A DNA stretch of 64,000 nt from Octopus sinensis. Its lineage: Eukaryota. The stretch covers positions 128,216,001 through 128,280,000 of the forward strand of contig NC_043001.1 of NCBI RefSeq assembly GCF_006345805.1, given 5' to 3'. Under the pieces are notes generated by a model. That model was not told the origin of the DNA. It saw nothing but the letters and a program-made list of their open reading frames with translations, and ran no database searches. This document shows, in pieces, positions 1 through 64,000 of this stretch (position 1 is the stretch's first letter; every line of letters starts with the position of its first letter). A program made the position numbers and the translations under genes.

Positions 1-1342
1 CACAATCCACGCTGTGGTAACTGCGGATCAATAGAGTAGAATTCAGAAAGGATCTCCGTGTAATGATGAGATCCAGCTGATGCCAGTGGTGAGATCTTGG
101 ATGTCTCCAGGATGCCTTGTGGGATGGCTTGTTGGTAAAGAATGTGTTTGTGATGCACAGGTTGTGGTATGTGTAGAATTCGAGTAGTCTCTGACCATTG
201 TCATTCATGTTGCCAATACCAAAGTGTCCAACACAAATGGGCCACGAATCATGGTCAGATCCCACGCGAGCGTTAAAATCCCCTAGAAAGTAGATATTTT
301 CTATGACACAGTTGAGATCTTTGTAGAACTGGTCCTTGGTCTCCTCTGAGCTGTAGAGAGTGGGAGCATAGATGCTGAGTAGATGTACTGAGCGCCAGAA
401 GAAGTCAAGAGGCGCAGTGAGAGGATACGCTCAGTGCCTCCCGATGGTGGTTCTATTGAGGAGAGTAGTGAGTTTCTCACTGCAAAGCCAACGCCATGTT
501 GACGAGGTTCTTCTGGATCTCTTCCCTGCCAAAAGAAGGTGAAATCCTGCTCTTTGAGTTTGCCGTTTGAGGGAAGTCTTGTCTCCTGCAGCCCAGCAAT
601 ATCTATGTTGAGCCTCTTTAGTTCACGGTCAATGATGGCCGTTTTCCTTGTGTCTTCAATCCTGAGAAGATCATCAGATATTCCAGGACACATGGTCCTG
701 ACATTCCAGCTTGCCAACCGCAGAACTGGTGTTTTCTTGACTTTTAGTTGCTTGCCTGGTGCAGAGGTTGCAGGCTGCTTTTCGAGTTGTACTCTTAGCT
801 CCAAGCACCCAATGAAGCAGGTGGCTTGTGGCAGGCCAGCACCTTATTAACTGGGGGCTGCCCAGCTTGAGGTGGGCAGTAGCTAACCAATAGGACACGG
901 AAGTCCCTCCCACCGTCAGAGGTAACCCGTAGCGCCCATATTTTACGCCAATCTGAATGGACTTATCACTCGTGACTGTTACCTCCCGTGTTGTTTCTGC
1001 AGCTTTTTACAGCAGCACTGAAGTGTCCTCTCCAGTTTTGCGCAGGCCTGGGTTATAGGTAAGAAAGTCCTGGGTAGCCCAATCGTCAGGTTTCCTCTCT
1101 CGACCTTGCTGATGTAGTCCAGTGGAGTGCAGTGCATTACGTTTGGCAGCAGTTTGGTTACAGGAGCTGCCGGAAGAGTGTTGAGTCGAACACTAGACCG
1201 CCTTCAGGGCTCCACTCCGGATTTCTTTGAAGGTTGTCTCCTTTCCGTAACCCTGGATAGGGGCCCATACCGGGTACTGTCAGCCGGAGCTAGCTGAGCC
1301 CGGAACTCGTGTCAGGCAGGGTCGTCACTCCCTGAAGTAGTG
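1..1342 (-). mobile_element. RTE-clade LINE, 5' portion (5'UTR plus APE endonuclease domain with one frameshift); continues beyond the left edge
   Basis: ORF 301-804 has APE motifs LASWNVRTM, DIAGLQETR, HGVGFAV. After a frameshift near 385-400 the frame continues IYAPTL...FYKDL...LGDFNARVG...GNMNDNGQRLLEF...NTFF...WRHPRS...QLDLII to base 1. The 5' boundary is approximate. Confidence 0.9.
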
Positions 1343-2407
1343 AAAAAGTAAGATAAGTAACAAATCTTTATTGACCTTATTTTACAGAATGGTTCTTGAA
1401 CCTTTTGTAGAAGGGAGAAAATACTGGCAAGTAAATTCAAGGTAAGCGAGAATCTTGACCTTTACTGTCTTTGTAGGCAAAGATTAGTACAGGCTGGATA
1501 ATTGAAAAGATCATCTAGTGAGAATGGACTAAACAGAACAGGAGAAGACATGGGATGGAAGTGTTGCTGAAGAGGTCACAGGTGTGTGATATTTAATAAG
1601 AACTTTACAACTGAACTGTGAACAAAATGTTGGTATTTTAATTTTTCTTGAAAATGCCTTTTCTAAGAATTTATTCCGGAAGAAATTTGAAGGAGATGCT
1701 TTTCTCCAATTTCTAAATGAGAATAATTTGTTAGCACACTATATGTTGCTGCAACCATTCAAGTGTGCAACTGATGAAACTAAGTACTGGGGTTTCTATG
1801 GCAGGACCTGAGATTTTCCCCACAATGCTTTAAAAAAGCTATGTAAAGCATATGTTTTAATGTCATATTCTTGTGTAGTTTTCTTTCTCCAACTGTAAAT
1901 ATGTTTTCTTAAATCTTGCAAGCTGTGTCTCTCTAGTCATCATTCTTTCACAAACACACACTCTAGACATGTTCAGCATAGCTCAAAATGTGGTTCAGTT
2001 AGAAATGTAATTAGCTGAAGCTCTATAATTATGTGGGGTGAAGGAGGGAAAGAAGTAGAAGCATAATGTCCTCATGAACAAACAAAGTTTCTAAAACCTA
2101 AATATGACAAATTGCTAAAAAGATAAAAATAAAGAGGTTAGAGTTAATTATTTGTGCTATTATTAGAATTCACAATTAGTTGCACACTTGCACGGAATTA
2201 TGCTCAACATTTCTGTTTCAGTTTTAAAAACTACTTTGAATTTTTTTTTTAAAAGACATTTAACAGAGAGATTAATTTGACAATGAATGAAAAGTGTTAC
2301 AAAGGGAAAATGAGAGTAGACTGTTAAGCAAGTTCATCATCCATTTTATTGTTAATTGTTGAAGCAAGAACAGATTATTCCAAAGGAGTATGACAAAATA
2401 GAGCCTT

Positions 2408-2757
2408 CATCATCATCATCATCATCGTTTAACGTCCGTTCTCCGAGGCTGGCATCGGCCACGGTCGGATTGGTGCTTTTTACATGCCACCGACACGGAA
2501 GCCAGTCGAGACGGCACTGGCATCGGCCACGATTCAGATAGTGCTTTTTATGTATCTCCAGTCCAGGGGTCCTGGCATCTGCCGGGTGCCAGTCATAGGA
2601 TTGGTTCAATTTCGATTCCGATTTCACTTGCCCCAACAGGTCTTCGCAAGCAAAGGAGGGTTGGCATAGGTGCCTGTCGTCGGATGAGGTTCGATATCGA
2701 CTTCGCTTGCCTCAACAGGTCTTTGTGTGTCCAAGGGAGGAAAGGCATGCGTAAGTG
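2408..2757 (-). mobile_element. RTE LINE 3' fragment with (GAT)n tail
   Basis: (CAT)n-cgtttaacgtcc tail and ggtgctttttacgtgcc-type subrepeats, shared with the copy at 30815-31510 that still encodes an RTE C-terminus. Confidence 0.7.
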
Positions 2758-2913
2758 AAAAAAATTGAATTAACATTATAGTTTGATTCTGAAACTGAAT
2801 GTTGTGCTCCACTTGTAATTTAGTTGATCAGTTTGTGTGATGGTGTACAGATGAAAGAGATATAAAGAAAGACAGAGAAAGAGAGGGATTAAGTAAATAA
2901 ATAATAACGTTCA

Positions 2914-3325
2914 GATCTATTCGGTTTGAACGGCAGTTTTTAACATAATTTCTAGGTAACTAAAAAATTTTAAACTTCGTATACTAGTAGAATGTGTTTA
3001 TAAAACATCTTTTTCTCTTGGCTTTGAGAAAATTCTATGGTTTGTAAGATATTTGTTGTTTTTTTTCTTCAATTTCTGCAATTTCAACCAATCACTGCTG
3101 TCCATTGAGGTAAAAAACATTCTGTGCCATATGAATATGTCCCTCGTTTAAGAAACAGATTGGGTTTATTTACATTTGTGAAGAAAAAAAGATACCCTTC
3201 CCCCCACCCCTAACCCTAACCCTAAAATAGATTGAAATGCAATAGATCGATACTAGGGTCATAATTATGGGTGACAATTTCATATGATACCGCTAGAAAA
3301 AACTGCCGTTCAAACTGAAAAGATC
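2914..3325. mobile_element. Non-autonomous TIR element (MITE or Helentron-like) with internal (CCCTAA)3
   Basis: Imperfect terminal inverted repeats gatctattcggtttgaacggcagtttt / aaaaactgccgttcaaactgaaaagatc; ccctaaccctaaccctaa near 3208-3225. Confidence 0.7.
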
Positions 3326-3654
3326 CTAATGTTCTTCTACTGTGGTCAACAATGACTAAAAGACACATGGGTGTTGATGGGTTAAGAAGATGCACCTGGC
3401 TATGGTCAATTAAGCCAATGCGTGCTTGGAAGGTTCCGTTGCAAGTCAGGTACTGGTAGTCTGCTGAGAATGAAGGCAATGAGTTAGCTCTGGACTTATG
3501 CTGCTCATGTTTTCTTTGTGCTCTTGCAATCCTACTCTGATTGTAGGAGGTGGTACCTCTGTTGGTGCAGTTTTGCCATGGAGTGTTGCAGAAGATTCTT
3601 ATTAACCAATCTAACAGTTGAAAACAACTGGTATTGAACTATCCAAACCTCACA

Positions 3655-3885
3655 CATCATCATCATCGTTTAACGTCCATTCTCCATGCTAGCATGGGTT
3701 GGACGGTTCGACCGGGGATCTGGGAAGCCAGATGGCTGCACCAGGCTCCAGTCTTATATGGCAATGTTTCTACAGCCAACCACTCTGTGAGTGTATTGGG
3801 TGCTTTTTACGTGCCACCCGCACAGGTGCCAGGCGAGGCTGGCAACGGACACGGTCGGATTGGTGCTTTTTACGTGCCACCGGCC
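3655..3885 (-). mobile_element. RTE 3' tail fragment
   Basis: (CAT)n-cgtttaacgtcc...ccatgctagcatgggttggacggttc consensus seen in more than 10 copies in the window. Confidence 0.75.
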
Positions 3886-4985
3886 TGCATTTGTTTCTGT
3901 CCAGTATGATCTGTCTGACGATGGTCATCTGACACTGTTCTTTCTCTGATGAACCATTCTTCTAGCTAGCTTGTTTTTGCTGCTCTTTTATAAGCTCTGA
4001 TTTGCTCAATCAGCAATTGACTGATTTTCAGTTGACAATTTTGGATTCGTTAGAATTTTTTCAGTCAAAGAATATGATGTGTAGTTGTTGATTGACTAGA
4101 GTTTTGCCGATATCATCATATCCGCAAGATGTTTTGACAAGATTCAACATATTCCAAGTCATCTACAAAATTCTTCTGAAAAGTAAAAAAATAAACTGGT
4201 TTGATTTGAGGCAACAGATCACAGTTTAAGTTACCAATGTGATATCAGCAAATGACAGATTCATTAGAGCTAACTACAGAAGTGTATCAACCCCAATTCA
4301 ATTTTATTTCCCATAACTTGCTCAAAATACATTCATTTTTATTGAAAATTTTCAAATGCTTTTGGAGGTGTAGATTACAATTATTTTGATAATATGAAAA
4401 AAAAAAAAAAAAATTCTTGTGAAACAAAACTGGTACTTCTATTACAGAGCTGGAGACCCCACAAACTTTGGTTCCTTTGTTTGAAATCAGAATTCAGTAC
4501 AAAACTTATTTGGTGGGAAGTAGTGGGTTATGAAATTTAATCAACCGCCAAGAAATGTATAATTAGCTTCTTTAGGTTCGTATTCAATGCTTTCTAGAGA
4601 AGCTGTAACCATTAAACCTTAAAGAATACATTTTCATATTGCATTTGAGTTTATTTTATTTAGTTTATAATACTTTTTTTAACGACACCCTTTAAGTGCT
4701 AACTGTTGTAGATGTATTGTTTGGTTAATTAACCAAACGTTGTTATTGTACTACTAGATCCTCAGACCCATTATTCTAATCATGGTAATTTATCATTAAA
4801 CATTTGAAGACTTTTCTGTCACTATATCTCTATTTTTCTTTGACGTATTCTTGAAGCAAATTGACTGATTTTCAGTTGACAATTTTGGATTCGTTAGAAA
4901 AACATTCGGAAAGGATAAATACGAAACGTGTATATTTGAATAATAGTTTATCTGCCGGTTGCCGGTGTAAACACGTTTTCCCAAC

Positions 4986-5047
4986 ATGTCATCTTACGGT
5001 TTGCCGTCGAGCTCCTGGCAGCCTTCATTTGTTACATTTGAAACGAC
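4986..5047 (+). CDS. PPIL1: Peptidyl-prolyl cis-trans isomerase-like 1, coding exon 1 (MSSYGLPSSSWQPSFVTFET-T)
   Basis: ATG at 4986; SWQP...ET matches the PPIL1 N-terminus (human DSWQPPNVYLETS); phase-2 donor GTGAGC at 5048 joins exon 2 in frame. Confidence 0.88.
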
Positions 5048-5111
5048 GTGAGCCTCATTTATTTTTATATTCTCGTATTATTAGTGTCAAATCTTAGGAT
5101 AGTTGAAATTA

Positions 5112-5513
5112 TTGGCAATCTTTCGTCTCTAGTAGACCTTTCCGTCGATTTCCGTAAAAAAATTTTTTTTTTACATATGGGCTTGCGGGAACTTTTGAAG
5201 TAACGAGAGCGAAAGAGACTAAGAGAAAGCGATTGTATGACGAGGGAAGTTCTTTTGAAGTTACCGTCCATGTGTGTGTGTGTTTGATGGGGTGTGGGAG
5301 ACAGACAGTATGTTGTGTAAGTGAAGTGCTTCTGTTAGTGTGTGTGAAGAGACAGAGTAATGTGTGAAAGAAAGAGATAACTGAAATTTTTTACTCGGTG
5401 TATGTGTATATGTATGTATATTACTTCAAAAGTTCCCGCAAGCCCATATGTAAAAAAAAAAAAAAATTTACGGAAATCGACGGAAAGGTCTACTAGAGAC
5501 GAAAGATCGCCAA
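5112..5513. mobile_element. MITE with about 92-bp TIRs in PPIL1 intron 1
   Basis: 5112-5203 and 5421-5513 are near-perfect reverse complements (cgtctctagtagacctttccgtcgatttccgta...ttacatatgggcttgcgggaacttttgaagtaa). Confidence 0.85.
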
Positions 5514-5707
5514 AATATTTTAATTTTCAGTTGTCACACGAAAGAGAACTCACTTCTGAGGAGTATCTCGTAACATTTACCGATTTGGTAATAGATTCTC
5601 TACTAATTTAGATAATTTGTGAGTTTTTTTGGGTTTTTTTCCCCTCGAAGCTAAAAACTAATTTGTTATTATTCTTAAAAAATAATATCATTTTCGTGTC
5701 GGCTGAT

Positions 5708-5784
5708 GTAAAGAATACGCACAGCAGCCGTCTTACGGCGTAACCCAATCCTAATCCTAAACACCAGGTGTGCGTATTCTTTAC
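5708..5784. repeat. 15-bp perfect inverted repeat around a degenerate taaccc/taatcc core (small non-autonomous element)
   Basis: gtaaagaatacgcac (5708-5722) / gtgcgtattctttac (5770-5784). Confidence 0.7.
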
Positions 5785-5811
5785 TTTCGCCTTTCGTGCC
5801 TATACAAATAG

Positions 5812-5940
5812 GTGGCAGAATCGTTAGCACGCCGAGTAAAGTGCTTAGCGGCATTCGTCCGTCGTCACGTTCGAAGTTCAAATTCCGCCGAGGTCGACTT
5901 TTCCTTTCACCTTTTCAGGGTCGATAAAATAAGTACCGGT
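5812..5940 (+). mobile_element. SINE family 2 (ggcggcgagctggcagaa head), partial
   Basis: Matches the full copy at 32045-32274 (gttcaaattccgccgaggtcgacttt...gggtcgat). Confidence 0.8.
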
Positions 5941-6334
5941 AAATTTTCATTTTCAGAGTAACACAGGTAAAAATTCAGACAAACTGCTACTTACCTCTTG
6001 CTGTCAAAAGAAATGGATTAATTCTCAGCAAAACATACTTTTATGCTAGACCAACGTTTTACGAAAAAACAAAAATCTTTCGCGCGCAAACTAATTTTTA
6101 TGTGTAGTGGGGTTTGTGTCGAAAAAAAAAAGTTGGGGTTTGGCGGGTACAAAAGGAAGTCTTGCCCATGCTATATATGTTTACATTTTACCTGCCTACA
6201 CACACGCTATTATATACACAAAATAATATATTATTTAATAACGAACTATGTAATTCACACCCTGGAAATTTTATTTCTGTAAAATGTTGGGAGTGGGTAA
6301 AATTTCCGAGGCTTCCACCGCACCCCACCCGGTT

Positions 6335-6815
6335 TTTCGGACCGCAAAAAGGGTTTTGTGACATATTAGGATGTCACGGGAATTCATTCAATGAAAAAAA
6401 ATTTTCCAGTGATTCCAAGACGGGGGGGGGGGAAGGTCTTTCCCTTTTGCCCCTCTTTTCTGAACCAAAATAAGGGATTTGCAGCATATTAGGAGGTCAG
6501 AGTACTTAATTCCACGCCAAAAAATCCGATTTTTTTTCTTTCCCATAGTGAAAATTCCGGGATGGGATGGGTGGGTATCCCCTTGGCCCCCCCTTTCCCG
6601 AACCAAAATAAGGGATTTGCAGCATATTAGGAGATCCGGGTACTTGATTCCACGTAAAAAAATCCGAATTTTTTTTTTCCTTAGTGAAAATTCTGGGGGT
6701 GGAGGGGTCACCCCCTCCCTTCTGGACCAAAATATGGGATTTGCAGCATATTACAAGGTCAGGGTACTTGATTCCACGCAAAAAATCCGATTTTTTTTTT
6801 CTTAGTGAAAATCGT
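6335..6815. repeat. Minisatellite, about four copies of a 124-138 bp unit
   Basis: Recurrent accaaaataagggatttgcagcatatta...gtacttgattccacg..aaaaaatccga at about 6462, 6600 and 6725, plus a diverged copy near 6338. Confidence 0.85.
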
Positions 6816-7535
6816 GCGGGTGTTACTATGAAAATTTACCTACGTGGACCTAAGTACCAGTTAAACACTGGATTGATGTAATCAATCTCCCACCTCTCCG
6901 AAATTGCTGGCTTTATGCCAAAACTCAAAACGACTAAAACAATTTTTTCTTAACTCTAATAATCAACATAAGCATGACTTTTTCGAAACCAACGTTAGCA
7001 ATTCTTCAGAGGTATTTGAAACTTAAACGAAAGCTGTTGTAAGAAGCTTCAAAATAAAACTTATTCAAGTAGCTCTGATAATAAACTAAAAACAAAAATA
7101 ATACAACGTAAATATGAGATTTATAAAGAAACAGTAATATTGTGATTTCTTTGTTGGCATGACACTCTTTTACTCTCTTTTACTTGTTTCAATCATTTGA
7201 CTGCGGCCATGGGATATGCACTCACATAGCATGGACTGCTAAGCACATTTTATGAAAATGAGACTACCATGCTCACATAAAAAACCAAAAAATAGTCAAA
7301 ATATCTTCTTAGTATATAATGGTGGCAAGTTTTACTTTACATCATCTGAAAAGTCATAGGTGACATTAGACCCCAACAAACGCCCATAAGTTATGATAAA
7401 CCATAAAGGGTTTGATATAAAAGACAATCTGAGTAATGTGACTGAAGAAATGAGTGACTATTGTACAGTTTGTATCAAAGAAATGCAGTAACAGGGATGA
7501 CTAATTTTCCAAGTCATCAAGTAGGAAAACATTAT

Positions 7536-7756
7536 CCCTTTCGTTACTAACCTGGCCAAAACCGGCTCTGGCTCTGTAGTACAAATGTCTTGTTTCTATA
7601 AGTTTTGCATCAAAATATACCACCAAACCTTAGTCGCAATTTATATTCCTAATACTAGCTTAATGATAACTAAGTTATTTTACTAAATTCTTTGTTATAT
7701 CTAAAATAATTGAAAGAAACACAGAGCATATCAAAATAAATACAGTAACGAAAGGG
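7536..7756. mobile_element. piggyBac-type MITE with TTAT target duplication
   Basis: TIR ccctttcgttac / gtaacgaaaggg, flanked by TTAT on both sides; homologous to the copy at 16859-17079. Confidence 0.85.
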
Positions 7757-7946
7757 TTATAGAGCAAATGTTTTTGTTCAACATTGAATATATTAATCTA
7801 GCTTTGTATTTATTTATTCAATTTGTATATCTTTAAAAACCATCCTTAGGTCATTAACAAATGAAAAAGAATTGATTTTTATCTCATTCAACTACAATAA
7901 ATACTAAATGACATTTCATATATTTTTTTTCTTTTTGATTTTAAAG

Positions 7947-8101
7947 AATGGGCAGTATCACGTTTGAGCTGTACTGGAAACATGCTCCAAAAACATGTCG
8001 TAATTTTGCAGAACTTTCTAGACGAGGTTACTATAATGGTACAAAATTTCACCGAGTCATAAAAGATTTTATGATTCAAGGAGGTGACCCTACTGGAACA
8101 G
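7947..8101 (+). CDS. PPIL1: PPIL1 coding exon 2 ([51 protein letters not shown])
   Basis: Polypyrimidine tract and AG at 7945-7946, donor GTGAG at 8102; cyclophilin motif [14 protein letters not shown]. Confidence 0.97.
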
Positions 8102-8309
8102 GTGAGAGTATTTCTTTTGCCCTCAACATTTTGTATTTTTCCATGTTACCTATTTTTTTTTTTTAAATTAAGATTGGTAATTATTTTTATATTAAATTAG
8201 CTTTATTATTCCAATGGTTATATTAGACCAGTGGTTCACAACCTGGGGTCTGCAGACCCTTGATGGTCTGCAAAGGTAGTACTGGGGGTCTGAACTAAAT
8301 TCAAAATTT

Positions 8310-8479
8310 CATATATATGACGGGCTTCTTTCAGTTTCCGTCTACCAAATCCACTCACAAGGCTTTGGTCGGCCTGAGGCTAGTAGATGACACTTACCCA
8401 AGGTGCCACGCAGTGGGACTGAACCCAGACCCATGTGGTTGGTATGCAAGCTACTTACCACAAAGCCACTCCTGTGCCT
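8310..8479 (-). mobile_element. tRNA-derived SINE family 1, 5' half
   Basis: Reverse complement begins aggcacaggagtggctttgtggtaagtagc...ggttcagtcccactgcgtggcaccttggg, with A/B-box-like segments. Confidence 0.85.
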
Positions 8480-8595
8480 AATTGTGTAATGTTAAAAGAT
8501 ATGATTGCTGACCTGTTCTTTAGCATTAATTATAGTAATGACTTACTTATCAGTTTCATATTTTTCATCTCTTAATTGATATTTTTTGATGAAAG

Positions 8596-8664
8596 GTCGA
8601 GGTGGAGCATCAATTTATGGCAAACATTTTGAGGATGAAATTTCAGATGACTTGAAACATACAG
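8596..8664 (+). CDS. PPIL1: PPIL1 coding exon 3 (GRGGASIYGKHFEDEISDDLKHT)
   Basis: AG at 8594-8595, donor GTAAAT at 8665; 69 nt, keeps frame; GGASIYG..FEDE motif. Confidence 0.95.
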
Positions 8665-8779
8665 GTAAATACATGACTTCTAACAATTTTTTTTTGATAC
8701 TAGTATGAGTTTAAAGAGTACTTATTATTTAGGCATTATTTTACAGTCAGATGAGCTTCTTGTTTCTAACCCTTGCTTG

Positions 8780-9050
8780 ATTTTCAAGTAGGAGGCTGCA
8801 CTAGGTTCCAGTTTGATTTTGTATGGTTTCTATGGCTGGATGTTCTTCCTAACACCAACCACTCCAAGAGTGTCATGGGTGCTTTTTATGTGCTAAGTAC
8901 ATGACACCAGCATCAACCACGACTACGATTTCACTTGGCTTGACAGGTTTTCTCAAGCACGGCATATCACCAAAGGTCTTGGTTACTTATCACTGCCTCC
9001 TTGAGGCTCAATGTTCAAAGGGTGCTTTCTACATTCCACCAATACTGGTG
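8780..9050 (-). mobile_element. Degenerate RTE 3' fragment in PPIL1 intron 3
   Basis: ggatgttcttcctaacaccaaccactcc...gactacgatttcacttggcttgacagg, matching 30815-31510. Confidence 0.65.
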
Positions 9051-9770
9051 CCAGTTATGTGACACTGGCTGGATTGTTTTATTCCATTCAACTTCAAACC
9101 TCAGAGTGGTTTGTTAGGAGGCAATGTCACCAATTTTCACTAAAACAGTTTCCATATAGAGATGCAGGATATGCACATGCACACACACACTCATGTAGAT
9201 ACATGCTCCCGATGGGCTTCCATACAGTTTCTCCTTACTGATTCCATGCACGAAGCACTGGTCAACCTAAGGCTACTATAGAACACACTTACTCAAGGTG
9301 CCATGCCATAAGATAGAACTCAAAACCTCATAGTTACAAAGCAAATTCGTTACCTACACAAGTATACCTGCATCTGTGTGAAATATATTAAAATTCTTCA
9401 ATGGTTTAAACTTTATTTGCTTTTTATTTACTCCTCCTTTATTAGTTAATATGTATTATTTATAGGATGCTTTAAGGTAGGGATAGGTGATCAATGTCTG
9501 AACCAGTGGTTCTTAACCATTTATTTTTGTAGCCCTCCACCCCATCCTTAAGTAGCTGTAATGCCTGGCACCCATCTAAGTGGTGGGTGAGGTATCACGA
9601 CTAAACTAACTTAGCATGGATGATAATTTATAAGGAGATGTACTCGCATAGCAAGTAATTTGATCTGAGATCGTGTGCTGAAACGAAAACAATTGCAGCG
9701 TGGAAGGTGTTTGTAAGCCATTTAAGAAACACACAAAAGCCGTTCGATTCACTTCAACATTTAAGTTTAA

Positions 9771-9822
9771 TTTGTCAAAATATTTTCGTCGCTATATGAC
9801 CGCGACCTGTTCACTGACAAAA
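9771..9822 (-). ncRNA. Putative minimal type I hammerhead ribozyme, G3-C8 variant (mirror copy)
   Basis: Reverse complement ttttgtca GTGAACA G gtcgc ggtcatata gcgac GAAA ATATTT tgacaaa. Confidence 0.55.
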
Positions 9823-9839
9823 AGAGATGCAGCACAGAT

Positions 9840-9892
9840 TTTTGTCAGTGAACAGGTCGCAGTCTTATAGCGACGAAAATATTTTGACAAAA
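9840..9892 (+). ncRNA. Putative minimal type I hammerhead ribozyme, G3-C8 variant
   Basis: Stem I ttttgtca/tgacaaaa; core GTGAACA plus an extra G; stem II gtcgc/gcgac; GAAA; palindromic stem III AATATT; predicted cleavage after U9884. Confidence 0.6.
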
Positions 9893-10209
9893 TAAACTTA
9901 AATGTTGAAGTGAATCGAACGGCTTTTGTGTGTTTCTTAAATGGCTTACAAACACCTTCCACGCTGCAATTGTTAACTTATAAGTTTTTACTCTAAAAAT
10001 GGATTGTATGAGCTTTTAACAGTGAAATGATAAAAAAAAATAATAATAAAGGCAAAAATTGTAAATATACGTTATACATTGCAAGTTAATGACTTCTTTG
10101 TGCCTGATAAGATCTCATTTTATTTTAATAACCATTACTAGTTTTATCATGTATAATATAATTACTGCTATAGGTAAAATTTAGTATGTTAATTTCTAAT
10201 AAGTGAGAA

Positions 10210-10705
10210 TTTGTTAGAAGGCCTCCAGGAAAGCGAATCGGTCCATGTTCCACAACAAAAACAGTGAAGTTTGGGGTTAAGAGACTGATTCTTTATGGAT
10301 ACATAAAAAGTGATGGGTCAAAAATGTTGGTCAAAATTTACGGTAACTTGAGTAGTGTCAAATACATCCAGTTGCTGAAGGACAGTTTGATAGCAGACTT
10401 GGATGAAGGGGAGACTTGACAGAGCTACAGATTGCATGCAACACAGTCTGGTTAACGAAGGTGTTACCGTATTGAAAGATTGGCCAGCTCAGAGCTCTGA
10501 CTTAAATATCATTGAGTAAATGTGGACAGAACTAAAGAGAAGAGTTTGTCAAGAATCCACACAATCTTGAAGAGTTGTGGGAGCTCAGCCACTGAGAATG
10601 GCATCTTATACCTGTGAAGATGGTGTAGGATTTGTATGTATCTCTTTCCAGGCACACTGAAACAATTATTCAAGCTAAGGGAAGCCACAATAACTGTTAA
10701 CAATG
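10210..10705 (+). pseudogene. Tc1-family transposase remnant
   Basis: Broken frames give TVKFGVKRLILYGYI...KYIQLLKD and KDWPAQSSDLNIIE*MWTELKRRV (WPxxSPDLNxIE motif). Confidence 0.8.
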
Positions 10706-10994
10706 TACAGTAACTTCTTGAAATGAAAATTATGTAATAAATTTTTATTATAGACATTTTTTCTGTTTTAAAACACTGTATCTTGATTGGTTTATTTGAA
10801 GTGGCCGAGAACTTTTGCATGGCCATTTTTGATGGTCGTCTCACATCTTCCCCTCTCATTTACAACCCCTACTACAAAATATAATGATTAGGTATGGAAA
10901 TGACTCCAACAGGGCCAATGTTTCATCTGTAAAAAATGCAATGCAAAACATCCACTTACTAGTTGGCAATTAGTAGAAATTGTTAGGCGACAAG

Positions 10995-11205
10995 CTGGCA
11001 GAAACTTCAGCATGCCGGGTGAAATGCTTAGCAGTATTTCTTCTGTATTTATGTCCTGAGTTCAAATTTTGCCGAGGTCGACTTTGCCTTTTATCCTTTT
11101 GGGGTTGATAAATTAAGTTCCAGTTGCGTACTGGGGTCAATCTAATTGACTGCCTCCCCACCCCACCCTGAATTTCAGGCCTTGTGCCATGAGTAGAAAA
11201 GAATT
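10995..11205 (+). mobile_element. SINE family 2 variant
   Basis: agctggcagaaac...gagttcaaattttgccgaggtcgactttgcc...tactggggtcaatc. Confidence 0.75.
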
Positions 11206-11790
11206 AATAGAAATTTACAATAGTTTAAAGTGACAGAAGACTTTTGCATGGTACTGTATAATGGTGAATATTTATGTTTTTGCATTTAGCACTGAAGACT
11301 GTGTCTTTGGGTTCACTTGCACTAGCCACATCTTTTAAACCAATTTACTTCAGACTTTCTTAGTTAATTATTGTAGAGTAAGAGCAGAATGTACTGCAGA
11401 ATGGAGATACTGTTGGAAGTGAGAAATGTTGGTTGGTTCAATGATTCTCATTTGCAATTTTGTTATGAATAACCTTAAAAAAAAAAAAATTCAGGTACAC
11501 TTGCATGTGCTTATGACTTGGTAGCATATACCATGCTTATGCTAATTGTTTGAGGTACCTGTGTAATCACAAGCAGACACAGACACCCTTTGGGGTTTTC
11601 CTGTTTTTGATTTAATGTAGCATCCACAATGTGATGGCTGGGAGGAGAGTAATGTACCTCAGCACTCATGCCTTTCTTTTTATCAATGTTGAAAGGATGA
11701 AAAAGCAAAGTGAGCCATGGCAGTTTTTAAACTTGCAAAAACTTGGAACAAATATCACAAGGTATTTTATCAGACACTAGTCATTTTAAT

Positions 11791-12120
11791 GTGAGGGCGC
11801 GTGGCTTAGTGGTTAGGGCATTCGGCTCATGATCGTAAGGTTGTGAGTTCGATTCCCGGCGACGCATTGTGTCCTTGAGCAAGACACTTTATTTCACGTT
11901 GCTCCAGTCCACTCAGCTGGCAAAAATGAGTTGTACTTGCTTGTATTTCAAAGGGTCAGCCTTGTCACTCTCTGTGTCACGCTGATTATCCCCGAGAACT
12001 ACGTTAAGGGTACACGTGTCTGTGGAGTGCTCAGCCATTTGCACGTTAATTTCACGAGCAAGCTGTTCCGTTGATCGTATCAGCTGGGACCCTCGTCGTC
12101 GTAACCGGCGGAGTCTTTTA
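11791..12120 (+). mobile_element. tRNA-derived SINE (head/core H1, tail Z) with 12-bp TSD
   Basis: A-box gtggcttagtgg, B-box gagttcgattccc; TSD agtcattttaat at 11779-11790 and 12121-12132. Confidence 0.88.
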
Positions 12121-12380
12121 AGTCATTTTAATATATATATAAAACTGCATTGTATTTCTAGTGTTAACTTGATGGTAAAAATGACACAATGAGTTAATAA
12201 AACATTTGTGGAGTTATATATTGGGTTGGTGCATAATTAATGATCATTTTATAATTTAATAATTAATTAAAAAAAAAAAAACGATTGCTAATTATGCACT
12301 GTTTCAATAGAACTCTTCCTTTCATGCAACAATAAGACTAGAATGTCTTAAGCTGTGATATCCTGATGTGATATGATATA

Positions 12381-12680
12381 GGCGGTGGCGCAATGGCCGA
12401 GTGGTTAGGGTAGTGGACTCGCAGTCGGAGGTATTTTTCGATTCCCAGACCAGGCATTGTGTGTGTTCATTGAGCAAAAACACCTCAAAGCTCCATGAGA
12501 CTCAGGCAGTGGGTGGTGGTGACCCCTGTTGTAGTCTTTTGCCACAACTTTCTCTCACTCTCTCTTCCTGTTTCTTGAGTAATGCTGCGATGGACTGGCG
12601 TCCCGTCCAGCTGGGGTTAACACATACGCCACAGAAACTGGGAAACCGGGCCCATGAGCCTGGCTAGGCTTGGAAAGGGT
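12381..12680 (+). mobile_element. tRNA-derived SINE (head/core H2, tail X)
   Basis: gcgcaatggccgagtggttaggg...ttcgattcccagacc head matching 57310-57603 and 59890-60292. Confidence 0.75.
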
Positions 12681-12853
12681 GACAAAAAAAAAGATATGAT
12701 ATAGACTAGGTACTGGTGATTGTGTACAGAGTAGAAACAAACTAGGTTTGCTATCACTAGATGAGCATCTTACTAGCTCACTTAGCTGCAACCCACATGT
12801 ATATATATATGCAAAATATCTGCTATGATTGTAGTATTGGATTTTACTTTCAG

Positions 12854-13071
12854 GTGCTGGTATTTTATCTATGGCCAACAGTGGACCTGATACTAACGGA
12901 AGCCAGTTTTTCATAACCCTAGCTCCAACACAGTGGCTGGACGGCAAACACACTATCTTTGGTCGTGTCAGCACCGGAATTACTGTTGTTCAAAGAATTG
13001 GACTTGTAGAGACAGATAGCAATGACCGACTGGTTGATGAAGTACAAGTTCTAAGTGCGACCCCTTCATAA
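12854..13071 (+). CDS. PPIL1: PPIL1 coding exon 4 ([39 protein letters not shown]...ATPS*)
   Basis: ttttactttcAG acceptor, stop TAA at 13069-13071; the spliced CDS is 62+155+69+218=504 nt = 167 aa with W and H active-site residues in TQWLDGKH. Confidence 0.97.
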
Positions 13072-13205
13072 TGCTGGACTTCCATCTGTGTGTGTGTATA
13101 TCTCTATATATGTATATATATAGATATATATGTTTTTTTTTGTTTTTTTGATGGCATTTGAAATGGATAAAACTATAAATAATAGTATGTAGAATTTTGG
13201 GTTAA

Positions 13206-13807
13206 CCCTTTCGTTACTATATTTCTGACCAAAATACACCCCTCATGAGTTTCAATTAAATTCTAAAATAATCATCAATCTAGGCTTGTTTCCTTAAATA
13301 ACTGTAACTTTTTTACTTATCAACATATTAATGTGATATTTGGAACATAATTAAAGAAAGGGTTCTTAATCAATTCTATTGCATAACTTTCAAACAATAA
13401 CTTCCAGACCACATCTTACCCTAAGCCATGCTGGCTAACATTAGTTTCCCTGTATAAAAACTAAATCCACAACAGTACCCAGTATTTGTTTCACAAATTT
13501 TCCAATTTGGAATCAATGCTTGATAACATGAAACTCCTATCTATTTTCAAAGTTGAAGAAAAATCGATGCCGAAAAAAATGTGGAAAAAAAATCTCCCAA
13601 AATTCAGGGAATTAAAATTGCATGTTGATCTTTGTACAAAACTGTAGATGAACTGTTTATGAAGCATAATCACATGTTTTCACGAATGTACTAAAGAGAT
13701 TTGCTCTGATATTCTCATTTAAATATGAATAGGTAAATTTGGGCGGCTTTGGGCGGTTTGGTCACATTAACCAAAATTTTTTTCTGGCGGCTTTGGTAAC
13801 GAAAGGG
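13206..13807. mobile_element. piggyBac-type MITE (about 600 bp), 135 bp downstream of the PPIL1 stop
   Basis: TTAA|ccctttcgttac ... gtaacgaaaggg|TTAA. Confidence 0.88.
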
Positions 13808-14264
13808 TTAAAACACTCCTTGGGGAAAAATTGAAGGCTTGTCTATATGCTAATATTTATAACATTATTTGCTTTGAGTTCCAGCACTTAAAAAAAAGAT
13901 GATTTATTTCATATCTCTTGAAGTTTTGTAAATTCTTACAACATAAACTACACACACTGTTGGATTGGATTGTTTTCATGACAGACATGCTTTCAGTGCC
14001 TCATGGAGTTGGATGCCTGTGAATGTCTATTAACACCAGTGTTATAGCAAGTTACATTCCAGTGTAGCCTGTTCTTTATTTCTAAGAAAGAAATCACTGC
14101 ATGTCACCATCAATTTCCATGCTTTTTCATACTTCCATTTAATAACTTTGATCTACATACCGGTTGCTGTAGAACGGACAAGAAACATCCTGATAAGCTG
14201 GATCTGCAATCTTGTTGCACTTTCCAACAATAATCATTTTCAGTTCTATAATTAAGAGATGAGG

Positions 14265-14699
14265 AATTATGTACATTATTTACATTCGACGGATATTTGT
14301 CCTCATCTTGTTTATTGTTAACACAACATTTCGGCTGATATATCCTCCAGCCTTCATCAGGTGTCTTGGGGAAATTTTGAACCTGGGTTCTCATTCCTAA
14401 GGTATTCTTTGTTGTTATTGTTGTTGTTGAGGCCACTGATTGGAATCAAACTCGGAATCTTGGGGTTTGTAGCCTGCACTCTTAACCACTATGCCATATG
14501 CCCAAGAGCGCAGGCTTAATAATAATAATAATAATAGCAATTAAAAAAAAATATCATCGAAAAATACCTTAGGAATGAGAACCCAGGTTCGAAATTTCCC
14601 CAAGACACCTGATGAAGGCTGGAGGGTATATCAGCCAAAGCATGTTAACAACAAACAAGATGAGGACAAATATCCGTCAAATGTAAATAATGAACAATC
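14265..14699. mobile_element. Inverted pair of Penelope-like terminal repeats around a SINE head fragment
   Basis: About 14265-14405 and 14562-14699 are reverse complements; each holds a ctgatgaaggctg...cagcc hammerhead-like core; a tRNA-like head lies on the - strand near 14425-14505. Confidence 0.7.
14320..14365 (-). ncRNA. Minimal type I hammerhead motif (canonical core, stem III eroded)
   Basis: Reverse complement gacac CTGATGA A ggctg gaggatatat cagcc GAAA TGTT gtgtt. Confidence 0.6.
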
Positions 14700-15007
14700 A
14701 TTTTATTTCACTTAATGTCCTTTGGAAATTCATAAACCACACAACTTCATTCTTTGATTTTTCTTTTTTTTTCACCTGTAAATCTGAAACCATGTATCTT
14801 GTGTGGAATCCATATCATATGCTCATATTATTTCAAAATTCAGCTTTATATTTTTTATCTGGAACACAATGCAAAAAAAAGAAAGAAAGAAAGATAAAGA
14901 TTTTTAATGAATTATGTTTCAGTCTTTGTCTGAATTTTAGAAACAAGGAATTATTATTGCAGACTGATATCGTCAAACTAGTGTCATCACGGTTGTGCTC
15001 TCTTGTC

Positions 15008-15235
15008 TTCTTCAGTTGCTTGTCATATTCTTTTACTCTTTCACTTGTTTCAGTCATTTGACTGTGGTCATGCTGGAGCACTGCCTTTAGTCGAGCAATT
15101 CGACCTCAGGACTTATTCTTTGTAAGCCTAGTACTTATTCTATCGGACTCTTTAGCTGAACCGCTAAGTTAGGGGTGTAAACACACCAGCATCGGTTGTC
15201 AAGCGATGTTGGGGGGGACAAACACAGACACACAA

Positions 15236-15275
<40 letters not shown>

Positions 15276-15436
15276 GACAGGCTTCTTTCGGTTTCCGTCT
15301 ACCAAATCCACTAAAGGCTCTGGTTGTTCCGAGGCTATAGTAGAAGACACTACCCCAGGTGTCACGCAGTGGGACTGAACCCAGAACCATGTGATTGGTA
15401 AGCAAGCTACTTACCACACAGCCACTCCTACGCCTA
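15008..15436 (-). mobile_element. SINE family 1, full length
   Basis: Complete head, internal (CA)n/(TA)n and ttgtttcagtcatttgactg tail. Confidence 0.88.
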
Positions 15437-15793
15437 TATTGGTTAACATTTTTAGAATTTAGAACCAAGCTTTTCATTAAATCCACAGGTGTAGATTATT
15501 CTTATCCCATTGTCCATATCAGGGATATTTGGATATTCTGTTAGTTATTCCTTGATATGGACCATGAAATGAGAACAATCTACTTTCGTGGTTAATGGAG
15601 GATTTCTGTTTGAAATTCTAAGAACATTATTGAAGAGAACAGGGTCCCGAAGAAAGCAGTGGTGTACAGTGGACTAAACTTTGTATCGCAACTTGATTGT
15701 TAGGGTCACAATGTCACAGCCATTGCACTATCCAATATTCTTTAGCTGTGTGTTGTATTTGATAAAATTTCAAACTGAACCATTTATAAAATT

Positions 15794-16110
15794 CTAGCAT
15801 AGAAAAACAGACATAATATGAACAAATGAAATATGTTGACATGGCATATATGAGTGAGAGCCAAGCTGATAGTCCCAGGTATTGAATTGTACCTGAAGAC
15901 AGAGCAGTTGTTAATGGCCAAGTTCATTTCATTGTAGGTAGACATCGAAGAGAGGAATAATTCTCTAAAGTAGGCAACAACAGACAATGAAAGAGCCTGT
16001 ACACAGTTGACTTGCTAAAAATAGCAACCAAATTTTAGACACCAAAGAGAGGAATAATTTACTAATGTAAGCAGCAACAGACAACAAAAGAGCCTGTACA
16101 CAGTCAGTTG
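15794..16110. repeat. Direct repeat copy 1 (317 bp) of 17878-18196
   Basis: Two substitutions and one 2-nt indel versus copy 2. Confidence 0.92.
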
Positions 16111-16399
16111 TCTATACCAGGAATATACTTTTTTAAAATTATTAATTAGTGATGACATTAGTCTGAATATATCATTTTTCTTTTCATGATAACCATTTTA
16201 ACGTCCTCTTTTCCATTTCTGCATGAATTAGATGGAGTTTATTTAGGCAGATTTTCTACAGCTTGATGCTCTTCCTGTTGCCAACCCTTACCTGTTTCCA
16301 AGTATGGTAATTTTTCCTCATGATGAGGCATGTTTTCACAGCTTGATGGAAATGAACGATTAGGAGATACAAACATTCACACACATACATGCATACATA

Positions 16400-16810
16400 T
16401 TCCTTTAGTTTTTTACTTGTTTCAGTCATTTGACTGGCCATGCTGAAGCACTGCCTTAAAAGGTATTTTTAGTTGAAGATATCGACCTCAAGACTTTTTT
16501 TTTTGGAAGCCTAGTACTTATTCTATCTGTCTCTTGCTGAACTGCTAAGTTACAGAGACATAAACACACCAATGTCAGTTGTCAAGCGATGGTGGGGTGA
16601 CAAACACACACACACACACACATATATGATGAACTGCTTTCAGTTTCCATGTAACAAAACTACTCACAAGGCTTTAGTTGACTTGGGGCTATAAGTAGAA
16701 GTCACTTGCCCAAGGTACTGTAGAAGGACTTGCTTAAGACACTTGCCCAAAGTGCTGTATGATTGACCCCAAAACCATGTGGCTGGAAAGCAAACTACAC
16801 AGCTTTGCCT
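16400..16810 (-). mobile_element. SINE family 1, diverged
   Basis: ttacttgtttcagtcatttgactggccatgctg...aaaaccatgtggctgg. Confidence 0.75.
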
Positions 16811-16858
16811 GTTCCTGTATCAGTGTAAAATAGGTTTCAGTCATTGCTTAACCCTTAA

Positions 16859-17079
16859 CCCTTTCGTTACCAACCCGGCTGAAACCAGCTCTGGCTCTTT
16901 AGTATAAATGTCTTGTTTTCATAAGTTCTGAATTCAAATCTTCCACCAAATCTTAGTCACAATTTATGTTCCGAACACTAGCTTAATGATAACGATGTTA
17001 TTTTACTAAATTCTTTGTTATATTTAAAATAATTGGAAGAAACACAGAGCATCTCAAAATAAATACAGTAACGAAAGGG
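16859..17079. mobile_element. piggyBac-type MITE
   Basis: TTAA|ccctttcgttac ... gtaacgaaaggg|TTAA, 221 bp. Confidence 0.9.
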
Positions 17080-17182
17080 TTAATGTCCCTTTGGAAATTG
17101 TCAAAGTCAAAGGTCCAGCACTGTAATAATCCAATTAAAGAATGGATGATTAAGGAAGGTTTTAGTTTTCTCCTTTACATTA

Positions 17183-17390
17183 TATAATAATAATAATGAA
17201 ATTATTGTATACAGTGCTCAGGTGCACCACAACTTGTCAGAAAGTGCATATAAAGTACATGCAGTAATGTAGAAATGTCTGGAAAGCGAACAATGTATGA
17301 GTCAGATACATGCTTGTGTGTGTATGGAGGGGAGAAAGTCAGGTGTAGTGTTGGTGAATCTCAGGAAGCATGGAAGTTTTGAAGGATGCA
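17183..17390 (-). mobile_element. LINE (CR1/L2-like) 3' end with (ATT)n tail
   Basis: Reverse complement ...tccttcaaaacttccatgcttcc...ttgtggtgcacctgagcactgtatacaataatttcattattattatt; clade inferred from the tail style only. Confidence 0.5.
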
Positions 17391-17877
17391 CTTTCTCACT
17401 TCCTTCAATATGGTTGTAAGCAAGGTTAGTAGAATTTGCATGGTATTGTTTCAGGATTGTCCAACTGATGCAGCCCTTTGCAGTGATTTCCTGTTGAAGT
17501 GAAAGTGTTTAGAAATCAAAATGAATATAAGTTAACAGAGGTGGACTACTAGCCACAATGTCATAAGTTCTAATTGTTTCTATTGCCATTGTTTTGTACA
17601 CTTAAAAAAAAAAATCTTCAGCTGGATTAATTAAAAAAAAGAAAAGAAAATTAGATGTGTGTGTATGTGCATGCACATGTGTCTGTGTTTGTTTACATTT
17701 GCACCTTTCTGAAAATTACTTAGCGACAAGTGGTGACATTTTTTGTCATTTTCCCTGTCAGCAAATCAGCCACTGACTTTTTACTGTCGAGGACATGTGA
17801 AATAAGAGATCTCTTTCTTTAAAAGCATGAGAGACATCCAACTGTAAAACAATGCCTCTAATATAACCCAACCCATG

Positions 17878-18196
17878 CTAGCATAGAAAAACAGACATAA
17901 TATGAACAAATGAAATATGTTGACATGGCATATATGAGTGAGAGAGCCAAGCTGATAGTCCCAGGTATTGAATTGTACCTGAAGACAGAGCAGTTGTTAA
18001 TGGCCAAGTTCATTTCATTGTAGGTAGACATCGAAGAGAGGAATAATTCTCTAAGGTAGGCAACAACAGACAATGAAAGAGCCTGTACACAGTTGACTTG
18101 CTAAAAATAGCAACCAAATTTTAGACACCAAAGAGAGGAATAATTTACTAATGTAAGCAGCAACAGCCAACAAAAGAGCCTGTACACAGTCAGTTG
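17878..18196. repeat. Direct repeat copy 2 (319 bp) of 15794-16110
   Basis: Near-identical to copy 1, 2.08 kb downstream. Confidence 0.92.
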
Positions 18197-19510
18197 ATTT
18201 GCTAAAAATAGTTGCCAAATTCTCTCAGATCACACCACACCATCTTAAGGAAGGGAGGACGCTTTAGCCAAGGTATTAGATATGCAGAAAGGTGGAATGG
18301 TTATTTTAAAAACATCTTTGTAGGATAAATATTTTCATTCTATGTTGATTTAGGGGTTAGATAATAACAGAATTTTTGAAATTGACATGTATTTTGTTTG
18401 TAGTTCCAACTTCCTCCATAGCATAAATCTACCTACCTGGTTGTTTGACTTGCAAAAAGTAGCAGGTAAATTCTTTGAATTACACTCCATTTAAAGAAAG
18501 AAAGCGATGCACTGAACAATGTAGACCTTGATATATAGAGGAAAACAGGATGGTCACAGCTGGAATGATTTTGAGCATATTTACAATCAGTCGGGATTTG
18601 AGCAAGTACTTTGTTAAGGCAGTAAGTTAGTTTGGTGAGGTAACAATGAGTAGTACTAGGTATAGGTAGGTATTAAAGTTATTACGATTTTAGTAACATT
18701 GGAAACAAGGCTCTTGATGTTCCTGTTTCAGTAACTGAGATTTATTGGTATTGGTGGTAGTAGTGATGTAGCTAAGACTTAATATAAACCAGTGATATAA
18801 TTTGAGTCCACTTACATATAGGAATACTAGAATGGTTTGAAATTTGGTTAGACTGTAAATTGGAGAAATTTTTTTTTCGGCAGTCTCATTGTAACCATGT
18901 TGTTTCAAAATTTAAGGTTGATAACTTCTGGTAGGGTTGGGGCATGTGTAAAAGTACATGTGGAGCTTCTGTTTGCACTATACTAATTGTAATAATTCTT
19001 TGAACTATAGGCACAAGGCCTGAAATTTTATCGAGGAGGCATTGATTGCTGTGCTCAACTGGTACTTATTTTATTGACCCCAAAAGGTTGAAAGACAAGG
19101 TTCACCTTGGCAGAATTTGAACTCAAGACATAAACCAGAAGAAATGCTGCTAAACATTTTGTCTGGCATGCTAATGGTTCTGCCAACCCGCTGCTGCTAA
19201 TGATAATAGTAATCCTTTCTACTATAGGCACAAGGCCTGAAATTTGGTGGGATTAGATCGACCCCAGTACGCAACAGGTTCTTAATTTATTGACCCCGTA
19301 AGGATGAAAGGCAACGTCGACTTAAGCAGAATTTGAATTCAGAACATAGAAACGGGTGCTAATAACAATAATGATTTTAAATTTTGCCAGAGCAAAAATG
19401 TCACTGAAAATAATGTGCTTATTATATACAGTGTTCAGATGTACTACTTAATTACGATGAAAAATATTTGCTGTGAGGTCGTGTGTTGAAGCAGAGGTGG
19501 ACCTAAAGTA

Positions 19511-19829
19511 TGTGGACCACACTCCCTTTGGTTTTTTTTTTTTTTTTTTTTATACAGAATCTCCCATTTCTGAGTATGGAGATTCTGATTCTACAAAAGA
19601 AACAGCATTTAAAAATTTTAATCCCCACCCCCAATTCTTCAATTTTCACTTTTTTCAGAAATTTTTTTGTGAAATATGCAGAAAAATATGGAGATCTCCA
19701 TATTTTTCCATGCATTTAAAAATTTTTTGAATGCCGTTTTCTCTTTTTGTTTTTGCAGAATCAGAATCTCCGTACTCAAAAATGGGGGATTCTGTAAAAA
19801 AAAACAAACCCAAAGGGGGTGCGGTCCAC
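19511..19829. mobile_element. Foldback/MITE-like palindromic element
   Basis: About 110-bp imperfect arms (gtggacc...cagaatctcccattt...ggagattctgattct) and a central palindrome aaaaatatggagatctccatattttt. Confidence 0.75.
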
Positions 19830-20869
19830 AATTCTTTATGTCCCCCAAAGTAGGTATTGTTATATTTTGGGATGGTCATCTTTTACCAAATAAACACAGA
19901 CACTATATACTCATTTTCCACTTCAGCTTTATCGTTATTCTTATTTTTGTGTCCTTTGACTGCAATCTTTCATCACACATCATGTGATCTTTTCAGGGAC
20001 CCATTTATCCCACGTATCTCCTACTGTCATGTTTAGTCTATTCTTTCTATATGTATCCTTATCCGCGTATGCATTTGCGTCTGTGTGTTTTGTGTGTGTG
20101 TGTGGGTTTGCTTAATATATTGTTTGCATCCGAGTCCTTTTTTTAGATTTCTTTTTTTTTATGAAAGAAAAATTAATGGCAAAAAAAAAATGACCATCCC
20201 GTAATATAACTATATTAATTTAACTCTAGAGAAAAAGGTTAAAAAAAAGTATCTTCAAAATGAGGGAAATGTCATGAGTTACATACCCTGGTCTTTGCTT
20301 GTCTCTTTAGCTGTTATAGAAGTAGATCAAGGGACGAAACTTTTGACATTTTTATGTTTTTTCCTTCCCCTTCCTAAAAGTGGTGGTCTGTAGTTTGTTG
20401 GAGAGTTGATAAAATATCTTGCTGTACTTGTTCAAGCTCTTTATATTCTAGGTTCGAATCCTACAGAATTCCTCTTTGACTTTCATTCTTCTAAGAACAA
20501 GTAAGAAAAGTATCAGTTAAATATTGGGGTTCGATTTCCCTGAGTGTCGGTCTGTATCAGTATGCAATGTGTTCACATGGTAGACTAGAGCTGGAGCAAG
20601 AGTCAAAGATAGCAGAGTGACCAGGTTACAAGAACTAAATCTAATTGTTCAATTTGTAAATTTATTTATATTTGTAATTGTTCTTTACAGTGAGTCTTAA
20701 TTGTAATTTTATTCCTCATCAAGGTTGGCAGTGGTATTGCTACCAACTGTATTAAATGACAAAGGCTAACAAAAAAAAAATTCTTATTTTTGGAATCCTG
20801 ATTCCAAATTTACCAGTTTTGCCCAATCACCTCTAGTTTTGGATATACGTATATATGTTGATTTAGTTA

Positions 20870-21305
20870 GTTGCACATTGCATTTAAGAAGCCTAGTTGC
20901 ATCTTACATTTTGGCGCTTTAGAACTTGGACCACGGGCTATACGTCCCCTGCCCAATTCAAGATCACAACATACATGTACACTGCAACATAATTTCTTTT
21001 CCTCAACAGGCCCAGCCCTATTTAACATTGTCCCGAGGGAGATCAAAGAGGAAAAGGATCCCATCAACTTTAAACAGAGTCTGGATAGATTCCTTCAAAG
21101 AATACCAGATAAGCCACCCATAATTGGATACAACTCACCCAACAAGAACTCACTACTTGAACAAAACTGGATACAACTCACCCAACAAGAACTCACTACT
21201 TGAACAAAACTTGACTTAAACAGGATTCGAATAATCCTATCAGGTGGTGCTATTAAGTTAGACATGGCCTGGACCAATCTTTGGTCGAAACATATCTAAG
21301 TTTAT
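20870..21305 (+). mobile_element. CR1-like LINE 3' end (RT C-terminus plus 3'UTR) with an internal 43-bp tandem duplication
   Basis: ORF 20871-21203 FFSSTGPALFNIVPREIK...FKQSLDRFLQRIPDKP...NKNSLLE; 21125-21167 is duplicated at 21168-21210. Confidence 0.75.
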
Positions 21306-21309
21306 CTAA

Positions 21310-21527
21310 CCCTTTAGCATTCATATTACTCTCTTAAATGAAATGCTTATTTATTCACAGTTTTGAATTAATCATGCTTTACCTCGTAGGCAAGACATTT
21401 TCATGATCTGATTGCTTAGTTTTAGAAAGACGTTGTAGTAAAGGTGTAAGAGGCCAGATCTGGTCAGTTTTAACATAAAACTGGTTGCATATTTAGTCTG
21501 GATGTGGCCAGTTTGAATGCTAAAGAG
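21310..21527. mobile_element. piggyBac-type MITE (ccctttagc family), diverged
   Basis: CTAA|ccctttagcattc ... gaatgctaaagag|TTAA. Confidence 0.7.
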
Positions 21528-21871
21528 TTAAACCTATTTTACGAAATATTTGAGTTGCTAATCTCTAAAATGATGTTTTGCCCAATCTGGTCTAATTAGT
21601 TAATGATCTGCTAGTTAGTTACAAAAATAACAATATTAATGTTATTAATATATTGTTTCTAAATTTGACACATGACCAGCAATTTTGGGGGGAGGGGTAA
21701 AATTGATAACATCAACCCCAGTACTAGACTAGTACTTTATTTTATTGGTCCCGAAAGGGTGAAAGGCAAAATTGATCTTGGCAGGATGTGAACTCAGAAT
21801 GTAAGAAGCTAGAAGAAATACTGCTAAGTATTTTGTCTAAGATGCCGACAATTCTTGCAGCCTTAAATAGT

Positions 21872-22045
21872 TTCATCATCATCATCATCATTTAGCGTCC
21901 GCTTTCCATGCTAGCATGGGTTGGACGGTTCAACTGGGGTCTGGGAAGCCAGAAGGCTGCACCAGGCCCAGTCTGATCTGGCAATGTTTCTACGGCTGGA
22001 TGCCCTTCCTAATGCCAACCACTCGTGAGTGTAGTGGGTGCTTTT
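21872..22045 (-). mobile_element. RTE 3' tail fragment
   Basis: (CAT)n tail and consensus ccatgctagcatgggttggacggttcaactgggg. Confidence 0.8.
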
Positions 22046-22221
22046 ATTTCAACATAAAAGCTTAGAGTAAAGATATTGTGAAATGAAGATGAAATGAAAA
22101 GTACCAAAAATCATTTGTACTTAGAGAATTATGTGAATTATGTAAATTGAATGAAAGACAAAAATTAATAACGAGAACTCAAAGAGTACAAACCTCTGCC
22201 AAGGCAACACCAACATCCTCA

Positions 22222-23470
22222 TTTTTTTATTGCCCACAAGGGGCTAAATATAAAGGTTATACAATACAAAGCATAAAATCGGGGAAATTAAAATATAAAA
22301 AAGAAATCAAGCAAAGAAGAAAAAAATAAAAGAAACAAATAAACTTATGAATAATGATAAAATGAGGCGCAATGCTCACTTGACCCCTGAAGTCAAGTGG
22401 TTACATTTAGACATGATTTTGGACAGTTTTTCCTCTTTTTTTCTTTTCTTTAAAAAGTTCGCATTTTCATAATTTTTTTTTATATTGTTCATATTACATT
22501 TAATATTTTTGTCTGAAATTTTCAAACTTTGCATGTTCCACTACGAGCGGCATTGCATTATACAACACCAGCCCATCAATCATAGTTATCAATTCATCAT
22601 AAGAATCCATGAACACTTCATATCTTTCGTTGTTCAATAGAACGCATCTTTCATTCTCCTTGAAATTCTCCCTGGGTAGCTTCATCCTAATCAAATCCTT
22701 CCACTTGGATATTCTTCTTTCTACCTCTACACTCTTTACATAGTAAACACGTTCACTCCTCCCACCGGTGCCAACTCTGGACTGTCCCCAGTGGCAGCCG
22801 AAATAGCTGCCACCAACCACTCTGTACCCATTTCAGGCGGCACTCCTCCCATTCAAATTCGAACACCTTGCCTGCCCCCACACATGGGCAGCAGCACTAC
22901 CATGTCCAAACATAGAACAGTGGTGGAGTGTGCGGCTGCCTCCTCTTTGGTGGCAAACCTGACATCCACCGCACCGCACTTCCTTCCTCCGCTCACAAAA
23001 GTCACCCTCCTCATTAGGGCTCCCAGACACTCCTCCATATCATCCTCCAAGAGGACCTCCACTTTGTTGGTGGCGACTACCCTTGTATGTCACACCACCG
23101 TCCATTGCTCCCATCAGTCACAGTTTCCTCAGGAGGGACCTGCTCAGCTGTGTCTCCGTTTCCTTTCACAAACTGCCTGCCTCCTACAACCTCTTCCATA
23201 TCAACTTTTAACCGCTTTGCCTCCAGCGGTGCAGCTGCTCCCACTGCTGTGGTCCCTCAGCACCCCTCCATAATAAAAGCTAATTTTTTCTCACCCACAA
23301 TGGGGAGAAAAACAGCAAAAAGCAACTATGCGCAAGTCGCTTCAACAATTTTTAACTGTAATAAAAACAATATATTCAACAGACAGTCTCAAAAAGACAA
23401 CCTTCCACAATCAAATCATAGTAAAAAATGACGAGACTCAAACAACAAGTTGTAAAACTAATGTCCTAAT
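22222..23470 (-). mobile_element. ORF1/gag-only retroelement A (RRM-like region, internal deletion, C-terminal domain), decayed
   Basis: Broken frames KVEVLLEDDMEECL...GRKCGAVDVRFATKEEA..HST...GGVPPEMGTEWLVAAI align with element B; the ORF ends at 22500; the 3' end has a stem-loop and AATAAA at 22226-22244. Confidence 0.7.
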
Positions 23471-25743
23471 TTCTTTTATTAGGAACAAGCCCTCTTATAA
23501 AGATGGGACAATACAAAGACAGACAAAACAATACAGAGGGGTACACAAAACATAACGAATGAAATTATTTACCTGCCCCCTCCCTCCACACAAGCAGGCA
23601 GTTCCATTTTACTGTTTATGTATCACACAGTTCATTCTTGTTTTTTTTTCTCTTTCCATCATTAAGTCCTTATTTAAAAATCTTAAATATCTCACTTACT
23701 TTCCTTTATATTAGATATTCCACTATGTCTTCAAATGCCACCACTGGTGGCAACTCTTTGACTCTAAACTGTAACGGTGATATCTCTATCATTTCCCCAA
23801 ATAGTTCCTTCAACTTTTCACCTTTCTCTCTTACAAGCGAGACCACTTTAAAACCTTCATTGCACGGTTTAGGCGCTAACTTCACCCTAATTACATTTTT
23901 CACTTTCATGACTTTGTTTTTTCAGTTTCTACCTTTTCTTCTGTACTGTATCATAGTTCTTACTTGTTTTCCCTTCAGTGATACTTTCTGATTTCCATCA
24001 CTAATCTCTTCTGCTGTTGTTGGTATTTCCATCTCTTCCTTCCCTGCTTGTCTCTCGCTCGATGTTGTTGTCATTTCTCTTCTATACTCTTTTACTCTTT
24101 TCAGTCATTTGACTGCGGCCATGCTGGAGCACCGCCTTTAATTGAGCAACTCGACCCCGGGACTTATTCTTTTGTAAGCCCAGTACTTATTCTATCGGTC
24201 TCTTTTGCCGAACCGCTAAGTAACGGGGACATAAACACACCAGCATCGGTTGTTAAGCAATGCTAGGGGGACAAACACAAACACACACACGCATATATAT
24301 ATATACATATATACGACGGGCTTCTTTCAGTTTCTGTCTACCAAATCCACTCACAAGGCTTTGGTCGGCCCGTGGCTATAGTAGAAGACACTTGCCCAAG
24401 GTGCCACGCAGTGGGACTGAACCCGGAACCATGTGGTTGGTAAACAAGCTACTTACCACACAGCCACTCCTGCACCTATGTTCCTTTTTTCCTGTCTTTT
24501 TACTTTCTCCTCCGTGCTAATTCCTGGTATTGCTCTCTGTTTTCTGTCTTTGTCTTTCTCGCTTAATTTTGCCATCTAGTTTCTTTTCTACTCGTTCGAT
24601 TTTCCTCCTTTTGGTAACCCTTGTCTCTCCTCTACACTTCCTTTTCTTTTCTTCATGGGACTCTTTGGTGGTGAGTCCAAGTTTTCTTGTCTTTTCTTCC
24701 TCTTCACCACTGTGTATCTTTCTTCCATATTTTCCAGTGACCTCTACTTCTCTATGCCTTGCACGTCTACCTCTTCTCACTGTTCCATCTCCGTCACTTT
24801 CTCGTCATGTTTCTGAGGACACTTAGCTTTCATGTGACCCCGTACTCCACATTGATAGCATATGGGAGGTCTTCCTTCCACTACGACTCTCAGCTTTGTC
24901 TCATCCGGCAACACCAATTCCTCTGCAATTTTGTGAAGGTCTGGTAAACTAATGTGAACCGACACCTCAAGGCCGTATTCCCATCAGTTTACCTCTGTAG
25001 TTCTTGTAATTTTCAGTATTTTGGTTTCCTCTTCTGTATTATAGAGGATGGCTGCCACCAGCCACGCCTCGTCAAGTTCTGGTGGCATTCTACCAATCCT
25101 TCCTCCAGCCGCACGTTTGCCACAGTATGTTGGTTGCAGCACACACTCAGTTGATCTCAAAGGCACAGTGGAGTGTTTTATCGCTTCTTGTTCACTAGTG
25201 AAGCATACCTCCACTGTGCCGTATTTCTTTCCTCTGGTGTAGTACGTCATTAGATCTTTGACATCTCTCAAGCATTCTTTGACTGCTTCTACTGCAGCTA
25301 TTTCAACTCTTTTTATTGCAATAGACAGCATTCCGTATATAACTGTCTTTCTCTCTGTCTTTTCAATAACTTCTTTAGTTGGCGTCAGCCTCAAGCTGTC
25401 TCCTTCCTTTCTCAATAGTTGATTGTACTTCTTGAAGATTGTTTCTTCCAGTTGAATTTCTCTAACTTTCAAGACATCCGCCGTAAGACTTTTCCCAGTC
25501 ACTGCAGTGTAACTGCCTGCTGGAACTGGTTGACATTCCATAACGATATTATCCACAACTTCACCCATAAATGGGGAAGAAAAGTAAAAGTTCAGGTAAC
25601 AATAAATTCAACAATTCACTAATGTAACAATTAGGTGCGATAGAATTTCTACAATTCAAACGACAACAAGACTTACATGAAGCGAACACACATTAAATGC
25701 AACAGGGAATCAGATGACTCGACACAACACCAACGTCCTGATT
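23471..25743 (-). mobile_element. ORF1/gag-only retroelement B (RRM-like region, CCHC zinc knuckle, K/E-rich linker, C-terminal domain); no RT or endonuclease
   Basis: ORF 24984-25568 continues past a stop into 24777-24965 with CYQCGVRGHMKAKC (CX2CX4HX4C). After a SINE insertion it ends ...ELPPVVAFEDIVEYLI* at 23706, followed by a ~235-nt 3'UTR with AATAAA at 23475-23480. Confidence 0.8.
24085..24476 (-). mobile_element. SINE family 1 inserted in element B
   Basis: Near-consensus full copy. Confidence 0.9.
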
Positions 25744-25838
25744 GCTTTTATTTGGCACAAGGCCTCTTATAAAGAGGGGACAATACAAAGACAGACAAAA
25801 CAATACAGAGGGGTATACAAAACATATAATGGATGAAA

Positions 25839-26226
25839 TCTTTATATATAAAAGTCAAGTTGTATGTCTGTCTCCTACGATTTAGATTCCTAACTACTCC
25901 CACATTTTGCGGTGCAGTGTAACCAAAACCGGGTATCTTATAGTCGTGATTCATATCGAGCCCTTCTGGGTATTAGTGCGCGTCTACGACTTAAAAAAAA
26001 ATTTACCATCATTTTTTTCCATTTTAATGCATTTTTTTCGCTATTATATAAGGGAAGTAACTCTCTAAAAATGTCTACGATGAGTCAACGATTTAAAAAA
26101 AAAATTACCATAATTTTTTTTCCATTTTTAATGCATTTTTTTGCTATTTTTTGGCTATAACTCTCTAAAAATGCTTATATAGTTATTTCCCTTACAAACC
26201 CTAGCAACGCTGGGCGATACTGCTAG
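25839..26226 (+). mobile_element. Non-autonomous Helitron
   Basis: A|TC 5' end, subterminal hairpin ccctagcaacgctggg, CTAG|T 3' end, no TSD; the empty site atgaaa|ttat is seen in element B. Confidence 0.88.
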
Positions 26227-26384
26227 TTATGAATAAATTATAAATGAGATGAGATGGCTTACCTGCCCACCCCCCCAAGCAGGCAGTTCCATTTTACTGT
26301 TTATGTCTCACACAGTTCATTATTCTTTTTCATTTCCATCATTTTTTAAAAAGTCCTTATTTTAAAATTTTAAATATTTCAGTT

Positions 26385-26746
26385 AAATCGAAATCGATCA
26401 ACATCAATGGAAATTGCAGCTGTGATACTAGTGCTAGTGGCACGTAAGTGAATCATCCGAACGTGGCCGTTGCCAGTGCCGCCCCGACGGGCCTCTGTGC
26501 TGGTGGCACGTAAAAAGCACCATCCGACTGTGGTGGTTTGCCAGCCCCGTCTAGCACCTGTGCCAGTGGCACGTAAAAAGCACCCACTACACTCACGAGT
26601 GGTTGGCATTAGGAAGGGCATCCAGCCATAGAAACATTGCCAGATCAGACTGGGCCTGGTGCAGCCTTCCGGCTTCCCAGACCCCAGTCGAACCATCCAA
26701 CCCATGCTAGCATGGAAAGCGGACGCTAAATGATGATGATGATGAT
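26385..26746 (+). mobile_element. RTE 3' fragment inserted in element C
   Basis: ggcacgtaaaaagcac subrepeats and (GAT)n tail. Confidence 0.8.
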
Positions 26747-27004
26747 TCCACTATGTCCTCAAATGCCACCACTGGTGGCAACTCATTGAATCAAAACTGC
26801 AGTGGCAACATCTCTATCATTTCCCCGAACAGCTCCCTCAACTCCCCACCCCTCCACTTCACAAGCAAGACTGCCTTTAATGAAGAATGAGGAAAATAAA
26901 AATGTAAATTTTCAAGTAGAGTTCTTCCATTAATGCAAGGAACTGGTAAATTCTTTGATGTGGGAATTTTTCTTTCTCAATGCTGCATTAAATATAATCT
27001 GATA

Positions 27005-27427
27005 TACTCTCTACTCTCTACTCTTTACTCTTTTACTCTTTTACTTGTTTCAGTCATTTTGACTGCGGCCATGCTGGAGCACCGCCTTTAGTCAAGCAAA
27101 TCGACCCCGGGACTTATTCTTTGTAAGCCCAGTACTTATTCTATCGGTCTCTTTTGCCGAACCGCTAAGTGACGGGGACGTAAACACACCAACATCGGTT
27201 GTCAAGCAATGTTAGGGGGACAAACACAGACACACAAACACACACATACATATATATACATATATACAACAGGCTTCTTTCAGTTTCCATCTACCAAATC
27301 CACTCACAAGGCATTGGTCGGCCCGGGGCTATAGCAGACACTTGCCCAAGATGCCACGCAGTGGGACTGAACCCGGAACCATGTGGTTGGTTAGCAAGCT
27401 ACTTACCACACAGCCACTCCTGCGCCT
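27005..27427 (-). mobile_element. SINE family 1, full length
   Basis: Consensus head and (ctcttttact)n tail. Confidence 0.9.
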
Positions 27428-27699
27428 ATATATATTTTTTATTTTATTTATATATATATTTTTATTTATATATATTTTTTATTTTATTTTCTGTATTTCC
27501 TGATGCCAATACAAATTGTTATTGCTTCTAGACTGTGTGAACTAACAAGAGATCCTCTATATGGTGATTTGATCTGTTAGAAATAACACCAAAACTCACC
27601 TTTATTCACACCTAACTATTTTAACCCTTTAACATTAAAATTCTTCGGTCACATTTAATGTTTATAGAATGTTTTAAATTAATCATGCTTTATCTTATA

Positions 27700-28035
27700 A
27701 AGACCCCCTTCAGTCATGAACAACCATGGGATTGTACCTAGAAAGTTACCATTCAAAGCACTAGTCTGGGCAAGGTTGTTTATGGAAGACCAGCAGTCGC
27801 CCATGCATACCGGCCTCCCCTCTCCACGCCACCAGTGTTATCCAAGGGAAAGGCAAAGGCCAATACTGCTTGGCACTATTGACATTGCAACTCATTTCTA
27901 CAGCTGAGTGAACTGGAGGAACGTGAAATAAAGTATCTTGCTCAAGAACACAACACACATCCCAGTCCAGGAATTGAACTCACTATCTCATGATTGTGAG
28001 CCTGACGCTTTAACCACTGAGCCATGCATCTTCAC
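27700..28035 (-). mobile_element. tRNA-derived SINE (core H1, tail W)
   Basis: Reverse complement gcatggctcagtggtt...gagttcaattcc...tgttcttgagcaagatactttatttcac; sister copy at 55570-55905. Confidence 0.8.
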
Positions 28036-28124
28036 ATGCGTCACCTTATAGCTTCATGATTTCAATGATGTGATTATTTATTTTTAGAATGACATTATAG
28101 GGTAGGTGTGAGAGGCTGGATATT

Positions 28125-28546
28125 CTCTTTTCTCTTTTACTCTTTTACTTGTTTCAGTCATTTGACTGTGGCCATGCTGGAGCTCCGCCTTTAATCGAGC
28201 AACTCAACTCCAGGACTTATTCTTTTGTAAGCCCAGTACTTATTCTATCAGTCTCTTTTGCCGAACCGCTAAGTAACGGGGACATAAACACACCAGCATC
28301 GGTTGTCAAGCAATGCTAGGGGGACAAACACAGACACACAAACACACACACATACACACACATATATATATATATACATATATACAACAGGCTTCTTTCA
28401 GTTTCCGTCTACCAAATCCACTCACAAGGCATTGGTCGGCCCGGGGCTATAGCAGAAGACATTTGCCCAAGATGCCTTGCAGTGGGACTGAACCTGGAAC
28501 CATGTGGCTGATTAGCAAGCTACTTACCACACAGCCACTCCTGCGC
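28125..28546 (-). mobile_element. SINE family 1
   Basis: Consensus match. Confidence 0.88.
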
Positions 28547-28714
28547 CTGGTTGGTTTCAATATAAGATATTTAGAATTTTTGAACTGGATATGATAAGTT
28601 TAAATGCTAATGAGTTAAAATTGGAGAAGGACATGTTACTGGATAATGTAGACCTAGAAATACAAAAAGAAAAGGATTGCCTAATTATGCAACGGGTTTT
28701 TATGGTCTCCAGAC

Positions 28715-29110
28715 AGAGAGCTTACTTTTTTACTCTTATACTTGTTTCAGTCATTAGATTGCGGCCATGCTGGAGCACCGCCTTTAGTCGACCAAATCGA
28801 CCCCAGGACTTATTCTTTGTAAGCCTAGTGCTTATTCTATAGGTCTCTTTTGCTGAACCGCTAAGTTACAGGGACATAAACACACCAGCATCGGTTGTCA
28901 AGCGATGTTGGGGGGACAAACACAGACACACAAACACACATATATATATACATATATACGATGGGCTTCTTTCAGTTTCCGTCTATCAAATCCACTCACA
29001 AGGCTTTGGTTGGCCTGAGGCTATAGTAGAAGACACTTGTCCAAGGTGCCATGCAGTGGGATTGAACCCGGAACCATGTGGTTGGTAAGCAAGCTTCTTA
29101 CCACACAGCC
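28715..29110 (-). mobile_element. SINE family 1
   Basis: Consensus match. Confidence 0.85.
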
Positions 29111-30054
29111 ACAAAATGATTCTTATTTCATAGGGTCAATGTATGACACTGAGTCCTGTACATGGCCTTCATTTGTTTTATTGGTCAAAAACTATTTTGG
29201 CATGTATCAAACAGACAACTACTCCGAATTAGTAGCAGACGCAATCTTTTACCCTGTTACTTGTTTCACTCATTGGATTATTTCCATGCTGGTATGCTGC
29301 CTTCTGGAGTTAGTCAAAACAATTTGACCCCAATACTTATTTTTGAGTCTACTACTACTACTACTACCACCATTACCACCACTACTACTACTACTATCAT
29401 CACCACCACCAGCAGCAACCGTTCAAGAATTTGGACCTGGAGATCTCCATTTCCAGCGACTTCGAGGGCCACCTCCCAGTGGTGTCAGGCATCAACGAAG
29501 AGCCCTCGATTACAACAAGACAACCAAAGTTTTTTTTTCAAGGTCTGGGGTCTCCCACCCCTAAGCCCTAGACCATCACCTAATCACCCTTAACCGTCTT
29601 GTTGCTTAACAACAGCAGCAGCAGCAGAACCACTACCACCACCACAGCCATCGTCCCTATTTCCACGCTTTAAAAACTGCTGAATTATTTAAATACACTA
29701 AAACAAAGTAAAAGGAAATAAAATGGAATTATCCTTAAAAAGGCTTTTCCTTAATATCTCCTGTCAACAATAAAAAGTTTGTTCCTCTACTTAATCGTAT
29801 AGAAAGACAAAGTATGTTTAAAACAAACAATGCTATAACTGTTTCATATCGGATGTTAATCCTCTGTAATTTCCTCCTGTTAGTTGGAGACAAGCCTGAT
29901 AAACACTTAAATAATCGCATTAAGTACACATGTATTTTCATAACAGTGTGGTAAGAAGTTGTTTCCCAATGACATGGTTCTAGGTTCAGTCCATACTGTA
30001 TAGCACCTTGGGCAGGTGTCTTCTACTATAGCCTTAGGCTGACCAAGGCCTTAA

Positions 30055-30276
30055 CCCTTTAACATTTAAACCGGCCATATCCGGCCAAAAGTATTCTGCC
30101 TGTTTTATGTTCAAACTGGCCAGATCTGGTCTCTCACACCAACCCTACAATATCATTTTAAAAATTAACAGCTACCTCATCAAAATCTCAAAGCTACAAG
30201 ATAATGCCTGATTAGTTCAAGGCAATGTGGATAAAAAAAGGATTAATTTTGGCAGAATAATGCGAACACTAAAGGG
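30055..30276. mobile_element. piggyBac-type MITE inserted into a + strand SINE family 1 fragment (about 29945-30300)
   Basis: TTAA|ccctttaac ... cactaaaggg|TTAA; SINE sequence resumes on both sides. Confidence 0.85.
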
Positions 30277-30611
30277 TTAATGGAAACTGAAAGAAACCCA
30301 GCATGTATGTTTACAGGGTTGGCCAAAAGTCAGCTGACAGTAAATCAAAACCATTTAATTCCAAGATTTATTTATGTTTAACATCTGAATGAATTGAAAA
30401 TTGTCCAACACATTTTTCCATTCAAGTCAATACAGAATTACAGATAATATTTATGGAAATTTGATTTACTGTCACATGACTTTTGGCTAACCTGTATGTA
30501 TGTGTATGTATATAATGGGAAGGTTTATGAAAATAAACAAAAGACGAAGGCAGGTGGAGTACAAACAAACAAATGTATTAGTATGGCGCTCAGGAGTAGA
30601 AATAGAACAAG

Positions 30612-30649
30612 TCTTTTACGTTTCGAACCTACGCTCTTCGACAGAAAGA
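30612..30649 (-). ncRNA. Minimal hammerhead-like motif, A6U variant
   Basis: Reverse complement tcttt CTGTCGA A gagc gtag gttc GAAA CGTA aaaga. Confidence 0.4.
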
Positions 30650-30814
30650 TATGCAGAAAAGAAACAAGGAGAGAAAAAAAAGCGTGTAGGAGCTAAATAT
30701 ATATATATATATATTAGACATATATATATATATATATATATATTAGACATATATATATATATTAGACATATATATGTATATATATTAGACACATATATAT
30801 ATATATAGATATAT

Positions 30815-31510
30815 ATCATCATCAACATTTAATATCCTTTGGCCATGGGTTGAACAAGCTGGCAAGCTGAAGGGCAGTACCAGACTCCAGTCTGATTTGG
30901 CATGGTTTCTGCGGCTGGATGCTCATCCTAATGCCAACCACTCCAAGAGTGTAATGAGTGATTTTACATGCCACTGGCATGGGTGCCAATTGTGTTACAC
31001 TAGTACCTGCTACAACTACGATTTCACTTGGCTTGACGGTTCTGCTACTCAAGCATGGCATGTTGCCAAAAGTTTTGGTCATTTGTCATTGCCTCTGTGA
31101 GGCCCAATGCTTGAAAGTGTTTTTTACGTACCACCAGCACAAGGTGCTAGTTACACGAGAATGGCATCAGCCACAGGGCCTCTATGTGGCCCAACACTTG
31201 AAAGGTGCTTTTTACATGCCACTGGCATGGGTGCTACCTATACAACACCAGTGTCAGCCACATTGCTTCTGTGAGGCCCAACACTTGATAGGTGGTTTTT
31301 ACATGCCACGACTATGATTTCACTTGGTTTGACAGGTCTTCTGAAGCGTGGCATATCACCAAAGGTCTTGGTCACAAGCCATTGCCTCTGTGAAGCCAAA
31401 TGTTCGAAGATCATGCTTCACCACCTCCTTCCATGTCTTCTTGGTTCTATCTCATCCACAGGTTCCCTCTAGTTAGAGATTGGCACTTCACGCAATTGTC
31501 CTCATCCATA
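30815..31510 (-). mobile_element. RTE LINE 3' end (ORF C-terminus, long 3'UTR, (GAT)n tail)
   Basis: Reverse-strand translation EGTCG*DRTKKTWKEVVKHDLRTFGFTEAMACDQDLW resembles the RTE C-terminal GRPRKTW motif. Confidence 0.8.
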
Positions 31511-31514
31511 TACA

Positions 31515-32507
31515 TCACAAATTTATAAGGCCATGAGACTGGAGAGAAGTTGTCTTATCGTGCATCAGATTGTTAAAGGCATGCTGTCCAACCTGGTGTT
31601 CACTGCTGGGAAGAAATTTGACATTGAACAAATAGTAAACCATCAGAATGACTGACTTTGGAGTGTATGTGGCTCCATCAAAGGTAGACTCATAAATAAA
31701 CTGCTGTAACAGCCACTGGAAGGTCTCCCCTTGTTTTTGTGCCCTCGGGGTTTTAAAATTAACACCCAGCAACATTTTGGAAGCTGAACTGCTTCCATGG
31801 GCAAATGATCACTTTCAAAGCACACCTTGCAGCCTCCAACAGGACATGGCATCAAACAGACACAGCACTTGATTCAGTAAAACAGTACATCGTTCATAGG
31901 CAAGTATGTATGGTCCTTAAGAAGCCCCAATCTCAATCTGTTGGATTTTTCTGTTTGATCCATTTTGGAGATGAGGGTCTTGAGTACTCCTCATGCTTTG
32001 CTTGATGTTCTGAAGGCAAAACTGTGTCAGGAATGGGCTTCAATGGCGGCGAGCTGGCAGAATTGTTAGGATGCCGGGCGAAATGCGTAGCGGTATTTCG
32101 TCTGCCGTTACGTTCTGAGTTCGAATTCCGCCGAGGTCGACTTTGCCTTTCATCCTTTCGGGGTCGATTAAATAAGTACCAGTTACGCTCTGGGGTCGAT
32201 ATAATCGACTTAATCCGTTTGTCTGTCCTTGTTTGTTCTCTCTGTGTTTAGCCCCTTGTGGGTAGTAAAGAAATAGGAATGGGCTTCAATTCTGCAAGAG
32301 CAGCTGTGTGCCACATGTGAAGCATTCATACCTAGACTTACAGCTGTGATTTGAAACAGAAGTGGTCATATCAAATATATGTGGTAGTGTCATAATTGTG
32401 GTTCCTTTACCATTGCATTGCATTGCAATGCTTAGACCTGAAATATAACAATAGTTTACTTTGGCAAAATTGAAAAAAGTTGGTTGTCTTAATTTTGGGA
32501 CACCCTG
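31515..32507 (+). pseudogene. IS630-Tc1-mariner (maT/DD37D-like) transposase remnant with right TIR
   Basis: NLVFTAGKKFDIEQIVNHQND, LQQDMA, SPNLNLLDFSV*SILE, LKAKLCQEW; ends ttttgggacaccctg|TA; subfamily assignment is inference. Confidence 0.75.
32045..32274 (+). mobile_element. SINE family 2, full length, 16-bp TSD
   Basis: TSD aggaatgggcttcaat at 32029-32044 and 32275-32290. Confidence 0.93.
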
Positions 32508-32569
32508 TATGTATGTATATATATATATATATATATATATACGTATGTATGTATGTTTATATATATATG

Positions 32570-32601
<32 letters not shown>

Positions 32602-33977
32602 TATGTATGTATATATATATATATATTATGTATGTATGTATGTATGTGTGGGGGTGGTGGTATCTATGTGTGCGTCTTTGTATCTGTGTTTGTTTCCCAT
32701 ACCACTTGACAACTGGTATTGATGTGTTTATGTACTTGTAACTTAGTAGTTTAGCGAAAGAGACCGATTGAATGGTCATGGCTGGAATGTAGTATCTCAA
32801 GGCTGGCATAATTCAATAGTTTGTTATTGCCCTTTGCTAAACTGTTTACAACAAGCACAAGAAAGAGAAGAAGGAGGAAGAGGGGAGGAAGGAGGAGGAG
32901 GAAGAAGAGGAGGGGATGAAGAAGGAGGAAGAGGATGACAATAACAGCAACAGCAGCAAAGGCAACAAAAGGGACTACAAAGCCCAACAAATAAGGCTTC
33001 TGCTTACCCAAAGTTGCCATACCCCCATATCTTCCCCCAGACAAACTTATTGATACTTTTAAAATAAAGGTCATGTGTTTCAAGTCTTAAGTCAGGAGAC
33101 AAGCATTCTTCATGATATGAACTGGATTGTTACTGCTTAATTGCCTATCAATTAATCTATTTTCTAATGTAAGAAACACTGTCTGAAACATTAGATATTT
33201 CATCTTGACCCACCCATAACAAACCAACATAAGTAAATTTTTGTTTAGTTTCGTTTTGGTTTGGTTTTTACAGTATTGATTCTTGCCAAGAAAGACAATT
33301 CTCTTTACTAATTCTTCTGATAATATTCAAGCAATTATTTGATTTGCTTATATTGATTAATGAGATAGGTTTCTGATGTAATGAGCTAACGATGGCTATT
33401 CAGTGAAACGCAGGAACAAAGACGTCATTGAATTTTATGCTCACAATTGTAATTGATTTCACTGTATACAGTTTTTTTTTTCTATTTGGCCAATTTACAT
33501 TTGTATTTACGCCCTGAATCAAAAGCTTTTTATTTTCAGTTCAATTTGTCCAGCCTATAGTATTTTATGTGGTTCAACCGAGAAAAAAGAAGTTATTCAT
33601 ATGTAATATTACTTTTGTAGCAGGGTGTAAAAAATTAATCAAACATTTCCTAGAGCAGTGAAGCACAAAAAAGGGTTGGGAACTAATGTACTATCCTAAT
33701 CAATGGAGATACATGTATCCCCTTCCCATGAAGAGCAATCTCTCTGGTTCTGCCACCAACTTATCGCTCTCAATTCCAATATCTTATAAGCAATGGAGGA
33801 AATAACAAGTGATAATCTTTTCACCCCCTTGACTTTCTTTCTTCCTTTCTCCCCCTCTCTCTTTCTCTCTCACCCCTACCCGTCTCTCTGTAAGATTAAA
33901 TCTACCAGACATTTGTTCTACAGCAATGGTCCTTTGCCCTTCAGGACTTTATCATTGTCATTGACATCAGTTAGTTC

Positions 33978-34352
33978 TATACTCTTTACTCTTTTACTCT
34001 TTTACTTGTTTCAGTCATTTGACTGCGGCCATGCTGGAGCACCGCCTTTAGTCGAGCAAATCGACCCCGGGACTCATTCTTTGTAAGCCCAGTACTTATT
34101 CTATCGGTCTCTTTTGCCGAACCGCTAAGTGACGGGGACATAAACACACCAGCATCGGTTGTCAAGCAATGCTAGGGGGACAAACACATACATATACACA
34201 CATATATACATATATACGACAGGCTTCTTTCAGTTTCCGTCTACCAAATCCACTCACAAGGCATTGGTCGGCCTGGGGCTATAGCAGAAGACACCTGCCC
34301 AAGACGCCACGCAGTGGGACTGAACCCGGAACCATGTGGTTGGTTAGCAAGC
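33978..34352 (-). mobile_element. SINE family 1, head truncated
   Basis: Consensus match. Confidence 0.88.
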
Positions 34353-35002
34353 TAACTATATCTAGCATGAAAATCTGCTTCTAACTAGGTTGCCTTTCTC
34401 TGAGCTTCAACTCTGTCTTACTTCTTAGATTAGAATTTCCCTGTCAAATCTTAACTGCTGCAGAAGTTGATAATATCATCTCCTTAAGCTTCTGTCAATT
34501 TTTGTGCAATCACAAATCTGTTGTTTCCTGCACTTTTCCTTCCACACATTATCCTTTTGGTATTAACCCGCCCAAGCCACTCCTGGTTCTCCGATGCAAT
34601 GTTCCTGGTTTAAAATCATCTAAATGACATCCTGCAATGAAAATTTCCTGTTAAATTATATTTCAAATGTCAGCTTAATAATGACAGTTATTTTACTAAA
34701 TACTTCATTATTTTCAAATTTAGTTCAGACAGTTTCTTTAGAAACATGGCAATAAAAGGGTTAAAGACCAGATTTTACTTCTAACTTTACTCACACTAAT
34801 GTAGATGATATCACTCTTTGCTCATCCTTAACCATCCTTATATGGGCATCAGCGACATATAATGTACACACCTCATGTCAAATCTACACTACATCCATAA
34901 ACATTAATCTGAGAAACATTTTTCACTGAATACATGAAAAAACTACTCTCCTTCAACAGCACTACTACATGCAATAATTACATATGTGAAAGAGACAATT
35001 TG

Positions 35003-38000
35003 GGGTATTACCCTTGGGGTTGCCACAAATGTTAGGCTTTTGGGTATTACCCTTGAGGTTGCTACAAATGTTAGGCTTTTGGGTATTACCCTTGAGGTTG
35101 CTACAAATGTTAGGCTTTTGGGTATTACCCTTGGGGTTGCTACAAATGTTAGGCTTTTGGGTATTACCCTTGGGGTTGCTACAAATGTTAGGCTTTTGGG
35201 TATTACCCTTGGGGTTGCTACAAATGTTAGGCTTTTGGGTATTACCCTTGGGGTTGCTACAAATGTTAGGCTTTTGGGTATTACCCTTGGGGTTGCTACA
35301 AATGTTAGGCTTTTGGGTATTACCCTTGGGGTTGCTACAAATGTTAGGCTTTTGGGTATTACCCTTGGGGTTGCTACAAATGTTAGGCTTTTGGGTATTA
35401 CCCTTGAGGTTGCTACAAATGTTAGGCTTTTGGGTATTACCCTTGGGGTTGCTACAAATGTTAGGCTTTTGGGTATTACCCTTGGGGTTGCTACAAATGT
35501 TAGGCTTTTGGGTATTACCCTTGGGGTTGCTACAAATGTTAGGCTTTTGGGTATTACCCTTGAGGTTGCTACAAATGTTAGGCTTTTGGGTATTACCCTT
35601 GAGGTTGCTACAAATGTTAGGCTTTTGGGTATTACCCTTGAGGTTGCTACAAATGTTAGGCTTTTGGGTATTACCCTTGGGGTTGCTACAAATGTTAGGC
35701 TTTTGGGTATTACCCTTGGGGTTGCTACAAATGTTAGGCTTTTGGGTATTACCCTTGGGGTTGCTACAAATGTTAGGCTTTTGGGTATTACCTTGGGGTT
35801 GCTACAAATGTTAGGCTTTTGGGTATTACCCTTGAGGTTGCTACAAATGTTAGGCTTTTGGGTATTACCCTTGAGGTTGCTACAAATGTTAGGCTTTTGG
35901 GTATTACCCTTGGGGTTGCTACAAATGTTAGGCTTTTGGGTATTACCCTTGGGGTGCTACAAATGTTAGGCTTTTGGGTATTACCCTTGGGGTTGCTACA
36001 AATGTTAGGCTTTTGGGTATTACCCTTGAGGTTGCTACAAATGTTAGGCTTTTGGGTATTACCCTTGAGGTTGCTACAAATGTTAGGCTTTTGGGTATTA
36101 CCCTTGGGGTTGCTACAAATGTTAGGCTTTTGGGTATTACCCTTGGGGTTGCTACAAATGTTAGGCTTTTGGGTATTACCCTTGAGGTTGCTACAAATGT
36201 TAGGCTTTGGGTATTACCCTTCAGGTTGCTACAATGTTAGGCTTTTGGGTATTACCCTTGGGGTTGCTACAAATGTTAGGCTTTTGGGTATTACCCTTGA
36301 GGTTGCTACAAATGTTAGGCTTTTGGGTATTACCCTTGGGGTTGCTACAAATGTTAGGCTTTTGGGTATTACCCTTGAGGTTGCTACAAATGTTAGGCTT
36401 TTGGGTATTACCCTTGGGTTGCTACAAATGTTAGGCTTTTGGGTATTACCCTTGGGGTTGCTACAAATGTTAGGCTTTTGGGTATTACCCTTGGGGTTGC
36501 TACAAATGTTAGGCTTTTGGGTATTACCCTTGAGGTTGCTACAAATGTTAGGCTTTTGGGTATTATCCTTGAGGTTGCTACAAATGTTAGGCTTTTGGGT
36601 ATTACCCTTGAGGTTGCTACAAATGTTAGGCTTTTGGGTATTACCCTTGGGGTTGCTACAAATGTTAGGCTTTTGGGTATTACCCTTGGGGTTGCTACAA
36701 ATGTTAGGCTTTTGGGTATTACCCTTGAGGTTGCTACAAATGTTAGGCTTTTGGGTATTACCCTTGGGGTTGCTACAAATGTTAGGCTTTTGGGTATTAC
36801 CCTTGGGGTTGCTACAAATGTTAGGCTTTTGGGTATTACCCTTGAGGTTGCTACAAATGTTAGGCTTTTGGGTATTACCCTTGAGGTTGCTACAAATGTT
36901 AGGCTTTTGGGTATTACCCTTGGGGTTGCTACAAATGTTAGGCTTTTGGGTATTACCCTTGGGTTGCTACAAATGTTAGGCTTTTGGGTATTACCCTTGG
37001 GGTTGCTACAAATGTTAGGCTTTTGGGTATTACCCTTGGGGTTGCTACAAATGTTAGGCTTTTGGGTATTACCCTTGAGGTTGCTACAAATGTTAGGCTT
37101 TTGGGTATTACCCTTGGGGTTGCTACAAATGTTAGGCTTTTGGGTATTACCCTTGAGGTTGCTACACATGTTAGGCTTTTGGGTATTACCCTTGAGGTTG
37201 CTACAAATGTTAGGCTTTTGGGTATTACCCTTGGGGTTGCTACAAATGTTAGGCTTTTGGGTATTACCCTTGAGGTTGCTACAAATGTTATGCTTTTGGG
37301 TATTACCCTTGGGGTTGCTACAAATGTTAGGCTTTTGGGTATTACCCTTGGGGTTGCTACAAATGTTAGGCTTTTGGGTATTACCCTTGGGGTTGCTACA
37401 AATGTTAGGCTTTTGGGTATTACCCTTGAGGTTGCTACAAATGTTAGGCTTTGGGTATTACCCTTGAGGTTGCTACAAATGTTAGGCTTTTGGTATTACC
37501 CTTGGGGTGCTACAAATGTTAGGCTTTTGGGTATTACCCTTGAGGTTGCTACAAATGTTAGGCTTTTGGGTATACCCTTGGGGTTGCTACAAATGTTAGG
37601 CTTTTGGGTATTACCCTTGGGGTTGCTACAAATGTTAGGCTTTTGGGTATTACCCTTGAGGTTGCTACAAATGTTAGGCTTTTGGGTATTACCCTTGGGT
37701 TGCTACAAATGTTAGGCTTTGGGTATTACCCTTGGGGTTGCTACAAATGTTAGGCTTTTGGGTATTACCCTTGGGGTTGCTACAATGTTAGGCTTTTGGT
37801 ATTACCCTTGGGGTTGCTACAAATGTTAGGCTTTTGGGTATTACCCTTGGGGTTGCTACAAATGTTAGGCTTTTGGGTATTACCCTTGGGGTTGCTACAA
37901 ATGTTAGGCTTTTGGGTATTACCCTTGGGGTTGCTACAAATGTTAGGCTTTGGGTATTACCCTTGGGTTGCTAGAAATGTTAGGCTTTTGGGTATTACCC

Positions 38001-41000
38001 TTGGGGTTGCTACAAATGTTAGGCTTTTGGGTATTACCCTTGGGGTTGCTACAAATGTTAGGCTTTTGGGTATTACCCTTGGGGTTGCTACAAATGTTAG
38101 GCTTTTGGGTATTACCCTTGGGTTGCTACAAATGTTAGGCTTTTGGGTATTACCCTTGAGGTTGCTACAAATGTTAGGCTTTTGGGTATTACCCTTGAGG
38201 TTGCTACAAATGTTAGGCTTTTGGTATTACCCTTGGGGTTGCTACAAATGTTAGGCTTTGGGTATTACCCTTGGGGTTGCTACAAATGTTAGGCTTTTGG
38301 GTATTACCCTTGGGGTTGCTACAAATGTTAGGCTTTGGGTATTACCCTTGAGGTTGCTACAAATGTTAGGCTTTTGGGTATTACCCTTGAGGTTGCTACA
38401 AATGTTAGGCTTTTGGTATTACCCTTGGGGTTGCTACAAATGTTAGGCTTTGGGTATTACCCTTGGGGTTGCTACAAATGTTAGGCTTTTGGGTATTACC
38501 CTTGAGGTTGCTACAAATGTTAGGCTTTTGGGTATTACCCTTCAGGTTGCTACAAATGTTAGGCTTTTGGGTATTACCCTTGGGGTTGCTACAAATGTTA
38601 GGCTTTTGGGTATTACCCTTGAGGTTGCTACAAATGTTAGGCTTTTGGGTATTACCCTTGGGGTTGCTACAAATGTTAGGCTTTTGGGTATTACCCTTGA
38701 GGTTGCTACAAATGTTAGGCTTTTGGGTATTACCCTTGGGGTTGCTACAAATGTTAGGCTTTTGGTATTACCCTTGGGGTTGCTACAAATGTTAGGCTTT
38801 TGGGTATTACCCTTGGGGTTGCTACAAATGTTAGGCTTTTGGGTATTACCCTTGAGGTTGCTACAAATGTTAGGCTTTTGGGTATTACCCTTGGGGTGCT
38901 ACAAATGTTAGGCTTTTGGGTATTACCCTTGAGGTTGCTACAAATGTTAGGCTTTTGGGTATTACCCTTGGGTTGTTGCTACAAATGTTAGGCTTTTGGG
39001 TATTACCCTTGGGGTTGCTACAATGTTAGGCTTTTGGGTATTACCCTTGGGGTTGCTACAAATGTTAGGCTTTTGGGTATTACCCTTGGGGTTGCTACAA
39101 ATGTTAGGCTTTTGGGTATTACCCTTGAGGTTGCTACAAATGTTAGGCTTTTGGTATTACCCTTGGGGTTGCTACAAATGTTAGGCTTTGGGTATTACCC
39201 TTGAGGTTGCTACAAATGTTAGGCTTTTGGGTATTACCCTTGAGGTTGCTACAAATGTTAGGCTTTTGGTATTACCCTGGGGTTGCTACAATGTTAGGCT
39301 TTTGGTATTACCCTTGGGGTTGCTACAAATGTTAGGCTTTTGGGTATTACCCTTGAGGTTGCTACAAATGTTAGGCTTTTGGTATTACCCTTGAGGTTGC
39401 TACAAATGTTAGGCTTTTGGGTATTACCCTTGGGGTTGCTACAAATGTTAGGCTTTTGGGTATTACCCTTGGGGTTGCTACAAATGTTAGGCTTTTGTAT
39501 TACCTTACCTTGGGGTTGCTACAAATGTTAGGCTTTTGGGTATTACCCTTGGGTTGCTACAAATGTTAGGCTTTTGGGTATTACCCTTGGTTGCTACAAA
39601 TGTTAGGCTTTTGGGTATTACCCTTGGGGTTGCTACAAATGTTAGGCTTTTGGGTATTACCCTTGGGGTTGCTACAAATGTTAGGCTTTTGGGTATTACC
39701 CTTGAGGTTGCTACAAATGTTAGGCTTTGGGTATTACCCTTGAGGTTGCTACAAATGTTAGGCTTTTGGGTATTACCCTTGGGTTGCTACAAATGTTAGG
39801 CTTTTGGTATTACCCTTGGGGTTGCTACAAATGTTAGGCTTTGGGTATTACCCTTGAGGTTGCTACACATGTTAGGCTTTTGGGTATTACCCTTGGGGTT
39901 GCTACAAATGTTAGGCTTTTGGGTATTACCCTTGGGTTGCTACAAATGTTAGGCTTTTGTATTATTACCTTGAGGTTGCTACAAATGTTAGGCTTTTGGT
40001 ATTACCCTTGGGTTGCTACAAATGTTAGGCTTTTGGGTATTACCCTTGAGGTTGCTACAAATGTTAGGCTTTTGGGTATTACCCTTGGGTTGCTACAAAT
40101 GTTAGGCTTTTGGTATTACCCTTGGGGTTGCTACAAATGTTAGGCTTTTGGGTATTACCCTTGGGTTGCTACAAATGTTAGGCTTTTGGGTATTACCCTT
40201 GGGGTTGCTACAAATGTTAGGCTTTTGGGTATTACCCTTGGGGTTGCTACAAATGTTAGGCTTTTGGTATTACCCTTGGGGTTGCTACAAATGTTAGGCT
40301 TTGGGTATTACCCTTGGGGTTGCTACAAATGTTAGGCTTTTGGGTATTACCCTTGGGGTTGCTACAAATGTTAGGCTTTTGGGTATTACCCTTGGGGTTG
40401 CTACAAATGTTAGGCTTTGGGTATTACCCTTGGGTTGCTACAAATGTTAGGCTTTTGGTATTACCCTTGGGGTTGCTACAAATGTTAGGCTTTTGGGTAT
40501 TACCCTTGGGGTTGCTACAAATGTTAGGCTTTTGGGTATTACCCTTGGGTTGTTGCTACAAATGTTAGGCTTTTGGTATTACCCTTGGGGTTGCTACAAA
40601 TGTTAGGCTTTTGGGTATTACCCTTGAGGTTGCTACAATGTTAGGCTTTTGGTATTACCCTTGGGGTGCTACAAATGTTAGGCTTTTGGTATTACCCTTG
40701 GGGTTGCTACAAATGTTAGGCTTTTGGGTATTACCCTTGGGGTTGCTACAAATGTTAGGCTTTTGGGTATTACCTTGGGGTTGCTACAAATGTTAGGCTT
40801 TTGGGTATTACCCTTGGGGTTGCTACAAATGTTAGGCTTTTGGGTATTACCCTTGAGGTTGCTACAAATGTTAGGCTTTTGGGTATTACCCTTGAGGTTG
40901 CTACAATGTTAGGCTTTTGGTATTACCCTTGGGGTTGCTACAAATGTTAGGCTTTTGGGTATTACCCTTGGGTTGCTACAAATGTTAGGCTTTTGGGTAT

Positions 41001-44000
41001 TACCTTGAGGTTGCTACAAATGTTAGGCTTTTGGGTATTACACTTGGGGTTGCTACAAATGTTAGGCTTTTGGGTATTACCCTTGGGTTGCTACAAATGT
41101 TAGGCTTTTGGGTATTACCCTGAGGTTGCTACAAATGTTAGGCTTTTGGGTATTACCCTTGAGGTTGCTACAAATGTTAGGCTTTTGGGTATTACCCTTG
41201 GGGTTGCTACAAATGTTAGGCTTTTGGGTATTACCCTTGGGGTTGCTACAAATGTTAGGCTTTTGGGTATTACCCTTGGGTTGCTACAAATGTTAGGCTT
41301 TGGGTATTACCCTTGGGGTTGCTACAAATGTTAGGCTTTGGGTATTACCCTTGGGGTTGCTACAAATGTTAGGCTTTTGGGTATTACCCTTGGGTTGCTA
41401 CAAATGTTAGGCTTTTGGGTATTACCCTTGGGGTTGCTACAAATGTTAGGCTTTTGGGTATTACCCTTGGGGTTGCTACAAATGTTAGGCTTTTGGGTAT
41501 TACCCTTGGGGTTGCTACAAATGTTAGGCTTTTGGGTATTACCCTTGGGGTTGCTACAAATGTTAGGCTTTTGGGTATTACCCTTGAGGTTGCTACAAAT
41601 GTTAGGCTTTTGGGTATTACCCTTGGGGTGCTACAAATGTTAGGCTTTTGGGTATTACCCTTGGGGTTGCTACAAATGTTAGGCTTTTGGGTATTACCCT
41701 TGGGTTGCTACAAATGTTAGGCTTTTGGGTATTACCCTTGAGGTTGCTACAAATGTTAGGCTTTTGGTATTACCCTTGAGGTTGCTACAAATGTTAGGCT
41801 TTTGGGTATTACCCTTGGGGTTGCTACAAATGTTAGGCTTTTGGGTATTACCCTTGGGGTTGCTACAAATGTTAGGCTTTTGGGTATTACCCTTGGGGTT
41901 GCTACAATGTTAGGTTTTGCTTTTGGGTATTACCCTTGGGGTTGCTACAAATGTTAGGCTTTTGGGTATTACCCTTGAGGTTGCTACAAATGTTAGGCTT
42001 TTGGGTATTACCCTTGAGGTTGCTACAAATGTTAGGCTTTTGGGTATTACCCTTGGGGTTGCTACAAATGTTAGGCTTTTGGGTATTACCTTGGGGTTGC
42101 TACAAATGTTAGGCTTTTGGGTATTACCCTTGAGGTTGCTACAAATGTTAGGCTTTTGGGTATTACACTTGGGGTTGCTACAATGTTAGGCTTTTGGGTA
42201 TTACCCTTGGGGTTGCTACAAATGTTAGGCTTTTGGGTATTACCCTTGAGGTTGCTACAAATGTTAGGCTTTTGGGTATTACCCTTGAGGTTGCTACAAA
42301 TGTTAGGCTTTTGGTATTACCCTTGGGGTTGCTACAAATGTTAGGCTTTTGGGTATTACCCTTGGTTGCTACAAATGTTAGGCTTTTGGGTATTACCCTT
42401 GGGGTTGCTACAAATGTTAGGCTTTTGGGTATTACCCTTGAGGTTGCTACAAATGTTAGGCTTTTGGGTATTACCCTTGGGGTTGCTACAAATGTTAGGC
42501 TTTTGGGTATTACCCTTGGGGTTGCTACAAATGTTAGGCTTTTGGGTATTACCCTTGAGGTTGCTACAAATGTTAGGCTTTTGGGTATTACCCTTGGGGT
42601 TGCTACAAATGTTAGGCTTTTGGGTATTACCCTTGAGGTTGCTACAAATGTTAGTCTTTTGGGTATTACCCTTGAGGTTGCTACAAATGTTAGGCTTTTG
42701 GGTATTACCCTTGGGGTTGCTACTAATGTTACGCTTTTGGGTATTACCCTGGGGTTGCTACAATGTTAGGCTTTTGGGTATTACCCTTGAGGTTGCTACA
42801 AATGTTAGGCTTTTGGGTATTACCCTTGAGGTTGCTACAAATGTTAGGCTTTTGTGTATTACCCTTGGGGTTGCTACAAATGTTAGGCTTTTGGGTATTA
42901 CCCTTGGGGTTGCTACAAATGTTAGGCTTTTGGGTATTACCCTTGAGGTTGCTACAAATGTTAGCTTTTGGGTATTACCCTTGGGGTTGCTACAAATGTT
43001 AGGCTTTTGGGTATTACCCTTGGGGTTGCTACAAATGTTAGGCTTTTGGGTATTACCCTTGAGGTTGCTACAAATGTTAGGCTTTTGGGTATTACCCTTG
43101 AGGTTGCTACAAATGTTAGGCTTTTGGGTATTACCCTTGGTGTTGCTACAAATGTTAGGCTTTTGGGTATTACCCTTGGGTTGCTACAAATGTTAGGCTT
43201 TTGGGTATTACCCTTGAGGTTGCTACAAATGTTAGGCTTTTGGGTATTACCCTTGGGGTTGCTACAAATGTTAGGCTTTTGGGTATTACCCTTGGGGTTG
43301 CTACAAATGTTAGGCTTTTGGGTATTACCTTGGGGTTGCTACAAATGTTAGGCTTTTGGGTATTACCCTTGGGTTGCTACAAATGTTAGGCTTTTGGGTA
43401 TTACCCTTGGGGTTGCTACAAATGTTAGGCTTTTGGGTATTACCTTGAGGTTGCTACAAATGTTAGGCTTTTGGGTATTACCCTTGGGGTTGCTACAAAT
43501 GTTAGCTTTTGGGTATTACCCTTGGGGTTGCTACAAATGTTAGGCTTTTGGGTATTACCCTTGAGGTTGCTACAAATGTTAGGCTTTTGGGTATTACCCT
43601 TGAGGTTGCTACAAATGTTAGGCTTTTGGGTATTACCCTGGGGTTGCTACAAATGTTAGGCTTTTGGGTATTACCCTTGGGGTTGCTACAAATGTTAGGC
43701 TTTTGGGTATTACCCTTGGGGTTGCTACAAATGTTAGGCTTTTGGGTATTACCCTTGGGGTTGCTGCAAATGTTAGGCTTTTGGGTATTACCCTTGGGGT
43801 TGCTACAAATGTTAGGCTTTTGGGTATTACCCTTGAGGTTGCTACAAATGTTAGGCTTTTGGGTATTACCCTTGAGGTTGCTACAAATGTTAGGCTTTTG
43901 GGTATTACCCTTGGGGTTGCTACAAATGTTAGGCTTTTGGGTATTACCCTTGGGGTTGCTACAAATGTTAGGCTTTTGGGTATTACCCTTGGGGTTGCTA

Positions 44001-44754
44001 CAAATGTTAGGCTTTTGGGTATTACCCTTGGGGTTGCTACAAATGTTAGGCTTTTGGGTATTACCCTTGAGGTTGCTACAAATGTTAGGCTTTTGGGTAT
44101 TACCCTTGGGGTTCTACAAATGTTAGGCTTTTGGGTATTACCCTTGGGGTTGCTACAAATGTTAGGCTTTTGGGTATTACCCTTGAGGTTGCTACAAATG
44201 TTAGGCTTTTGGGTATTACCCTTGAGGTTGCTACAAATGTTAGGCTTTTGGGTATTACCCTTGGGGTTGCTACAAATGTTAGGCTTTTGGTATTACCCTT
44301 GGGGTTGCTACAAATGTTAGGCTTTTGGGTATTACCCTTGGGGTTGCTACAAATGTTAGGCTTTTGGGTATTACCCTTGGGGTTGCTACAATGTTAGGCT
44401 TTTGGGTATTACCCTTGAGGTTGCTACAAATGTTAGGCTTTTGGGTATTACCCTTGGGGTTGCTACAAATGTTAGGCTTTTGGGTATTACCCTTGGGGTT
44501 GCTACAAATGTTAGGCTTTTGGGTATTACCCTTGAGGTTGCTACAAATGTTAGGCTTTTGGGTATTACCCTTGGGGTTGCTACAAATGTTAGGCTTTTGG
44601 GTATTACCCTTGGGGTTGCTACAAATGTTAGGCTTTTGGGTATTACCCTTGAGGTTGCTACAAATGTTAGGCTTTTGGGTATTACCCTTGGGGTTGCTAC
44701 AAATGTTAGGCTTTTGGGTATTACCCTTGGGGTTGCTACAAATGTTAGGCTTTT
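35003..44754. repeat. 39-bp tandem satellite, about 250 copies (gggtattacccttg[g/a]ggttgctacaaatgttaggctttt)
   Basis: Continuous array of 9752 bp; 13-aa periodic ORFs (LLGITLGVATNVR etc.) reflect the 39-bp unit. Confidence 0.99.
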
Positions 44755-46248
44755 CAAACTTCAGTGCTCTCACCTGACAATGTTACATATGTGACATAAG
44801 TACATCTCTTCAGCAATTTAAAATACTTCAGCCTTGACAAGTCAACAAGAATGTCTTTATGTGGTCCCTAGACTTGTTAGAAATAGCTAAATTCTCTTGA
44901 ATGACATAATATCTTACTTTTTTAAAGAAAAAAGAAAGAATACATAAACCATTGTGGTATTACATATCGAAAAAGAAGGAGTGATTGTGGTTGGAACAGC
45001 TTTGGTAATAAATTTTTCCAATCAGGCCTAACCTGGTACTAAATTGTAACAATTTTAACCTTGATCAATGGCAGCTTGGACTACCATCCAAGGTGAGCCT
45101 TCAAAAGTAGGTATAGCAATCACTTATTTTTACCATACAAAGCCCAAGTGTAACTAACATTAGTGTATTGCTCATATATTTAGGATGGTGGTACACATAT
45201 ACTCTCTTTCTCTGTCTTCATATGTTATGCCTAATGGTATCAATGATCATGGACTTCTGTGTCAAGATCTGAAAATTCATGATTTTTCATTGGAAAGATA
45301 CAGCAATGGCTCCTTGTCTTCTGCTGAATTACTAACAGTTTACTCTGCTAGTCTCCTAATCTCCAAACCAACCCTTGAGGTACAGGACCTCTTTAACCCT
45401 TGGGTGAGAATTGGTTTGTGTGACACTAGCACATGTCTACACCAGTGGGTTTGTGTGACATATATCTATTAGCTAGCTGTTCTCCAGGCCCTGTATGTTT
45501 TAGCTACATGACACAGAGCTATTCAGACAAACATTCTGGACTATATCCAAATAAAGTCCATTTGGAAGAATGACAAAGTGTTACTAAATAAAATACTACA
45601 ATCGCTGGTACACAGACATGCTATTTCTTCTCTTTAATTCTTCCATCACTACTACTATGATGTCTGCTCCACTGAACTAGAAAGTTGTGTTTCTCCCCAG
45701 CACACATCTCTTTCCCTCTCGTATCTATTGTATCCCATATCCCAGATCCTACACCAAATTTTTATGCCAGTGTTATCTGTGTAGAACAGCAGTCCTTTAG
45801 AATTTCTTCTCCACACCCATTTTTCTACTAACTTAAGATGAATTCTTAAATCATTGCATTTTCATATCAAAGGAAAATAAACCCCAGATCCCTTGCAAAA
45901 CAAAACAATAACAGAATCTCCCACAACCTACTCTAATGATTCCTAAACAGCGTATAATGGTACAATGGTGTGCCAGGAAGCAGCTCTATGTGTGCTGCAA
46001 ATTGTATTTTTATTGCCTTTCTTTATATAGTATTCATTCAAATTAATATATTGATTTCATGCTCCAAAAATGAAAATCCATTAATAACTGTTGAGACAGA
46101 CAAATGTTCAGAAAGATTAATGTTTCCTTCACACTACAGATGCAGGTGTGGCTGTGTGGTTAAGAAGCCTGATTCTCAACCATTTAGACCTGAGTCCTGT
46201 CCCACTGCATGACACCTTGGGCAAGTGTTTTCTATATATTCCTGGATT

Positions 46249-46481
46249 AAGGTGGCGAGCTGGCAGAAACGGTAGCACGCCGGGCGAAATGCGTAGCCGT
46301 ATTTCGTCTGCCGTTACGTTCCGAGTTCAAATTCCGCCGAGGTCGACTTTGCCTTTCATCCTTTTGGGGTCGATAAATTACGTACCAGTTACGCACTGGG
46401 GTTGATGGAATCGACTTAATCGCTTTGTCTGTCCTTGTTTGTCCCCTCTGTGTTTAGCCCCTTGTGGGTAGTAAAGAAATA
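46249..46481 (+). mobile_element. SINE family 2, full length, 16-bp TSD, nested in a SINE family 1 fragment
   Basis: TSD tatatattcctggatt at 46233-46248 and 46482-46497. Confidence 0.92.
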
Positions 46482-46799
46482 TATATATTCCTGGATTGAC
46501 CAAAGCCTTCTAAATGGATTTGGTAGGTGGAAACTGAAAGAAGCTCATCATATGTGTGTGTGTGTACATATGTGTGTTTGTGTGTACTCTTCTCTTGACA
46601 TCATGGTTGTAAACAAGCATCACTGTCATACAAGCGGTGTTGTTCATTTCTAGCCTTCAATGAAAAAAAAAAAATGTATGGCCATGGGATAACATGAAGC
46701 CGCTTGGAAACAGCTAAGTTCATACAGTCATAGAAAATCTGCCTCAACAAATTCAATTTAACCCAATGTAAGCATGGAAAAGGGGGCACTAAACAAAGA

Positions 46800-46997
46800 T
46801 AATGACAATGATGGTAATGATAATGACGATGATGATAATGATGATGATGATGACGATGATGATGATGATGATGATGATGACAACAACGATTATGACGATG
46901 ATGACTATGATGGTGATGATGATAATGATAACGATGGTGATAATGATGATGACGACGACGACTACGATGGTGATGATGGTGATGATGATGACGATGG

Positions 46998-47033
<36 letters not shown>

Positions 47034-47130
47034 CACCACCGCTGCCGCCGATGACAGCGATGACTATGATGGTAATGATGATGATAATGATGACGATGGT
47101 GATGATGATGATAATGGTGGTGGTGATTAC
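46800..47130 (+). repeat. Degenerate (GAT/GAC/GGT)n trinucleotide expansion, probably an expanded RTE tail
   Basis: Immediately preceded by aacccaatgtaagcatggaaaa, a decayed RTE terminus. Confidence 0.9.
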
Positions 47131-47494
47131 AAATAAGAGATCCAGTGGTTGGGGTGTTGGGATCATCTTTGTAGAATTGTTGGTTAAATATCTGGAAAGG
47201 ATGGCACTTTATGCTTTTAAAGGAAGAAACCTTATTTCATGCTGGGTGTTAACCTTGCTGATGAACTGGCATGCCATTCTGCAAATGAGATCTTCAAGGG
47301 TTACAGTAGCAACCACCTGACCTTCAATTTCTGCTAAAGGATGGGTAGCAATGTTAGTTCATGTTACCCACATTGGCCTTGACTTGCTGTTGCTGGTGGT
47401 GATGATGATGGTGGTGGTGGTAGTGGTAGTGATAACGAAGAACCAGTGATGGGATGCCTTTATATGTTAACTTCCTCTCTCTCCCTTTCTGTAT

Positions 47495-48465
<971 letters not shown>

Positions 48466-48894
48466 ATCTATCTGTCACTTTTTCTCTCTGTCCCTGTCTG
48501 TCTGTCTGTCCGTCCGCATTGGCACTTTTTGGATGGTTATAGTCCTGTTAGTGTATATGCTTACATTCATGTGCGTTAACTACAGCATTAGAGAGATTTG
48601 GCTCTTATTTCTAGCAATGTAGATGTTTTCTAACACCCTAGTTACATTTAGTGACACTTATAATTCTCCTTTTTTCGTGAAACATTGCAAACTGCTGTTT
48701 ATATTAATTTTATATATACACATTAACAAATTGCTAAATCATCCAATTATTGATGACAAAAATGTAAAAACTGTTTTGAAAGAGTCTGGAAAGAGCCAAA
48801 GTTGAGTTGTCTTAACCGATGAAGCAATGGAAATTGCCAAAACTGACACATATAGTGTATATATTTTCATTCATGTGCATTATATAAATATAAT

Positions 48895-49130
48895 GCACCA
48901 ATCCGACCGTGGCCGTTGCCAGCCTCGCCTGGCACCTGTGCGGGTGGCACATAAAAAGCACCACTACACTCACGGAGTGGTTGGTGTTAGGAAGGGCATC
49001 CAGCTGTAGAAACATTGCCAGATAAGACTGGAGCCTGGTGCAGCCTTCTGGCTTCCCAGATCCCCGGTCGAACCGTCCAACCCATGCTAGCATGGAGAAC
49101 GGACGTTAAACGATGATGATGATGATGATG
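48895..49130 (+). mobile_element. RTE 3' fragment flanked by a 35-bp direct repeat
   Basis: atagtgtatatattttcattcatgtgcattatata at 48852-48886 and 49147-49181. Confidence 0.85.
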
Positions 49131-49175
49131 ATATATATATATACAGATAGTGTATATATTTTCATTCATGTGCAT

Positions 49176-49206
<31 letters not shown>

Positions 49207-49987
49207 GGAGTTAAACGCATGTGTTATTCAAATTCTTTTAATTCCGACACGTTTCAAAGATATCACTGGTATTATATACATTAGTCTGTTTTGGAGAAAT
49301 TTTATAGTCTGTACCTTGTTTTAAATCATTGGTAATGGTGTGCATGTGTAAGTGAGAGAGAGAGAGAGAGGGAGAGAAACTATATACATACATCGACACA
49401 CACACACATATAAATGTATCTATGTATGTATGTATATGACATATTATACACACACACACTCATACACACACACACACACTCATACACACACACACTCATA
49501 CACACACACACACACACATAAATATATCTATATATATATCCATCTATCTATTAAAAGTTAGCAACATTTTGTATTTATTCTGTGTTTTAACTCTTCCACT
49601 GGCGTCTGTAGATCACTATAGAAAGTCAGCGTTAATTGAATTATCAACAAGCTACTGCATTTATCTGTAGCCAAGTAAAACCATCCACATTTATTTTGTT
49701 GATAAAATGAAAATATATATAAAGAATATCTATTGATTATCTTGAAATATCATATTTTGCCCTCCACTTCATCCCTATATGTACACATGGAATCATTAAG
49801 ACATACAGCAAAGATGAAGAGTCCAGAATATAGGAGATCAGTTAACTGTAGTCTTATAATGCTAAGAGCTTCCCATATGTCTTAACTGATACCATAACTG
49901 TGGCAGTTTAGTCTGTTTGGGAGAAATTTTATAATCTGTAACTTGCTTTAAATCATTGGTGATGGTGCGTGTGTGTGAGAGAGAGAA

Positions 49988-50018
<31 letters not shown>

Positions 50019-50916
50019 CTATATACATACATCGACACACACACACATATAAGTGTATGTATGTATGTATGTATGTATGTAGGTAAAGTTAATCCAACAA
50101 GAAAGCACAAAAAAACACAACAACACGAGGACGTGGAACAAATATAGTATTATTGGACGCTCAGGAAAGAAGGAAAGAAGGAGGGTTTAACGTTTCGAGT
50201 GGAGCACTTAGTCGGAAACATAGGAGAAGGAAAGATCCAGAGAAGGGAAGACAGAGGAAAAAAAATCGCCAACGGTGCACACGTGGTCACATTTTGAATG
50301 ACTGGAATGTATGTATGTATCAATCTCTCTAGTTCTGGTGCTATGATAAAATGTATTCCAAAAACTTCCAGTCTATAAAGTGGTTGGTGTTAGGAAGGGC
50401 ATCCAGTTGTAGTGACTACTTCAGAAATGTAATCCACAAGTGACCTACTTCTCTTTTCCAAACAATCATGCGAAATTGATTCTTCAACTTACCTTTTGCT
50501 TTATGGAGCTACCAAGGTACCTCATTGTCATCATCTATCCCTTGCAGCTCCTACTATCTATTTTCTCTTTCTCTCCCCTACTCCTACTAGATGTGTGTGA
50601 GTAGCCCTGCAAATACTATACAAGAACCTGCACTGCCCCCCATCCAATCCACCAAGTTTTCAAAGTCTAATCCCCTTGTCCACTAGCATGAATTTGACCC
50701 CTACACTGGGTTTGTTGTTCTGTGAGCTGCAAGGTGATCTCAATAGCACAGGTGACATGAAAAATGCATCCAGTCTGTGCTGTAAAGTAATTGGTATCAG
50801 GAAGGGCATCCAGCCATAGAAACCATGCCAGAACAGACATTGGAGCATGATGCAGTCATAGGACACATTCATTTCTGTATACCAGCCAACTTGTGCCAGC
50901 ATAGAACTCATTAAAA

Positions 50917-50948
<32 letters not shown>

Positions 50949-51494
50949 CGATGATGAAGTGAGATATGGTTCTCTGATCCATTGAGGAATGAAGATATTC
51001 TACATTGAAAACTGACTCACACCGTGATTAGTTGTCAAACCCATTATGATAATGAATATATAATTATCTATTTATCTGCATCTATCTATCTGTCTGTCTG
51101 TCTGTGTGTATGTATGTATGTATGTATGCATGTAGGTATGTATATATTCTATGCTTCATTAATAGTTTCATCACCATCCAATGTGCTTCATTAATATCTT
51201 TATTTCACACATGCACCCACACACAGAGGTTCCCATATCTTCACACACCTGTCTTCACACAAGCCATCTAATAACCTGAGGTGGAATCAAAATGTTTCCA
51301 GACTAGTTCTGTAGAACGCCAACAGTACTTATTCTGTCAGTCTTTTTGCACATGACTGGTAAGTAATGAGAAGTGAGAGACAAACATAAATCTGTTTGTC
51401 TGCATATGTGTGCATGCGCACGGGGGTATGTGTGCATGCATGCATGTGTGTATGTATCTATACACACACACACGCACACACACATGTGTGCCAT

Positions 51495-51662
51495 AATAAC
51501 GTTGGACTGCATACCTGTAATAATAAATTTCAAGTCTTTGAAAATATTGGGTGCAATTGTTTAGACAAAATATCTTGTCCGCTTTCTGGTCAATGTCTAG
51601 CAGAAAATGTGATTTACAAATGTGATGTTGTGACAGAGACCAATACTTATACATATATTGGT
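51495..51662 (+). pseudogene. Penelope-like element GIY-YIG endonuclease fragment
   Basis: CNCLDKISCPLSGQCLAENVIYKCDVVTETNTYTYIG: Cys-rich linker plus VIY...YIG motif. Confidence 0.75.
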
Positions 51663-52553
51663 TGCTCTTTCTGTGCAGTGCCCCAACATGGCCACAGTCC
51701 AGTGACAAAAACAACTAAAAGAATCAAAGAACTCTATATCATATCATCGATATTTTCTGTTTCTGAGATGGTGAGCTGGCAGAAATGTTAGCACACCATG
51801 GAAATGCTTAGCGGTATTTTGTCTGTCATTATGCTCTGAGTTCAAATTCCGCTGAGGTCAACTTTGCCTTTTATTCTTTTGGGGTCAATAAATTAAATAC
51901 AAGTTGTGTACTGGGGTCAATCTAATTGACTGGCCCCCTCTCCCAAAATTTTGGGCCTTGTGCCTAGAGTAGAAAAGAATATTTTCTGTTGTTGTATATT
52001 TCAGCTCACTATAACATGACAATACTCAGAATTCCAACTGAGATTTTATAAAAAAATACAGAAAAGTTAAATATATATTTATGAAACAAAGCCAAGTTGA
52101 ATGAAATACGAAAAGAACATTTATAGTTAAAAAGAGAAAAAGAAAAAACTTTTCAAGATATTTTTGTAATGGTATATAAATTGCTGAATGAAAAAAAAGA
52201 AGAGCAAAAAGGATGAAGGAAAGATAAATGATGGATTTAATTTAACAGAAAATCTGAAAAATACCATTGTCTTCTGTTTTAACAAATAAGGGAGAAGAAA
52301 GAGTAAAACAAGGAGGGAGAAGAGAGAGACTGAGAGAGATTCAAAGCAAAATTGACAAAAACAGAAGAGAGAGAGAGAGAGAGAGGAGAGAGTATTTCTT
52401 TATTCACCATAAGTTTGAGAAAAAGAGGGGACAAAACAAACGTTGGGGTCAGGGTATCGAATGAGACGAAACGTATGAATAAACAAACAATTAAAATATA
52501 TACAATTAAATGAGAATGAGTGAATAACAAAAAATGAAGCGGAGGACGTAGTT

Positions 52554-52594
<41 letters not shown>

Positions 52595-53342
52595 GAGAGA
52601 GAAATAAAGGGATTTGTGGGAAAATGGACAAACAGTAAGAAAGAAAGAGAGAAGGAACAGACAAACAGAGCAAGACAGATACACAAACAGAGAGATAGAG
52701 AGAGAGAAGGAGGGAGGGAGATTCATAGTAAAATGAACTCACACACACACACAGAGAAAAAAGCAGAGATAGGATACATAAAAAGATAGAAAGAGAGATA
52801 TTGGTTTCAAATTCTGGCACAAGGCCAGCAGTGTTGAATTCATACTTATTTTATCAACCCCCAAAAGGATGAAAGGCAAAGTCGACCCTAGCATAATTTG
52901 AACTCAGAATGTGAAGACGGATGAAATGCTGCTAAGCATTTTGCTCAGTGCAGTAACAGTTCAGCCAGCTCACCATCTTTAGAAAGAGAGATGCTGAGAG
53001 AGAAAGATGAGTGATTCAGAGGAAAATAGATGAAAGTATGATGGAAGAGAACGAAAGAGATAAAGTGTCATAACTGTTTAGGTTGGTGGGAAATTACTGA
53101 GGAATTCTTTTTCATGCAGTACATCAAGGGGTTACTGTTTTGAATCAAAGGCATTCCAGCTGTGACCATCCAGTCTTTTTCTGAGGTAAAGTGCACTTGG
53201 AATTGTATGTGTGTATGTCTATGAATAAACACATACACACGCATGTGCACACACACACACACGCATGTGAACACACACACACACCACACAGAGGAGCAGG
53301 CATGACTGTGTGGTAAGAAGAGACAAATAGAATAGGTACCAG

Positions 53343-53930
53343 CAGTGGAGGACTGTAATCTTCTCTGATGAAAGTCGATATTGCATTTCTGTGGCAGATG
53401 GCAGGGCTATGGTTTGGAGAAGAAGGGTCAATGGCTGTATGGTGAAGAGAGACTCATGGGGAAGACAGAGCATCACGCGATGGGGTGGGATTGCACTCAA
53501 CCAGAAACTTGGACTGGTGGTCCTCCAAAACACCAGCCAAGGCTGGGGCCATGGAGTAACCACTGCTTGCTACATTGACCAAGTGTTGAGGCCTCACAAT
53601 GTGTCATAATTTGCCCCTCGTCAGAATCATGTGTTCCAACATGACAACGCCCGTGCTCAGACTGCCAGGTTGACAACAGACTTCCTCCAACAGCACAACA
53701 TCCAGACACTGCTATGCCCTGCCCTAAGTCCAAACTTGAACCCCATAGAGCACCTGTGGGATGAAATCCAAAGAAGGTTAAGTGACATCTGTCTAAGGCT
53801 GACAACTGCAGCACAACTCACTGTAAACTTTTACAGAGTGTGGGCTGCTATTTCCATGGCCTTCATAACTGTATGGTGCATTCAATGTACAGAAGATGCC
53901 TGGTGGTAATCAACGTTAATGGTGGTAACA
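53343..53930 (+). pseudogene. Tc1 (DD34E) transposase catalytic domain remnant
   Basis: One frame with a stop at 53607-53609: WRTVIFSDESR...FQHDNARAQ...SPNLNPIEHLWDEI; the D-to-E spacing counts to 34. Confidence 0.9.
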
Positions 53931-54019
53931 TGAGATATTGAGTTAATCTTTTTGGATCTAGGACACTCCATCATCACGTGACACCATGTGACATCAAATA
54001 TGTTTCAGGAAATGACATT

Positions 54020-54388
54020 TTATGCTAACCAGCCACATGGTTCCGGGTTCAGTCCCACTGCGTGGCATCTTGGGCAAGTGTCTTCTGCTATAGCCCCGGG
54101 CCGACCAATGCCTTGTGAGTGGATTTGGTAGACGGAAACTGAAAGAAGCCTGTCGTATATATGTATATATATATGTGTGTGTGTTTGTGTGTCTGTGTTT
54201 GTTCCCCTAGCATTGCTTGACAACCGATGCTGGTGTGTTTACGTCCCCGTCACTTAGCGGTTCGGCAAAAGAGACCGATAGAATAAGTACTGGGCTTACA
54301 AAAGAATAAGTCCCGGGGTCGATTTGCTCGACTAAAGGCGGTGCTCCAGCATGGCCGCAGTCAAATGACTGAAACAAGTAAAAGAGTA
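54020..54388 (+). mobile_element. SINE family 1, + orientation
   Basis: Consensus match ending gactgaaacaagtaaaagagt. Confidence 0.88.
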
Positions 54389-54899
54389 AGGCTTTGAATA
54401 TGCATACATGTACAGAGAGAGGGAGGGAGGAGGGGGAGAGTAATAATGTATATCATACCAAATCATACAAAGTGTGATATTATAGAAAAAGAAAAAAAAT
54501 GTCTCCAAAATGTCTCTATAGAAGTGCATTATTTTTTATCTGTCTACATTCTGCAAGTGAAGAACTTCAAAGACATCAAATATTGGAAAGAAGTTTAAAT
54601 GAGATTTCTACCCGCTGTTACTGTTGGCACTGCCGTTTCTTTCTTTGGTGATTCTGTGATTTTCTATTGTTCTTTTTTTGTTTTTGCTTTTTTTTATGCT
54701 TTACTTTGGTTTACCTTGGTTTCATTTTGCTTTTCTCATTTCCGTCCTTTATATATATATATATATATATTTGCGTGTATATATATGCATGTATTCATGT
54801 ATGTATTTATATATCAACACACACACACACACACACACATATATATTATATATATATATATATATATACTAATCGAAGGGATAAGTAAAACCCATGCAA

Positions 54900-55169
54900 T
54901 CACCCCAGTAACACTTCACACGCACACACACACACACGCACACACACACACGCACACACACACTCACACACACACGCACAGAGACACAGACACACACACC
55001 ACACACACACACTCACACACACACGCACAGAGACACAGACACACACACACTCACACACACACACAGACACAGACACACACACACTCACACACACACGCAC
55101 AGAGACACAGACACACACACACACACTCACACACACACACTCACACACACACGCACAGAGACACACACA

Positions 55170-55209
<40 letters not shown>

Positions 55210-55260
55210 ACACACACACATTCACACACACAGGCACACACATCTACACTCACACACATG
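54900..55260. repeat. Compound (CA)n microsatellite with acgcacagagacac subunits
   Basis: Direct reading. Confidence 0.95.
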
Positions 55261-55569
55261 TCATATAATTAATGTTGCACAAAGTAGCATTGACTGAAAT
55301 ATATTCATGTAAAATGATAAGGAGAATGTTCAAGTGTGCTCAAACATGAAAATGCCTTTTGCTGCAGAGCTAGTCCTGGGAGAAAATTCTGCTCTTAGAC
55401 ATTGTGTAGAGACACAACCCATCCTGTGCCTTTACACGTATCTAGGTCTAAGATGAGATTTTATTTTTCCTTAGGACTAGCTCCACAGCAAAAAGACTTG
55501 TCCCATCCAAGTGCAATTGAACATAATGAATGCGATTATACATGAACATATATATATAGATGTAAAGGG

Positions 55570-55905
55570 GTAAAGACCCTCTTTGGTCATGTATGATCAT
55601 GGGATTGCACCTAGAAAGTTCCCCTCCTTGGCACAAGTCTGAGAAAAAATTGTTTATGGAAGACCAGCAGTCACCCATGTATACCAGCTTCCCTTCTCCA
55701 TGCCACTGATGTTATCCCAGGTAAAGGCAAAGGCCGATACAGCTTGGCACCAGTGACATTGCAACTCATTTCTACAGATGAGTGAACTGGAGCAACATGA
55801 AATAAAATGTCTTGCTCAAGAACACAACACACAGCCCAGTCCAGGAATCGAACACACTACCTCATGATTGTGAGCCTGACGCTCTAATCACTGAGCTATG
55901 CACCT
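55570..55905 (-). mobile_element. tRNA-derived SINE (core H1, tail W)
   Basis: Homologous to 27700-28035. Confidence 0.8.
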
Positions 55906-56221
55906 TAACTTCACTTATATGTATATGTATATATATTATAATTCTACTAATAATTGATTGTTAAAACTTATAATGTTGTTAGAACTTAAAATGTCTGGTA
56001 TTCATAAGCTCTGCTGTTAGATGGTATGAATTCACAGGTATTCTCTAGACTCTCATATAAAACAACAATGTAAATACAAGGTCAAATATTAATTAATGAA
56101 TGACAAAAGAACAAGAGTGATGTAATTACATTCATTAGCTTACAGTTGTTTCAGCTACTGGAACTTGGTACTCAGTAATGAGTGCTAGAGCAACATTGCA
56201 TAATTTCATTGTAGCTTTTAA

Positions 56222-56667
56222 CCCTTTAGTATTTAACCCTTTAGTGTTCGCATTATTCTACCAAAATTAATCCTTTTTTTATCCACAGTGTTTTGAACTA
56301 ATCATGCATTATCTTGTAGTTATGAGATTTTGATGAGGTAGCTGTTAATTTTTAAAACGATATTGTAGGGTTGATGTGAGAGACCAGATCTGGTCAGTTT
56401 GAACATAAAACAGGTAGAATACTTTTGGCTGGATATGACCGGTTTAAATGCTAAAGGGTTAAACCAGCCATATTCAACCAAAATATTCTACCTGTTTTAT
56501 GTTGAAACAGGCCAGATCTAGCCTCTCACATCTACCCTACAATGTCAGTGTAAAAATAAACAATCATATCATCAAAATCTTGAGGTCACAAGCTAATGCA
56601 TAATTAATTCAAAACACTGTGAATAAATAAGCATTACATTTGACAGACAAATCTGTATACTAAAGGG
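56222..56667. mobile_element. piggyBac-type MITE containing a nested, inverted copy of the same family (56237-56458)
   Basis: Outer TTAA|ccctttagt ... taaaggg|TTCA; inner TTAA|ccctttagtg ... gctaaaggg|TTAA. Confidence 0.85.
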
Positions 56668-56714
56668 TTCATGATGTGTTTTATTCTGGAAAGCATTAAC
56701 TATCTAGATATCTG

Positions 56715-56932
56715 TTTCTTTACTACCCACAAGGGGCTACACACAGAGGGGACAAACAAGGACGGACAAACGGATAAACTCGATTACATCAATCTCAGTG
56801 CATAACTGGTACTTAATTTATCGACCCCGAAAGGATGAAAGGCAAAGTCGACCTTGGCGGAATTTGAACTCCAAACGTAACAGCAGACGAAATACGGCTA
56901 CACATTTTGCCTGGCGTGGTAACATTTCTGCC
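56715..56932 (-). mobile_element. SINE family 2
   Basis: tttctttactacccacaaggggct tail and aaagtcgaccttggcggaatttgaac body. Confidence 0.85.
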
Positions 56933-57309
56933 ACTACAGAGTGGTTGGCATTAGGAAGGGCATCCAGCTGTAGAAACTTTGCCAGATCAGATTGGAGTCT
57001 GGTGCAGCCTTCTGGCTCGCCAGTCCTCAGTCAAACCATCTAACCCATGCCAGCAAGGAAAGCAGACGTTAAACGACAATGATGGTGATGATGATGACAG
57101 GTTTCTTTCAGTTTCTGTCTACCAAGTTTTCTCACAAGGCTTTGGTTGGTCTGAGGCTATAGTACAAGACACTTGCCCAAGGTGCCTTACAGTGAGACCG
57201 AACCAGGAACTATGTGGTTGAGAAGCAAGCTTCTTACCACACAGCCACGTCTGTGCCTATATATTAAATATATATATGTGTATGTGTGTGTGTATATATA
57301 TATATATAT

Positions 57310-57603
57310 ATCACGTGATCACGTGACCGACCAGACCATCAGACGTTGTTACACATCGCTGATCACAATGCGTTTGCATTGTTTTAGCCTTCGAATGACG
57401 CCACCCCGCTGGCTAAGCGAGCAGGCCAACAGAAGAAAGAGTGGTGAAAGAGTACAGCAGGGATCACCACCCCCTGCCGGAGCATCGTGGAGCTTTTTAG
57501 GTGTTTTCGCTCAATAAACACTCACAACGCCCGGTTTGGGAATCGAAACCGCGATCCTACAACCGTGAGTCTGCTGCCCTAACCACTGGGCTATTGCGCC
57601 TCC
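57310..57603 (-). mobile_element. tRNA-derived SINE (head H2, tail Y)
   Basis: Reverse complement ggaggcgcaatagcccagtggttaggg...ggtttcgattccc. Confidence 0.85.
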
Positions 57604-57605
57604 AT

Positions 57606-57665
<60 letters not shown>

Positions 57666-57728
57666 CAACCCATGCTAGCATGGAAAGCGGACGTTAAATG
57701 ATGATGATGATGATGATATATATATATA

Positions 57729-58127
57729 TCTTTATATATAAAAGTGAAGTTGTGTGTCTGTCTCCTACGATTTAGATTCCTAACTACTCCCACATTTTGC
57801 GGTGCAGTTTAACCAAAACCGGGTATCTTATAGTCGTGATTCATATCGAGCCCTTCTGGGTATTAGTGCACATCTACGATGAGTCTACGATTTAAAAAAA
57901 AAATTTACCATCATTTTTTCCATTTTAATGCATTTTTTTCGCTATTATATAAGGGAAGTAACTCTCTAAAAATGTCTACGATGAGTCAACGATTTAAAAA
58001 AATATTTACCATAATTTTTTTTCCATTTTTAATGCATTTTTTTGCTATTTTTTTGCTATAACTCTCTAAATATGCTTATATAGTTATTTCCCTTACAAAC
58101 CCGAGCAACGCCGGGCGATACTGCGAG
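57729..58127 (+). mobile_element. Non-autonomous Helitron, same family as 25839-26226
   Basis: A|TC start, cccgagcaacgccggg hairpin, terminal CGAG|T (mutated CTAG). Confidence 0.85.
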
Positions 58128-59015
58128 TATATATATATATATATATATATACATATATGTATATTTAATATACGCATACAAATACACATATTATATGTAT
58201 ACATAAATATCCACACACTGATATGTACATGTATGTGTTTGGATGTGTGTGTGTGTGGGGGGGGGGTTGAGCACGCACGCACACGTTTAAATATGCAAGA
58301 GTGTGAAAGGCATCAGATTATGCTGGATAGCAACAGAGGAGGATAAGTAGTAAGGATGAACAATGGGAGTCAATAACAAGTGGCCTGGAGATGTGGGAGT
58401 GATGATTGTGAGTATAGAAGACGTAATGCTAGCGTATGCAGCACATGCAGATTTAATGTGATCACTTATAAATCATCATCCTAATCGTTTTAACACCCTC
58501 TTTTTCTCATGCTTGCATGTATCAGATGGAGTTTATAGAAGCAGATTTTTCTATGACTGGATCTTTCTTGTTGCCAACCTTAACCTGTTTCCAAGGAAGG
58601 TGATATTTATCCCTGACCAGACATGTTTTCACAGAAAGTTGGAAATGAACAGCACTGCTTGTATGAATGTGACACTTGTTTACAACTATCGCATGTCAAG
58701 AGAAGGCACATGCATGCATGCACACACAAACACACACACAAACACACACACACACATACACATATGTGTGTGTGTATATATATATACATGTATATGTATA
58801 TACACGCACACTCATACATATATGTGTGTATATGTATATATATATATATATCATCATCATCATCATCATCATCATTTAACGTCCGCTTTCCATGCTAGCA
58901 TGGGTTGGACGGTTCAACTGGGGTCTGGGGAGCCTGAAAGCTGCACCAGTCCAGTCAGATCTGGCAGTGTTTCTACAGCTGGATGCCCTTCCTAACGCCA
59001 ACCACTCCGAGAGTG

Positions 59016-59047
<32 letters not shown>

Positions 59048-59104
59048 TAGATAGATAGATTAGATAGATAGATAGATAGATAGATAGATATGTCTCTATT
59101 TATA

Positions 59105-59365
59105 TATGGCCTACTGGTTAGACTGTTGCGCTCATGGTCACTACATTGTGAGTTTGATTCCCAGGTTAGGTGGCACATTATGTTCTGGAGCAAAACACTT
59201 CATTTCACATTGCTCCAGTACCCACTTTCAACTTGAGAAGAATGTTGGCCTGCTCTCCTAGCCAGCAGGGTGGCACCCTTCAAAGGCTCGAACAATGCAA
59301 GGCATATTGTGACCAGTGATGTGTAACACATCTGATAGTCTCGTCAGCCATGTTGTCATGTGATG
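59105..59365 (+). mobile_element. Diverged SINE (core H1, tail Y)
   Basis: gagtttgattccc...gagcaaaacacttcatttcacattgctccagt core followed by ttggcctgct...attgtgaccagtgatgtgtaacacatctgatagtc tail. Confidence 0.65.
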
Positions 59366-59366
59366 T

Positions 59367-59412
<46 letters not shown>

Positions 59413-59490
59413 ATAAATATTAGGGAATAAATCCAAATTTACAGGGAAAACTCAGATTTGGGATTGAATCCAATTTTATAGTAAAATATT

Positions 59491-59605
59491 ATATAATATT
59501 AATTAGAGACAAAACCACTATTTTGCAAATCAAACAATGAAAGACTTAATCCAATATGTATTTTGATTTGCAAAATAGTGGTTTTGTCTCTAATTAATAT
59601 TATAT
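59491..59605. repeat. 44-bp perfect inverted repeat with a 27-nt loop
   Basis: 59491-59534 versus 59562-59605. Confidence 0.9.
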
Positions 59606-59889
59606 ATATATATATATATATCTCACTGTATCGACCAGACTATCAGATGTTGTTATACACTGCTGGTCACAATGCACTTCTTTGCATTGTTGTAGCTTTT
59701 GAGTGATGTCATCCTACCGGCTAGGCAAGCAGACCAACATTCACTCTGAACACGAAGCCAGTCTGTTGCAGAGTTCGCTGTTTATAGCTGAGTGTACTGA
59801 ATTCATGTGAGATGAAGTGTTTTGCTCAAAAACAAAATGTACAGCTGGTTGGCAATCTTTATATACAACTTAATGTAGATGTCTTGTTA

Positions 59890-60292
59890 GAATGCCATAT
59901 GTGGTGGTGGAAGCACTCCGTCGGTTACGACGATGAGGGTTCCGGTTGATCCGAATCAACGGAACAGCCTGCTCGTGAAATTAATGTGTAAGTGGCTGAG
60001 CACTCCACAGACACGTGCACCCTTAACGTAGTTCTCGGGGATATTCAGCATGACACAGAGAGTGACAAGGCCGGCCCCTTGAAATACAGGTACAACAGAA
60101 ACAGGAAGTAAGAGTGAGAGAAAGTTGTGGTGAAAGAGTACAGCAGGGATCACCACCATCCCCTGCCAGAGCCTCGTGGAGCTTTTAGGTGTTTTCGTTC
60201 AATAAACACTCACAACACCCGGTCTGGGAATCGAAACCGCGATCCTATGACCCCGAGTCCGCTGCCCTAACCACTGGGCCATTGCGCCTCCT
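59890..60292 (-). mobile_element. tRNA-derived SINE (head H2, tail Z)
   Basis: Head as at 57603; tail as at 11950-12118 (ccccgagaactacgttaagggt...gtcgtaaccgacggag). Confidence 0.85.
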
Positions 60293-60834
60293 TATACTGT
60301 GGTATTCACCTTGAAAGGTCCTCTCATGTAGATGCATGGTGCGTAAAAAGATAGACAGAGAGCTTTAGTAGATGGAATTTTTCTGGTATGACCCATGGAA
60401 CTGCCAAATCGTGTGATTTCAGTGTATAGTACTTCCTTAGTGTCAAGTGTCTCATGACCATGTTCCAGCCTAATCTTGCTGCTATGATATATAATAGAGT
60501 TACAGTGTCTTTTCAGCCACTGATTTTGGAAATAGCACATAGGTTTCATCATCATCATCAATATCGTTTAATGTCCGTTTTCCATGCTAGCATGGGTTGG
60601 ACGGTTCAACTGGGGTCTGGGAAGCCAGGAGGCTGTGCCAGGCCCAGTCTTGTCTGGCAGTGTTTCTACAGCTGGATGCCCTTCCTAACGCCAACCACTC
60701 CGTGAGTGTAGTGAGTGCTTTTTACGTGCCACCTGCACAGGTGCCAGACGAGGCTGGCAAACGGCCAAGATCGGATGGTGCTTTTTACGTGCTACCTGCA
60801 CGGGGCCCAGACGTGGCTGGCAATGGCCACAAAA

Positions 60835-61550
60835 AGAAAATGACTCTCCCCAGACACAATAGAATTATTGTAATGTGTCCAAAGAAAAAATGAAAAACAT
60901 CTACAATGATATCTTAGCTAAGATAAGGGAAAACCAAATGCTAAGAGAGAGTTACTTATTATTGTCAAAGGTGCCACATAATACTGAACCATGCATACTT
61001 CCCAACTATACAGCCAACCTGTTCCTAATGGGCAGGAGAAATAGTGTAGCAAAAATGAAAGGGATTGAGTATTGGAGAGATGAGAGTATGTTGCATAGGT
61101 CCAGAGATGTCCCAAGTTATATTGGTTTCAAATTTTGGCACAAAGCCAGCAATTCCAGGGAAGTGGGTAAGTCAATTATACCCACCCCACTTCTCAAATG
61201 GTATTTATTTTATCAAACCCGAAAGGCTGAAAGGCAAAGTCAACCCCAGTAGAATTTCATTCCAGTTCACCAAAGCAATGTGATTTTGATTGAACTCTCT
61301 ATGCCATATGAAAGTAGAATAGAAGAAATACGTGTTCAAGACCACTCTGGCCAACTTCCAGGCCAAGGTTCTTCTTATAAAGGTTGAAGCCAGAGGTTTT
61401 GTGGGCAAATCTGCTTACTATCTAATGAAATAATTCTCAGTCTCTGGAAGGAACAGGACCAAAGCCCTAAAGGCTATATCAAAGACAATGGGGAGTTGTT
61501 CCAGCTGAATCTGGTCGAGGAACCCCCAAAACGTCCTCCATACCGTTTTA
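60835..61550 (+). pseudogene. Restriction-like endonuclease non-LTR retrotransposon remnant (HERO/NeSL/R4-like), split by a SINE family 2 fragment (about 61125-61262)
   Basis: Broken frames RHNRII, ILIELSMPYESRIEE and KVEARGFVGKSAY match the RHN / IELTVPWE / EVGCRGF motif order of RLE domains. Confidence 0.65.
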
Positions 61551-62922
61551 AGGCAATATTTTTGTACTAATCACTAAGGGAAGTAACTCTAAGTGAATCA
61601 TTGTGTTAGTGTTGATATTTCATTGCTACCGTGTCAATCAATGTTATTTCCTATTTAAGTTTGAAAGCTGAGTCAATAAAGAAAAGATACAACTATATGA
61701 AGTCTCCAAGTGGTTTAAATGCACAAGTCTCCAGTATCCAAGTGGCTAAAAAGTGTCAATGGAAGGGCACCCAGTAGTCATGATCTGGATGCAGCCTGGC
61801 TCCTTTTGAGTGTAAGAAGTTCAAGGCCAAAACACTTGCCTGAGCAGGGTTTCTTCTCTGAGGACCTTCTGCTGTTCAGCTCTTTTGATCAAAGTTTCGT
61901 ACTACTACATGTTGAACTTCAGAAAAGTCTTGCATATTTTCACCATTCCACTTACAGATTATACTTGTAATGTTAGCTGGGGTTTTTTTTTTTACCAGAT
62001 CTTAGCTCTTCATGATTATCACTTAAACATATACTAATATAGCTAAGTATTATAGTATTTGATAGTATAACTGTGAATTTATATCAATAGTTATTGACTT
62101 CTGTACATGACGGTATAGTGTCCTGGTGATGGGGGAAAGAAAAAGAGTAAGATGAAGAGAAAATAGCATATGTTAAAAAAAGACATATCAGGAGAGAAAT
62201 GGGAAGAGAAAGAGAAAAAGAGAGAAAGAGAGAAGGAGAAGAGGAGAGAGAAATGTTTGTTTGTGTATGTGTGTGTGTGTATGCATGCGTGTGTGTGTAT
62301 GTGTGTGTGCGTGTGTGTGTTTGTGTGTGTGCATGTGTGTGTGTTTGTGTGTGTGCGTGTGTGTGTGTGCGTGCGTGCGTGCTTGTGTGTGCATGTTTAA
62401 GTGGATATTAGTGAACATGTATGCAGGAAGGACTGAGAAGGAAGAAAAAGAAGAGAACAAATAGAGATAAGTAGAAAGACAAAAGGGAAAAAGTGAAAGT
62501 AAAATATTGTTTAAATTATTAGCAGTTTGCTTTCACTTTATTTGTGTCACTAATGCCATCAAGAAAGGGCATGATTGTTATATCATCAATATTATATTCT
62601 CCTCTCAACCATAAGACTCAAAGCAGGGCCTTGCATCCATGTGAAAAATCAATACCAGTAGATTTGAAATCAAACAAGCATTAGATCATTTCCAGTTTAG
62701 CAAAGCCGAGAGAATTATAGATCTATTGATAAAATTCACATTTGTTGTTTCAAGGAATTGACATTCTCAGTAATTGTGCTGGGTCTATATAATTTAGCTT
62801 TTGTATTAATTATCAGTTCAATAGACAGTAGGTTAAGCTGTGCTATAAAGATATGGAGCAGAGGCAAGTATATACATGTGTGGTCAAGTATATATATGTG
62901 TGGCAAGTATATATATGTGTGA

Positions 62923-62967
<45 letters not shown>

Positions 62968-63091
62968 GTCAGTGTACAAGAGACCTGATGGTGGGGAAAC
63001 CACAGATGGATTCCTTACAGACAAGGAGCAAGGGCTTTAAATATTCAATGAGTTAGTGGAATAAGTGTATTGTTAGCAGACAAATGTATGT

Positions 63092-64000
63092 TATTTAGAG
63101 TGTGTGGTAGAATAATTAAGGCATTTAGAGTATGTGGTAGAATAATTAAGGTATTTAGAGTGTGTGGTAGAACAATTAAAGTATTTAGAGTGTGTGGTAG
63201 AATAATTAAGGTATTTAGCATGTGTGGTAGAATAATTAAGGTATTTAGAGTGTGTGGTAGAATAATTAAGGTATTTAACGTGTGTGGTAGAAGAGTGTGT
63301 AGTAGAATAATTAAGGTATTTAGCATGTGTGGTAGAATAATTAAGGTATTTAGAGTGTGTGGTAGAATAATTAAGATATTTAACATGTGTGGTAGAAGAG
63401 TGTGTGGTAGAATAATTAAGGTATTTAGAGTGTGTGGTAGAATAATTAAGGTATTTAACGTGTGTGGTAGAATAATTAAGGTATTTAACGTGTGTGGTAG
63501 AAGAGTGTGTAGTAGAATAATTAAGGTATTTAGAGTGTGTGGTAGAATAATTAAGGCATTTAGAGAGTGTGGTAGAATAATTAAGGTATTTAGAGTATGT
63601 GGTAGAATAATTAAGGCATTTAGAGAGTGTGGTAGAATAATTAAGGTATTTAGAGTGTGTGGTAGAATAATTAAGGTACTTAGAGTGTGTGGTAGAATAA
63701 TTAAGGCATTTAGAGAGTGTGGTAGAATAATTAAGGTATTTAGAGTGTGTGGTAGAATAATTAAGGTATTTAGAGTATGTGGTAGAATAATTAAGGTATT
63801 TAGAGTATGTGGTAGAATAATTAAGGTATTTAGAGTATGTGGTAGAATAATTAAAGTATTTAGCATGTGTGGTAGAATAATTAAGGTATTTAGAGTATGT
63901 GGTAGAATAATTAAGGTATTTAGCATGTGTGGTAGAATGATTAAGGTATTTAGCATGTGTGGTAGAATAATTAAGGTATTTAGAGTATGTGGTAGAATAA
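63092..64000. repeat. 30-bp minisatellite (gtggtagaataattaaggtatttagagtgt), running off the window
   Basis: About 30 copies; the LNTLIILPHT periodic ORF reflects the unit. Confidence 0.97.

What the first reader, a model, noticed from the sequence alone, without database searches (positions are those of the whole stretch)
22226..32274. Covarying CUUGU stem-loop shared by the gag-only elements and SINE family 2
Just before the A-rich end, every element has loop CTTGT closed by a different but complementary stem: A gccc/gggc (22232-22244), B aggg/tcct (23481-23493), C ggc/gcc (25754-25764), SINE2 gccc/gggt (32251-32263, 46457-46469, 56725-56737). SINE2 and A share tttagccccttgtggg exactly, with about 60 nt of alignable tail. 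Established knowledge: stringent LINE/SINE partners share a 3' stem-loop recognised by the RT. Inference: the SINE and the gag-only family parasitise one autonomous LINE not present in this window.
Basis: partly seen in the sequence, partly recalled or inferred. Interest (0 to 1): 0.75.

Follow-up and report, generated by a model that had tools for sequence, protein, structure and literature searches.

The report
Shared LINE/SINE 3' hairpin in octopus
A tiny RNA hairpin near the 3' end is shared by an octopus jumping gene (a LINE), by its shortened gag-only copies and by several SINE families, and it is probably the tag the LINE's reverse transcriptase uses to pick RNAs to copy; this is a clear new example of a well-known arrangement.

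Summary
All six hairpins sit at the stated coordinates.

The same module (4-bp stem, loop CUUGU, 11-17 nt before a 3' end in ...AAT/(ATT)n) also closes two more tRNA-SINE tail types in the window. It recurs in Octopus bimaculoides, O. sinensis, O. vulgaris and Argonauta hians loci.

Covariation holds on three alignments:
- 20 tails: 93.8% of cells paired.
- 33 tails: 92.4% paired.
- 14 family representatives: 96.4% paired.
- Controls: about 66% in shuffles and 21-51% in slid registers. All four pairs show double-sided changes.

The refuting condition is not met. Autonomous LINEs with ORF1 homologous to the window's gag, APE, RT and zf-RVT end in this hairpin (L003, L005, L008). The O. vulgaris one carries SINE2's exact stem, GCCC/GGGU. 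No ORF2 of this family lies in the window.

The gag-only units are ORF1-only non-LTR elements. A solo copy has a 16-bp TSD and a poly(A) tail.

Correction: in the window, units C, B and A are joined head to tail, so the sequence after each "A-rich end" is the next unit's 5' terminus, AGGAYRTT. The autonomous LINE also forms such arrays.

Recognition by the RT is inferred, not shown. This is a new member of a known kind, of moderate interest.

The parts
22232..22244 (-). Hairpin of gag-only unit A: GCCC-CUUGU-GGGC
   Evidence: in the MFE fold
23481..23493 (-). Hairpin of gag-only unit B: AGGG-CUUGU-UCCU (innermost pair G.U)
25753..25765 (-). Hairpin of gag-only unit C: (A)GGC-CUUGU-GCC(A), 3 bp plus an A.A mismatch
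22221..23468 (-). gag-only unit A. Full 5' terminus tAGGACATT, degenerate ORF1 (about 23110-22539), tail ending ...AAAAAAAT
23469..25740 (-). gag-only unit B, full length. 5' terminus cAGGACGTT; ORF1 25568-24780 (1 stop) with a CCHC knuckle; C-terminal domain 23975-23709; interrupted by an unrelated SINE at about 24080-24480
25741..26895 (-). gag-only unit C, 5'-truncated. Retains only the end of ORF1 (26889-26746), the 3'UTR and the tail; interrupted by a SINE (about 26385-26742) and another repeat (about 25850-26215)
22166..22220 (-). Fourth 5' terminus (gAGGATGTTGGTGTTGCCTTGGCAGAGG...) directly after unit A's tail. About 50 nt are homologous to a solo copy in O. sinensis (L003 minus strand 17007-16960, 87.5%)
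32045..32274 (+). SINE2 copy 1. Hairpin 32251-32263, ends ...GAAAT. 16-bp TSD AGGAATGGGCTTCAAT at 32029-32044 and 32275-32290
46249..46481 (+). SINE2 copy 2. Hairpin 46457-46469. 16-bp TSD TATATATTCCTGGATT at 46233-46248 and 46482-46497
56714..56934 (-). SINE2 copy 3. Hairpin 56725-56737. No TSD found; the 5' end abuts another repeat
11177..11189 (+). Hairpin AGGC-CUUGU-GCCA of a SINE with tail type 1a (...tatagtagaaaagaATT)
19009..19021 (-). Hairpin AGGC-CUUGU-GCCU, SINE tail type 1a
19226..19238 (-). Hairpin AGGC-CUUGU-GCCU, SINE tail type 1a
51953..51965 (+). Hairpin GGGC-CUUGU-GCCU, SINE tail type 1a. 12-bp TSD ATATTTTCTGTT
52815..52827 (-). Hairpin UGGC-CUUGU-GCCA, SINE tail type 1b (...agaatttgaaaccAAT). 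13-bp TSD ATCTCTCTTTCTA
61136..61148 (-). Hairpin UGGC-UUUGU-GCCA, SINE tail type 1b
21666..21678 (-). Hairpin UGGU-CAUGU-GUCA, decayed SINE tail type 1b; every pair is kept, two of them as wobble pairs
6908..6920 (+). Hairpin UGGC-UUUAU-GCCA, decayed SINE tail type 1b

Best explanation
The CUUGU hairpin is the conserved core of the 3' tail of one family of octopod non-LTR retrotransposons. These elements have an ORF1 'gag' with a CCHC knuckle, and an ORF2 with an APE endonuclease, an RT and a C-terminal zf-RVT. They look L1/Tx1-like.

Three kinds of passenger carry the same tail:
- the autonomous LINE itself;
- ORF1-only ('gag-only') derivatives that keep the LINE's 5' terminus (AGGAYRTT) and 3' tail but have lost ORF2;
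- at least three tRNA-SINE tail types.

Proposed mechanism, inferred by analogy with stringent LINE/SINE pairs. ORF2p binds the small hairpin (4 bp, loop C-U-U-G-U) in cis or in trans. It then starts target-primed reverse transcription 11-17 nt downstream, at the terminal AAU/(AUU)n, which anneals to the nicked A/T-rich target. This gives 12-16 bp TSDs and, often, (ATT)n microsatellites at the 3' junction.

Shown here: shared tails, covariation, TSDs, and the existence and coding capacity of the LINE.
Inferred: that the RT reads the hairpin, and that SINEs and gag-only units are mobilised in trans.
For: Anatomy. Twenty tails in the window, L001 and L002, and 40 across all loci, share stem-CUUGU-stem. 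The loop is CUUGU in 26 of 40, and 13 different fully paired 4-bp stems occur.

Covariation:
- A6: 93.8% paired against 65.7% shuffled (0 of 500 shuffles reach it); slid registers 31-51%.
- A8, 33 tails: 92.4% against 66.1%.
- A10, one sequence per family, gapless: 96.4% against 66.6%. Pair 11-19 is CG:8 and GC:6 with no mismatch.
- Thirteen G.U cells would be A.C mismatches on the opposite strand, so the structure belongs to the sense RNA.

Autonomous partners:
- L003, L005 and L008.
- The L008 tail is 87.8% identical to SINE2's over 41 nt.
- The RT is closest to human L1 ORF2p, E 7e-43, against 1e-22 for R2.

Non-LTR mode of insertion:
- 16-bp TSDs flank two SINE2 copies, 12-13 bp TSDs flank two other SINE copies, and a 16-bp TSD plus poly(A) flanks the solo gag-only element in L001.
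- Unit C is 5'-truncated.

(ATT)n follows about 10 of 40 tails and flanks L003 on both sides.

The hairpin is in the MFE fold of 7 of 10 tails.

Precedent: molluscan SINE/CR1 and SINE/L2 tails with stem-loops and compensatory changes (PMC4824008), and ORF1-present non-autonomous LINEs such as HAL1, HeT-A and Ag-Sponge (PMC5786205).
Against: - The helix is only 4 bp. Folding energies of 56-nt tails do not differ from shuffles (z from -1.8 to +0.6).
- In the B, C and L003 tails the MFE fold prefers another pairing.
- One Argonauta LINE copy has loop AGGU, and L006 is degenerate.
- Copies within a family are not independent, and 13 of the 33 tails in A8 were found with a model that rewards pairing.
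- No autonomous copy was seen with the GGC/GCC or AGGG/UCCU stems.
- The solo gag-only copy ends in poly(A), so poly(A)-based ('relaxed') priming cannot be excluded for that class.
- There are no binding or retrotransposition data.
Confidence: 0.75

Rival explanations
1. The conserved element is a linear sequence motif (CCTTGTG plus the A-rich end) read as single-stranded RNA or as DNA. The flanking complementarity is then inherited palindrome plus chance, not a selected hairpin.
For: The stem is only 3-4 bp and folding energies match shuffles. The loop and the innermost C-G pair are nearly invariant (CG 13 of 14). Related sequences can beat shuffles without any structure (tool caveat).
Against: The two middle pairs flip C-G to G-C in 6 of 14 and 3 of 14 family representatives with no mismatches. 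The outer pair takes four standard pair types. Slid registers, which preserve relatedness, give only 21-48% paired. Wobble pairs are strand-specific.
Confidence: 0.12
2. The repeated roughly 100-nt segment is an LTR, or a Penelope-type pseudo-LTR, of an LTR-like or PLE element. The gag units would then be internal regions of such elements, not LINE derivatives.
For: The segment lies between successive gag ORFs in direct orientation. It contains a TATA-like box and AATAAA, like a U3-R-U5.
Against: - Solo copies have the tail at the 3' end only, plus a 16-bp TSD and poly(A).
- Units B and A are only about 35% identical in protein.
- The full-length relative encodes APE, RT and zf-RVT with no integrase, protease or GIY-YIG domain.
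- Rfam finds no hammerhead ribozyme.
Confidence: 0.03
3. The tails are shared only because SINEs and gag-only units captured them by template switching or recombination. Mobilisation is 'relaxed', primed on the A-rich or poly(A) end, possibly by a different LINE, and the hairpin has another role such as 3'-end processing or RNA stability.
For: The gag-only and LINE tails carry AATAAA right after the hairpin, and L001 ends in A12. Other LINE clades are present in the window.
Against: SINE tails lack AATAAA and poly(A), yet they keep the hairpin at the same distance from the 3' end across three tail types and two genera. They end precisely at ...AAT/ATT before the TSD.
Confidence: 0.1

Closest known systems
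Stringent-type LINE/SINE pairs with a common 3' tail: eel UnaL2/UnaSINE1 and tortoise CR1/PolIII-SINE (from my own knowledge of Ohshima, Okada and Kajikawa); molluscan BivaV-SINE2 and BivaCORE-SINE1 with CR1-14_CGi (PMC4824008)
   Same: A SINE and a LINE share the last roughly 40-60 nt. A stem-loop with compensatory changes lies a short distance upstream of a short-repeat 3' end. Several SINE families use one LINE tail.
   Different: The helix here is only 4 bp with a 5-nt loop. The partner looks L1/Tx1-like rather than L2 or CR1. The terminal repeat is (ATT)n. An ORF1-only LINE derivative shares the tail as well.
ORF1-present non-autonomous LINEs: HAL1 (half-L1), HeT-A, Ag-Sponge (listed in PMC5786205)
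   Same: These elements keep the 5' end, ORF1 and 3' end of an autonomous LINE but lack ORF2/RT, and presumably use the partner's ORF2p in trans.
   Different: This is an octopod-specific family. By source names, all named relatives of the gag are from Octopus species. The units carry an extra conserved C-terminal domain after a K/E-rich linker. They occur in head-to-tail arrays at an internal chromosomal site.
Stringent L1-clade LINEs (Ohshima 2012, 'Parallel relaxation of stringent RNA recognition in plant and mammalian L1'; cited from memory) and target-specific Tx1 elements (Kojima and Fujiwara 2004; cited in PMC5786205)
   Same: APE + RT + C-terminal Cys/His domain, an ORF1 with CCHC, a conserved 3' end instead of plain poly(A), and an association with a microsatellite, here (ATT)n.
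   Different: Clade membership was not established by phylogeny here. SINE TSDs show that many insertions lie outside (ATT)n.
HeT-A/TART telomeric arrays, 'promoting in tandem' (Danilevskaya et al. 1997; cited from memory)
   Same: gag-only and autonomous LINEs are joined head to tail. A TATA-like box in the upstream unit's tail lies 31-32 nt before the next unit's first base in all three window junctions.
   Different: The location is not known to be telomeric. The TATA-like box is absent from the L008 LINE array junctions. No transcription data exist.

Membership tests
Stringent LINE/SINE pair with a common 3' tail | The SINE 3' tail is homologous to the 3' end of a LINE | tested here: met
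   The L008 LINE tail is 87.8% identical to the SINE2 tails over 41 nt; alignments.
Stringent LINE/SINE pair with a common 3' tail | The partner is autonomous (endonuclease + RT) | tested here: met
   L003 has Exo_endo_phos, RVT_1 and zf-RVT. L008 has an intact 993-aa ORF2 with RVT_1 (E 6.5e-31) and zf-RVT.
Stringent LINE/SINE pair with a common 3' tail | A conserved stem-loop with compensatory substitutions in the tail | tested here: met
   92-96% of cells paired against about 66% shuffled and 21-51% slid; 4 of 4 pairs with double-sided changes.
Stringent LINE/SINE pair with a common 3' tail | The SINE has a Pol III (tRNA-type) head and is flanked by TSDs | tested here: inconclusive
   TSDs of 12-16 bp are met. 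ARAGORN and Rfam find no tRNA. By eye, a B-box-like GAGTTCGAATTCC lies at 32117-32129.
Stringent LINE/SINE pair with a common 3' tail | The RT specifically recognises the tail RNA | not testable with these tools
   Needs a binding or retrotransposition assay.
ORF1-only non-autonomous LINE (HAL1/HeT-A type) | ORF1 is homologous to the ORF1 of an autonomous LINE | tested here: met
   Unit B gag against L003 ORF1: 38% identity over 215 aa, E 1.5e-46. Against L008 ORF1: E 3e-37.
ORF1-only non-autonomous LINE (HAL1/HeT-A type) | No ORF2/RT between the element's own 5' and 3' termini | tested here: met
   Units are 1.25-2.3 kb. tblastn of L008 ORF2 against the window finds nothing. The solo L001 element is bounded by TSDs and is about 2.1 kb.
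ORF1-only non-autonomous LINE (HAL1/HeT-A type) | Same 5' and 3' termini as the autonomous element | tested here: met
   The 5' terminus AGGAYRTT is shared by units B and A, the fourth 5' terminus (Z) and all three L008 LINE units. The 3' hairpin tail is shared.
L1/Tx1 group of non-LTR retrotransposons | APE, RT and a C-terminal Cys/His (zf-RVT) domain in ORF2 | tested here: met
   Pfam hits. The best PDB relative is L1 ORF2p, E 7e-43.
L1/Tx1 group of non-LTR retrotransposons | ORF1p with an RRM plus a CCHC knuckle | tested here: inconclusive
   zf-CCHC E 2e-4. The AF2 model is confident for residues 1-130, but Foldseek gives only weak RRM-type matches, E >= 1.7e-3.
L1/Tx1 group of non-LTR retrotransposons | RT phylogeny places it in the clade | not tested
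   No reference set of LINE RTs was available. CR1, Jockey and I clades have no PDB representative for comparison.
LTR retrotransposon or Penelope-like element (considered) | Terminal direct repeats on both sides of a solo copy, short TSDs, an integrase or GIY-YIG ORF, hammerhead ribozyme | tested here: not met
   Solo copies have the tail at one end only and 16-bp TSDs. The ORF2 domains are APE and RT. Rfam finds no ribozyme.

The most novel reading that the evidence does not exclude
The head-to-tail arrays are made by the family's own machinery. The route would be end-to-end template jumping of an RT that loads on hairpin-bearing 3' ends, or self-targeting of its AAT/(ATT)n terminus. The arrays seen are window units C|B|A|Z, at least 3 intact LINEs in L008, and a gene model (P0004) that splices across such a junction. 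Within an array, the upstream unit's tail would act as a mini-LTR: its TATA-like box at -31/-32 and its AATAAA would promote the downstream unit and terminate the upstream one. That would be a HeT-A-like 'promoting in tandem' system at non-telomeric sites in a mollusc.
Probability: 0.15. Interest if true: 0.65.

Novelty: new member of a known kind. Interest (0 to 1): 0.4.

Why it matters
SINEs make up about 12% and LINEs about 13% of the O. vulgaris genome (PMC13282606). Their activity has been tied to cephalopod genome reshuffling and neural expression. None of the octopus papers I could search names the LINE that mobilises the abundant tRNA-SINEs.

This result links at least three SINE tail types and a gag-only family to one L1/Tx1-like LINE family that has intact copies. 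It defines a 34-nt tail module that can be searched for, and it gives clear mutants to test (stem, compensatory, loop, terminal AAU). It would also be an example of stringent, hairpin-based template choice in an L1-like LINE, and it offers a tractable case of LINE tandem-array formation.

Tried and rejected
- Rfam at gathering threshold and ARAGORN on the whole window found nothing.
- Pfam on the gag pieces gave only zf-CCHC. Pfam and PDB sequence searches on the LINE ORF1 gave nothing useful.
- Exact-protein look-ups of P0003, P0004, P0002 and the window's 194-aa ORF were not on record. External DNA became reachable only through P0008, P0010, P0020, P0100 and P0037.
I therefore searched the representatives library with P0007 alone. 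It returned 226 relatives, none carrying an RT.
- The LTR or Penelope reading of the repeated segment was rejected on TSDs, poly(A) and the ORF2 domains.
- I looked for an 'orphan' tail preceded by ORF2. L002:7432 is only a severely truncated tail with no coding sequence upstream.
- I tried to extend the fourth unit (Z) beyond about 55 nt and found no gag or tail downstream.
- Extending the helix to a 5th-7th pair failed: those pairs are not conserved (by eye).
- The TATA-at--31 idea holds for the 3 window junctions but not for the L008 junctions or the solo copies, so I kept it only as the speculative reading.
- Literature searches for an octopus SINE/LINE partner or tail description found none.

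Full report
**Source and setting.** The window is octopus DNA. Every named relative of its gag ORF comes from Octopus bimaculoides, O. sinensis or O. vulgaris. The window is dense with SINEs, satellites and LINE fragments.

**Observation.**
- A: GCCC-CTTGT-GGGC.
- B: AGGG-CTTGT-TCCT.
- C: GGC-CTTGT-GCC.
- SINE2: GCCC-CTTGT-GGGT, three copies.

The 16-mer TTTAGCCCCTTGTGGG links A and SINE2: 4 matches at up to 2 mismatches, against 0.07 expected. BLAST aligns 33-36 nt between A and SINE2. MAFFT carries the homology about 55-60 nt upstream through TTTGTCTGTCYTTGT(A)TTGTCCCCTCT, where SINE2 is closest to the B and C tails.

**Anatomy of the gag region (minus strand).** The three elements are joined head to tail.
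- Unit C runs from about 26895 to 25741. It is 5'-truncated and keeps only the last roughly 50 codons of gag, the 3'UTR and the tail. Two later insertions interrupt it.
- Unit B runs from 25740 to 23469. It is full length, with an ORF1 that has one stop and a CCHC knuckle (Pfam zf-CCHC, E 2e-4). A SINE is inserted at about 24080-24480.
- Unit A runs from 23468 to 22221. It is full length at both ends, with a decayed ORF1 about 35% identical to B's.
- Directly after A's tail a fourth 5' terminus begins (22220 onwards). About 50 nt of it recur as a solo copy in O. sinensis.

Each junction reads ...hairpin-AATAAAAnnAAT | n-AGGAYRTT.... SINE2 instead stops at ...GAAAT and is followed by a TSD.

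**The gag units are non-LTR elements.** Solo copies fetched from other genomes prove it.
- The L001 element (O. bimaculoides) is bounded by a 16-bp TSD, AGAGATAGTC(A/G)TGTCT. It starts at CCAGAGTTG... and ends ...GAGC-CATGT-GCTC-ataataat-A12.
- L002 (O. sinensis) and L007 (O. vulgaris) hold further solo copies, with stems GGGC/GCUC and AGGC/GCCU.
- I considered and rejected the LTR or Penelope reading of the repeated segment.

**The module is wider than reported.** Two more tRNA-SINE tail types in the window carry it.
- Type 1a: ...tttcAGGC-CTTGT-GCCT-atagtagaaaagaATT.
- Type 1b: ...tgcTGGC-CTTGT-GCCA-gaatttgaaaccAAT.

These are documented. A covariance model built from 20 tails recovered them all. 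It also found further tails in every octopod locus fetched, including SINE2-like and other families in Argonauta hians with stems GGCC/GGCU and GGCC/GGCC. Across 40 tails the loop is CUUGU in 26, and 13 different fully paired 4-bp stems occur. The hairpin ends 11-17 nt before the 3' terminus.

**Covariation.**

| Alignment | Cells paired | Shuffled control | Slid registers | Notes |
|---|---|---|---|---|
| A6: 20 tails collected by homology, not by pairing | 93.8% | 65.7 +/- 3.7% (0 of 500 reach it) | 31-51% | covariation score 0.738 against 0.203 |
| A8: 33 model-aligned tails | 92.4% | 66.1% | 26-47% | 4 of 4 pairs with double-sided changes |
| A10: one sequence per family, gapless | 96.4% | 66.6 +/- 4.6% | 21-48% | no mismatches in the two middle pairs |

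In A10 the pair types are:
- pair 10-20: GC:10, CG:3, AU:1;
- pair 11-19: CG:8, GC:6;
- outer pair: GC, GU, AU and UA.

Thirteen wobble cells would be mismatches on the other strand, so the structure belongs to the sense RNA.

Thermodynamically the hairpin is unremarkable. It is in the MFE fold of 7 of 10 tails, but energies match shuffles. In the B, C and L003 tails another pairing is preferred. The case therefore rests on covariation, not on stability.

**The autonomous partner.** A full-library phmmer search with gag relative P0007 found 226 relatives, none carrying an RT. One of them, P0020, led to L003 in O. sinensis.
- L003 is an element of about 5.6 kb.
- Its ORF1 is 615 aa and 38% identical to unit B's gag (E 1.5e-46).
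- Its ORF2 is slightly broken and carries Exo_endo_phos, RVT_1 and zf-RVT.
- A 3'UTR follows, then ...gtgtcaGCC-CTTGT-GGCC-aataaaaagaatt, then (ATT)n. (ATT)n lies on the 5' side as well.

L005 is a contig filed under a metagenome. It shows an RT/zf-RVT ORF followed by GGCC-CTTGT-GGCC-aataaaagaaatc(ATT)n.

L008 in O. vulgaris holds at least three head-to-tail copies with a period of about 5.28 kb and about 99% identity.
- ORF1 (372 aa) and ORF2 (993 aa, RVT_1 E 6.5e-31) are intact.
- Each unit starts with AGGACGTT.
- The two tails seen (the third unit runs into an assembly gap) read ...gtcccctctttgttgGCCC-CTTGT-GGGT-A-rich. That is SINE2's stem, and the tail is 87.8% identical to SINE2's over 41 nt.

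An Argonauta relative (RT 64% identical) has GCC-AGGT-GGC in one copy and GGCC-CTTGT-GGCT in an adjacent truncated copy. The RT is closest to human L1 ORF2p among solved structures (E 7e-43, against 1e-22 for R2). No ORF2 of this family is in the window.

**Mechanism.**
- Shown: one LINE family, its ORF1-only derivatives and several SINE families share a 3' module whose helix is maintained by compensatory change. Insertions have 12-16 bp TSDs, 5' truncation, and often (ATT)n at the 3' junction.
- Inferred, from the stringent LINE/SINE model and its molluscan CR1 and L2 examples (PMC4824008): ORF2p binds the hairpin and primes on the terminal AAU/(AUU)n.
- The gag-only units fit the 'ORF1-present non-autonomous LINE' class of HAL1, HeT-A and Ag-Sponge (PMC5786205).
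- SINE tail types match different subfamilies. SINE2 matches L008 and unit A; type 1a matches L007. This suggests repeated tail exchange within the family.

**Arrays.** Head-to-tail joining exactly at 3' end | 5' end recurs.
- In the window (C|B|A|Z), the most upstream unit is the truncated one.
- In L008, the two junctions differ in the A-rich stretch far more than the 1% seen elsewhere between units.
- Gene model P0004 fuses a gag C-terminal domain to a gag N-terminus.

This fits end-to-end template jumping, or self-targeting of the AAT/(ATT)n end. I could not discriminate between the two. A TATA-like box lies 31-32 nt before each downstream unit's first base in the three window junctions. 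It is absent from L008, so 'promoting in tandem' remains speculative.

**Verdict.** This is a well-documented new member of a known kind. I found no paper describing it, though repeat libraries may already hold the consensus sequences. RT recognition itself is untested. Interest is moderate.

Noticed in passing
window 22166-26895 (-); L008 4445-19184: gag-only units in the window, and intact autonomous LINEs in O. vulgaris, are joined head to tail exactly at 3' end | 5' end (AAT|nAGGAYRTT). The most upstream window unit is 5'-truncated. The two L008 junctions differ in their A-rich stretch much more than the units differ elsewhere.
   Followed up: partly
window 25765-25771, 23493-23499, 22245-22252 (-): TATA-like boxes (TATAAGA, TATAAGA, TATATTTA) lie 31-32 nt upstream of the first base of the next unit in all three array junctions. 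In B and C they form a competing CCUCUU/AAGAGG-type hairpin. They are absent from solo copies and from the L008 junctions.
   Followed up: partly
L003 9723-9778 and 15347-15380; L005 2020-2105; L002 about 4420, 7680, 8190: (ATT)n microsatellites directly follow many tails and flank the L003 LINE on both sides. This suggests either insertion into (ATT)n or growth of (ATT)n by RT slippage.
   Followed up: partly
window 34999-44754: A 39-bp satellite with about 252 copies at 96% identity and strong GC/AT skew. It generates many spurious long ORFs.
   Followed up: no
window 63092-64000: A 30-bp tandem repeat with higher-order periods of 75 and 105 bp runs off the end of the window.
   Followed up: no
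window 1-1330 (-): The 5' part of an unrelated LINE. An APE-type endonuclease ORF (301-804) has no gag upstream and continues out of the window. tblastn with this family's ORF2 does not hit it.
   Followed up: partly
window about 20900-21211 (+): By eye, the C-terminal end of another LINE ORF2, followed by a perfect 43-bp x2 tandem repeat (21125-21211). It has a different tail with no CUUGU hairpin.
   Followed up: no
window about 21300-21535: By eye, a MITE-like element with terminal inverted repeats (aaccctttagcattca ... tgaatgctaaagagttaaacc).
   Followed up: no
window about 24080-24480 and 26385-26742, 21873-22050: Other abundant SINE families are inserted into units B and C and just downstream of the fourth 5' terminus. 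One has CCTTGGGCAAG (CORE-like); another starts (CAT)n-TTAGCGTCCGCTTTCCATGC. Their tails lack the CUUGU hairpin.
   Followed up: no
P0158; L005 (JGI 3300045642); L006 (ENA ERZ25513664): Octopod LINE ORF2 sequences, 67-79% identical to L003, are filed under metagenomes. In one case the record is labelled a 'Herbaspirillum sp.' MAG protein. This is probably host DNA in microbiome assemblies.
   Followed up: no
P0004 (O. bimaculoides gene model): The predicted protein fuses a gag C-terminal domain to the N-terminus of another gag. This is what a gene model spliced across a tail/5'UTR junction of a tandem pair would produce.
   Followed up: no
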